In this document: positions 1 through 64,000 of the stretch, piece by piece
Numbering within the stretch: the stretch's first letter is position 1
How the letters are laid out: the number at the start of each line of letters is the position of its first letter
Assembly: GCF_030028105.1 (NCBI RefSeq)
Contig: NC_092390.1
Span: 18,016,072 to 18,080,071, forward strand
Reading direction: 5' to 3'
From: Mobula birostris
Lineage: Eukaryota
Length of the DNA: 64,000 nt
Notes under the pieces: model-generated
What the model was told of the DNA's origin: nothing
Databases searched by the model: none
Seen by the model: only the letters and a program-made list of their open reading frames with translations
Made by a program: the position numbers and the translations under genes

Positions 1-205
1 AAGTTTTTTACGCAGAGAGCGGTGGGTGCGTGGAATGGGTTGCTGGCGGCGGTGGTGGAGGCAGAAACAATAGGGTCTTTTAAGAGACTCCTGGATGGCT
101 ACGTGGAGCTTAGAAGAATAGAGGGCTATGGGTAAAGCCTAGGTAGTTCTAAGGTAGGGACATGTTCGGCTGAAGGGCCTGTATTGTGCTGTATGTTTTC
201 TATGT
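1..205 (+). mobile_element. CR1-type LINE 3' end
   Basis: FFTQRxVGAWNGL-type C-terminal coding remnant and the typical 3' tail (gaagggcctgtattgtgctgta...ttctatgt). Confidence 0.8.
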
Positions 206-254
206 AATTTCAAGCATTGTCTAATCTGTTGTGCTGTGTGTTCTGTTTTACAAG

Positions 255-408
255 CAAGCAGATGCCTTGTACAACACCATGCTGAAACGGTTCCGTCAGG
301 AGAGCGCCGTTTGGCTGAGCTATGCTGCCTTCCTCATGAAGCAGGGGCGCGGCGAGGGCAGCCATACCCTACTGCAGAGAGCTCTCAAATGTCTACCAAA
401 GAAAGAGC
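255..408 (+). CDS. PDCD11: PDCD11 (RRP5 homolog) antepenultimate coding exon, HAT-repeat region
   Basis: Translates [51 protein letters not shown], matching the recalled human PDCD11 C-terminus ([20 protein letters not shown]...LQRALECLPSKE). Acceptor ttttacaag| and donor c|gtaagt (phase 1). Confidence 0.95.
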
Positions 409-494
409 GTAAGTTGGAGTTGGTGTGGGAAAAGGGTGTAAATCATACTTGGCTGCATTTCATCAGTTCCTGTTTGCCAAAGCTCCTAACAATC

Positions 495-650
495 CTGCTG
501 GAAGAATGCAGCAGGTCAGGCAGCATCTATGAAGATGAACATTTTTGGCTGGGACTCTCTGAAACTTCACCTGTTTATTCCTCCTCCTGATCTGCTGAGT
601 TCCTCCAGAATTTTGTAATTTGCTCTGGATTTCCAGCATCTGCAGAACCT
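495..650. mobile_element. Fold-back short element derived from a Penelope-like tail
   Basis: gctggaagaatgcagcaggtcaggcagcatc followed by its approximate reverse complement cctgatctgctgagttcctccag...ttccagcatctgcag. Confidence 0.6.
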
Positions 651-1009
651 CTTGCACTCCCAACAGTCCTGTCCAGGGAGCTGCCAATGCATGGTTGAAG
701 TTCTGTGGTTCCTTGTCTGCTGCATTGGGATGGGCTTCAGTTATTGTTTTCCACCACTTGTCAGAGGTCTTAATAAGGAGACATCATTTATCTCCTGAAC
801 CAGCTGCTTCAGGCGATCAGACACTGACCGATTACATCTCAAACATCACTCCTTTCCCTCTTCCAGCAAAACTGATCATCCAGAGATAGCCCACTAAACC
901 TCTGGACTTTGAGAGTGAGAGTCTTTCTTTTCCACTTTGTGTATGAAAACTTCCTGTAATTTTCTTCCTTCCCACTGGCCAGGCTGGTGTGAGCTGAGTA
1001 TCTTAAAGA

Positions 1010-1440
1010 TTAAAGCTTATTTTTATTTGTCTCCTATACATCAAGATGTGTTATTTGCATCCTAGGACATGTTGGGGTAAGTCCACAAGTGTTGCCATTC
1101 TTCTGGTACCAATATAGCATCCCCACAACTCACTAACCCTTACCTGTACGTATTTGGACTGTGGTAGGAAACCAGAGTAACCTCCTCTGACATCTTCCCT
1201 ATATATACTTCCCTCCAATCACCTTAAAATTATGCCTCCTCATATTAACCATTTCCACCCTGGTAAAAAGCCTCTGGCTGGCCACTCAATCTGGGCTACT
1301 TATCATCTTTTATATCTCTATTGAGTTGTCTCTCATCCTCCTTTGTTCAAAAGGGAAAATCCCTAGCTTGCTCAATCTGTCCTCAAAGACATGCTCTCTA
1401 GTCCAGGCAGCATCCTGGTAACTGTCCCCTGCACCCTCGT
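1010..1440 (-). mobile_element. SINE remnant plus CR1 fragment in a PDCD11 intron
   Basis: Recurrent CR1 3'-region sequence in antisense (ctcatcctcctttg...ctagcttgctcaa...ccaggcagcatcctggta). Confidence 0.6.
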
Positions 1441-1507
1441 GCAGTGTGCCTTGTTCCAGTTTCCATACCTGGTCCTCGCCTTACCATCCCTTCCTCTGCC
1501 GTTTCAG

Positions 1508-1673
1508 ATGTTGACGTCATTGTCAAGTTTGCACAGCTGGATTTCCGACTGGGTGATGCGGAGCGGGCGAAGGCTCTGTTTGAGAACACGTTGAGCAGTT
1601 ACCCGAAGCGCACCGACCTGTGGTCAGTCTACATCGACATGCTGGTGAAGTTTGGCAGCCAGGAGGAAGTGAG
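1508..1673 (+). CDS. PDCD11: PDCD11 penultimate coding exon
   Basis: (H)[54 protein letters not shown](R). Acceptor gtttcag| and donor ag|gtgggt; phases match both flanking exons. Confidence 0.96.
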
Positions 1674-2329
1674 GTGGGTTGGACTTGCTCAAAACAACAC
1701 ACAAAAAATGCTGGAGGAACTCGGCAGGCCAGGCAGCATCTGTGGAAAAGACTACAGTCAACGTTTTGAACTGAGATCCTTCAGCTGGTCCTCTCGGTCC
1801 TAGTCCAGCAGGTTAAACTCCCGGTCGCTCCCACACCCTGAGGCTTCAGCTGCCCCTCACCTTGTATTTCTTCATCCTGTTCCTCCCCACCCCGACACTG
1901 GGTCAGGGAGAGCAGTGAATGGTCTCTCCCCAAACCTTCTGACTGTGTTCCAGTTCTGTGGGGTTTGCCCACAGGGTGCCAGGTCTCTCTTGGCTGACCC
2001 TTAGTCTGACAGGTTGAACACATTGGCACTACCCAGGCCTGTTGCATAGTTCAGGGACAAACCAGGATCTGGTGTGCAGCCCTTTTCACAGAGCACGGTC
2101 AGCTTCAGCACCTGCTTACCAACAGCGTCGACTGATCAGACCCATCTCCGGCTCAGTACTGCGAACCCTCCCCAACTGTTCCCGTCTTTGGACCGGACGA
2201 TCTCCTGCTCTCCACCCCCTCCCAATTGTCCGAGGAAGAAAACAATACATCCCCTCCTCAACTGCTGCTATCCTCTGACAACACACTGTCTCCAGCCCCC
2301 TGCTCTCAAAGATTAGAACAGTGTTGGAG

Positions 2330-2880
2330 TGGCCATAGAGTATTACAGCAGAGAAACAGGCCCTTCAGCCTGTTTACCACACTAAAGTATTCTGTATAGT
2401 CCCATCAACTTACACCTGGACCCTACCCCTCCATCCATGTACCTATCCAAACCATTTAAATGTTGGAATCAAAACTACATCCACCACTTCCGCTGGCTGC
2501 TTGTTCTACACGCACACCACCCTCTGAGTGAAGAAGTTCCTGCCTGGGTTCCCCTTAAACATTTCACCTTTCACTCTAAACCTATGACCTCTCGTTCTAG
2601 TTCTGGAAAAAAAAACACCTTGCTTTTGCCCTATCTGTACCCCTCATAATTTCATATACTTTGGCTCTATCATATCTCCCCTCATTCTCCTACGCTTCCA
2701 GGAATATATCCTGACCTGTTCAGCCTTTCCGTATAACTCAAATCCCAGCAACATCCTTGTAAATTTTCTGTAACGTTTTCTGATATCTTTCCCGTAGGTA
2801 GGTGACCAGAAATGCACACATTGTTTCAAATTTGGATTCACCAACATCTTGTACAACTTCAGCTTAACATCCCAACAGCC
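2330..2880 (-). mobile_element. CR1 LINE 3' fragment
   Basis: Minus strand translates LKLYKMLVNPNLKQCVHFWSPTYGKD...RRRMRGDMIE (CR1 RT C-terminal motif LVRPHLEYCVQFWSP). Confidence 0.85.
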
Positions 2881-2969
2881 GGCCACTAAAGTACGCCAGT
2901 GTCTCCGAGATTGGAAAACCTGTGGCCTCTGAGTACAGACTGACATCCTTTCTCCCTCCTGTCCCGTAG

Positions 2970-3141
2970 GCACCTCCTGGACAGAGCTGTGAGCCTCAAG
3001 GCAGCTCCTAAGAAGATCAAGTTTTTCTTCAAGCGCTACCTGGACTATGAGAAGAAGCACGGGAATGCAGAGCGCATACAGGCGGTGAAGGACAAGGCGC
3101 TCGCCTATGTGCAATCAAAGACCTCTTTGGAGGGCAGTTAG
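2970..3141 (+). CDS. PDCD11: PDCD11 last coding exon
   Basis: (R)HLLDRAVSLKAAPKKIKFFFKRYLDYEKKHGNAERIQAVKDKALAYVQSKTSLEGS*. The KFFFKRYLDYEK motif is typical of RRP5. Acceptor tcccgtag|; TAG at 3139-3141. Confidence 0.96.
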
Positions 3142-3644
3142 CCAGCTCTGCTGCCTGCCTCTTGTACAGTGGACTATGGGTGGTGGGAGAGAGGGGCCAG
3201 ATCTATGAGGTGGAGGCTCCGGGAGGGCGGTGAAGCTTCCTCAATACTCTGCCTCCTCAGCTATTCTTCTGTGCCCCCTCCCGCTGATGGGCCGCAGCTC
3301 AGTCGTGGGTGGGGGGGGTGGGGGGGACGTATGAAGCCTGCTTCAGTGGTGATCAGGGCTGCAGGAACCTGTGGCAAGTGCCGCAGTGCTGGTGTGGCTG
3401 GTCACCCTCACTCCTCAGTGGGGAGGTGCTTCCTGGAGTGGTACCAAGCCATCAGCCTGGGCTAGAAGCTTCAGATGGGGCTGAGTGGACCACCGACTCA
3501 GCCCTTGAGGGGGCACCAGGGTGCAGTGTGAGTCTGTTCACCTTCCCCACAGCAGCTCCATGTGTACAGAGCAAAGAGCTCGAACCACAAGAAACCGAGG
3601 GTCAGGAACACAATATGGGGGTGGCCTTCCAGCCAAGGGATTGT

Positions 3645-3650
3645 AATAAA
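3645..3650 (+). terminator. Probable PDCD11 polyadenylation signal (AATAAA)
   Basis: AATAAA about 500 nt after the stop codon, followed by GT/T-rich sequence (gttttgtggttttt). Confidence 0.7.
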
Positions 3651-3968
3651 GCTGATGTTTTGTGGTTTTTAAGGTTGTCTGTCTGCAGTGAGTGTCTGTC
3701 TAGGACCATAGAAAGCACAGAATTAGGCCATTCGCCCATTGAGTCTGCTTCGCCATTCTGTCATGGCTGATTTATTATGCCTCTCAGCCCAGTTCTCTGC
3801 CTTCTCCCTGTAACCTTTGACAACATTACTAATCAAGAACCTATCAATATCTGCTTTACATATACCAATGACTTCAGAATCAGGTTTGTTATCACAAGCA
3901 TATGCTGTGAAATTTATTAGCTTAGCGGCAGCTTTTCAATGCATTACAGATTAAGTAAATCAATTACA

Positions 3969-3979
3969 GTGTGTGTGTG

Positions 3980-4027
<48 letters not shown>

Positions 4028-4040
4028 CACATACACACAT
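3969..4040. repeat. Compound (GT)n/(AT)n/(AC)n microsatellite
   Basis: Directly visible. Confidence 0.95.
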
Positions 4041-4089
4041 ACTGTATATGTTAAATTTAATAAGTGCAAGAACAGAAATAGTAAAAGTG

Positions 4090-4890
4090 AGGTAGTGTTT
4101 ATGGGTTCAATATCCATTCAGAAATCAGACAGCAGAGGAGAAGAAGCTGTTCCTGAATCACTGAGTGTGTGTGTTCAGGCTCTGTACCTCCTTGCTGAGG
4201 GTAACAATGAGAAGAGGGCATGTCCCAGGTGATGGGGGTCCTTAATGGTGCACATCAGCTTTCTGAAGCACTGCTCCTTGAAGATGTCTTGGATGCTACG
4301 GAAGATGGTAATGATGGAGCCAACTAATCTTACATAGCTTCTTTTGATCCTGTGCAGTCTCTCCCCCCTCCCCCCCCCCCCCCCCCCCCATTCCAGACAG
4401 TGATGCAGCCTCTCAGAATGTTCTACGGTACATTTGTAGAAATTTTTTGAGTGTCTTGGATGACAAATCAATCTCCTCAAACTCGTAATGAAACATAGCT
4501 GCTGTCTTGCCTTCTTTATAGCTGCATTGATATGTTGGGACCAGGTTAGAGCCTCAGAAATCTTGACACCCTGGAACTTGAATTTGCTCACTCTCTCCAC
4601 TTCTGATCCCTCTGTGAGGATTGGTTCATGTTCCCTTGACCTACCTTTTCTAAAGTCCACAATCAGCTCTTTGGTCTTACTGATATTGAGAGCAAGGTTG
4701 TTACTGTGACACCACTCAACTAGCTGGTATATCTCGCTCCTGTATGCCTTCTCTACTCTCTAAGATTCTGCCAACACTAACTGTATCATCAGCAAATGTA
4801 TAGATGCCATTTGGGCTGTGCCTGGCCACACAGTCATGGGTACAGAGAGAGCAAAGCAGTGGGTTAAGCACACGCCCCTGAGACTACACC
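4090..4890 (-). mobile_element. Rex1/Babar-type LINE fragment
   Basis: VDFRK...VERVSKFKFQGVKISEALTWSQHI...KKARQQLCF...IKDPHHLGHALFSLLPSARRYR. Confidence 0.85.
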
Positions 4891-5734
4891 TCCACACTCC
4901 CCACTGCTACAGCTGCAGACTGATGTGAGGTAATGCATTTGTCTCACTGTGACCAGAATCTCGTGGGATCTTGTTGTGACTACTCTGCACCAGCAGTAAG
5001 ACTCCACATCACTTCCCCCACCTCTGCCTATTCTTCAGAGAAGAGCAAGAGGTGCTGAGGTGTTGTCGATGTGTGAGCAGTGGAACGAGCTCCGTCATCT
5101 CAGTGTTTATTTGTCACGTACGTCAAAACATCGGAGGACGATGAAGTGCATTGTTTGCACCAGTGACCAACTCAGTCTGAGGATTTCTCACCACGATTCT
5201 GGCACCAACATAACATGCCCACAACTCATTAACCCACACACCTTTCAAATGGAGAAGCAAACCACAGCATCACCTGGAGGAAATCCACGTGGTCACAGGG
5301 AGGACGTACAGACTGCGGCGGGAACTCAGCCTGGGTCACTGGTGCTGCGATAGCATTACCCTGCTGTGCTGCACCCAGGGCTCACCGGCCGGCCTACCAA
5401 CCAGACTGGATAGCTGTCTCAGCAAGTCCACTGGGCCCTCACAGTACCAACATCCGAGCTGAAACTCCCAGTGCAAGGACCAGGCACGCGCACAGTTGAC
5501 ACCAGCCCATTGCTCTCCCTGCTGCACCAGTCTGGAGGCTGCTGCGTCTTTCTGGAGCGATTATTCTGCTGCTGTTGTGGGAATTGGTGTCTGGTCCCAG
5601 CCTTTACTGAGTAACTGATGGTGCTGACTCCACAGACTGGCGTAGTACAGGTAATAAGTTATAAACGTGTCTCCCAGTGCTGACTGTGCAAAAGGAAAGC
5701 GTTCACAGGGCCACTGTGGTTCAGACCCATGATA

Positions 5735-7690
5735 GACACATGGAAACATAGAAAATAGGTGCAGGAGTAGGCCATTCGGCCCTTCGAGCCTGCACCGCCA
5801 TTCAGTATGATCATGGCTGATCATCCAACTCAGAACCCTGTACCAGCCTTCCCTCCATACCCCCCCCCCGATCCCTTTAGCCACAAGGGCCATATCTAAC
5901 TCCCTCTTAAATATAGCCAATGAACTGGCCTCAACTGTTTCCTGTGGCAGAGAATTCCACAGATTCACCACTCTCTGTGTGAAGAGTTTTTCCTAATCTC
6001 GGTCCTAAAAGGCTTCCCCTTTGTCCTCAAACTGTGACCCCTCGTTGTGGACACATAACAACTTCTGCAGTTATAAGGTATGTACTCCCAAGGTGCTCCA
6101 AGGGATTCTGTGATCCTTAGTGCTGCTGCGGTGTGGGTGAAACAGATTCTGATTTATTCGTCACATGTACATCGAAACATACAATGAGATGCATTGTTTG
6201 TGTTAACAAGTAACACACTTGATGATGTACTGGGCATAGAACAAACTCTTCAGCCCATGATGTTCTGTCAGTGTTATAATCTACTCGAAGATCAATCTAA
6301 CCCTTATCACCCTCTATCATCCGTGAGCATTGATGGCTCTGGGCCTATACTCGCTGGAGTTTAGAAGAATGGGGGGGGGGCGGTTCTCCAAAACCTATCC
6401 TATATTAAAAGTAGACATGGAGAGAATGTTTCCTATAGTGCAGAAGTCTGGGATCAGAAGTCACAGCCTCAGAATACAAGATGATCCTTTGGAACAAATA
6501 TGGGGATTTTTCTTTAGCCAAAGGGTGGCAAATCTTTTGAATCCATTGTCACAGGCTGCGGTGGAGGCCAAGTCATTGGGTAGATTTCAAGCAGAGGTGA
6601 ATGGGTTCTGAATTAATAGGGTGTTAAAGGTTACAGGGAGAAGGTGGGAGAATAGGGTTTGGATGGGATCATAAATATGAATGGTGGAGCAGATGATGGG
6701 ACGAATGGCCTAATTCTGCTTCTATTTCTTATGGTACATTTCTTAAAAGAATTTCAGCAGATTTAGCAGGTTGACTTTGGCCTATTTTATTATGTGCCTC
6801 CAAGTACCTACCCTGAAACCTGATCGTTAATACTTCAACATCTGGAGTCAGGCTAAATGGCCAATAATTTCCTTTCTTTGGCCTCCCTCCCTTAGAGTGG
6901 AGCGACATTGGTAATTTTCCAGTCCTCCATAATCTAGTAATTCGTGAAGGATCATTATTAATGCCTCCACAATCTCTTCAGCTGTCTCTTTTAGAACCCT
7001 GGGTGTAGTCTATCTGGTCCAGGTGACTTACCTACTTACAGTCTTTTCAGCTTCCCAAGCACCTTCTTAATAATAGCAATGGCACTCACTTCTGCCCCCT
7101 ATCACTCGCATTTCTGACATTTTGCTAGTGTCTTCCACAGTGAAAACTGACGCAAAATACCCATTAAGTTCGTCCGCCATTTTGTTGTCCCCCATTACGA
7201 CCTCTCCAGTGGTCTGAAATCCACTGCTGTCTCTCATTCACCCTTCATGTTTCTGGAAAAAAAACTTTTTGCATCCTCATATTATTGGTTAGATTTCCTT
7301 CATATTTCATTTTTTCTCTCAACGGTTTTGAAATACTTTCTGTTAGTTTTTAAAATCCTCTACCTTCCCACAAATATTTGCAATTTTATATGCCCTCTTT
7401 TTTTTTTTGCTGTCTTTGACTCCCCTTGTCAGGCATGGTCGCCTCGTCCTCCGTTTAGAGTACTTTATCTTCGGGAATTTCCAAACTTCCCTCAGAAACA
7501 CCTGCTATTGTTGTCCAGCCATCATCTCGGTTAATGTTCCTTTCCTATCAACTTTGGCCAGATCCCCTCTCGTGTTTCTGTAATTCCCTTTACTCCACTC
7601 TAATACTGTTAGATCTGATTTTGGCTTCGGCTTCTCAAACTGCAGGGTGAATTCTATCATATTATGATCACTGCCTGCTAAGAGTTCTCT
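5735..7690. mobile_element. Cluster of CR1 fragments in both orientations (5735-6050 -, 6325-6735 +, 6745-7690 -)
   Basis: VNLWNSLPQETVEA, LGLYSLEFRRMGG, the typical 3' hairpin tail (gaatggcct...ctcctgc), and decayed internal ORF2 sequence. Confidence 0.8.
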
Positions 7691-8394
7691 AAGAGCGCTA
7701 CAAGATCATCTACTTTATTCCATATACCGTGTGCATTCAAATATGACACCTTCAATCCTGTATTCGACATCCTTTGGAATTTGGTCAACTGTTACACTCA
7801 TCCCACTGACTGCATTTTTGCCTGATCAACTGCCCCATTCTTAACCCAAGCACTCTAGTTTGCATCCCCCCACCCCAGCATTGTGGCTGGTGGAGGAGCC
7901 TTCAGTGCTCACTGCCCCTGACCTGTTCTTCTATCCCTGCTCATGGGCTGTCTGTCCCACTCCCATCTGGGAGGAAGCTACACAGCATTCACACGAGGAC
8001 CACCAGACTCTCCATCACTTTCCCCAAGCAATAAGGCTGATCCCCCCACTACATTATCATTTCCTGTCAGTCACCGTATGTGCAGACACTCGTGTACCTA
8101 GCGTTACTTTATTGGACAGACAATCAATCTATGTATATAGCTATTCTAAGTATTTACTTTTATTGTGTCCTTTATTGTATTTTTGTTTTGTGTGCTGCAT
8201 TGGATCCAGAGTAACAATTATTTTCGTCTCCTTTACACTTGTGTACTCGTGAAAGAATACTAAGCAACTTTAGATCTACAATCTGTACCTGGTATTTATC
8301 TTGTTGGGCCATTTGTGTTTAATTGTGATCCTCACCTGGATCTGGCTCAAAGGTAATGGACTTGATGCCGAAAAAGGCATTGAATCAGTTGTAG

Positions 8395-9347
8395 CAGTGG
8401 TTTCAAAACTCTTTTGGGTTACCGTCTCCTTGGCTATTAGACTAGACCACAGCTCCAGCGACCACCCCTTCTTCCACCCCCCCACCCCTTTCTGACCATT
8501 ACATAAAAACTATAAATCAATATTATTTATGATGCACAGCCTCAGAGCTGCTCAGAAATTGGAAATTGCACTTGAATAACTCGAACAAAAATGTAGAGAC
8601 GACTGAATTTGAGTCTTCAAAGAATTTTATCACAGTTTCAAAAAGTGTATAAAAGTATTTCAGGCAGTTTCCTTTTGAGAACCATCTGACTTTGTTATTC
8701 ATCATTTTCAATACAAATATCTCAAAATAGTTGAGAATCGAGAGCGTGGGACTTGATTTTATTTATTGCTGTGATAACAGCTATTTATGATTTGTGTAGT
8801 CGATCACTTTGGGTTTACTGTCTGTTAGGTGCAGCTTATGTTTCAAGAAAGTAACAGCCCATGGTGGTATCCCGTCATTGGTGCCCCATTTGTTGCACAA
8901 GAAAGAATGTTTGTGAGCACAGTGTCCTATTTGGAGAATTTGTCAAGAATCCGAAATATTGGCTTCTCCTTCGTATCTGTTTGTAGTCCCCTTGCACATA
9001 TCAACTCTTGATCCATGCCTTCATTTTTAATGAAGCAAACATAGCAAGAAGCAAAGATTTGTCACCTGGTCGAATTGATTTATCCTACTGCACATTCTCG
9101 AGACATTTCATCTAAATGTCTTTGAACCAACCCGTCACCGAGCAGAATCACTTTATTATTTGGTTTGGTGGCTTAAACAAATTGTACTCAGAACCTCCCT
9201 TACTGCTGGCAGAATCAGTCCTCCAATTGTGTGGGGCTTTTCAGATTTGGCAATGAGTAATGAAATGCTGTAATTTTTACTCAGGGGTTCCCCTAGGCCT
9301 GAAAATCATTTCAAAGGTTTCTCCAGGGCAAAGAAGTTGAGAACAGT
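8395..9347 (-). mobile_element. Decayed, internally deleted hAT (Charlie/Buster, ZBED8/SCAND3-like) DNA transposon
   Basis: Minus-strand transposase motifs KPHTIGGLILPA, CATNGAPM and VRWFSKGNCL...FETVIKFF. The ends cagtggtttcaa and ttgagaacagt resemble hAT TIRs. Confidence 0.7.
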
Positions 9348-10379
9348 ATTACAGTACTACGTGAATACATTACGGAAATCATACGGGAATGGTGTGTGGG
9401 CCGGGCCCAGAAATAGCACTAAGTGCTATACTGCGCTTTTTTTTAGATTTTGGATTAGATTAGATTATGAGGACATGCAGTCCTCTTTTATTGTCATTTA
9501 GTAATGCATGCATTAAGAAATGATACAATATTCCTCCGGTGTGATATCACAGAAACTCAGGACAGACCAAGACTGGAAAAACTGACAAAAACCACATAAT
9601 TGTAACATATAGTTACAACAGTGCAAGCAATACCAAGGCTGAGAGAACGGTGGGTTAGCAAGAGATGAGGTGATTGCGTGATCATTGTGATCATTTATGA
9701 GGCACTGATGATCAAATGCTTATAATAATTAATTTCTTAAATCAAGCCTGTAATCCATTGGCTCCCCCTTGTTACCCAGCGCAACTTCCTTCTCCCCCTT
9801 TATTGCTCCGTTAGAAACTCCCACCGTCTCGGGGGGGACGGGGGTGTTGAATACCGCCTACTTTGGAAACTACTGGGTTACAGCCGTACTTGTCAATCAC
9901 GGGGACGATCTGTTGCCAGGTTCTCCGGGTATTCCTCCACCTGAACTAGGTGTGGCCCAGGTCCTCAATGTATAAACCTCCAAGCAAAGGCTGGGGAATG
10001 TGGTTGTATCAGGCCGTGATCCTGGTTGAGGAGTCCGACTGTGTGGCCCCGATCTTCCCCAAACCTGCGCGTGTCCCAAAGCAAAACAGCGTCCACAGTG
10101 CTCCAAGCGGGCCACAGCTGGAGCCCTGGTGAAAGTCGGGCTGCCTGTGCGGGGCTCTGTGAGGAAGGGCTACGGATTAGACTCTCTTGTCATAGTCACA
10201 AAGACTGGAATCCCTTAAAACCCACTCAACAATTTGCTTTAAGGTGGCAAGTGGATGTCAACTGATAGATTTCTCTATAACTCAGGTGAACAACCTGAAT
10301 TGTAATCAAAATTGTAGACTAGATGTTCTGTTAGATCATTTTCCATAAGGTATAGAAAGCAAAATAGCGTGAGTATGAT

Positions 10380-10790
10380 CTTACCAGCGGGGACATCTAC
10401 AAGGAGCGCTGCCACGAGAAAACAGCGTCCGTCATCGAGGGCCCCCACCGGCCGGGCCACGCTCTCGTCTCGCTGCTTCCAACGGGCAGGTGGTACAGGA
10501 GTCGTAGGTCCCACAGCAGCAGGGTCAGAAGCAGTTTCTACCCCTCAACTACCAGGCTTCTGAACCAGTGTGGATAACTCGCCTCAACTCTGAACTGACT
10601 CCACAACCAATAGACTCGGTTTCAAAACCTCTACACCTCAAGCTCTCGGTATTTATTAATTTATTACTCTTTTTGTTACAGTTTGCCTTATTTTGCACAT
10701 TGGTTGTTTATCAGTCCTTGTGTGTCGTTTTTCATTGATTCTATTGTATTTCTTTATTCTACCGAGAATGCCTGCAAGAAAATGTTCTCC
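10380..10790 (+). mobile_element. Rex1-type LINE 3' fragment just downstream of CALHM1
   Basis: DIYKERCHEKTASVIE-type coding remnant and an AT-rich 3' tail shared with copies at 18850-19360 and elsewhere. Confidence 0.7.
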
Positions 10791-10898
10791 GGAGCCAAGC
10801 ACCTACTCCGCCTTCCCGGACGGGTTAGTGGCCAAACCAGGCACGGGGCAACAGTGAAGAAGTTTGTTTTCGCACCACGGAGGCCACACTCAGACACG

Positions 10899-11357
10899 TC
10901 ACACCTTGCTATAGAAGGCCACTTTCTCCCACCGGACTTGTCCCCAGTTGTTGAGCTTGGCGTCGGTCAGTTGCTTGGGCTGGGTGGTGGCAATGTTCAC
11001 GTTCAGCGGCGGTCTGCTGTTGTGCCAATTGCTCAGCAGTCTATTTATATTCTTACTGTCCGTGATGCCCAAGAGTTTGGGCTCTTCCTCCTCCTCCGTG
11101 CGGAGTCCCGGGGAGTGGGGAGGAGCACACCCCCTCCTCATCTCTCCTTGCATCTCCTCGAAGAACTGCTGGACACAGACCTTGGCGAAGTTCCTTGCGT
11201 GATCCCTGCAGGTTTCCTCAAAGAGCTTACGCTCGATGTCAATGTAATGAGACCAATACCTGGTCTTCAGGAAAACGACCTGGGTGAAGCACGGACGCAG
11301 GGCTCGGGCTAGAAACGCCAGGAAAGTGGTCAGCAGCAGGAAACACCAACCTAGGGT
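10899..11357 (-). CDS. CALHM1: CALHM1 exon 2 (TM4 and C-terminal helix)
   Basis: TLGWCFLLLTTFLAFLARALRPCFTQVVFLKTRYWSHYIDIERKLFEETC...AFYSKV*; human CALHM1 has YWSHYIDIERKLFDETC and ends ATYFSKV. Acceptor ctcgcccag|, phase 0. Confidence 0.95.
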   Translation of the reverse strand, partial: TLGWCFLLLTTFLAFLARALRPCFTQVVFLKTRYWSHYIDIERKLFEETCRDHARNFAKVCVQQFFEEMQGEMRRGCAPPHSPGLRTEEEEEPKLLGITDSKNINRLLSNWHNSRPPLNVNIATTQPKQLTDAKLNNWGQVRWEKVAFYSKV

Positions 11358-11409
11358 CTGGGCGAGAGGAGAGAGAGAGACACACACGTATACACCATCC
11401 CTGAATTAC

Positions 11410-12291
11410 CAGCTCCCTCTACACCGTCCCTCACACACTCCCGGACTCACGCACAGAGTGAAGCTCCATCCCACACTCCCGGGGACAGACATAGAGTGAA
11501 GCTCCATCTACACCGTCCTCGCACACTCCCAGAGTCAGGCACAGAATGAAGCTCCATCCCACACCCCCGGGCGCAGAGAGTGCAGCTCCCTCTACACCCT
11601 CCCTCACACACTCCCAGAGTCAGGCGCAGAGTGAAGTTCCATCTACACCGTCCCTCACACACTCCCGGAGGCAGGCACAGAATGAAGCTCCATCCCACAC
11701 TCTCGGGGACAGACACAGAGTGATGCTCCATCCCACACCCCCGGGGACAGAGAGTGAAGCTCCATCTACACCGTCTCTCACACACTCCCGGGGACAGACA
11801 CTGAGTGAAGTTCCTTCTAGATCTACGCCGTCCCATCACACACTTCTAGGGTCAGACACAGGGTGAAGCTCTGTCCACACCATCCCGTCACACACTCTCG
11901 GGATCAGACACAGGGTGAAGCTCTGTCCACACCATCTCTTCACACACTCTCGGGATCAGACACAGCGTGAAGCTTTGTCCACACCATCCCGTCACACACT
12001 CTTGGGGTCAGACACAGGGTTAAGCTCTGTTCACACCGTCCCGTCACACACTCTCGGGATCAGACACAGGGTGAAGCTCTGTCCACACCATCCCGTCACA
12101 CACTCTCGGGGTCAGACACAGGATTAAACTCTGTTCACACCATCCCGTCACACACTCTCGGGGTCAGACACAGGGTTACGCTCTGTTCGCACCGTCCCGT
12201 CACACACTCTCGGGATCAGACACAGGGTGAAGCTCCCTCTGCACTGTCCCATCATACATTCCTGGGGCCAGACACAGAATGAAGATCCCTC
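11410..12291. repeat. Minisatellite with about 52-bp units and shorter variants, filling the CALHM1 intron
   Basis: Unit cagacacagggtgaagctctgtccacaccatcccgtcacacactctcgggat; measured period 52 (11853 to 11905). Confidence 0.95.
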
Positions 12292-12400
12292 AACATCGTG
12301 AACACCTCCCCTATTGTCCCCGTTCTATCGCTCTTTTCTCGACCATCCCATCTCCGTATACCCCTCACTGCACTCCCTACCTCCGCCTGTCTTGTCTCAC

Positions 12401-12952
12401 CTGGGACAGGCAGCGGAGGTAGCGCTGGGCGGCCTCCCGGGAAATGGCTGCCGGCTGGCTGAAGAGATCCTCGCAGGGCAGGGTGGCGAGGAGCCGGCGG
12501 AGCTCGGCCGGCGTCGGTGGCAGGGCGGAGGCGTTGGCGCCGAGCGTGCGGGGGTCCAGGTGCTCGCTGAAGGCGCAGGTAAAGCACTTTCCATCCAGGA
12601 GCGTGACGCTGAGCCAGACCACGGGGGCGATGAGCGCTCTCTGTAGAGTGGAGCAGAACATGTAGCGGAGCACCGCCCCGTCCTTGGATCGGCGCCCCTC
12701 CGGCCGCCGCCACTCCTCCACCAGCACCGACACGTTGTTGTTGAGCACGAAGCCGAACAGGAGCAGCAGCAGCGGCGGCAGGGTGAAGACGACCAGCGCG
12801 TAGGGCAGGTTGTGGCTGGGCAGGCAGGGGCAGGTGAACTCAAAGCTGGAGTAGACTTGGGCGCTGCTCAGAGCCAGCAGCCCGCACACTCCGTTCATGA
12901 AGGACTCCTGGTTGGACTGCAGGAACTGGAACACCAGCCGGAACTTATCCAT
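12401..12952 (-). CDS. CALHM1: CALHM1 exon 1 (calcium homeostasis modulator 1, TM1-TM3)
   Basis: [21 protein letters not shown]...CPC...NNNVS...RYMFCS...LLDGKC...YLRCLSQ, closely matching human CALHM1. ATG at 12952, donor cag|gtgaga; 184 codons; CpG-rich. Confidence 0.96.
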
Positions 12953-13699
12953 GTCCCCGCACCGATCCTCGATTCTCAATCAACTGGCGCTCTCTCGGTC
13001 ACATCTTCCCGTTTCTGTCCTATTCCCCGACCGCCCACCGCCCTCTGCCCCCGACAGTCTCGTCACCGCCGCTTCCCGCCTCGGGGTCTTTGGCGCACTC
13101 GGTGAGATGCGCGGATGTCATTGGGTCCGGAGCCTGACCAAAGTAGCCGGCCGTGATGATTGAGCGCCTGTGGGAGGGGCAATACTGAGGGTACGCCGAG
13201 CTGCGGGAGGGCCAGAGCCGGGGGGACGGGAGGGGCAGTACTGAGAGAGGAGGGAGCACTGTGAGAGGGATGACACTGAGGGAGCGGCTCACTGTGGGTG
13301 TGGCAATGAGGGAGCGTTGCGTTGCAGGTGAGGCAGTACTTCACCGTGCGGTCATTGTTCAATTTACACCGCCGAGTTTCAGATGATGCCTTCACATCCC
13401 CCTGGTTCCCAGTGGGGCGGCGGTGAGAAAACTTCCTGCTGATCATCTATAACATAAATCTTCCCCTTCATCCGTGTGACGGTGAGATCACTGGCTCGTT
13501 TTAATAGAATTTCACCGAGTTTGCCAATGAGCAGATTAATCGCGATATAAACATTAATAAATATTTTCACCTCACGTCCGTGGTCTGTAACCTCACAAAA
13601 ACGACGTGGAACAGACAATGTTGAAAATCGTTTGCAATTGAAGTTGAAGTTGAGGTCTGACTGTACATATTAACAACGTCCATCCGGACCCACGGTGCA

Positions 13700-14790
13700 C
13701 CCACAAAACATGCGGGTGCTGTATTAGTATGGTTAACTAATGGAAAGCAGAGAGTTGGGATACATGGGTGTTTCTCTGGTGGGCAATCAGTGGTGAGCGG
13801 TGTGCCGTAGGGGTCGGTGCTGGGCCCGCAGCTGCTCACGGTAGTATACGTTAACGGCCGAGTGTAGTGTATCTAAGTTTGCTGATGATACTAAGTTGAG
13901 TGGAAAAGCAAATTGTGCAGAAGACACGGAGACTCTGCAGAGAGATATAAATAGGTTAAGTGAGTGGGCAAGGATCTGGCAGATAGAGTACAATGTTGGT
14001 AAATGCGAGGTCATCTACTTTGGAAGGAAAAATGGAAGTTTAGATTATTATTTAAATGGTAAAAGATTGCAGCATGCAGCTGCGCAGAGATACTTGGGAG
14101 TGCTTGTGCATGGATCTCAAAAGGTTGGTTTGCGGATACAGCAGGCTATCCAGAAGGCAAATGGAATGTTGGCCTTCATTGCTAGAGGGATTGAATCTAA
14201 GAGCAGGGAGGTTATGCTGCAACTGTACAGGGTACTGGTGAGGCTGCACCTGGAGTACTGTGTGCAGTTCTGGTCTCCTTACTTGAGGAAGGAGGCGATG
14301 CAGAGGAGATTCACCAGATTGATTCCAGAGACGAGGGGGTTGGACTATGAGGAGTGATTGAGTAACCTGGGACTGTACTCACTGGAATTCAGAAGGATGA
14401 GAGGAGATCTTATAGCAATATATAAAATTATGAAAGAGACAGAAGATAGAGGCAGGAAGGTTGTTTCCACTGGTAGGTGAGACTAGAACTAGGGGACATA
14501 GCCTCAAGATTCGGGGAGTAGATTTAGGACAGAGATGAGGAGAAACTGCTTTTCCCAGAAGATGGTGAATCTGTGGAATTCTCTGCGCAATGAAGCAGTG
14601 GAGGCTACCTCAGTGAGTATATTTAAGACAAGGTTGGATAGATTTTTGCATAGTAGGAGAATTAAGGGTTCTGGGAAAAGGGCAGGTAGGTGGAGTTGAG
14701 TCCATGGTCAGATCAGCCAAGATCTTATTGAATGGCGGGGCAGGTTCGACGGGCTGGCGGCCGACTCCTGCTCCTGTCTCTTATGTTCTG
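13700..14790 (+). mobile_element. CR1 LINE 3' fragment of about 1.1 kb
   Basis: SGVP*GSVLGP, KFADDTKL, LQLYRVLVRLHLEYCVQFWSPYL and the typical tail. Confidence 0.92.
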
Positions 14791-15410
14791 ATGTAACATG
14801 CACAGCACATAAACCAAAATGTTACCATAAACAAGTTAGTGAAATATAATTCAAAACACATGTATTGCTCAGCCCAGGTAAACAGTAAACAGTGAATAGC
14901 TCGCTGTCCTAGTGACCTTGATGGTGACATGAGTCTCACAGCCCGAGGGAAGAAGCTGTTTCCCAGACTGGCAGTCCTAGTCCTGGTGCTCCCTTCCTGA
15001 AATGAGATTGTGGGATGGGTGGTCGGGAGCCTCAACAATACTTCGCGGCCCTTCGTCCGCAATGTTCCCCGTAAATGCCATAAATAGGCGTGGGGTGGTA
15101 GGAGACCTCGGCGGCGTTTACTTTCCTCTGTAGGGTCTTGCAGCTTCCGTGCCACCCAGAGAGGACACGCTCAATGGTGTTCCTGTAGAATGGTGTTAGA
15201 ATGGGGGTGGGGAGCCTCGCACGCTTCAGAAAGTGTAAACGCTGCTGCGCCTTATTGACCAGTAAGGAGGTTAGATTGTCCGTTATGTTCTCACCAAGGA
15301 ACTTTGTGCTCTTCACCGTAGAGTCATTGGTGTGCAACGGAGAGTAGTCGTGGACTTCCTGACATCACAATCATCTCTTTTGTCTTGTCCACGTTGACTC
15401 AGGTTTTTGT
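14790..15410 (-). mobile_element. Rex1-type LINE fragment
   Basis: STKFLGENITDNLT...KAQQRLHFLKRARLP...NSFFPRAVRLM. Confidence 0.8.
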
Positions 15411-16508
15411 TCTCCCACTAGGCGCCTAACTTCGCCCCACCGCTTCAGAACACCTCCTCCCCATTCCTGGGGTACCTGCGGACCTTTGTAACTACCTGTG
15501 GTTCTGATAAGATGTCATTGACCTGAGCATTAGCCCCGCTTCTCTCTCCACAGATGCTGCCCGATATAATGAAGATTTTCTACAATTTCCACCTCTCTTT
15601 CCGGTTTCCATCGGAATCACCGATTTAACATGGCCGTATCCCCGCTGGCTCTCTAATATTTTCTTGTAGGCTTTCACGTTGGGTAATATGCCGGATTCTG
15701 ATTCTGCGAAAATCCATCCCACAGACATGAGTTCCTCCGCTGTCCTGACATATAATGCTGCTAAAGTTATTGTTAAAACCCAACGGTACGGGGGGATTAA
15801 CCGAGGGAGCTCCTTCACGCCGACCCTCAGTAACCCCCCTCTCCCAGCACCATGTGTCACTGAATTCATCCCCATTGACGTTGAACCAGCTCCCTCACCG
15901 GCCCTCAGTGATCCCTCTCCCCCACCGCTATGTGTCACTGATTGTATCCCCACTGACGTTAGTTCTGCTCACTGCAGCGGTGAAGCAGCGTCTCCACCAG
16001 ATGTCCCACGGCCCCAAACTTAACTATTATAACTAGTGTAACTAGTGTGAGAGGAGCCATTTTGAGAACTGGGTTTCTGGGTTGGGACGCGCAGAGACAG
16101 GAAGGGTGCGGGAGAGGGGTGTTTGGACCACGACGCCTGGCTGAGTGAAGGGATTGATGGTGGGCGGAGAGGAACATCAGAATGTCTCTTTGTCCTGAAT
16201 CAATTCCCAGGATCAAACCTGGTGAGAGATTTTGACACGTTAACCTTCATAAAGCAGAGTATATTGAAGTTGTATGAGACGTTGCTGAGGCCTAGTTTGA
16301 AGTTCTCTGCGCAGTTCTGGTCACCCTACTGACAGGAAAGTTATCAATAAAATTGAAAGAGGACGGAGAAAATTCACTGGAGCGTAGGAGAATGAGGGGA
16401 GGTAGATATGAGGGGTATAGACAGGGTAAGTACAGGCAGGCTTTTTCCAGTGAGGTAAGGTGAGGCTAGAACTAGAGGTCGTACATTTAGAGTGAAGGGT
16501 GAGATATT

Positions 16509-17390
16509 GCCATAGTTGCTGCACAGAGCACAGGAGTACATTCATAGATGCTCCCATAGTTGGATGCATCAGCGAGGGAGATGAGTACAGGGCTACGGTA
16601 GGAAACTTTGTCACGTGGTGTGAGCAGAATTATCTGCAGCTTAATGTGAAAAAGACTAAGGAGCTGGTGGTAGACCTGAGGAGAGCTAAGGTACCGGTGA
16701 CCCCTGTTTCCATCCAGGGTGTCAGTGTGGGCATGGTGGAGGATTACAAATACCTGGGGATACGAATTGGCAATAAACTGGACTGGTCAAAGAACACTGA
16801 GGCTGTCTACAAGAAGGGTCAGAGCCGTCTCTATTTCCTGAGGAGACTGAGGTCCTTTAACATCTGCTGGATGATGCTGAGGATGTTCTACGAGTCTGTG
16901 GTGGCCAGTGCTATCATGTTTGCTGTTGTGTGCTGGGGCAGCAGGCTGAGGGTAGCAGACACCAACCGAATCAACAAACTCATTCGTAAGGCCAGTGATG
17001 TTGTGGGGATGGAACTGGACTCTCTGACGGCGGTGTCTGAAAAGAGGATGTTGTCTAAATTGCATGCCATCTTGGACAATGTCTCCCATCCACTACATAA
17101 TGTACTGGGTGGGCACAGGAGTACATTCAGCCAGAGACTCATTCCACCGAGATGCAACACAGAGCGTCATAGGAAGTCATTCCTGCCTGTGGCCATCAAA
17201 CTTTACAACTCCTCCCTTGGAGGGTCAGACACCCTGAGCCAATAGGCTGGTCCTGGACTTATTTCATAATTTACTGGCATAATTTACATATTACTATTTA
17301 ACTGTTTATGATTTCATTACTATTTATTATTTATGGTGCAATTGTAATGAAAACCAATTTCCCCCGGGATCAATAAAGTATGACTATGAC
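16509..17390 (+). mobile_element. Young 5'-truncated Rex1-type LINE nested in a CR1 fragment (16240-16508 and 17391-17640)
   Basis: Uninterrupted ORF to 17245 (WCEQNYLQLNVKKTKELVVD...KKGQSRLYFLRRLRSF...SFLPVAIKLYN), AATAAA plus (tatgac)n tail, and TATT duplicated at 16505-16508 and 17391-17394. Confidence 0.92.
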
Positions 17391-18059
17391 TATTTAAGGC
17401 GAACCTGAGGGGGAACTTCTTCACTCAGAGGGAGTGCGAGTGTTGAACGAGCTGCCGGAAGAAGTAGCGGATGTGGGTTCAGCTGCAACATTTGAGGGAA
17501 GATTGGATAGGTACATGGATGGGAGGGCCGTGAAGGACTGTGGTTCAGGTGCAGGTTGATGGGGCTAGGCAGAATAACAGTTAGGCAGAGACTAGATGGG
17601 CCGAAGGGCCCGTTTCAGTGTTGTAATGCTCTGTCACTTTATGACCATTGCTGGCCCCTGAGAGGGGCAGGAAGAGGGTTGAAGTCTGCGCGTACTTGAC
17701 TGCGCGCACCGAAACTCGCGGCAAAAGTCCATCCTGGTTCCCCCGGTTTTTGTTCTCCCCCACCTCCCCCTGATGGCTTGAGGGAGGAGAGGGTTGGGTT
17801 GACGTCACACCGGGGCCAAGTGTGAGATGTTGTTTCATTGTTGGCTAAATGCTGATGTAATTTGTATTTATTTACATCTGCTTTGTGAAGTCAGTGTCAA
17901 ACCCAGAGGTAACATTTCCATTCAATTTAAGTTCCCTTTGAAGGACGCCTTGGACTCTCCAAAGAATTCTCAACAAGGCCACAAAGAGATATGTAAGAAA
18001 CTAATGCTGAAATCTGGAGTTAAAAAGTGAGCAACTTTAGGACATAATCACTACAGTCT

Positions 18060-21000
18060 TATGAACATGTCTTATGAGGATAGGCTGAGCGAGCTAGGCT
18101 TTTCTCTTTGGAGTGAAGGGGGATGAGGCTTGACATAATAAAAGTGAATAAAATAATAAGAGTCATAAATAAAATAGACAGATTCACCCCCTTCCCCACC
18201 ACTGCCAGGAGGGAAATAGTTAATACAAGGGGGCATAATTTTAAGCTGTTCAGAGGAAAGTATAGTGGGGGGAGAGAATTCTGAGGCAGGTTTTTTACAC
18301 AGAGAGTGGTGGATGCATGGAACGTAGAGCCAGGGGTGGTGGTTGAAGCAGATACATTAGGGAGATGTTGGAGACTCTGAGATAGGCATATGGATGATAG
18401 AAAAATGAGGACTAAGAGGGAGGAAAGGGTTAGATTGATCTTGGAATAGGCTAAAAGTTTGGCACAACATTCTGGACTGAAAGGCCTGCACTGTGTTGTG
18501 ATGTTCTACATTCTATATAAGTGACTCACCTCCTAATCCTCAGCTCACTGTCCAAGAACTAACGCACTCTGGTCCATTCACCCAGTCCCCTGCTCAGAGG
18601 CCTACGGTGACTCTTGCTAACCTGGCCTCAACTTTACATTGTAATCCTCGTTTCCAAATCCCAACGTGACCTCACACCTTCCTATCACTGTAATCCACAC
18701 ACAAACTATCCCATAACCCATTTGGCCTACTCCTGCACCTATTGTCTATTGTCTATTGTCCTCCTCTGCTGGGGCTACTTCATCTCTACTTTAAGCCGAT
18801 CCTCCAAACCTACTTCCTTGACCAAGCTTTCAATTATCCGCCCAACGTCTATAGTTGGTGCTGACTGGTTGCATCACAACCTAACGCCCATGAAAGGAAA
18901 AGTCTTGACAGTGGGCGATACAGCCCAGTCCATCACAATCAAAGCCCTCTACATTAGTAATCACATCTACAAGGACCTCTGCCACAAGAAAGCAGCATCC
19001 ATCTTCAAGGACCCCCGCCATCCAGGCCATGCTCTCTCGTGGTTGAAGGGCAATAACTGTTCCTGAACCTGGCGATGCGGGACCTCAGGTTCCTGTACCA
19101 GAGAGGGCAACTTCACTCACATCAACACTGAACTGATTTCAGAACCTACAGACTCACAGTCGAGAACTCTACAACTCACGCTCTCAGTATTATACGCGTA
19201 TACTATTTGCACAATTCATCTTACTTTCACTTTGATTGACATATCTTTGTTATATACTTTTGCATTTCTTTATTTTCCTGGAAGACAATGTATCTCAAGG
19301 TATTACACGGTAACATATACATACTTTGATAATAAGTTTTCTTTGTCTTTGACTTTCAAGTATCTCCAGATGCGGCCCAGCATTGTTCCCTTGTCACTAT
19401 AGTTTACTGTGTTGACGTTGTTGCTGTTAACACTCAATGTTCGGTTTTAAAGGGCGACAGGAATGGAGAGACAGATCTCTGAAGGGGACAGAATGAGATG
19501 TGAAGGCAGGTGTAAGAAAGCTGCATGGTAGTCTAAACACCCCCTCGCTCCACCTGTGGCGTACAATGGCTACAGTGCGTACCGACTGCAAAATGCACTG
19601 CATTTACTGACTGAGGTTATGCCACCATCCCCGCCCCCCACCCCCCAAGCCCACCACCTCTCCCAACAAGAAGGATAAATGCAGCGGATGCAGGGGAACA
19701 CCAACTGCAGGCTCTCTTTCAAGTCACACTGCATCCTGATTTGGAAATATATCACCAGTCCTCTGTCGTCACTGGGCCGAGACCCGGGAACTCCCATCCC
19801 AACAGCACAGCTTCCCCAGTCAACTGAAGAAGACAGTACACCCCCACCCCCCATAACCTCCTCAAGAACAATTGGGATGGACAATTAACACCGGCCCTGC
19901 AGGTGATGACTACGTCATTTGAATAAATGAAAAATAAACCTAAAGATAGGATTTGTGTGGGTATTTCTCTGAGGCAAATTAATAGCTGCGACCCAGGGAC
20001 TGTGACCGTCACTGCTTGTATTTTTCTGGTTTGAATAGAGTCTTTGTTGATTGAATGCAAATTTGCAAATACTAGGCAAATTAATCTGGTCCACCTGCAG
20101 GGGATGGTGCTGCAGTGCCCTACCTATAATCAAGCCAAGTGAATATTCAGAACCACATTTACGTTCCACGTGCTGGTAGCTCCCCAGCATTGGACTTGTA
20201 CAAATGGCATATTGTTATGCCGTCGGGGTGCTGATTTCAGGGAGACGGCATCAACCATGCTGTACTGTGGGAATGCCTGTATTTTACCGGGATCTTCTCA
20301 GAGCTTCAGGCACACCAGCAGGATTAGGCCATTCATTCCATCGGGTCTGCTCTGCTATTCTATCATGGCTGACTGATTGTCCTTCTCAACCTCGTTCTCC
20401 TGCCTCCTCCCAATAACCATAGATGCTCTGACCAACCTATCAACCTTCGCTTTAAAAACACCCTATGACTTGGCCCCCGTACCTGTGAATGGCGGTGGAC
20501 TGAACAGATTCACCACCCTCTAGCTAAAAAATTGCTCCTCATTCCTGTTCTAAGTGGAAATCTTTCTATTCTGAGACTGTACCCTCTGGTCCTAGACTAT
20601 TGAAAGCATCCTCTCCACATCCACTCTATTTAAGCCCGTCAATATTCGGTATGTTTCAATAAGATCACCCCCACCCCCACAGAGGAAAGTGTTCAGTTGA
20701 TGCAGTGTCTTCATTACATTCTTCAACATTTGGTTTCCCCCCAACACCTACGTGAGGATCTTGTTTGCGGATTTTAGCTCCGCCTTCAACACTATTGTTC
20801 CGGAGTTGCTCCACAGCAAACTACCCCAGCTCGCTGTCTAGCTTTCCGCTACACTATCTATCAGTGGATCACAACCTTCTCCACCCACCCTAGAAGCCTC
20901 CTATTCACCAAATTGCCAGCAGGGAGTCGCTGCAAATCCATCGCCCTCAGGACCACACGTCACCCCCGAAGCTTCTCTCCTGTAGCTCCCCAGCTTCTCA

Positions 21001-21600
21001 ACGAAACTCACTCGTCCCTGCACAGCATCCATCAAATGGTCTTTCCAGCTCTCCTTGTTCTGTTAGTTTCTTCATATGTCATGTTTATTTAAATTTGTTT
21101 GTTGACGTTTGCGCATGAGACTGTTCGGTTAATTATTGATTGCTCATGGCTATTGTCTTGTAAACTGTTGGTTGCTATTGTGTTGTTTCTCACGACATTG
21201 TCCTGTGTTTTATGCTTGGCACCGAACCACAATCTATTCTGGTATGTTTTACATACTGGCAACATAGTGATTCTCATTCCTCTGAGTTCCGGCGAGTGTA
21301 AGCCCAGCGCCATCAAGCACGCCTCACATGTTAACCCTTTCAATCCCGGGTAATTCTCGTGAACCTCATCCAGCGCCTCTCCAATACCAGCTCATCCCTT
21401 CTCAGATAGCAGCCCAAAACTGCTCACAATACTCCAGATGTAAACCATTTGACCAATCAGACCATTGCCTTATAAATTCTCGGCATTACACCCTTGATGT
21501 TGTATTCTATGCCTCTCGAAATGAATGCTAGCTTTGCATTTGTCTTCTTTGCCACCAACTCAGTTTGTATGTTAACCCTAATGGAATCCTGCACAAGGAC
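18060..21600. mobile_element. Mosaic of decayed CR1 and Rex1 fragments
   Basis: CR1 3' pieces (18060-18520 +, 20310-20670 -, 21270-21600 -) and Rex1 pieces (18850-19360, 20710-21270, including the FADFSSAFNTI RT motif). Confidence 0.65.
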
Positions 21601-22990
21601 TCCCAAGGATGGGTCTGACCCGTTGCTGCACAGCATTCCAGTCATCGGGATGCTGCCGCACTACTTGTCCTTTGCTGAAAAGTTCTTCCAGGCCAGCACC
21701 TTTGACCAGGCAGCGGTCAGCAAGAAACGTCCTGCAGACACTACAGGAGACGAATTCGATCTGTACAGTGGGGCGGTTTCCCAGTTACTGCATGCCCGAA
21801 GCATCACCACACAGCCCTTCCGCCTTGCGGGATGACCATGGCGAGGAAGGGACAGTAGCCCGCCTCTTTGCGGACTGTGGGACTGTGGGTTTGCAAAGAG
21901 CGTCTGGAGAAATCCCATAGCAGACAGACGAGTGACAGAGGACTCTCATCTACGATCTGTTCCCACAGAGCCCAACATCAAGTGCTGTTGGCAGGTCATC
22001 AACTGGGTGAAAGAGGCCCCAAACTTGTTGGTCTGCCACACATCGAGATGTGCTGCCAGTGGGGAAGGACGACGGTGTACGGTTGTTCTCCTACTGTAGA
22101 GAGAGGGGCTGGGCGGGAGGATTACTACATGATTCCCATCCCAAATCCCATTCTGGAGAGTACGTCCCTCAAATACATGCGCGATATCCTGTCAAAGGCT
22201 TTCTCCTGCTCCAAGCTGACTAGCCGGACGTCCAACTGCTGTCCTGCACATTGCAATGGCGACCCTCAGCAGCAGGAGGCTGGGAAAGCCCTTCCAGCCA
22301 GGTACGACACGGGTTTGGTGTGGGTGGATCACCTGTCCCAGAACAGAGAGAGGACAGGAAGTTCTGTGGGGCTGTGGTGCCCGTGGCCTTCCTGTCATAC
22401 CCTGCAGATCCTCAGTATGTCCGCCACTGATCAGTCCTCACAGCGCTTCCCCTGTGAACCTTCTGCTAGAAGAAAGGTGAGCACGTCCCATCCTTTTCCA
22501 CGGTGTGGACCCTGGATCGGCAGATAATCTTGGAGGATTCGGCGGCGATGTCCTGGGCTTGCCCGCCTTCGTAACTCCTCCCTCACGCCCCCCCCCCCCC
22601 TTCACTGCAGGAGGAGAAGGTGCTGGAGCTCAGTCTGGAGCTTACGCGGTTCCCTCTGACTCTGCTTCGCTTTCTGAGCCCCTTTGCGGGGCTGCTCGAG
22701 GCCGGCCAGCTGCTTGCTCCGCACGGGTGAGCCGGAGCAGAGTGTTTCGGTACAGTAAGTCTACCACGTGGAGCCCCCACGCCCACCACCACCTCCTTGA
22801 CTTGGTGATTGAGAAGTCGCCTCCCCAGAGCTGAATCTCCAGGTCGCTGCGCGATAATCGTTGCCCCCCACCACACAGATAAACTATGGGGCCACCATCG
22901 CGACCATTTCCGGTAGTTGCGGAAAATCACATCAGCCAGGTACCGCACGACGCTGATATATCGCACGTTCTCCTGACACTGAGCACGTTC
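21600..22990. mobile_element. Rearranged Tx1/L1-type LINE remnant
   Basis: Plus strand carries C-terminal motifs LPHYLSFAEKFFQ and SARNVLQTLQE; minus strand carries endonuclease-like YLADVIF...NYRKWSRWWPH...VKEVV. Confidence 0.6.
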
Positions 22991-23084
22991 AAAGGGGCCA
23001 GTTCACGATTCGTCTAGAGGCTTATATCTTATCCTAGTCACTCAGCCTGAGTCATCGTGCCCACCCTGTTAGTTGAAAAGACGC

Positions 23085-24215
23085 CACTGCCTTCTCTCAA
23101 TTCCTCCGTCTCCGCCGCATCTACTCTCAGGATAAGGTTTTTCATTCTAGAACTAAGGAGATGTCCTACTTTTTCGAAGAAAGGGGCTTCTCTTTATCCA
23201 ACATCAACGCTGCCCTCAACCACATCTCTTCCATTTCACGCACGCCTGTTCTCACCCCATCCTCCCACAACGTTAGGGTTCCTCTTGTCCTCATCTACCA
23301 CCCCACCAGCCTCCGCGTCCAGCGCATAATTCTCCGGAGCTACCGCCAGCTCCAACGGGATCCCACCGCCAAGCGCATCTTTCCCTCCCCCACCCCTAAA
23401 TTTCTGTTTTCCGAAGGGATCGCTCCCTTGTCCATTTGTCCCTCCACACTGATCTCCCTCCCGGCACTCATCCTTGCAAGCGAAACAAGTGCTACACCCG
23501 CCCCTACACCTCCTCCCTCACTACCATTCAGGGCCCCAAACAGTCCTTCCAAATGAGGGGGCACTTCACCTGTGAGTCATCTATTGTATCAGGTGCTCCC
23601 GGTGTGGCCTCTTTTATATCAGTGAGACCCGACGTAGATTGGGAGACAGCTTCACAGAGCATCTACGCTTCTTCCAGCTGAAAAAGCAGGACCTCCCAGT
23701 GGCCACCCATTTGAATTCCACTTCCCATTCCCATTCCGATATGTCCATCCATGGCCTCCTCCACTGTCGTGATGAGGTCACACATAGGTTGAAGGAACAA
23801 CACCTTATAATCCGTTTGGGTAGTCTCCAACCTGATGGCATGAACATCAATTTCTCAAATTTCCGATAGTGTCCCCCCTTCACCATTCCCCATCCGCTTT
23901 CCCCTCTCTCACCTTATCTCCTTGCCGACCCATCACCTCCCTCTGGTGGTCCTCCCCCCTTTTCTTTCTGCCATGGCCTTTCTGTCTCTTACACCAATCT
24001 ACTTCCCAGCTCTTTACTTCATCCCACCCCCTCCAGGTTTCACGTCTCACCTGTGTTCCTCTCTCCCGTCCACCCCACTCCCACATTTTAAATCTACTCC
24101 TCAGCTTTTTTTTTTCTCCAGTCCTGCCGAAGAGTTTCGGACCGAAACATCGACTATACTCTTTTCCATAGACGCTGCCTGGCCTGTTGAGTTCCTCCAG
24201 CATTTTGTGTGTGTT
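23085..24215 (+). mobile_element. Penelope-like element 3' part (RT C-terminus, GIY-YIG endonuclease, tail)
   Basis: FFEERGFS...RVPLVLIYHPTS, HFTCES, YISETRRRLGDSFTEHLR...PVATHLNS...EQHLIIRLGSLQPDGMNINFSNF; the tail has a hammerhead-like motif at 24119-24155. Confidence 0.88.
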
Positions 24216-24504
24216 CCCTTGTCCTGGTGCAGTTTGGGTTCCACGTACATACAGAGCGTGAGAAGCTGTAGCCTTTGTTTGAATCTTTGAAGGGGCTTCT
24301 CCATAAGTTCCAGCAATACCTCAGCCCAACTCTCCTTGGGCACCCGGTGGAGAGGGTAGTGTCGGTCCGGAGAACCCTCTCGTGTGTTGTTGACCGATGG
24401 AATAAAACTCATCCTCCTGAAAACGCAAATTTGAACATTCGCTGTTTCTATACAACAATTTATGAATGAAGCATCATTTGAAATAGAAAACAAAAGTTCG
24501 ACAC

Positions 24505-25565
24505 AGTGAAACTCCCTCCACTCCGTCCCATCACTCACTCCCGGTGTGAGACACCGAGTGAAGCTCCCTCCACACCGTCCCATCACTCACCCCGGGGTCA
24601 GACACCGAGTGAAGCTCCCTCCACTCCGTCCCATCACTCACCCCGGGGTCAGACACCGAGTGAAGCTCCCTCCACACTGTCCCATCACTCACCCCGGGGT
24701 CAGACACCGAGTGAAGCTCCCTCCACACCGTCCCATCACTCACTCCCGAGGTCAGACACCGAGAGAAGCTCCCTTCACACCGTCCCATCACCCACTCCCG
24801 GTGTGAGACACCGAGTGAAGCTCCTTCTACACTGTCCCATCAATCACTCCGGTGTCAGACACCGAGAGAAGCTCCCTCCACACCGTCCCATCACTCACCC
24901 CGGGGTCAGAAATAGAGCAAAGCACCCTCTACACTGTCCCATCAGTCACTCCCGGTGTGAGACACCGAGTGAAGCTCCCTCCACTCCGTCCCATCACTCA
25001 CTCCCGGTGTGAGACACCGAGTGAAGCTCCCTCCATACCATCCCATCACTCACCCCGGGGTCAGACGTCGAGTGAAGCTCCCTCCACACCGTTCCATCAC
25101 TCACCCCGAGGTCAGAAATAGAGCAAAGCACCCTCTACACTGTCCCATCAGTCACTCCCGGCGTGAGACACCGAGTGAAGCTCCCTCCATACCATCCCAT
25201 CACTCACCCCGTGTCAGACACAGAGTAAAGCTCCCTCCACTCCGTCCCATCACTCACCCCGGGGTCAGACACCGAGTGAAGCTCCCTCCGCTCCATCCCA
25301 TCACTCACCCCGGTGTGAGACACCGAGAGAAGCTCCCTCCACACCGTCCCATCACTCACCCGGTGTCAGACGCCGAGTAAAGCTCCCTCCAAGACGTCCC
25401 ATCACTCACTCCCGGTGTGAGACACCGAGTGAAGCTCCCTCCATACCATCCCATCACTCACCCCGTGTCAGACACAGAGTAAAGCTTCCTCCACTCCATC
25501 ACATCACTCACCCCTACGGTCACATCACACACCTCGGGGTCAGACACTGAGTGAGGCTCCCTCCC
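24505..25565. repeat. Minisatellite with about 51-bp units, same family as the CALHM1-intron array
   Basis: Unit gtgaagctccctccacaccgtcccatcactcaccccggggtcagacaccga; period 51 (24558 to 24609); a variant unit recurs at 24907 and 25113. Confidence 0.95.
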
Positions 25566-26604
25566 ATCAAAAACTCTTGGGGTCCGACCTACATGAACCT
25601 GTTTCTGAAAACTAACACTCACTTTCTCCTAATAAATACCACTGAGTACCTGCCATGCTCTGAGAAAACTTTATTTTAAGTTACTGTTATTGCTTTATTT
25701 TGCGCAGAATTTGTTGTTTTGCCACTAGACGACAATGGGGTGATAATTTCTTAGATTGCAACACACAGAGGTATATCAAAGGAACAAGCCCCTCAGTCTA
25801 CATTTTTAAACCATAAGATACAGGAGCAGAATTAGGTCATCGGCCCTTCGGGTCTGCAGACGTGGCCCCCTCATTTAGGGAAAGATGTTCTCTGGTGGTC
25901 TCATGGGGAAAGGGACGCGGTCCCCGAGCTCCGATGTGGCTGGTGAGGTCAGTTGGGCAAGGGGTGTCGAGGTGCGACGGGCTGGGTTTATTCTGAGGTT
26001 TCTCCCTCCCTCGGCGCTTCATGCGGGGTCTCTGGCTTGTCCACGCCTCCCTTCTGGGTGACACTGAGGCAGGTATCTCCAGGAAAACTGGTGAGGAAGG
26101 TATAGTTTTCAGGGAGGCTTTGGGAGTTTCAGGGAGGGTTCTCTGCAGTGTCCGTGTAGGGGGATGATCTGTTTCGGAATTAGTGGGCCTTGTGTTGGTG
26201 ACGTGGTCCGTCTGGAGTGCCTGAGGCAGATCTGAGAGTGGTCGGTCCCGTTGCTGGGAATGAGGATCTTGCTGGGACAGGAATGGTGATTTGGATTCTT
26301 GTCTCTGAGGCGGGGAGCGTGGAGATAATAGTTCCGGTGAGCAGAGAGAAGAGGCTGAAGGGGGATGGGGGGTGTGGAAGCGGGGTCACTGGGCTGGATG
26401 GATCCTTGTGGACTGGGAATTACGATGGGGGGCTGCGCCACGGCAAACATATTCAAGACTGGATCAGACGTCTTCAGCCCGTGGGGGAACGGGCGGGGCA
26501 CTGGCGCTAGTCGGCTTTGGTGCAGAATCGAAAGGCTGAATGAGCTGCTCCTGTTCTCGTTTTTTTCTAATTCTAGCGCTTGACCACCGCAGCGATGAGC
26601 CTCA

Positions 26605-26720
26605 ATGGTACAGCGGCTGGTGACGTTGGCCTCATTGCTCCGGAGACGCGAGTTCGATCCTCGCCCTGGGCGCTGGCGTGTCTATGTGGATTTTGTATGT
26701 TCTGTTTGCGGATGTGTAGG
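26605..26720 (+). mobile_element. tRNA-derived SINE head (V-SINE-like)
   Basis: B-box-like GAGTTCGATCC at about 26650, followed by gtgtctatgtggattttgtatgttct. Confidence 0.6.
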
Positions 26721-26885
26721 CACTGTCGGACAAATAACTGAATCGTTAAGCCAAAGGGAGCTAGCCCTCGCCCACTTCGCCTTTCTCCCTTTAGTCCTCC
26801 TTTCGCCCCTCGCTCCCGCTCCCTCTCGGAACTCGGAGTCCCACTAGGTCTTGGGGTGAAGGTAGTGGAGGGGCGGAATGGCTTT

Positions 26886-27317
26886 TTAAACCCGGGTGTG
26901 CCGTGCACCGTTTCCCGACGGGCCCTGAGAGAGCCCCGGGTGCCCAGGGGTCTGCCGGCCATCGTCCTGGATGGCCAGTGGGGGCCTGGAGTTGTCCCAT
27001 CGCTGAAGGAGCTGGTTTAGCTGCTCTTTGTTGGTGATGCCGTGTAGAGGCCAGTCCGCCTCCCCCTCCGTCCCCTTCGCACTCTCCTGGCCTTCCGCTC
27101 CCTCCTGTCCCGGTCCGACGAAGAACTCGCGGACGCAGCGCCGAGCGAACGTGTGCGCATGCTCGCAGCACATCTCCTCGAAGATCTTCTCCTCCAGGTC
27201 GAGATAGTTGCCCCAGTACCAGTTCCGCAGTGGGTTGACTTGTCGAGAGCACGGCCTCAGGGTGCGAGCGAGGAATGCGGCCAGGATCAGCAGGAAGAGG
27301 GTGGTCCATCCCACCGC
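26886..27317 (-). CDS. CALHM3: CALHM3 exon 2
   Basis: AVGWTTLFLLILAAFLARTLRPC...YWGNYLDLEEKIFEEMCCEHA...ARRCVREFF...HTRV*. Human CALHM3 has [44 protein letters not shown] and ends HTDV. Acceptor gttctcag|. Confidence 0.9.
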   Translation of the reverse strand, partial: AVGWTTLFLLILAAFLARTLRPCSRQVNPLRNWYWGNYLDLEEKIFEEMCCEHAHTFARRCVREFFVGPGQEGAEGQESAKGTEGEADWPLHGITNKEQLNQLLQRWDNSRPPLAIQDDGRQTPGHPGLSQGPSGNGARHTRV

Positions 27318-27639
27318 CTGAGAACACAGAGGACACAAACACAGTGCCGGAGGAGCAGAGCAGACCCGTTGTAACCCGAGCTGTCCCTTGCGATCCCGCA
27401 CTCACCCAGTCACCCTCCTGAACCCAATCCCACAGCGGCTGGTCCCTGGACCACCAACCTCGCTATCAGGCACCAGCCGGATGGATAGAATGGCCGTCCC
27501 GCCTCGAGCTTCCCTGTGAACCGGAAGCAGGAGGGCAGGGTTGGTACAGGGAACTCCCCGCCCCTCCGGGTTCCATGCACACTTTCCACTCTTATGGCAT
27601 CAGACAGCGGGCCCCAGACCACAGGGAACATGAGGAGGT

Positions 27640-30600
27640 CCCAAAGAGAGAACACAGGGAGTTAGGTAGAAAGCGCCACTGAGGGTAAGGATAGGGTGAT
27701 TTGGAAGATGGCTGAGGAATTGGTGCAGGGGGCAGGAGTTCAAATCTCTGGATCAGTGGAATCTCTTCTGGGGGATGTATAAAGGGACGGGTTACAGCTG
27801 AAGATGAGGGAGACCAATATCCTTGCGGGCAGGTTTGCCGGAGAGTTGGAGAAAGTTTAAACTAAATTGGCAGGGGGATGGGAGCCAGAAGGATAAGTGT
27901 AACACGGGAGCAAAATTGTTAAGGGTGGTGAATACAGGACGGAAGTTGTTATATTTTAATGTATGCAGTATATGGAATTAAGTAGATGACCCTGTGGCGC
28001 AATTAGAGATTGGCAGATACGGTGATGTGGGCATCACTGAATCTTGGCTGAAAGATGATCTTAATTTGAGAGCTTAGAATCTAAGGATACACATTGTATC
28101 GAGAAGACAAGCAGGTAGATAGAGGGGTGGGGTGGCCCGGTTGGTAAGAAAAAGTGAAATCAAATCCTTTGAAAGAGTTGACATAGGATCGGAAGATGTA
28201 GAATCCTTGTGGGTAGAAACTCCAAGGGTAAAAGACATGGATGGGCGTTAAATACAGACCTCCAAGTAGTAGCCACGATGTGGGATACATATTTCAACGG
28301 GAGATAGAAATATTAGGATAGTAATGGGGGATTTCAATATGCCAGTAGATTGGGGAAATCAGACTGTGCTGGTTTCCAAGAGAGGGAATTTGTAGAATGC
28401 CTGCGAGATTGCTTTTTAGAGTAGCTTGAGGCCACTAGAGGAGAAACAATTTTGGATTGGGTGTTGGGTAATGAACGAGATTTGATGTGGGAGCTTAAGG
28501 TAAAGGAACCCTTAAGAAACAGTAATCATAATATGATAGAATTCGCCCTGAGGTTTGAGAGGAAGAAGATAAAGTCAGATATATGGATATTATAGTGGAG
28601 TAAAGGGAATTACAGAGGCATGAGAGAGGAGCTGGCCAAAGTTCATTGGAGAGGGACACTAGCAGGAATGACAACAGAAAACCAATCACTGGAGTTTCTG
28701 GGGGGGGGAAAGGAAGGCACCAGATAGATACATTTCTTAGATTAAGAAATATTCTAAAGGCCACAGTGCCTGACAAGGGTAGTCAAAGACAGCATAAAAG
28801 CAAAAGAGAGAGCATGTAATATTGCAAAAAATAGTGGTAAGTTAGATAATTGAGAAGCTTTTGAAAACTAACTAAAACTCATAAGGACAGAAAATATGAA
28901 ATATGAAGGAATGTTAGCCAATAATACAAAAGAGGATATGAAAAGTTTCTTTCAAATATTTAAAGAGTAATAAGAGAGGAGATCTTGGATATTGAACCAC
29001 TGGAAAATGATGATAGAGAGTTAGCAATGGGAGACAGCTAAATGGCGCGGGAACTTAATAAGTATTTTGTGTCAGTCTTCACCTTGGAAGACATTAGCAG
29101 TATGCCAGAGGTTCGACAGCATCACAGGGCAGAAGTGAGTGTTGTTGCTCTTACTAAGGAGAAGATACTCGAGAAGCTGAAAATCCAGCTGGATTATACC
29201 CCAGGGTTCTGAAAGAGTTAGCTGAAGAGATCGTAGTGGCATCATTAAATGACCTTTCAAGAATCATTAGATTCTAGAATTGCTCAGAAGGACTGGAAAA
29301 TTGGAAATGTCACTCCACTCTTTAATAAGGGAGGGAGACAGAAGAAAGGAAATTTTAGGACAATTAGCCTAATTTCAGTGGTTGGGAAGATGTTAGAGTC
29401 AATTATTAAGGATGAGGTTTTGAGATACTCGGAGGCACGTGATAGAATAGGTCAAGGTCGGGATGGTTTCCTTATGGGGAAATGTTGCCCGACAGATCTG
29501 TTGGAATTCTTTGAGGAAATAACAGTTAAGATAGACAAAAGGGGGTCGGTGGATGTTGCTTACTTGAAATTTTAGAAGGACTTTGACAAGGTGTTGTACA
29601 TGAGGCTGTTTAACAAGATAAAAGACCATCGTATTACAGGAAAGGTGCTAGCGGGGAGAGAAGATAAGCTGACTGGCAGGAGGCAAGTAGTGGGAATAAA
29701 GCGGGGCCTTTTCTGGTTGGTTGCCGGTGACTAATGGTGCTCCGCAGGAGTCAGATTTGGGGCCACTTCTTTTCACGTTAGATGTGAAAGATTTGGATTA
29801 GGCGATTGGTAGCCTTGTGTGTAAGTTTGCGGGTGGTATGAGGATGGGAGGAGGGGCAAGTAGTGTTGAGGAAGCGGGGAATGTGCAGAAGGACTTAAAC
29901 AGGTGGGGAGAATAGGCAAAGGGTGGCAGATTGAGTAAAATGTACGGAAGTGTACCGTCATGTGCTTTTGTAGAAGGCATAGAGTTGTAGGTAATTATCT
30001 AAACGGAGAAAATTCCAAAGTCAGAGCTGCAAAGGGACCCGGGAGTCCTCGTGCAGGATTCCCTAAAGGTCAACTTGCACCTTCAGGGTGAGTCAGTGGT
30101 AAGGAAAGCAAATGTGATGCTTGCGTTCATTTCGAGAGGATTAGAATATAAGAGCGAGGGTATAATGCTCATTCTCTATAAGGCACTGGTCGGACCGCAC
30201 TTGGAATATTGTGAGCCGTTTTGGGCCCTTTATCTGAGAAAAGATGTGCTGGCTTGGGAGAAGGTCCACAGCAGATTCACGAGAATGATTCCGGGAATGA
30301 AAGCGTTTATCGATGGTTCTGGGCCGTACTTGCTGGAGTTCTCGTTGAAACCTATCGAATATTGAGAGGTCTAGATAAAGTGAATGAGGTGAGAATTTTT
30401 CCTGTAGTGGGTGAGCCTAGGACCGGAGGGTACAGTCACAGACTACTAGAGGGAGGTCTACTTAGAACAGAGATGAGGAGAAATTCCTTTAGCCAGAGGA
30501 TGGTGAATCGGTGGAATTCATTGCCGTGGGTGGATGTGGAGGCCAATTCATTGAACTGATTTAAGGTGGAGGTTGAGAGGTTCCTGAGTAGTCGGGGCGT

Positions 30601-31170
30601 CAAAGGTTACGGGAGAAAGTAGGATAGTGGGTTGGGGGTGATAGATAAATCAGTCATGGTGGAATGGCGGAGTCTCCGTATGCCGAAGAACCTGATTCCG
30701 CTGCAGTTTCTGGTCGTACTCTGCCCCATCTGTCCAGCGCTTTACAGTCGCTTCACGGAAACAAGCCCTTCGGCCCAACTCATTCATGCCGACCAGGTTC
30801 TCTACCTGAGCCAGTCCCTTTTCCACACGTTTGACCGACATCACTCTAAACATTTTCTAACCATAAACTTTCCCAAGTCCCTTTTACATGCCGTTAACGC
30901 ACCTTCCTTAACCAATTCATCCGCCTTACCTATGACACTCTTGCCGCTTTAAAGCGTTTCACCCTCACCTTAACTCTACACCCTCCAGGTTCAGACTAAG
31001 GTAAAAGGTGAAATGTTTCAGGGGAACCTGGGAGCGAGGATCTTCTTCACCCAGAGGATGGTGCGAGCGTGGGACGAGCTTCCAGCCGAAGTAGTGGATG
31101 CAGGTTCGATTTCATCATTTAAGAGAAGTTTGGTTAAATTCCTGGATTGGAGGACTGTGGTGCAAGTGCT
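27640..31170 (+). mobile_element. Long decayed CR1 LINE (end of ORF1, endonuclease, RT, 3' tail) plus small CR1 pieces in the CALHM3 intron
   Basis: DDLVAQLEIGRYGDVGITESWL-like endonuclease, DWKIGNVTPLFNKGGRQKKGNFRTISLISVVGKMLESI and LYKALVGPHLEYCEPFWA, with many stops and frameshifts. Confidence 0.9.
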
Positions 31171-31644
31171 GCTGCGCATAATCGTTATGGCCGAAGTACT
31201 TGTCCCTAGGAAGTATTGTTCTGTGACTTCTCTACTCTGGGAAAGAAAGGCTGTGACTACCCACCCATCCCTGCTCCTTGCGATTTAATAAACTTCTCTG
31301 TTGTCACCCACAGTCGTTTTTGCTCCGGGGGATGGGGGGACAGTCCCAGCTTGTCCAGTTGTCCAGCTCTTCTCCATTCCCCACAACACCACGACCTTCT
31401 GCATTCTCACCAGCCTTCTCTCTAGCCCTCGGCTCCCTGAGCACCGCCCGCCCCCCCCCCCGGATCTTAAGCTGATCTTAATGTCCAACACTCGGATCGT
31501 GTAGACTCTGGTCTCCGCACCCCTGGCTACCGCTGGACGACAGAGAGATAGAATGTCCGAGAAGCCAGTTGGACCAGTGGACGAGAGTCCCTCCCCCCGC
31601 CCTGCCGTGGCCGGAGCAGTAGGGTGGGAGGCGGCTGGCTTTAC

Positions 31645-32199
31645 CTGGGAGACAGTGCGCAGGTACCGGTAGGCTGCATTCCTGGAAAAGGGCGGGTGCC
31701 CGGGCAGCTGCACGGAGGCGAGGTCCTTACAGGGAAGCCGGGCCAGGGCGGCGCGCAGCTCGGCCGCAGTGTAGCCGCTAACATTGGCGAAGCGACCGGG
31801 CTCCAGACTGGTAGCGAGGGCGCAGGCGAGGCACTTGCCATCGAGCAGAGCCACGATAAGCCAGGCGGCGGGAGGCAGCGCGGCGCTCCGCACCACTCCG
31901 AGCAGCAGCGACAGCAGAGCACTGCCGTCCCTGGGTCGACTGCCTTCGGGCCTCCGCCACTCCCGCAGCAGCAGAAGCCAGCGTCGGTTCACCATGAAGC
32001 CGCAGATGAAGAGGGCGATGCAGGGTAGGAGGAGGACCGCCGCCGCGTACGCAGTGTTGTAGCCAGGTAGACAAGGGCAGCTAAAGTTGAGGGCACTGTA
32101 TAGCCGGACGCTGGCCAGCGCCAAAATCCCACAGATCCCGTTCGTGACCGACTTCGGGTTAGACTGGAGGCTGCGGAGGGTGGCGGTAAGGCGATCCAT
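31645..32199 (-). CDS. CALHM3: CALHM3 exon 1
   Basis: MDRLTATLRSLQSNPKSVTNGICG...CPCLPGYN...EWRRPEG...LLDGKC...FANVS...LPCK...YLRTVSQ. Strong Kozak (gccATGg), donor cag|gtaaag, 185 codons, CpG-rich. SVxNG, NR and the FANxS/T sequon fit CALHM3 better than CALHM1. Confidence 0.88.
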
Positions 32200-32399
32200 G
32201 GCTCCCGAGCTACAGCCGGCGCCGGCAATCCCGAGGCAGTGCCCCCCGCCCCCACCCGGCTCCGGGCTGCCGATCACACGCAGCATCCGACGTCACTGAG
32301 TAGGTGAAGAGCGGGCAGGTGAGCTGGTCAAAGACCCCAACCAAACAACCTCAGACTTGCACTCTTCACGCCCCTCTCGTTGCGCAGAAGATACGAGAA

Positions 32400-33770
32400 G
32401 CATGTATCTCCGGGCTCGAGAGCAACTTTCACCTCGCTGTTACAAGACTATTGAAAGATAGAATGGACACTCACTTTACGATCCACCTGGTCATGGTCTC
32501 GTACTTTATTGGCTACCTACGCTGCAATTTCTCTATAACTGTAACACTTTATTCTGCCACAAACAGGAGAAAATCTGCAGATGCTGGAAATCCAGAGCAA
32601 CACACGCAAAACTGCTGGAGGAACCCAGCAGTCCAGGCAGCATCTATGGAAAAGGGAAAACAGTCGACGTTTCGGCCCGAAACCCTTCAGCATAGACGCT
32701 GCCTGGCCTGCTGAGTTTCCCTAGCATTGTGTGTGTGTCACTTTATTCTGCGTGTCACTTTGTACTACCTCGATATACCCATGCGTTTAAACGATTGGTA
32801 GGGATGACATTCAAGACAAAGATTCTCACTGTACCTGGGTACGTGATAATAATAAACCAAATGACAATTTTCCCCCGGTGCTGAGCTCTGTGCGGAGGGG
32901 TCTTGCGGTCTATTGCTCCATAGAAGTGGCTACACAGGTTGACAGAGTGATGATAAAGAAGACATGTGGCACGCTTGTGTTAAGCCGCTGAGTTCAAAAG
33001 TCAGGAAGCTATGTTGCACCTTTATAAAGCTGGGATCACGTCTGGGGTATTGCACACAGTTCTGGTCGCAACATTATACGAAGGATGTCGAGGTTTAGCC
33101 GCGTGTGCAGAAGAGGTTTACCAGGATGTTGCTGTTTGGATTAGAGGGTATGTTGTTTTCATGAGAGGCTGGACAAACGGGTTATTTTCCCGGGAGCGGC
33201 GGAGTCTGAAGAGAGCTGGTAGAGGTTTATAGAGTCATAGAGAAATACAGCCCCGAAACAGACCCTTCGGCCCATCTAATCCATACCGAAACCATTTAAA
33301 CTGCCCACCCCCAACGACCTGCACCGGGGCCATAGCCCTCCGTGCCAGCCGTGCACCGACCCGAGCTTCTCTTACACATTAATATCGAGCTTGCATGCAC
33401 AGTTTGTGCTGGAAGCTCGTTCCACACTCTCACGCTCCCCAGAGTGAAGCAGTTTCCCCTCATGACCCCATTAAGCTTCCCACCTTTCACCCTTAAGCCA
33501 TGGCCTCTGGTTGTAGTCAACCTTTCATAAGATTATGAGGGGCAGAGATAGCGGAGAGAGCCAGTATCTTTGCCCCAGGGATAAAATGTCTAACACCAGA
33601 GCAATTTAAAGTGGTGGGGGGAGGGATGCAAATTCAAAGGAGATGTGCTTGGCAGTTTCTTATACACAGAGAGTGCTGGATGCCCGCAACGCTCTGCCTG
33701 GGGTGGCGGTGCAAGCGGAAACAACAGAGACTCCTAGACAGGCACGTGAATGTGGACATTGTCAATGTCC
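32400..33770. mobile_element. Nested Rex1 tail, fold-back Penelope-tail element (32565-32740) and CR1 fragments (33230-33525 inserted antisense in 32915-33760)
   Basis: Recurrent family sequences; the interrupted CR1 reads agaggtttata|...|ataagattatgagg. Confidence 0.7.
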
Positions 33771-34084
33771 ATTGAGTGACTGGACGTTAGTTTAAGCATT
33801 TTATTGAACTAGGTCTTTCAGTACCGATATGCCTGTGAGGGAGTACTGCCGTCTGGCACAGTCCAGGCTGCCAGACGCACGCCGAGGGACGCGCTGAACC
33901 TCAGTTCATGCTAAGACTGGGTGCGGAAGGTCGGCAGTATGAGATGCCGCGACCCTCTGGAGGATTTAGGCCCTACGTGGACGCATCTCAACACTCGCAG
34001 TTTGCACTGTGCCAGTAGGCGCCGTGAGTGGCAACGGTGCCTCGGACACAGAATGTGCTCACACTATAAACACGTTGAACCATC

Positions 34085-36009
34085 TCTGTGTGTTGTCACC
34101 TCAGACCAGCCTATTAAACAACACCCCTATAGGATGAACTTGGAGAAGGGTAAGCTAGTGGAGAAAGAGATTGAGTACATGCTAGCCACAGATATTATTA
34201 GGCCATCCAAATCGGAATGAGCGTCCCCCTGTGTGGTTGTCCCAAAAGTCGATGGGAGCATACGATTCTGTACCGATTACAGAAAAGTGAACGCCATCAC
34301 AAAAACTGATGCGTACCCCATGCCAATGGTGGACGATTGCATCGATAAAGTGGGGAGAGCTAAGTACATCACAAAGATCAATTTGCTGAAAGGGTACTGC
34401 GTTCCTTTAACCGACCGGGCTAGAGAAATCTCAGCATTTGTCACTCCATCTGGGTTATACGAGTATAATGTTTTACCTTTTGGCATGAAAAACACCCCAG
34501 GGACCTTCCAGAGGATGATTAATTCAGTGATAAAAGGGTTAAAGAACGCAGAAGCGTATATTGACGATTTAGTGGTCTGGAGTGACACGTGGGAGGAGCA
34601 CATTGTGGCAGTAGAGGAACTGTTTAAACGGCTGTCTGAAGCCAACCTGACAGTGAACCTCGCGAAAAGTGAATTCGGCCACACTAAGGTCACTTATCTG
34701 GGATTTGTGGTAGGACAGGGGCAGCTGGCACCGATGCAGGCTAAGGTGCAGGCTATCTCTGAAGTTCCCATCCCGACGGACAAGAGAGCCCTGAGAAGGT
34801 CCTTGGGGATGGTGGGGTACTATCGGAAGTTTTGCAAAAACTTTGCGGATATTACCTTCTCTCTACTAAGCTCTTGCCGAAGAATGCGAAGTTTGTGTGG
34901 AACGACCTTTGTCAACAGGCCTTCAAGAGTCTGAAGGCGATTCTGTGTCACCATCCTGTATTGAATGCGCCTGACTTTTCAAAACCTTTCTCCCTAGCAA
35001 CAGATTCTAGCGACGAAGCAGCCGGGGTGGTGCTGTTACAGACAGACAAAGAGGAGGTTGACCACCCAGTGGCTTATTTTTCTAAGAAGTTTAATGTCCA
35101 TCAGAGAAATTATTCCACTGTGGAGAAGGAATTACTGGCAATCATACTAGCATTACAACATTTTGAGGTTTATATTTGTCCGGCACGGAAACCACTGATA
35201 ATTTACTCTGATCACAATCCATTAGTGTTTTTGGCCACTATGAAGGATAAAAACAAACGCTTACTAAGTTGGAGCCTGGTCTTACAGGAATTTGTTATTA
35301 GAATAAAACATATAAAAGGAACGGACAATGTGATTGCTGACTGTCTATCAAGGTGTTAAAACTTAAAGTTCTCTGTATTAGCCGAATAGCTGATGACTAC
35401 CTGTATATTAGTGTGTATCTAATAATGTGCATTCATGCCCATAATTTTTACCCCGGTAAAAGTCCTTTTAATGGTGGGGGTGTCATGTGTGACGCCCAGC
35501 AAAGGTACCGGACGGATGATGCTAATGAGAGAGATAAGAAAGACAATGGAGAAACATTCAAAATGCTAATAAGAGAGAAAAGAGGGATTAACGGGAAATG
35601 AACACAATTCAGCTATTGACAAACCGGTTGCTTTGAATCTGAACTGTTTGAATTTGATGGACAGATGTTACCCCAGCAGGGGGATAAAAAAGAGCAGGTT
35701 TGCTAAGTCACGTGACACCACAAGACCCTGGGAAGAGCAATGTGCCCCCACAAGTTGGTGTGAGTTTGGAGGTCCGGTTCTCGGAAACCGACCAGAGGCT
35801 CACAGGGTGTAAAGGTACGATCGGTGGGAACCTGGGGTGTGTGTGTCCGCCCTTGCCTGGGCGCCGGGTTCACCGCGGAAGAACGATCGTTCCGGAACGG
35901 AGGGGTCACAGTCGGTGACCACAGAGGGATAGAAGACATCAAAGGGTCTGCCCGAAACCAAACTGCGAAGGCATCCAAAAGGTCTGCCTGAAACCAATTT
36001 GTATCTGTC

Positions 36010-36055
<46 letters not shown>

Positions 36056-36349
36056 CAACGGAACGACAACAGCGATTACGGCGAACTGCACTAAACTGAT
36101 CTGAATTCTGCTTCACTTAAGACTGATCATTTTACCCCTAGACTGCGATAGAGCCTGGTTGATTCCTATTACTCTAGTTCTGTGTATACGTGTGTATTAT
36201 CATTGCTAACCTGTTACATTGATATCCTTACGATTAGTGTACTGTATTACTTATTTCTTTAATAAAACTTTATTAGTTCCTAGTAATCCAGACTCCAACG
36301 AGCGTTCCATTTCTGCTGGTTTGGCAACCCAGTTACGGGGTACGTAACA
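34085..36349 (+). mobile_element. 5'-truncated Ty3/Gypsy LTR retrotransposon: RT-RNase H, PPT and 3' LTR (35481-36349)
   Basis: PIKQHPYRMN, RFCTDYRKVN, LPFGMKNTPGTFQR, AYIDD, YSTVEKELLA and DNVIADCLSRC*. PPT atggtggggg immediately precedes the LTR, which runs TGTCATGT...ACGTAACA with AATAAA at 36261. One stop and one frameshift. Confidence 0.93.
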
Positions 36350-36745
36350 ATTTATATACACACGTTCTTTCTCTCTCTTCTTTTTCTCTCTCTGTCCCTC
36401 TGACTATACCCCTTGCCCATCCTCTGGGTTTTCCCCCCTCCCCCTTTTCCCTCTTCCTGGGCCTCCTGTCCCATGATCCTCTCAAATCCCAGTTGCCAAT
36501 CACCTGTCCAGCTCTTGGCTCCATCCCTCCCCCTCCTGTCTTCTCCTATCATTTCAGATCTCCCCCTCCCCCTCCCACTTTCAAATCGCTCACTAACTCT
36601 TCCTTCAGTTAGAACTGGCCCGAGGGGTCTCGGCCCAAAACGTCGACTGTACCTTTTCCTAGAGATGCTGCCTGGCCTGCTGTATTCACCAGCAACTTTG
36701 ATGTGTGTGGCTTGAATTTCCAGCATCTGCAGAATTCGTCATGTT
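36350..36745 (+). mobile_element. Penelope-like element 3' tail
   Basis: Pyrimidine-rich body followed by ggtctcggcccaaaacgtcgactg...gatgctgcctggcctgctg, homologous to 23870-24215. Confidence 0.75.
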
Positions 36746-37800
36746 TAAGTATTCTGAGGTGTATGGACGACAGGGATACGGTGAACACGAAGGTGGCTGA
36801 TCGCTGCTTCATCGGCCCCCCTCCTGCAGTTAGCTCTGCCATGGCACTAATCGCATTCACCCTCTGGGTAAGATTCGGAGAGCTCTCGTGCCTTTTCTTT
36901 CAGCTGTGGCCCTAAGTAGCTGCTTGCGGGCGACAGCGGCCACATCCCGATACCACGCCTAGACAAGCGGGCTAAACCAGGCGAGGAGAACCGGCGGGCC
37001 TCACACCTAGATGAGATAGGGACTTGCCTTTTCTAGCATGTGAAGCCATCGCCGGCGGGCTAGACATGTGAGATCTACTGTGAGATCCAACGGCGAGGGA
37101 AGCAGTTCTGCAACGCTCCGCGGAAGCGAAAGGCTTGACGAGGAATAGGAGCCATGGCCACCCAGTGCAACCTAGAAAGACCCCAGTCTGTGACGACTGC
37201 TGGTACCAGTGGACCCGGATTTCCGAGGTCGAGGGTGTGAAACTGCCCCAGTACAACGGCGTTTCCACTTTAAAAGCTCCCCAGCACTGGTCTCCTGTCG
37301 TCGCTGGATACGACGGACAACAAACTCAGAGCCAATTACAGTGACAATCAATAATACTGGAAATTAAAATGTTCTCATCCTTGTCAAGGGTTTTATTTAT
37401 CCCTTGCGGTGCCCAGCAGTCCAGCAACACCTCCATGGTGCCGGTGGACACCCGTTGTTTCCTCTCCACGATCACCGGGCACGGACATACCCCCGGAACA
37501 CCGCTCCTACGCCGGAGCCACTGGCAACATGGATTGGATCTGTCTACAAGAGGGTCACAGCTGAAGTCCTTGTTTGCATTCACAGTTATAGATCGGTAGT
37601 CTCACATCAGTAGAGGCAGCAGGTCACCAACCCAAAATAGGTGACCTGTCCTCCACAGAGAACGGCTTCTCTGTTGAACGTTCCCAGGGCTGTGCACCGC
37701 GGTGCAGGGGTTTAAATTGGAGGACGTTTCATGCTCAGGCCGGAAACCTTACTTCGCCCACGCTGCGCACAAACTCCATTCGATATCCACGCCGGGTCCG

Positions 37801-37913
37801 TCAAAATAAGTAGACGGTTTGGTAGTTTACCTTGTCCACTGTGCAAGCGTATCGATCAATGAGGATAGAGTCTTCATCAAGTTTATCCTCATAATGATGG
37901 AAGTTTTTCCTGG
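37801..37913 (-). CDS. GGH-like gene, last coding exon
   Basis: (A)RKNFHHYEDKLDEDSILIDRYACTVDKVNYQTVYLF*, aligning to human GGH ARKNNHHF...ALIYQFSP...QQCYIFD. Acceptor ctccacag|, phase 1. Confidence 0.9.
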
Positions 37914-37989
37914 CTGTGGAGAGAGCATAGCAGTAAGAGCTGAACAGGATGAGGGCCTGTGTCGTCACAGTACGGAACGACGACAAAGT

Positions 37990-39500
37990 TCAAGGTAAAT
38001 TTATTATCAAAATACATATACGGTTGCTGTTGAGTGCCATAACCCTGAAACTCATTTTCTTGCATTCACAGTATGACAATAGAAAAATTAAACAACGCAC
38101 ACAAGAGAAACAACCAATTGGCAAAATATGACAAACTGTGCAAATAGAAGATAATAATCATCATCATCATCATAACGATGATGAAATAAGAGCGAAACAT
38201 CAAGACATGCGATGAACAGTCCTTGAAAGTGAGTCCATAGGTTGTGGGAACAGTTCAATGTTGGGGTAAGTTAAGTTAACCCCTCTAGTGCAGGAACCTG
38301 ATGGTTACGGGGTAATAACAGTAAGTGTTCCTAAACCTGGTAGTGCGAGTCTTGAAGCTCCTGATGGCAGCAGCGAGAAGAGAGCGTGACCTGGATGGGC
38401 GGGGTAGGGGTGTCCCTGTCGATGGATGCTGCTTTCCTGCGACCGCGTTCCACGTAGATGTGCTCAATGGCGGAGAGGGTTTTACATGTGGAGGGGCGGG
38501 GGCCGGCGTCTGCTCTACAAATTAGCCATGGACAAACAGCTGGTGAAGTAACTTTGAGCTTTGTGGAGATAACAGGGAGGGTAATGAATATCGAGCGTTC
38601 GGTGAAGCCTACAACGCGTTGGCGAGCGTCCACGTTACGGGCTGAACAGGAGGGCAGAGGAGCCAGAGAAGATAGTAACTGGGGTGAAATTCTCAGTGGG
38701 GGTAAGGACGGTGGAGAGGGGAGCTTCAGTCCAAGGGCCGCGGGTTCAACAGGGCTCGGATCTTGGATCCCTGCGCTTGTGAAGTGTAACAATGATTTGG
38801 ATTTTAATGTAGATACCAGAGTAGAGAAGTTTGTTGATAGTGTCAAGGTGGCGAGGGACGTCGGGCTTCTGTATTGAAGACGGTATACTGGGATGCGTCA
38901 GGGTATAACATGTAAGAGCAGGTGGTCCGTGGTAGAGAATTGTGAAACATTTGTTTTACCACAGTTGCGATACTGTGGTAAAAAATAGACAAACATCGAG
39001 TTCGTAATGCTGCAGCATTATAAAACCCTGGTTATACCACACTTGGAATATTGTGTTCAGTTCTGGTCGCCTCGTTATAGGAAGGATGTGGAAGCTTTAG
39101 AGGAGGCGCAGAGGAAATGTGCCAGGATGCTGCCTGGATCAGAGACTAGGTCTTATGGGGATAGTTTGAGCGAGCTCGGGCCTTTCTCTTTGGAACGAAG
39201 GAGAATTAGAATTGACTTGATAGAAGTGTACAAAATGATAAAGAGAATTAACGATTAGACTTATTCCCAGGGAGGAAATGGCTAACACGGGGGCACAATT
39301 TTAAGAAGATTGGAGCAAAGTATGGGGGCTGTCAGAGGTAAGTTTTCTACACAGAGAGTGGTAGGTGCGTGAAAAGCCCTGCCAGTGGTGGCGGACAGGA
39401 GATATATTAGGGGAATTTAAAAACTCTTTCGCACACTCTGAGATCGATCTCAGAGTAGGATAAGAAGTGGACAAAACATTGTGGGCCGAAGGGCATGTAC
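37990..39500. mobile_element. Rex1 (37990-38480 -) and CR1 (38780-39500 +) fragments in the last intron of the GGH-like gene
   Basis: TRTTRFRNTY...PVTIRFL; LQHYKTLVIPHLEYCVQFWSPRYRKD. Confidence 0.8.
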
Positions 39501-40285
39501 TGTGCACAGATTCACTGGGATGGTGCCTGTGGTGCAGCGTGCCAGTTATGAAGAGAGACTGGAGAGGCTGTTTGTTTTCCTTGGAGCGTAGCAGGCTAGC
39601 GGTGGGTGTGGCGGTGGAGTGGCGGCGAGGGTGCATACAAAATCTGGGCCTCCATTCTTTCTGCCAGAGGGAAACCCGTGAGCGCCGAAGCTGACCTCTC
39701 GCTGCCCCCTTCTTCTTCCTCTTAAGCCCATCACATGGTAGGGCGCCGACAGCAGCTCACCCGTCCTGGGACGGTTTGTCCCCAGGTGTAGCCCCTTTTC
39801 TTTGTGTATCCCCTGGATGAAGTCCCCGGAACCACTGTTAGCGTTTCTGTAGATCTGGGTTTTTTACGGAATGGGTTGCTCTCCTCATGCCCGACCCTCC
39901 CCCTTTCGCAGCCGGACTAGAGACCGTCCATTTCCTACTGGTTACTTCCTGTTTCAGCGAAGGTCTTTGATTCCACCCACTGCTAGTGTGTTTGGTGCCT
40001 CTTGGGATAATTTGTTACTGCTGCAATGTTTGCCTTTCGGAATAGGATAGGCCGAGTGATATTTTCTGCAGCCTGCCTTCAAGTTTCCATTCCGCCTCTG
40101 CGCAGACACTGATGAAGACGCGACTGATCACTGCTGGACGGATGCACAGACCTAAAAGGTGTGTTGAGATTATCTCCAGGCTGGACTCCCTAAAAGGGTG
40201 ATTCCCCCGCCTCTCCTGCCTATTCGCCCTCCTCTCCTACGGGCATCGTGTTAAATTGACTCAGACAGTGTTTCTGAAGACTCAC

Positions 40286-40423
40286 CTTCACTGACGAAGA
40301 ACTCGGCCATTAGGAAGGAAATTCTGACTCCGAGGGGACTGTGTGGAATATCCATTCTCTTCTTCCAGAAGTAGCGGTTACCTTCCGGGTGCCATTGTGT
40401 GCCATAAATTGGATATCGGAACG
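40286..40423 (-). CDS. GGH-like exon carrying the catalytic His-Pro-Glu
   Basis: (A)FRYPIYGTQWHPEGNRYFWKKRMDIPHSPLGVRISFLMAEFFVSE; 138 bp, bounded by ttgcag| and |gtgagt. Confidence 0.93.
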
Positions 40424-40712
40424 CTGCAAGGGAAGAGAGCGGCTCAGTAGTCTACCCTGCGCCCTGGAAGTAATGGCAAGTTGCTTAGGAACCCCTCTGA
40501 ACCAAACCCCGGGGCCTTGCCCACCGTAGCTGGGGATCCCCGGGCTTTATCCACACCACACCACACCACACACCCTCTACCATTCTGAGTTTTGTCCCAG
40601 GCACCGGTCCCCGAGAGCAAGAAACCCCACCTTTCAGTGGGGCGGTGGGGCAGGAGAAGAGGGGCACAGCCCCGATCCGATTACCCCCCCCCACCCCCCA
40701 GCCCCGACCTAC

Positions 40713-40806
40713 CTTCCATCGTCGAGACAAAGGTGACTCTCTGCCGGTCCGTGTTGGTGGAGATGACTCGGTAGAACGAGCTCAACTTCTTATTCGCTTC
40801 GAAGGC
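40713..40806 (-). CDS. GGH-like exon
   Basis: AFEANKKLSSFYRVISTNTDRQRVTFVSTME (human [30 protein letters not shown]); bounded by ttttag| and |gtaggt. Confidence 0.92.
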
Positions 40807-41223
40807 CTAAAATTAACGACCGCGTTAGTCCCTTGGGAGAATAAACCCTCACACGCGCCCCCCCCCGGCCCTCCTCCTCCAGTCTCACACCGCAACTAAA
40901 CGCCGACTGCTCCCCAACAGCAGTCTCCACCCTACCCCCGCTCCCCACCCTCCTCTCCCTCACAATCTCTCCCCAACACCACACCACAACCTTTCCCCGC
41001 CGTCAGCCCCACTGTCACACCTCAATGCCACTCCCCGTACTCACTCCTTATCTCACCCCGGTCCCACCCTCTTCTGCCCGTCCGATCTCCCCCTAACATC
41101 ACCTCCCCCACCCAAACACACATACACATACCGTCAGTCCCACCCCGCTCTCACCACCCTCCTCTTCCCATCCCACCCCTCACGACACCCGAGGTCTCAC
41201 TCACCCGCACCCCAAGCCCTTAC

Positions 41224-41330
41224 CTCCAGGGTGAGGCTGTACTTATGGAAGTTACCGGTCAGTGGTGTCTCTGATAAAACTCGCGTCATCTCTGGGGCGA
41301 AATTCCTAAACATTTTACACGATTTCGCTT
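41224..41330 (-). CDS. GGH-like exon
   Basis: (E)[35 protein letters not shown] (human SRMFQNFP...EPLTANFHKWSLSVK); 107 bp, bounded by tttacag| and |gtaagg. Confidence 0.92.
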
Positions 41331-41427
41331 CTGTAAAGTAACGAGACAGAAATCAATGCTTGGCGAGGTGTTGGTGGGGGGGGGGGGATGGGACAGGAGT
41401 AGGGGTGGGGGAGAACGTAACGGGAGC

Positions 41428-44170
41428 GTGGGTAGAGGGAGGAGGACGGTACAGGAGTGTGAGTGGGGTAGGGGCGGACGGTACAGGAGTGTGGGTGGGG
41501 TAGAGGGAGGAGGACGGTACAGGAGTGTGAGTGGGGTAGGGGAGGAGTGTACAGGAGTGTGAGTGGGGTAGAGGAGGAGGGTACACGAGTGTGAGTGGGG
41601 TATGGAGGAGTGTACAGGAGTGTGAGTGGGGTAGAGGAGGAGTGTACAGGAGTGTGAGTGGGGTAGGGGAGGAGGGTACAGGAGTGTGAGTGGGGTAGGG
41701 GAGGACGGTACAGGAGTGTGAGTGGGGTAGGGGAGGACGGTACAGGAGTGTGAGTGGGTGGTACAGGAGTGTGAGTGGGGTAGAGGGAGGAGGACGGTAC
41801 AGGAGTGTGAGTGGGGTAGGGGCGGACGGTACAGGAGTGTGAGTGGGGTAGGGGCGGACGGTACAGGAGTGTGAGTGGGGTAGGGGAGGACGGTACAGGA
41901 GTGTGAGTGGGTGGTACAGGAGTGTGAGTGGGGTAGAGGGAGGAGGACGGTACAGGAGTGTGAGTGGGGTAGGGGCGGACGGTACAGGAGTGTGAGTGGG
42001 GTAGGGGAGGAGTGTACAGGAGTGTGAGTGGGGTAGGGGAGGAGTGTACAGGAGTGTGAGTGGGGTAGAGGGAGGAGGACGGTACAGGAGTGTGAGTGGG
42101 GTAGGGGCGGACGGTACAGGAGTGTGGGTGGGGTAGAGGGAGGAGGACGGTACAGGAGTGTGAGTGGGGTAGGGGAGGAGTGTACAGGAGTGTGAGTAGG
42201 GTAGGGAGGAGGGTACAAGAGTGTGAGTGGGGTAGGGGAGGACGGTACAGGAGTGTGAGTGGGGTAGGGAGGAGGGTACAGGAGTGTGAGTGGGGTATGG
42301 AGGAGGGTACAGGAGTGTGAGTGGGGTATGGAGGAGGGTACAGGAGTGTGAGTGGGGTAGGGGAGGACGGTACAGGAGTGTGAGTGGGGTAGGGGAGGAG
42401 GGTACAGGAGTGTGAGTGGGGTAGGGGAGGACGGTACACGAGTGTGAGTGGGGTAGGGGAGGACGGTACAGGAGTGTGAGTGGGGTAGGGGAGGAGGGTA
42501 CAGGAGTGTGAGTGGGGTAGGGGAGGACGGTACAGGAGTGTGAGTGGGGTAGGGGAGGAGGGTACAGGAGTGTGAGTGGGGTAGGGGAGGAGGGTACAGG
42601 AGTGTGAGTGGGGTAGGGGAGGAGTGTACAGGAGTGTGAGTGGGGTAGGGAGGAGGGTACAGGAGTGTGAGTGGGGTAGGGGAGGAGTGTACAGGAGTGT
42701 GAGTGGGGTAGGGGAGGAGGGTACAGGAGTGTGAGTGGGGTATGGAGGAGGGTACACGAGTGTGAGTGGGGTAGGGAGGAGTGTACAGGAGTGTGAGTGG
42801 GGTAGGGAGGAGGGTACAGGAGTGTGAGTGGGGTAGGGGAGGAGTGTACAGGAGTGTGAGTGGGGTAGGGGAAGAGTGTACAGGAGTGTGAGTGGGGTAG
42901 GGGAGGAGTGTACAGGAGTGTGAGTGGGGTATGGAGGACGGTACACGAGTGTGAGTGGGGTAGGGAGGAGGGTACAGGAGTGTGAGTGGGGTAGGGGAGG
43001 AGGGTACACGAGTGTGAGTGGGGTAGGGAGGAGGGTACAGGAGTGTGAGTGGGGTAGGGGAGGAGTGTACAGGAGTGTGAGTGGGGTAGGGGAGGAGGGT
43101 ACACGAGTGTGAGTGGGGTAGGGGAGGAGTGTACAGGAGTGTGAGTGGGGTAGGGAGGAGGGTACAGGAGTGTGAGTGGGGTAGGGGAGGAGTGTACAGG
43201 AGTGTGAGTGGGGTAGGGGAGGAGTGTACAGGAGTGTGAGTGGGGTATGGAGGACGGTACACGAGTGTGAGTGGGGTAGGGAGGAGGGTACAGGAGTGTG
43301 AGTGGGGTAGGGGAGGAGTGTACAGGAGTGTGAGTGGGGTAGGGGAGGAGTGTACAGGAGTGTGAGTGGGGTAGGGGAGGAGTGTACAGGAGTGTGAGTG
43401 GGGTAGGGGAGGAGGGTACAGGAGTGTGAGTGGGGTAGGGGAGGAGTGTACAGGAGTGTGAGTGGGGTATGGAGGAGGGTACACGAGTGTGAGTGGGGTA
43501 GGGAGGAGGGTACAGGAGTGTGAGTGGGGTAGGGGAGGAGTGTACAGGAGTGTGAGTGGGGTATGGAGGAGTGTACAGGAGTGTGAGTGGGGTAGGGGAG
43601 GAGGGTACAGGAGTGTGAGTGGGGTAGGGGAGGAGGGTACAGGAGTGTGAGTGGGGTAGGGGAGGAGGGTACACGAGTGTGAGTGGGGTAGGGGAGGAGG
43701 GTACAGGAGTGTGAGTAGGGTAGGGAGGAGGGTACAGGAGTGTGAGTGGGTGGTACAGGAGTGTGAGTAGGGTAGGGAGGAGGGTACAGGAGTGTGAGTG
43801 GGTGGTACAGGAGTGTGAGTAGGGTAGGGAGGAGGGTACAGGAGTGTGAGTGGGTGGTACAGGAGTGTGAGTAGGGTAGGGAGGAGGGTACAGGAGTGTG
43901 AGTGGGTGGTACAGGAGTGTGAGTAGGGTAGGGAGGAGGGTACAGGAGTGTGAGTGGGTGGTACAGGAGTGTGAGTAGGGTAGGGAGGAGGGTACAGGAG
44001 TGTGAGTGGGTGGTACAGGAGTGTGAGTAGGGTAGGGAGGAGGGTACAGGAGTGTGAGTGGGTGGTACAGGAGTGTGAGTAGGGTAGGGAGGAGGGTACA
44101 GGAGTGTGAGTGGGTGGTACAGGAGTGTGAGTAGGGTAGGGAGGAGGGTACAGGAGTGTGAGTGGGGTGA
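41428..44170. repeat. G-rich minisatellite of about 2.7 kb (31-35-bp units, with a distal 52-bp higher-order repeat)
   Basis: Unit gtacaggagtgtgagtggggtaggggaggagg (period 32); 43701-44150 alternates 31-bp and 21-bp units. Confidence 0.98.
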
Positions 44171-45248
44171 CGGAGGATCGTGTAGGTGTGTAGATGTCTT
44201 CCTTGGGTACATTCGAAGTGAGTCTTTGCCTTCGATCTGATGCAGTTCTTTTATCTTTTGTTAATTGGCCTCGGGCGGGGGCTGGACCAGACGAGAGAGA
44301 TGGGATTTAAATTGAAGGCTGCGCAACATGAGATCGCCTTGTAGTTGGGAGATTGACCCTGGGGTAAAAGGGTGGGCGAGAGCAGAGTCCCGGGATGAGT
44401 GATCCATCCTCAATGGAGTGAAGAAGAATGCGGTGAAGATACAAAAGCCTGAAAGCACGCACTACCCGGCTCAAGGTAAGGACAGCTTCTATCCCGCTGT
44501 TATCAGACTATTGAATGGCTCCCGACTATAATAAGGCGGACTCACAGTCTAGCTCGTCATGATCTTGCACTCATTGTCTATCTGCACTGCCCTTTCTCTG
44601 TAACTGCATTCTGCATTGTTATTGATTTGCATTGTTCTCCCTCCATGACACTGTAATGCAAGGATGTGTATGAATAGTATGCAAGGCTATACGGGTGACA
44701 AATTAACAAGTTGCCAATTTGGTTTAATAGTTCTGGGGGAGACCGCTGGAGAAGGATACCAAAGGTGTTGTTCTTCCCCCATGAACCGCTTGATTCTATT
44801 CCCGTGTTCCGGAGGCTTGGGATGGAGGTTTCTGTACTAGGATCTTTGGACCCAGAGACAGTGAGTCCTCTGCCGTTCAGTTTATCCAATGGGTTTTCGG
44901 GGAAGGAACCGGATGGTTTGGAAACTGGCCAGGAAGGTGGATCTGGATATATTAGACTCCAGGGTTAGAGTGGCAACTTTCCTGATGCTGTTTGCTTCGA
45001 GCGATGCCCCTCCCACGACCCCGCCTCCTCGACCACCCCTTCAGCTGCCACGCCCTGCCCATAGCCACACCCCCTCTGTGACGCCTCTCACGCTCGCCAC
45101 GCCCCTCTCTAGACCACGCCTCTTCCATGGCATCTCCTCCTCTCTTGTTCCTCTTCTGTCTTGACCACACTCCTTGGCCACGTCCCGCTGACCTCATCTC
45201 CCCCCCCCCCCCACCCCTCATCCCAGTCCCACTCCGGGCGCTCCCTAC

Positions 45249-45387
45249 CGTCAGTGAAATCCAGCGGCAATGCCATGTTGTCACTGTCCGTCCTGCTGAG
45301 CAGATTCTCGCCCGTAGTGAGTGCCGTCAACAGCTGGTGCCCCAGGCACGTCCCCCACACCGGGAAGTAATCGCCCTGGTCACAGGC
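45249..45387 (-). CDS. GGH-like exon carrying the catalytic nucleophile Cys
   Basis: [46 protein letters not shown]; [12 protein letters not shown] is the GGH signature. 139 bp, bounded by cgcag| and |gtaggg. Confidence 0.95.
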
Positions 45388-46553
45388 CTGCGGCGAACAG
45401 AAGTGTGACAGTCAGCCAGACCCTGCACCCAGCCCGGGGAAGCACTGATCGGTTCCTCATGCTCTGGAGACTGGCTGCTAACCCAGTGAACCCCCATCAC
45501 GGCACCGGGGGGGGGGGGGCACCACTACCCCTTCCGTTACACGCCAGCACCGTAAGCAGACCGAGAAAACGGAACACAAAAAATATAGCCCATCCTCGTT
45601 ATCCCAGCCCCGTCCTCCTTCACACCAGACCCACGTTACTTGTTGAAAAGCCACCTGGGTGACAGTGGGAGAATTTAGGACAAACTGGACCACCAAGGTC
45701 TTCTTCATTCAGGGATTGAATCGGGGTGCGGAGTCAGAAAATTGGGTTCCTCGTCTGGACTGAGTCCTAATACCGGATCCAGAATTTCTCCTCACCTCCA
45801 GATGCTACCCGACCGCCGAAGACTTTGTGGTTTCAGCGGATTGAGCTGTTGCCCCGGAAGTCGTTGGCTTGGTTTTGGGCAGACTGTCGGGTGCACACTG
45901 CTTCCGCAATAATTTCGTTCCCTCAACATTGTGAATCAAGAGCGAGGCTGAGGTCTGAGATGGCCCACACTGATGGGACACTAAACAATCTGGGACCCTT
46001 CCTTGGGTTCATAAGACTATAAGACCGTAAGACATAAGACTGAACTAGGCCATTCGGCTCATCGTGTCTTCTGCACCATTTCATCATTATTAATTTATTA
46101 TCCCTCTCAACTCCATTCTCCTGCCTTCTCCCCGTAACCTTTGACACCCTGATTAATCAAGAACCTGTCAACCTCCGCTTTAAATATCCTCAACGACTTG
46201 GCCACCACAGCTGTCGGTAGCAATGAATTCCATCGCCCTCTGGCTGAAGAATTTCTCCTCGTCTTTATTCCAAATCTATGTCCCTCTATTCGGATGCCGT
46301 GCCCTCTGGTCCTAAACTCCCCGCTAAAGGAAATACATCTACTCTAGATCTTTGAAAATTCGATGGAATTCAATGAGACCACCCCACCCCCCTTCATTCT
46401 TCTAAACTCCAGAGGCATCAAACAGTCCTTATATATTAACCCTTTCATTCCTTCTCTGGTCCCTCCGAAAGGAGCAACATACTCCCTTCCCTCGCTTGCC
46501 CGTGTCTGACACACAACCACAGACACCCACCCCTCCCCCGACTCCTGACTGAC

Positions 46554-46638
46554 CTCCACCGCCAGCCTGTAGAAGATGCCGGCCACCCGGGCGAACTCGG
46601 AGTTCTGGAGATCAACGGCGCCGCCAGGGAATAAGATC
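46554..46638 (-). CDS. GGH-like exon (PGG oxyanion loop)
   Basis: (G)ILFPGGAVDLQNSEFARVAGIFYRLAVE; 85 bp, bounded by ttcctcag| and |gtcagt. Confidence 0.94.
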
Positions 46639-47345
46639 CTGAGGAAGAGGGGATCGTGGGTGTGGCTTCATAACACAGTGGCAGCAGCTCGAATGACAAG
46701 GCCCTGGTGGATAACTCCGGCCGGGACAGACCTGGACGCGGCCCGGCGGTGTGAGGGGTGGGGATCTCAAACAGTAACACCGGCGCATTGGCCAGCTCCG
46801 GTTCAACGGGGCGAAGGCGGGTTGGGAGCACCTTTTCGAAGAGCAGGCAAAGCGGAGGAAAGCTGTCCTCGTGGGAAGGGAACAGTACGGTTGCTGCGGT
46901 GTCCCGGCGACTGCTCCTGGGACGAGTAGAACCTGTGCGCTACGGTCACACAGGTCAAACACTGGAGTTAACAGATGGCCCGGACCCGGGGGAGGGGGGT
47001 GGTGGAGTAACTTCAATTCATAAACGCGAGAGATTTGGCAGTTGCTGGAAATCTTAGGGAACAGTCACAAAATGTTGGAATAACTCAAAAGGTCAGGTAG
47101 TTTCTGTGGAGGGGAGTCGACTTTTCGGGCCGAGACCATTTATTGGGGCTGGTCGGATCGTTGACTGACGGATAGTCTACTGTTCATGATAGGAATACGT
47201 GGAGTTGGACTGATGTCCCAGGACCCACCCAGGTGGCTGGAGCGCCGTGCGGACACAGGGACTAAGAGGGTGGGGTGGGAGCAGAGTTTTCGCGAAGAGC
47301 AGAGATAATAAAAGGAGGAAGGGCGACGGATGGTCTAATACCTAC

Positions 47346-47396
47346 CCATTTATTGAGTAAAATAGTTTTTCATATTCAGATTCACTGAGATACAAT
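47346..47396 (-). CDS. GGH-like exon
   Basis: (R)LYLSESEYEKLFYSIN(G) (human RLDLTEKDYEILFKSING); 51 bp, bounded by cttgcag| and |gtagga. Confidence 0.92.
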
Positions 47397-48237
47397 CTGC
47401 AAGAACAACGAACGACTTTCAGTCACAGCCAGTCAACTTTCAGCCTCAGATCTGCCACATTCTCCCCTTCCTAATTCATCCCAAACTAAACCCTATTTAT
47501 CACCCAATTCTCATCTCCTGGATTAAACAATTTCCAAACTGTTCCCCAACCCAATATCAGTTCCCAAACCCGCCTCTCTCCAAACACGTCCCTCGCTTTC
47601 CCATCGCCTCTTAATCCGACAGAGTTTAGCAATGAAAATCTTCTTGATACGGTGATCAATATAGAGTCGCAGCGGCCAATTTCGACACAATAAGGTCACA
47701 GCTGACCTTACCATCCACCTAAACTGTAACCAAGGCCTTAACTGTCGATCACAACTCTGAACCCAACCACTAGTTATAGTAATGTCAATGACCTACCGCT
47801 TTCACTAACAGGTCACCAGTACCGATTCTCAACCACCAACACCACCTTCTGCCTCTTCGCTGAGTCGTTGCTAAACCTGCTATCAACCAATTCAATGCAG
47901 GGTTTCGAAACGGGAATATTTGGGAGTGGGCGGGCTGAGATTCCACACCGCTCCCCGCTCCACCGCCCACCTCCGTGCTCGCCCCCCTGCCGTTTCATCG
48001 ACGCTCCCTTTCCTCGCCCTCCTACTCACTCATTCTCCCGTTCACTCATTCCTCCTCAGTCTCCTCTCACCCTCAGTCCAGCAGTCCCTCACTCCTGCTC
48101 TTCCATCGCTATCTCACTCCTTCACTCTCTTACTCGCTCCTTTCATCCCCTCGCCCTCCCTCTCATTCCGAGTCTCCTCCACGTCCTCGGCAGGTTTAAG
48201 CCCGTCACTTGAGTGAGCTCTATGGGGTAGGACTCAC

Positions 48238-48349
48238 CTGATCACTGCCACTCTGCATCCGGCCGATTCCAGGTGTTTTACGTTGGAAGAGGTCACGTAC
48301 GTCTGGGCCATCTCGGACAGGTGACCCATTGTCTGCTGGGCCAAGATCC
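48238..48349 (-). CDS. GGH-like exon
   Basis: (G)ILAQQTMGHLSEMAQTYVTSSNVKHLESAGCRVAVI(R) (human GILMQ...YIAASYVKYLESAGARVVPVR); bounded by actgtag| and ag|gtgagt. Confidence 0.92.
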
Positions 48350-49102
48350 CTACAGTAAGAGGAAGCGTGAGAGAGCAAGGGCCAGACGACCAGTATCTCA
48401 AAGGCAAGATTTGTCCTCCTGTCACTGAAGGAGGCTGCAACACAGTCAAAATCCACCTGGCAGACGGACGTTCTCCAGAGAAAGGCACAAATATATCGCC
48501 CAATAACTTGGCTTCTGAGGCGCAAGACATGTTTACTAGGACTGTGCTGGGAGTGACGCTGCGCGGGACGTGTTAATAGTCTATGGCCTTTCGCATGGGA
48601 GGGAGAAAGCGGTTCTGAAGCTGTTTTAATTGATTTGGCACAACCGAAGGGCCTGTTCCTGTGCGGTACTGTTCTATGTTCTTAGTTTGGCTTGGGACGG
48701 ACAAAATGTTTCCTCGTGCAGGGAAGAGTAAAGCCAGGCGCTAGGGTAGCTCTAGAGCAAATCACTGCAGATGCAGGAAATCTGAAATAAAGCAGGAACA
48801 GCTGGAAACACTCAGCAGGTCAGGCAGCGCCAGCGGAGAGAAAAAAAAACCTTTTCAGGATGACGTTCCAACAGCTGGGGAGATGCAAGGATCCACCAGG
48901 ACGGGGGAAGATAACCCCCTCTTGTCGTCAATAGCTGTCCCTCAAAACTTCTTTGTTCAGTGTTCTCGGTGTCCCTGCCCCACGGGACTTGGTGTGACTG
49001 CTGCCTCGAGTAGCCCGCCTACCCCCTCAATACCCACCACACACAGTCCTGGAACAATCGCGTTCGGAACATGAACACAGTTAAAGAGCCAACATCACTC
49101 AC

Positions 49103-49134
49103 CTATTATGGGCCGGTCATTCAGAATTCTTTCC
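49103..49134 (-). CDS. GGH-like 32-bp exon (ERILNDRPII-G)
   Basis: ctccacag|g gaa aga att ctg aat gac cgg ccc ata ata g|gtgagt. NDRPIIG corresponds to human KKPIIG. Reading upstream in frame reaches TGA with no ATG, so this exon must be spliced to an upstream one. Confidence 0.88.
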
Positions 49135-49279
49135 CTGTGGAGATTGAAGAGGGTGATTCTGGCTGTGTGAGTCGATTTTTTGTTTGTTTTATATACAAAG
49201 TTTACTCGATGACTACAATATCAGACAAAAGCACACACACACATATATATATGTATACCTATATAAACACACTACGCAC

Positions 49280-49700
49280 AGCTTCAAATTACTACCTGCA
49301 ACACAACCAAGCCCCAGAGGCCCTCCGCTCCCGGAAATCCTGCACTGTTGCCATGGACACCGCGTGCTCCTTCTCCAGGAAAACCGGGCACAGATGTAAC
49401 CCCGGAAAGGGGGATGGGGAGGGCAGGCAATCAGCCTGAGCAGTCCGGTCGACTGTCCGCCGCCTGGAGCTATGAATGGCCATTTTAGCCGGGTCCAGGA
49501 GCAAGAGGTTCAGGAGATTTCCCGAGCGACCCCACCACCCCACCGTGGCAGTGTCTACAGGTGAGGGGCGTGCGGCTGGTGTAACCGGAATCTGAGAAGC
49601 GGCGAGTTCTCAACACAGCCGGGTGGGTGCTCCTGAAGCACAGGAGCACGGGCGTGGACCTGGCTTCGGCAGGGTCCTCTCCACAGGAGATATTACAACA
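49280..49700 (-). mobile_element. Tx1/L1-type LINE 3' remnant
   Basis: NLLNLLLLDPAKMAIHSSRRR...ADCLP; a homologous remnant lies at 52680-53040 (EYERLLPLSEFLRELRLRFWLRFSPALLI). Confidence 0.65.
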
Positions 49701-51017
49701 GGACCATAGGAGTGTTCGACCGCAAGAGGCGAATCGGCCCCTCATCCTCTGACTCATTCCCTGCCACGAGCCCGCACCCCATACACCTATACACAAGATT
49801 CACTTCCTATCACCCTACATTTCCAAAGCTGTTGCGTTCTTTTTTTGAACTTCTAATTTTCGGCGGTTCAGGTCAGATTCAAACTTCTTCAGGAGCTTGT
49901 GGATCCTAGACCGAAGGATGTTAACGGAAACCGCCCCGGTCACCAGGCGGAGAAGGGGGTGGGGGGAGTGCAGCTCCTTCATTCCGGGACCATGACAGTC
50001 AGCAGGAGGGAGTCGGTAATCAACTGGCACACGCCGACTTCTCACTCGCCCGAGGTTCAGCTTATTAAATGGCCCAGGAGGCTCGAGGGGGCGAGTGGCC
50101 TTCTCCTAACATGAATAAATTAACAAGGAAGGGGACGCAGCATGGCCAGATCCGTGCCCCCGGCCTATGGGGCAATCCCCCGTCCCGCTGCGATCACGTG
50201 GCCGCACTGCCACCCCACCAGTCCACGGCCAATCCTCTTTTTCACTTTTAGCCCTTTATTAGTTACATTAATAAATGAATACACAACTACATGGTATAAT
50301 CTGACATCAGACATAAAAATGGATCTCCTGAGGCATTGCTCTGAGATGGGACTACCCCGATAAGACCAGAGATCCGAACAGACAGATAAAACTTGCCGAG
50401 CTATTTATATAATTATTGGTTGCAGAGGACTGTTCCACTGTCTCGGAAACTTATGTCCGCTGTGCCCGTCACGGGTGAGGCTATGCAGCATCCACACCAG
50501 GACCGGCAGACTCAGAACCGGTTACTTTCCCCAAGCAGTAAGGCTGATCAACACCTCCACCCCCTCCACACACCCAACCACCACTACTTGATTTTTTGCT
50601 GCCAGTCGCTTTTTGTACAGACAATCCTGTGCCTAGCGTCATGGACATACAATCATCTATGAATATAAGCTATCTTATATATTTATATTTATTGTGCTTT
50701 TTTTTTAAAAAAAAGTGCTGCATCAGATGCGGAGAATTTCGTTCTCCCTTACACTTGTGAACTAGAAATGACATTAAGCAATCTTGAATACACTACATCT
50801 CCCCTTCACTCTTGAAGCCGGCGGTAATATTTTCACCCGTCGGTGTCAAATTAGGTTTGCAGTTATGTTTTGAAATAACTGAGGTGATTAATTATTTGTG
50901 ATGTTTCGGTTTAATTACAAATCGGACCTGAAATCAATAGATGGATTTGTTTTGTAGAACACCCTGATGACTGGAGGAAGAGAGCTTCACACAGTCCACC
51001 TTTGAACTGATGTTCAC

Positions 51018-51038
51018 CCATAGGGGCCGCTGTTCTGC
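51018..51038 (-). CDS. Candidate 21-nt symmetric microexon of the GGH-like gene (R-QNSGPY-G)
   Basis: Strong pyrimidine tract and acceptor (ttccctcttcctttgttgttgacgttctaaactctag|), weak donor gg|gtgaac; phase 2 at both ends, compatible with the flanking exons. Confidence 0.35.
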
Positions 51039-51448
51039 CTAGAGTTTAGAACGTCAACAACAAAGGAAGAGGGAACACTCCGAAACGTCGACTGTTTACT
51101 CTTTTCCATACATTCTGCCTGACCTGCTGAGTTCCTCCAGCGTTTTGTGTGTATTGCTTTGCATTTCCAGCATCTGCAGATTTGAAAGGAAGGGGGACCC
51201 CAACATGCCACCCACAGTTTTCAGCCATCAAGCACACAGCAACTGTCTGGGCAGCGGCAAAAAAACCAAGGCGTTTTCTCAAAGGACAAATGGTGCTGCC
51301 CAAGGTGGTTTTTCATGGTTCACTTACCATCAGCTTCCCTGACAATCATCACTAAGCGTTTGTGAAATGCAGATGGACCTGTTTCTATATATAAGCACCA
51401 ATCTGGCGCGCCAGAACTACGCACCCACAAATATGAACACAGACATCC

Positions 51449-51990
51449 TGTCACGGTCCGGTCCGATATCCGCATTCAGGTTCACGGTCCGGTCCGTGGA
51501 CTCCGGACTCCGGGTCTTTCGGGTGTCCCTGGTTTTGGTTGAACTTAACCATGAGCACCTGATGCTCATCTTGGAGCTGGGAATATAAGTGGCCCTGGGA
51601 TCGACTGTGGTGGCTGGGTTGTCTAGGCAGTCTTCCCTTGGAGCAACCCACTGGTGGAAGGCTAGTGAAATCACTGGGATATGGATTTCGCTGTTCTGTA
51701 GCCCGCCGAGGTTACCGGCCGCCTCCAGTCTTGGAGCCACCCCTGAACTAGCTCTCTTCCTGTCCCTTGCCTCCGTCGGGTAAGCCAGGCCGATTGCCGT
51801 TACCCTGCAGTTGGTTCTGTCCCTTCCTGTCCCTTGCCTCTGTCGGGTAAGCCAGGCCATTTGCTGTTACCCTGCGGTTGGGTCTGTCCCTCCTTGTCCT
51901 TGCCTCCGTGGGGAGGAGTCCCGCATCCTGCCCAAGAGTTGCCTCGTAGTGCCCTTGCCCCGTTATGCCCTCGTCTAGCCTCGAAAACCC
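51449..51990 (+). mobile_element. Probable truncated solo LTR containing about 61-bp tandem repeats
   Basis: Starts TGTCAC, has a TATA-like aatataag, and carries about 2.5 copies of cttcctgtcccttgcctc(c/t)gtcgggtaagccaggcc...; no 3' CA end identified. Confidence 0.5.
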
Positions 51991-53647
51991 CAAGCCTCGT
52001 CTATTTTTGATATTTTTCCCCTTTGAAGGTTATTTTGAAGATACTGGCCTGGAGTTACACTCTGCCTTTGATTCTTTACGGGAATGGGACCCGCTTTCAG
52101 AGACTCAAGACCGACCACTTTTTGATATCCCAAGGACGTGGCCTGGAAGACTAGCGCGCCCTCAGGGTGCCGGATTTTCGTGGCTCTGGAGATGGGCTGA
52201 TGCAAGGCTAGTGCCCCCGACAGAGGTGTCGCAGGAGAACACGGAAGATCGGAAGCAGCGAGCTAGCTGCCGTGGGCAGAGACATGAGTTTTTTTGGGCA
52301 CAGAGCTCGGAAAAAGCGATGCAACAGATTTTAACACCAGTAATCAGCGAGCTGTTTGTTATGTCTCCCCTCTCGCTGTGAAACGGGGGCACCTGTTTTT
52401 TCCTTATTAGGGAGAGAGAGCCTGTGGTATGTCGAATTACTGAGTGAACGAGTAGTCTTTGGGGTACTGAAGGTATATGTCCTCATTGATGCTCGGTGGA
52501 GCGCGCTAATGCTTTTGAGGGTGGGGTGGGGAGGGAGGAGCTGGGGGAGGGCCTTGAGGTTCTAACGTTTAACTATCATTCATTCTTTAGGGCACTCCTG
52601 TTTTCGAAGAAAAAATAATTTCAGGGTGTATATTGTATGCATTTCTCTGACATCAAATGTTCCTATTGAACCCTATTGAAAACAGTCAATACCCCGGGGC
52701 GCCCATCGCCCCCGGAAGGTCCTCACTGTACCCATCACGACCGCGTTACTCCTTCTCCAAGGACAGCCGGGCATGAACGTACCCTCGGAAAGGAGGCAGT
52801 CGGCCGTCTCGGGCAGCGCCCCCCACTTCCCGCCGCCTAGACCCGTGAATGGCCATCCTGGCCGGGCCCAGGACCAAGCCCACCAGGAGAACCTCCTCAC
52901 GCCCGCCCCTTCCGAGCTCTATATGAGGAGCGCGGGACTGAAGCGCAGCCAGAACCTCAGCCGCAGCTCCCTGAGAAACTCAGAAAGGGGCAGCAACCTC
53001 TCGTATTCCGTGTACCCATGGTACATTGACACCCCCACCTCGCTCCACTCTGGCCCCCTCTCAACTCCAGATCCCTCTCCACCCCTACCTCCTCACCCCT
53101 GACGTACCTCCAAACCTCACCCCTGACCGCTCCCCACCCCCACCTCTCTCCACTCTGATCCTCTCCTAACATTGACCCCTCTCCACGACCACGCGTCACA
53201 CATGACCCATCTCCAGACCGGACTCGCTTCCAACGCCTCAGTTTTCTTCACCCCCTCCTCTCTCTCCATTTGACCCCCTCCCCTACTTCACCCGATTTCC
53301 TCATCCCTAACCCTTGTGCCCACACCTCACCTCTCCCCGCCCCGACGTTCTCGCAACTCCTGAGCCCTTTGAACTCGGACATCCTCCCAAACTCTGATCC
53401 TTTTCAATCTCGACCTCTCCATTCCTGTCCATCTCCCCACTTCTGAGCGAACTTTGCCCGCAGGTTAACCCTCCCTATCGCCCCTCCCACCTACCACAGA
53501 TCAGTCGGCCGGAGGTACTGAACTGTCCAATCTCCCCCTCTCACTGAACAGTGTCTCCCAACCCTCGACAACGACCCCGTTCCCCACGCAGCCCGTCAGC
53601 ACCCGTTGCAGTGGGTATAGGTCACCGGCACCGTAACAGCCTCTCAC

Positions 53648-53664
53648 CTGGTTTGTCTGTTCAT
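53648..53664 (-). CDS. Probable first coding exon of the GGH-like gene (MNRQT-R)
   Basis: gcggccATGaacagacaaaccag|gtgaga: good Kozak, strong donor, and phase 2 matching the 49134 acceptor. There is an in-frame stop upstream. The spliced CDS is 888 nt (909 nt with the microexon), both multiples of 3. Confidence 0.6.
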
Positions 53665-54139
53665 GGCCGCGGTTCCTTCGTGGCAGCACCCGCTCCGATC
53701 AATGGTCTGGGCACAGGCTAATAGCAGCTTAAAAACCTCCCAAACCGGGACACTCCGTGTTACACAACCGCCCGAGGAAACCCCAGCGAAACATTTTAAC
53801 CCTTACTGCGCCCGTTCACTGGACTCCGAGACGTTGCGTGAGGTTATGACGGAAAAGCCACTTCAAATGAATGTGGTAAATTCAGTTCTTATAAGCACCC
53901 TGACATATCTTCCCTCAGGCGGTTATCACATTCTAAAATTAGCAAAGAGGCTGATTACAAAAAAGAGAAAATTGGCAGATGATTGCAATCCAAAACAAGG
54001 ACACACGGGAAATGCTGGAGGAACTCAACAGAGCGGGCAGGACCTGTAGAACAGAGCCAACAGTCGACTTTTCAGGCTGAGACCTTGTTTCGTCCATCGA
54101 ATCTACGCAGGGTCGTTAAACAGAGATACAGTATCTAAG

Positions 54140-54750
54140 GAAGTAGCAAGCTGGCTGGACAAAGGAGAGGCAGTGGATATTATTTACTTGGATTTTCAGA
54201 AGGCATTTGATAAGATACCACACATGAGGCTGCTTAACCAGATAAAATCCTATGGTGTTACAGGAAAGATACTAGTATGCACAGAGGAATGGCAGATAGG
54301 CAGGAGTGGGAATAAAGGTGGTGGTGGGCGGGGGGAGGGCTTTTCTGGTTGGTTGCCAGTGACTAGTGGTGTTCCTCAAGGGTCTGTATTCGGAGGCTAC
54401 TTTTTACATTGTCAGTGATTTGGATAATGGAGCTGATGGCTTTGAGGTAAAGTTTGCAGGTGATATGAAGATAGGTGGAGGGGTAGGTAGTGCTGAGGAA
54501 GTGGTGCGATTGAAGCAGGACTTAGACAAATTGGAAGAATGGACAATAAAGTGGCAGATGGAATACAGTGCCACAGACTGCGGTGGAGGCCAGCTCCGTG
54601 GATATCGTTAAGGTGGAAGTTGATAGTTTCCTGATCGGTCAGGGCATCAAAGGATATGCCGAGAAGGCAGATGAATGGGTTTGAGTGGCATCAGGGATCA
54701 GCCATGATGGAATGGGCTGAATGGCCTAATTCTGCTCCTATGTCTTTTGG
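54140..54750 (+). mobile_element. CR1 RT fragment with an internal deletion
   Basis: VDIIYLDFQKAFDKIPH...VTSGVPQGSV, KFAGDMKIGG. Confidence 0.88.
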
Positions 54751-54859
54751 TGTGATTCGCCTCACTCCCTTGCTCTCCGTATATTATTCCATCAAGTCGG
54801 ACTGAATGCTTTGCACCTGGCCCATTGCTTTTCAGGCCACTGCATCCAAGATATTGTAA

Positions 54860-55080
54860 CAACACCAGCACACCGTTACAAAGTGCGACAGCCCAGCACA
54901 CCATTACTGAGTGTGAGAGGCTGTTCACTATCAGAGTGTGACAGACTGTTCACTATCACAGAGTGTGACATACCAGCACACTGTTATTGAGAGTGACAGA
55001 CTGTTCACTATTACAAAGTGTGATATACCAGCACACTGTTACTGAGTGTGACTGACTGTTCACTATTACAGAGTGTGACA
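54860..55080. repeat. Short tandem repeat with about 54-bp units
   Basis: cagcacactgttactgagtgtgac(a/t)gactgttcactat(c/t)acagagtgtgaca repeated about 4 times. Confidence 0.85.
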
Positions 55081-55569
55081 GGGGCCGTCTCCCCTAACAT
55101 TCCACACATCTGGGATGGGCCGGGGGCTTTCACCCCGCAGATGCAGGGTTCAATAGAAATTTAAAACGCACAGTGAGAGAGAAGCCGTGCAAGTGTTGGG
55201 TGTGACTAGAAGTTAATATGCCAGCTCAGTTGTGTTGTGACGTCTGCTGCCAGAGTCTTGGCTGTCTCGATGTCTCAAGATCTGAAACAGTTGCTCACGC
55301 ATTTGGAAATAACGCACATCCACTTCCCGAGAAAAGTAAATTAATCTCTCTCCCTCCCACAACAAAACAAGACAACAGCAAAGCAAGCTCCTTGCCCCCT
55401 CTCCAACCTACCCACTCTAACACACAGGGTCGCAGTCAGCCGAACGTTGCCGCACAGCCTATCGATTGTGTAAAAATTCTTCCTGAAAAAAATTATTTGG
55501 ACGAGAAATCCATCACAGTGGTCAGTTCAGAATGGCCTTCAGACACCATGAGTCAGGGATTCGATGGAA

Positions 55570-56312
55570 ACTGAGGTTTCCTGAGGAGTCACTGAGATGG
55601 AAAATCTAGTCAGGTGGAAGAAGGCAGCATACATGAGGTTTAGGAAGCAAGAATCAGATGGGTCTATTGAGGAATTTAGGGTAGCAAGAAAGGAGCTTAA
55701 GAAGAGGCTGAGGAAAGCAAGAAGGGAGCATGAGAAGGCCTTGGCGAGTAGGGTGTTAGCTTTCATAAGTCGAGGGATAGAGTTTAAGAGTCGCGAGGTA
55801 CTGATGCAGCTCTATAAAACTTAGGTTAGGCCACACTTGGAGTACTGTGTCCAGTTCTGGTCGCTTCACTTTAGGAAGGATGTGGAAGCATAGGAAAGGG
55901 TACAGAGGAGATCTAACAGGATGCTGCCTGGTTTAGAGAGTATGCATTATGATCAGAGATTAAGGGAGCTAGGGATTTACTCTTTGGAGAGAAGGAGGAT
56001 GAGAGGAGACATGTTAGAGGTATACAAGATATTAAGAGGAATAGATATGGTGGACAGCCAGCGCCTCTTCCCCAGGGTACCACTGCTTAATACAAGAGGA
56101 TATGGCTTTAAGGAAAGGGGTAAGAAGTTCAAGGGGGATATTAGAGGAAGGTTTTTTTACTCAGAGAGTGGTTGGTGCGTGGAATACACTGCCTGAGTTA
56201 GTGGTGGAGGCAGATACACTAGTGAAATTTAAGAGACTGCTAGACAGGTATATGGAGGAATTTAAGGTGGGGGGTTATATGGGAGGCAGGGTTTAAAGGT
56301 CGGCACAACATT
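55570..56312 (+). mobile_element. Internally deleted CR1 (endonuclease-RT linker fused directly to the C-terminal region)
   Basis: ...RKARREHEKALASR joined to VLAFISRGIEFKSREV...HLEYCVQFWS; the RT core is missing. Confidence 0.85.
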
Positions 56313-56314
56313 AT

Positions 56315-56597
56315 CAGACTTCACCAACGAGCACCAGGACCTCATTTGCTGAAGGTGAGAGAAGTCCCAGCCAGAGCCTTCGTGTGCTGTTGAAATCTCA
56401 CTCTCAACTCTAAGGATGGCCGCTGCGGGGAGGAGACGGTCACCCACCTCTCTGCAGACTGTGGACCTGCTGAGAGGTGGGTGACCGTCTCCTCCCCGCA
56501 GCGGCCATCCTTGGAAGGATGAACAAGTCCTTGTCTCAGTTCATCCCGAGCAGGGAGCTCCGTGACTATACCCTGTTCCCACGGACGGACAGGGGAC

Positions 56598-56635
<38 letters not shown>

Positions 56636-56850
56636 ATAACTGGCCGGAAGATTACCAACTCAATGACAGATACCCATCGGTCTGCCCAAAACTTGGTCTT
56701 CCAGTTCCGGCTGCAGAAGGACATGCGGACGGATGAACTAAAGTACAGTATACTGAAGCCAATGTGGAGGCTTTGTGGGGAATGACCACTAGGCTTGGTG
56801 GGAGGTTCCCTCAAATAACCAAGGGTCACCCCACGAGGCTACATTAAGTG
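56315..56850 (+). mobile_element. Tx1-like 3' fragment containing a 41-bp inverted duplication and a (CA)n tract
   Basis: DGRCGEETVTHLSADCG zinc-knuckle remnant; homologous to 21830-21890. Confidence 0.65.
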
Positions 56851-57004
56851 GCAGTGGTGCTACATACACAAACATTTACTCACTACTAATATACCGAACT
56901 GACATTGAATGTACAGACTGAACAACACCACAAACCTAAAGAGCCATACACTGCGTTTTTTCTGTCGTACTTGAATACAGATTTTATTATGTATAAAATT
57001 TACT

Positions 57005-60000
57005 GGACTTCCGGGGTCGGGTATGGAGTGAGTCGGTGCGTGTGAGTGTGGCTCCCGATTTTTATTGAAAATCTACCTGTTTATCTTTGCCGTATGCTCG
57101 AGATAACTGAATATTTACCATTGTGAACAACGCGGGACATAGCTGGACATTGAAATGGCCAGTAGAATGTACCTTCGGAGTAAAACTGGGGAAAAAGATA
57201 GCGAAGCCTGAAGCAAGAAGGCGGATGTTACAGTAATGGCGCCGTTGCACGCTGCTGGACCTGGACCCGGCCGTGCGCTACCCGATGATTTGGAGAGGCT
57301 TCGTTTAGTACTTATTACTGACATGACGCAAGCGGTGCATTCTGCCTTAAAAAGAGAAGTTGAAGATGCTTTATCACCAGTGAATGCTACCATGGAACAA
57401 ATTATGTCTGCTTACGAGTCACACGACCAACGCATTCGTGGGGTTGAAGACGGCCTGAATGATTACAGTGACCGACTGGTGAGCGCCGAAGCCGCCATTG
57501 CAGCGTTGCAGAGCGAAAACGCGTTTCTGAAGGGAAAGCTAGATGACCACGAAAATCGGTCGCGGAGATCCAATTTGAGAGTGGTCGGCATTCCTGAAAA
57601 TTTGGAAGGTTCGGACCCTGTTAAATTTATGACCGAGTTTTTTGACGAAGTGCTGAGGATAATTTTCGCGTGCTCACCGAGTCGGACGTAAACCATCCGG
57701 TGTCGCTGGAGCCAAGCAAACGAGACCAAGAATGTTCCTGGTTTGCTTTCTCTCCTTTCAAGATAAGCAACGCATCATCAACAGACGGAAGCAGGAGCTG
57801 TATTTCCGCGGACACCGCGTGTTTTTTTATGAAGATTTTAGTGCGGAGCTGGGTAAAAAACGAGCAGCTTTCAAGGAGGTGAAATCCCTGCTTTACGGGA
57901 AAGGGGTCCGGGTCGTGCATGACGGTAAAAAACATTATTTCCATACACCAGAGGCGGCCAAAGAGTTTTACCATTCGCGCTGGGGAGAAGAAGAACGAGA
58001 AGAGCAATGACTTTTTTTTAGGTTATTCATGCAGCATGGAAGGGGCCTCATGCCGAGGCAAATTGTTAATTTTCACAATCCACTTCTCTGTTCATTTTTT
58101 CCAGTTTAATTTGTGGAACGCGATCGGGTCAAACTGCTATGCTGCCGAAACTGATTAACAAAAACTTTCAACCAGCAAAATGTAAATATTTGGGATCTGT
58201 ATCTCGGTGTTTAAGTTGCCCAGTGTGTTTTGTTTTGTTTTTAATGCTTAGCTTGACCTGTGTCATCTTTAGCCTATATGTTATATTAAAGGTAGTATAA
58301 GTGATAGGATAAATGTTAAGGAGGGGAGCCACCCTCGATTAGATTGAAAGTTGGGTTGTATGGGGAACGCCTTGGAAGTTTTTTGTTGGGTACTGCCTGC
58401 GATCATCCTCAATTGGGGAGGTAGATCTAGGTTTCGGGGTTTAATTGGGTTGTTTTGTTTGCGTAAAGGGGTGGGGGGAGTGTTTTGGGGGATTACCATG
58501 GCTGTTTATTCTTTTGTGTGTTACGGATTGATCAGACTTTCTTTTCATTGTGCGTTATTATGTGCAACTTACGCCCTCGCACTGTTTTGGATTGTAGGCC
58601 CTGTGTGCCTTTTGATATGGTTAACGTGAGTGCTGCTGATGGAGGCCACCCTGTGAGGTTTATTTCTTGGAATGTAAAGGGGCTCAATGGTCCGGTTAAT
58701 AGAGCTAAAGTTTTCTCTCATCTGAAACAATTAAAAGCAGATATACTATTTCTACAAGAGACACATTTAAGAGTGGAGGACCATAATAGACTTCGTAAAG
58801 CATGGATTAGTCAGGTTTTTCATTCCAGATTTAATAGTAGGTCCAGGGGGGTGGCAATATTAATCACCAAAAGAATGCAGTTCACACCATCTGATGTAAT
58901 CAGTGACTCTAATGGTTGCTTTATTATAGTCTCTGGCTCTCTCTTTCAAATACCTGTTATTTTGGTAAATGTTTATGCTCCTAATTGGGACGAAGTCCAA
59001 TTTGCAAATAAGGTTTTGTCATTAATACCTAACCTGAATACACATAAGCTAATCTTTTCCGGAGATTTGAACTGTGCTATTGACCCACTGCTTGATAGGT
59101 CTTGCCCTAGGGGAACATTTTCTGGTATGGCAAAGGCCTTCTCGATGTTTATGCTACAAAATGGTTATATGGATCCTTGGAGATTTTTGAATCCATCAGT
59201 TAGGCAATTCTCTTTCTTCTCTCATGTTCACCGCTCCTATTCCAGGCTAGACTATTTCTTTATAGATAACTCCTTGATACCTATGATTAGACAAATTGAA
59301 TACACTGCTATAGTTATATCTGATCACTCGCCCGTGAAACTGGACCTATGTTTTCCTTTAAACGTTAGAGAACGGCCTCTGTGGAGACATAACCCCCTTT
59401 TGCTTTCTAATGAGAAATTTTGTAGTTATATATCGGCTAACATTGACACATTCTTCGAGACTAACAAAACTGAGTCGGTATCGTACTCTTTACTTTGGGA
59501 AACTTTAAAAATTTACTTGAGGAGTCAAATAATATCTTATACTTCACATGCCAATAAAGAGTGTAGGAAGGAAATGCAAGTGTTATTGCAATCTATTTGG
59601 GACCTGGATAGAAAATACTCTAAGGCACCCACTGTGGAATTATATAAAAACCGGGTTGATTTGCAAGCGAAGTTTAATCTTCTATCTACAAACCTATCAG
59701 AACAATTAATTCTTAAGACACGTGGCCTCTATTATGAATATGGTGACAAGGCGAGCCAGCTTATGGCTCATCAGTTGAAACGTCAAGCTGCATCACGACT
59801 TATTCCCCAGATAAGAGACATGCACCAGAACTTGACAAGCAATCCAAAAGAGATTAATAACATCTTTGCAACTTTTTATTCCTCTCTGTATGCCTCAGAG
59901 TTCCCCTCAGATAAAACAAATATGGAATGTTTTTTAGATAATTTTGAAATACCAACTCTTGAACCAGAGGAAGTGGAGAACCTAGATCGGGCTCTTGGGC

Positions 60001-62760
60001 AGGAAGAGATTAATAATGCCATTATGGCTATGCAGAGTGGCAAGTCCCCAGGTCCTGATGGTTATCCAATAGAATTTTATAAGAAATTTAAGGATAAGCT
60101 CATACCGGTCCTTCTAGAAGTGTTTCAGGAATCTTTGGAGAATGGCTCCTTACCCCCTTCTCTTTCACAGGCAGCTATTTCACTGCTTCTTAAAAAGGAC
60201 AAGGACTCGACTCAATGTGGATCATATTGCCCCATCTCACTTTTGAATGTAGATGTGAAAATTTTGGCTAAAGTGCTTGCATGTCGTTTAGAACGTCCCC
60301 TTTCCAAGATAATTTCAGATGATCAAACAGGTTTTATTAGAAATCTGTATTCTTTTTTTAATATCTGTCGACTGGCTGATGTGGTTTATTCACCCAGTGA
60401 TTCTCCAAGTCCGGAGGTTGTTATCTCCTTGGATGCGGAGAAGGCATTTGATAGAGTGGAATGAGTATACTTGTCTAGTGTTTTGGAGAAATTTGGATTT
60501 GGCAGAATATTTATAGCTTGGGTTAAGCTATTATACCACTCGCCTTTAGCGTGTATACAGACAAATTATTTTCGATCTGACTATTTCCCATTAACATGTG
60601 GCACTTGCCAAGGCTGCCCATTGTCCCCTCTCCTTCTTGCAATTGCAATTGAGCCTCTTTCCATTGCACTTAAGTCAACTGCATTATTTCAAGGTGTTAG
60701 AAAAGGGGACATAGAACACCGTGTTTCCCTATATGCTGATGATCTCTTTCTTTATGTTAGCGACCCTGTAGGTAGTAGTCCTGCTATTGTGTCATTATTA
60801 GGTCAATTTGGAGCCTTCTCCGGCTATAAACTGAACTTTCAAAAAAGCAAATGCTTTCCCATTAATAACTTGGCCCTACAGATCCGACAGGAATCCTTGC
60901 CCTTTCCTTTATCTCAAGATGGTTTTGTATACCTAGGAATACATATTACTCGCTCTTTTACATCTCTGTTTGAAGCTAACTACAGGCCTCAGGTTTGCCA
61001 AATGAAGGCTGATTTCGAGAGATGGCGCAGTTTACCCCTTACTATAGCTGGATAATTCAGTCAGTGAAAATGACTGTACTTCCTAGATTTCTTTATTTGT
61101 TTCAGTGTTTGCCAGTTTTCTCATCTAAGTTATTTTTTAAATCAGTCGATCAAGCTATGACCTCCTTTATTTGGGAAAATAAGGTCCCAAGGGTTAATAA
61201 GCGCATTCTTCAAAGGGGTCGTGACGTAGGTGGAATGGGTCTTCCCAGCTTTATTCATTATTACTGGGCATCGAACATTCAAAAAGTATTATTTTGGCTC
61301 CACCGGCCAGATATAATCTGGTGCCTGCTCGAGTCACGGTCTTATCACTCCTCGTCTCTCCCAGCTTTGGTGTATTCTTCCTTACCATTGAAATCCTCTC
61401 AATTCACATCTAACCCGGTCGTGCTCTCCACCCTCAAAATTTTTAATCAATTTCGCTGCCACTATTAGTTCATATCAGCTTCAGTTTTGGGCCCCGTTCA
61501 TAAAAACCATTTATTTCCTCCCTCCACATTCGATTCAGCTTTCAGACAATGGGGTTTGAACGGTCTTATGCGCATTAAGGATTTGTATACTGATAACATA
61601 TTTGATAGTTTTGATAACCTGCGCGGTAAGTATGGCCTTCCGCATAATCATTTTTTTTAAACACCTGCAGGTTCGCCACTTTGTCAAGGAAAAATTTCCC
61701 TCTTTTCCTGATCTACCACCTGCTATGTTATGGGAAAAATTCACCCTTAGCTTTAACAATAAAGGGCTGATCTCTGAACTATACTCTCAGCTGATGTCTT
61801 TGGGAGTTCAAGATCTAAACAAAACTACGAGTAGGTGGGAGGACGACCTCGGTATGGATCTGGCAGAGGAATATTGGGCAAAAGTATTGAATAGGGTTCA
61901 GTTCTCATCATCATGTGCTAGACTGGGGCTCATACAATTTAAAGTTTTACACAGGGTACATTTAAGTAAAGCCAGACTGGCAGACATATACCCTGGGACA
62001 GACGCTGGCTGTGACAGGTGTGCCTTCTCTCCGGCTGGTTTAGTACATGCATTTTGATCATGCCTTCGGCTTGATGACTATTGGGCACTGGTTTTTAAAA
62101 TTATCAGTGAGGTTTTGGGGGTGACACTGAGACCTTGCCCGCTTATAGCTGTATTTGGTGTGGCAGATGATGATTTAGGTTTAAATGCAAGCCAGTCGGA
62201 TATCATTGCATTTACATCGCTATTGGCCCGTAGGAGAATTTTGCCGGTTTGGAAATCTGCCACTCCCCCAACTGCTGCTGCTTGGTTAGAAGATGTAATG
62301 TTTTTTTCTGAAATTAGAAAAGATTAAATTCCCATTGAGGGGTCTGTGAAAAAGTTCTATTCGAAATGGGGACCTTTCTTATCATATTTTGGGAGTCTTA
62401 AGGAATTACCTACTAGTTGAGGGCATTTGATTGTACTTGGGAAGTTGCCTCCCATTTAACACGCTTATAATTTACCTCACGGTGGTTGATGAATTGTAAA
62501 TATGAGTGTAGTTTGGATCATCTGACATGTTGCAGATGTGTGTGAGCCGTCGTATTGAAGTAGTGTTGGGGTATGGTTGTGAACCTGTATTTGTGAATTG
62601 TTGTGTTGTAAATATATTAGGTGCCATGATATGTTCGGGGAGGGTGGGTGGGGGGGGAGCTTTGTTTTGGGGGTACGATGCTAAAGCAAAATGGAGGAAA
62701 ATGTAATTATATATTCTGTATTGTATCATTCCTTCAATAAAAATAAAAATTAAAAATAAA
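57005..62760 (+). mobile_element. Near full-length L1 LINE (ORF1 about 57236-58010; ORF2 58617 to about 62420; A-rich tail)
   Basis: ORF1 has ENRSRRSNLRVVGIPENLEG. ORF2 has the endonuclease (SWNVKGLN, LQETH, GDLN, SDH), RT (KSPGPDG, LDAEKAFDRVE, QGCPLSP, YADD) and a CxxC-H-C knuckle. Tail aataaaaataaaaattaaaaataaa. A few premature stops and frameshifts, the first at 60462. Confidence 0.96.
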
Positions 62761-62989
62761 ACCATATTCCAAGTACTAATAAAAGCTGCCACAGGAACCA
62801 CTACGGCCACATCGAGTTACCTCAGAAACGTTTCTGATCGCCTTGCACTCAATGGCCACTTTATGAGTTACATCTGTACACCTTCTTGTTAATGCAAATA
62901 TCTGATCAGCCAATCATGTAGCAGCAACTCAATGCATAAAAGTATGCAGACATGGCCAAGAGGTTTATTTGTTGTTCGGACTAAACATC

Positions 62990-64000
62990 AGCTCAGCAAA
63001 GCTAGTATAAACTGAGAGCTTCACGGGCATTCCCTAGGTCCAATCGGCCATCTTGAGCAGAGCACTTCAAAGAGCTTACTCACAGATCGGCGAAGCTAGG
63101 ATAAAAGGAGAGGTTAGCAGGTGATTGGGTACTCCAGAGGTCAATCAGCGGCAAGAGTAGAGCTCTGCGAAGTAAATAACAGTACAGAAGGGACAAGCGG
63201 GATGGCCAGCGGTGAGAGTCGGAGCGTCAGACTTTGACTCAAGAGGCCGAGGAAAAAGGAACAGGTTAGAAGGTTTGGTCGTGGTTGTCCATTGTACAGT
63301 GCAGGCAGGATGGCAGACATGGCAGTGGAATGCTCCTCCTGTAGGATGTGGGAATTCATGGAACCTGATGACTACACCTGCGGGAAGTGCGGCCAACTCC
63401 AGCCCATGAAAGACCGCATTAAGGAGTTGGCGCTGGAGCTGGATGAACAAAGGATCATCCGGGAGGCAAAGCAATTGATAGGTAAGACCTTTCAGCAGGT
63501 GGTTACACCCAGAGTGCAGAGTTCGGGGAGTAGGTGGGTGAACACTGGGATAAGTAAAGGGAGAAGGAAGTCAGTGCAAGGTCCCCCTGTGGCCATTCCC
63601 CTCAGCAACAGGTAAACCCCTTTGGATACTGCTGAGGGGGATGACCTGTCTGGCAAAGGCAGCAGCAGCCAGCACTGCGGCAGATGCTGAGCCTCAGAAG
63701 GGAAGGGTGAAGTCAGGTGCAGCCGTAGGGGCCTCGATAGGGGGACAGATAGGAGATTCTGTGGCAGCAAAAAGAGACGCCAGGATAGTGTGTTGCCTCC
63801 TGGGTGCTAGGGTCCAGGATGTCTCTGAGCGGGTGCAGAATATCCTTGGGGATGGGGTGGGGGTGAGCAGCTGGATGTCGTGGTACATGTTGGTACCAGT
63901 GACGCAGGCAGGAGAGGGGTAGAGGTCCTGGGCAGTAAATTTAGGGAGTTAGGAAGGAAGCTGAAGAGCAGGACCTCCGAGGTGGTAATCTCCGGATTAC
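62990..64000 (+). mobile_element. CR1 LINE 5' end and ORF1 (Cys-rich finger, coiled coil, esterase-like domain), running off the window
   Basis: AVECSSCRMWEF...DYTCGKC, VAIPLSNR and VCCLLGARVQDVSER. Confidence 0.8.

What the first reader, a model, noticed from the sequence alone, without database searches (positions are those of the whole stretch)
37801..53664. GGH-like gene predicted to have neither a signal peptide nor any N-glycosylation sequon: a candidate cytosolic gamma-glutamyl hydrolase paralogue
Seen: ten phase-consistent exons give an intact 295-aa ORF starting MNRQTRERILNDRPIIGILAQ, which is charged and has no hydrophobic leader. The 32-bp NDRPIIG exon cannot be extended upstream to an ATG. 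I found no N-x-S/T in the whole protein, and the positions of the human sequons read RLA, DFT, AFE and (approximately) KVN. Established: vertebrate GGH is a lysosomal/secreted glycoprotein whose leader is encoded in the same exon as KPIIG. Inference: joint loss of leader and sequons, plus extra 5' intron(s), points to a relocalised C26 enzyme. Such an enzyme could act on cytosolic folyl-polyglutamates or on another gamma-glutamyl substrate.
Basis: partly seen in the sequence, partly recalled or inferred. Interest (0 to 1): 0.8.

Follow-up and report, generated by a model that had tools for sequence, protein, structure and literature searches.

The report
Leaderless folate-hydrolase paralogue of sharks, rays
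Sharks and rays carry a third, conserved copy of the vitamin-B9-trimming enzyme GGH that has lost its export signal and sugar-attachment sites, so it probably works inside the cytosol rather than in lysosomes, a location not established for this enzyme in vertebrates; neither location nor substrate has been tested yet.

Summary
Observation confirmed. Ten AG/GT exons give an intact 295-aa protein with no leader and no N-x-S/T sequon, identical to RefSeq XP_072095803.1 (Mobula birostris 'GGH-like'). RNA-like contigs splice exons 3-6; the exon 1-2 junction itself was not displayed. The same short charged start is modelled in 18 of 20 shark and ray species. These proteins form one clade (100/100) whose closest kin is not canonical GGH but a second vertebrate GGH family (HPEV type). 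The genome also holds both secreted paralogues, each with leader and first strand in one exon. Sequons are absent in 12 of 16 clade proteins against 0 of 112 in the parent family. Herring-family fish lost leader and sequons independently from a canonical-type copy. The Cys113-His224-Glu226 triad and the GGH fold (TM 0.92) are kept, while several pocket residues differ. Best reading: a cytosolic C26 gamma-glutamyl hydrolase (about 0.7). Substrate is open: folate or pABG polyglutamates are slightly favoured over another gamma-glutamyl amide. A minor RefSeq isoform starts in antisense LINE sequence and could differ. Not described in nine literature searches. New variant of a known kind.

The parts
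53648..53664 (-). coding exon 1 (17 nt: Met plus 4 residues, phase-2 donor); replaces the signal-peptide part of the ancestral first exon
   Evidence: good start context, CAG|GTGAGA donor; single-copy; CpG o/e 0.85-0.90 over 53000-53900 against 0.53 for the window; homologous start in 18 of 20 species; junction not directly seen in RNA
49103..49134 (-). exon 2 (32 nt, the NDRPIIG first strand); 3' remnant of the ancestral leader exon
   Evidence: in both paralogues this strand shares an exon with the leader
48238..48349 (-). exon 3 (holds Asn39 and His42 where canonical and HPEV-type proteins have Tyr and Tyr/Phe)
   Evidence: RNA-like contig with 0 mismatches
47346..47396 (-). exon 4 (lost sequon at residue 56)
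46554..46638 (-). exon 5 (PGG oxyanion strand)
45249..45387 (-). exon 6 (nucleophile Cys113; lost sequon at residue 142)
   Evidence: three RNA-like contigs with 0 mismatches
41224..41330 (-). exon 7 (His174, aligned to human His171)
40713..40806 (-). exon 8
40286..40423 (-). exon 9 (His224, Glu226; Gly227 where canonical GGH has Lys)
37801..37913 (-). exon 10, coding part with stop codon
37378..37800 (-). 3' UTR; AATAAA at 37397, inferred transcript end near 37378
57173..57393 (-). alternative first exon of RefSeq isoform X1 (73 extra residues), in the antisense strand of a young LINE 5' end; weak donor AAG|GTACAT
   Evidence: 40 of 40 scored genomic matches at 95-100% identity, 158 candidates; downstream endonuclease and RT domains on + strand

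Best explanation
An expressed, constrained elasmobranch paralogue of gamma-glutamyl hydrolase (peptidase C26) that no longer enters the secretory pathway. After duplication from the HPEV-type vertebrate GGH gene, the leader-coding part of exon 1 was replaced by a splice acceptor and a new 17-nt upstream exon (structure shown; order of events inferred). Without ER entry the glycosylation sites were no longer selected and decayed (pattern shown; cause inferred). The protein folds as GGH and should cleave a gamma-glutamyl amide by Cys113 attack, with His224/Glu226 and a thioester intermediate (residues shown; chemistry from the family). It most likely acts in the cytosol (inferred). Substrate: folyl- or pABG-polyglutamates about 0.45, another gamma-glutamyl amide about 0.4, otherwise inactive or non-cytosolic.
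For: Met 13 residues before the PIIG proline in 23 of 25 clade models with that motif, 18 of 20 species. Best 9-residue hydropathy of the leader at or above 1.9 in 0 of 16 clade proteins, 91 of 112 HPEV-type and 79 of 88 canonical-type. No sequon in 12 of 16, 0 of 112 and 3 of 88; those 3 are the independently leaderless clupeid copies. The ancestral sites at residues 56 and 142 are lost in all 16; sequons seen in four of them lie at new positions. Mean Cys 4.8 against 1.4 and 1.7, as expected in a reducing compartment (weak). Triad invariant; model pLDDT 88.5, TM 0.92 to human 1L9X. Two secreted paralogues remain in the genome. Ray-shark identity 68% against 75% (HPEV type) and 68% (canonical). 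Spliced RNA-like contigs. No PTS2 match in 11 of 11 tested and no PTS1-like end.
Against: No localisation or activity data. Exon 1-2 junction not displayed; 50 nt of contig 16 upstream of exon 2 are unassigned. The runs are only guessed to be RNA and one is flagged probably DNA. RefSeq isoform X1 has a 9-residue hydropathy of 2.23 and a 19-residue window of 1.45 (true leaders 1.66 and 1.69), so ER entry of that isoform is not excluded. RefSeq models of different species share one pipeline and are not fully independent. The 16 proteins are relatives, so the Fisher P of 8e-14 overstates the evidence: it is about two independent events. Leaderless 298-aa models also occur for teleost HPEV-type genes (15 of 17 inspected), so a missing leader in a model can be an isoform or artefact. 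Hemitrygon and Hypanus proteins each have 2 sequons.
Confidence: 0.7

Rival explanations
1. Cytosolic C26 hydrolase with a changed substrate: it splits another gamma-glutamyl amide (glutathione or its conjugates, gamma-glutamyl amines or dipeptides, or glutamine), as plant GGP1 or bacterial PuuD do, and not folates. This refines the best explanation on substrate.
For: Pocket changes: canonical Lys after HPE is Ala/Gly (16 of 16), Glu114 is Gln, and the Tyr aligned to human Tyr36 (100% in both other families) is Asn in 8 of 16, in myliobatiform rays and one skate paralogue lineage; Tyr278 to Asp and Gln291 to Thr/Ile/Ser are clade-wide. Cytosolic C26 enzymes with such substrates exist (PMC12958103, passages). 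Induced GGH depletes folate in zebrafish (PMC8277299, passages), so an unrestrained cytosolic folate hydrolase would be costly (inference).
Against: Fold and sequence are far closer to folate GGHs (TM 0.91-0.92, 48-51% identity) than to PuuD or GGP1 (TM about 0.5, 11-18%). Gln21, Tyr34, Gly77, Val79, Phe173 and His174 are kept. The Lys and Glu changes are shared with the secreted HPEV family, so they do not track relocation.
Confidence: 0.35
2. The protein still reaches lysosomes or the outside, through an unannotated leader exon, the LINE-derived isoform, or non-classical secretion.
For: Isoform X1 has a moderately hydrophobic extension; junction not seen; some skate models have 44-75 extra N-terminal residues.
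Against: The X1 exon is antisense young LINE, found in one species among those listed; the skate extensions are not signal-like and keep the conserved Met; sequon loss is clade-wide and repeated in clupeids.
Confidence: 0.15
3. A decaying or non-catalytic duplicate (pseudogene in progress, or a folate-binding pseudoenzyme).
For: Long stem branch (0.40); faster change in myliobatiform and skate copies; the Pristis model is frameshifted or low quality; no member found for Heptranchias or holocephalans.
Against: Open frames with an intact triad in 16 of 16 aligned proteins from 14 species; 84-85% identity between shark orders against 87-88% for the secreted paralogue; expression.
Confidence: 0.08

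Closest known systems
Vertebrate gamma-glutamyl hydrolase GGH (EC 3.4.19.9, MEROPS C26; human 1L9X, zebrafish 4L7Q)
   Same: Fold (TM 0.91-0.92), Cys-His-Glu triad, His171 equivalent, eight internal intron positions.
   Different: No signal peptide, no sequons, one extra 5' exon, Lys after HPE replaced, about 49% identity; belongs to a different paralogue lineage. Known GGH is lysosomal or secreted (PMC6363433, passages).
Second vertebrate GGH family (HPEV type; sharks, chimaeras, ray-finned fish, coelacanth, lungfish, amphibians; only database-annotated in what I saw)
   Same: Nearest relative (100/99); shares Gln117, Asn228-Arg229 and the aromatic at 176.
   Different: Has a leader and 2 or more sequons on average (none with zero of 112); lies on another chromosome (C9) with nine coding exons.
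Clupeid leaderless GGH-like proteins (Alosa, Sardina; RefSeq models)
   Same: Short charged start, 0-1 sequons, intact triad.
   Different: Derived from the canonical HPEK lineage inside teleosts: an independent origin. Gene structure not checked.
Arabidopsis GGP1 and E. coli PuuD (cytosolic C26 gamma-glutamyl hydrolases)
   Same: Cytosolic C26 chemistry on gamma-glutamyl amides (PMC12958103, passages; PuuD location recalled).
   Different: 11-18% identity, TM about 0.5; an analogy only.

Membership tests
Peptidase C26 / class I glutamine amidotransferase fold | Pfam Peptidase_C26 above cut-off | tested here: met
   50.6 bits against 20.5, whole profile
Peptidase C26 / class I glutamine amidotransferase fold | Cys-His-Glu triad | tested here: met
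   Cys113, His224, Glu226 align to the human and zebrafish triad; invariant in 16 of 16
GGH structural family | GGH fold | tested here: met
   TM 0.92, rmsd 1.6 to 1L9X, predicted model
Canonical lysosomal/secreted GGH | N-terminal signal peptide | tested here: not met
   hydropathy scan only, -1.71; SignalP not available; minor isoform X1 inconclusive
Canonical lysosomal/secreted GGH | N-glycosylation sequons | tested here: not met
   0 sequons
Canonical lysosomal/secreted GGH | Orthology to human GGH | tested here: not met
   groups with the HPEV family; the HPEK-type gene is on C1
Canonical lysosomal/secreted GGH | Lys after HPE and Tyr36 equivalent (substrate roles recalled, not read) | tested here: not met
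   Gly227 and Asn39
Folate gamma-glutamyl hydrolase (EC 3.4.19.9) | Hydrolyses folyl-polyglutamates | not testable with these tools
   needs an enzyme assay
Folate gamma-glutamyl hydrolase (EC 3.4.19.9) | Homodimer (recalled) | not tested
   complex prediction not run; a pass would follow from likeness to solved structures
HPEV-type GGH family | Monophyly with it | tested here: met
   100/99 for the joint clade; position inside or beside it unresolved, p-AU 0.30

The most novel reading that the evidence does not exclude
Sharks and rays, and separately herrings, each evolved a cytosolic folate deglutamylase from a lysosomal one. It would trim folyl- or pABG-polyglutamates where they are made, bypassing the lysosomal import step that mammals are thought to need, and oppose FPGS directly in setting folate retention.
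Probability: 0.33. Interest if true: 0.75.

Novelty: new variant of a known kind. Interest (0 to 1): 0.55.

Why it matters
A 2019 review states that GGH is the only known folate deglutamylase, that it is lysosomal or secreted, and that polyglutamates must reach it through a still unidentified lysosomal carrier (PMC6363433, passages). A natural cytosolic version kept across sharks and rays, and evolved again in herrings, would be an exception to that compartment rule and a ready tool to ask what the lysosomal step is for. If its substrate has changed, it marks an unknown gamma-glutamyl pathway in cartilaginous fish. It also exposes a second vertebrate GGH family that databases label simply GGH.

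Tried and rejected
RNA: no holder is on record as RNA; five guessed-RNA contig sets held 0.06-0.11 of the words; 4 of 5 were laid once on 44900-58000. Upstream leader: 49 ATG-to-donor candidates in the right phase between 49135 and 64000 were listed; none is a convincing signal exon, but the scan required consensus-like donors and missed the X1 exon. Peroxisomal signals: none. Synteny: CALHM, Neuralized and CRAL-TRIO searches found no shared neighbour linking this locus to the C9 copy, so whole-genome-duplication origin is not supported or excluded; one CRAL-TRIO hit lies 0.9 Mb from the C1 copy (weak). Age: free tree puts the clade beside all HPEV-type genes (95/90), but a cartilaginous-fish origin is not rejected. 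No tandem copy in 60 kb beyond the window end. No member outside elasmobranchs among the best 120 hits of two searches (1002 and 1456 hits in all, the rest unseen). dN/dS not computed: no DNA of related species was available. Literature: nine searches found no description of this paralogue; the only mention is a BLAST hit of an outlier SNP to an Amblyraja GGH-like mRNA, paralogue not determined (PMC8792474, one passage). PMC10198160, PMC5187769, PMC11904035 and PMC12710020 (passages) added little; the last is a docking study used only for residue numbers. The primary GGH structure and mutagenesis papers were seen only as reference lines; subscription journals are mostly absent and no supplements were read. 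Earlier scan notes: nothing.
Full report
1. Observation. Ten exons on the minus strand (53664-53648, 49134-49103, 48349-48238, 47396-47346, 46638-46554, 45387-45249, 41330-41224, 40806-40713, 40423-40286, 37913-37801) all have AG/GT ends and join in phase to 888 nt, 295 residues and a stop, with no N-x-S/T. The product is identical to RefSeq XP_072095803.1, Mobula birostris 'gamma-glutamyl hydrolase-like isoform X2'. Exon 1 is single-copy, sits in a CpG-rich patch (o/e 0.85-0.90 against 0.53) and has no upstream in-frame ATG before a stop. Absence of sequons in this one protein has P=0.12 under shuffling, so alone it means little.

2. Expression. No run is on record as RNA. Of four guessed-RNA contig sets laid, three hold a 1.07-1.34 kb contig matching exon 6 with no mismatch; in one, exon 6 and exon 3 are 137 nt apart, exactly the spliced distance. 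The longest projects to a 3' end at 37378, 19 nt past the start of an AATAAA at 37397, and carries 50 nt upstream of exon 2, which fits 17 coding plus 33 untranslated bases of exon 1 but was not displayed. These three runs are one study. The first junction therefore rests on comparative evidence.

3. A conserved clade. Searches returned orthologue models from 20 species, 9 batoids and 11 sharks. Of 28 clade rows inspected, 25 have the PIIG motif; 23 of these have Met 13 residues before it and 20 have no sequon in the domain. The exceptions for the Met are isoform X1 and Pristiophorus; the S. canicula model and two Logan fragments lack the motif. Short isoforms and fragments (P0081, P0085, P0088, P0089, P0010, P0076, P0275, P0004, P0097-P0100) were left out. 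The clade has 100/100 support; with the HPEV-type vertebrate family it forms a 100/99 clade apart from canonical HPEK-type GGH (34 hand-picked rows; same, 71 rows, quick tree). It is placed beside all HPEV-type genes (95/90), but nesting with the cartilaginous-fish ones is not rejected (p-AU 0.30): the duplication predates the shark-ray split, and may or may not predate jawed vertebrates' split. No non-elasmobranch member appeared in the best 120 hits of either full-length search. Mobula-Heterodontus identity is 68% for this gene, 75% for the HPEV-type and 68% for the canonical gene: ordinary constraint.

4. Paralogues in the genome. Exon 6 finds three loci: this one, C9 (HPEV type) and C1 (canonical type). 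Both others have nine coding exons with a hydrophobic leader and the first strand in one exon. So the extra 5' intron is specific to this gene, and the secreted functions are covered.

5. Signature of relocation. With a crude threshold (best 9-residue Kyte-Doolittle at or above 1.9 before the PIIG motif) 0 of 16 clade proteins, 91 of 112 HPEV-type and 79 of 88 canonical-type proteins have a leader; 12 of 16, 0 of 112 and 3 of 88 have no sequon (full-length proteins of 290-345 aa with both catalytic motifs, from those retrieved). The three canonical-type cases are Alosa proteins that also lack a leader and arose inside the teleost canonical lineage: the same pair of losses a second time. The sequons that do occur in the clade are at new positions, as expected if they are neutral. 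Cysteine count is about three times higher. Against: isoform X1 (363 aa), not in that set of 16, scores 2.23. Its first exon, 57393-57173, lies in the antisense strand of the 5' end of a young LINE with at least 40 copies at 95% or more, and no other listed species has such a model; I treat it as minor but cannot exclude ER entry. Also, 15 of 17 teleost HPEV-type models inspected start at an internal Met at the same spacing but keep 2-5 sequons, which shows that a leaderless model is not by itself proof.

6. Mechanism. Pfam C26 over the full profile; AlphaFold model pLDDT 88.5, TM 0.91-0.92 to human and zebrafish GGH against about 0.5 to PuuD and GGP1. Cys113, His224, Glu226 align with the triad, which is conserved and essential in C26 enzymes (PMC12958103, passages). 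Kept: Gln21, Tyr34, Gly77, Val79, Phe173, His174. Changed: the Lys after HPE (Gly here, Ala/Gly in the clade, Val in the parent family), Glu114 to Gln (shared with the parent), Tyr36 equivalent to Asn (8 of 16; invariant Tyr in 200 others), Tyr278 to Asp and Gln291 to Thr/Ile/Ser. That Lys223, Tyr36 and His171 bind substrate in human GGH is recalled, not read here. Shown: gene, clade, losses, fold, triad. Inferred: cytosolic location (0.7-0.75) and hydrolase activity. Open: substrate. Folate or pABG polyglutamates remain the first guess because the scaffold is GGH; pocket drift and the folate loss caused by excess GGH in zebrafish (PMC8277299, passages) make another gamma-glutamyl amide nearly as likely, more so for the ray enzyme than for shark orthologues.

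7. Comparison and novelty. It is a member of peptidase family C26 and of the GGH structural family, but fails the leader, sequon and orthology tests for canonical GGH. PMC6363433 (passages) describes GGH as lysosomal or secreted only. Nine searches of the open library found no account of this paralogue; closed journals were not covered, and I recall, without a call, older reports of cytosolic conjugase activity in rodent tissues and of mouse Ggh transcripts with alternative leaders, which would soften the novelty. Verdict: a real, conserved, unstudied variant of a known enzyme. Interest 0.55; 0.75 if it proves a cytosolic folate deglutamylase (probability about one in three).

Noticed in passing
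window 57020-62060 (+): Near full-length young L1-like LINE (endonuclease and RT domains, ORF2 broken into pieces) 3.4 kb upstream of the gene; a RefSeq isoform uses its antisense 5' end as first exon, recalling an L1 antisense promoter.
   Followed up: partly
window 11148-12952 and 27120-32199 (-): Two two-exon CALHM-family genes in tandem downstream of the GGH-like gene; another CALHM pair lies on C3.
   Followed up: no
window 225-1803 (+): Exons with HAT-repeat character (weak Pfam hit); they look like the end of PDCD11/RRP5, the human neighbour of CALHM2 (name recalled).
   Followed up: no
window 41430-44168: 2.7-kb minisatellite (32-nt unit, about 85 copies, strongly G-skewed on +) in intron 6.
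   Followed up: no
window 34221-35359 (+): Fragmented reverse transcriptase/RNase H reading frames resembling a Gypsy-type LTR retrotransposon (label recalled).
   Followed up: no
proteins P0020, P0092-P0094: Herring-family GGH copy that lost leader and sequons independently, from the canonical lineage.
   Followed up: partly
G000 C9:136.33-136.36 Mb (L004-L007, L016): Second vertebrate GGH family (HPEV type) found in sharks, fish, coelacanth, lungfish and amphibians, with no amniote member among the retrieved proteins; often annotated simply as GGH.
   Followed up: partly
proteins P0155, P0204, P0208 and others: Many teleost HPEV-type genes have a Met at the leader cleavage region and 298-aa leaderless models that keep their sequons: possible dual-localised isoforms or artefacts.
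   Followed up: partly
proteins P0009, P0086, P0102, P0087, P0280: Skates carry two or three copies of the leaderless gene; one copy type shares the Tyr-to-Asn and Tyr-to-His changes with myliobatiform rays although the tree groups it with the other skate copy, suggesting convergence.
   Followed up: partly
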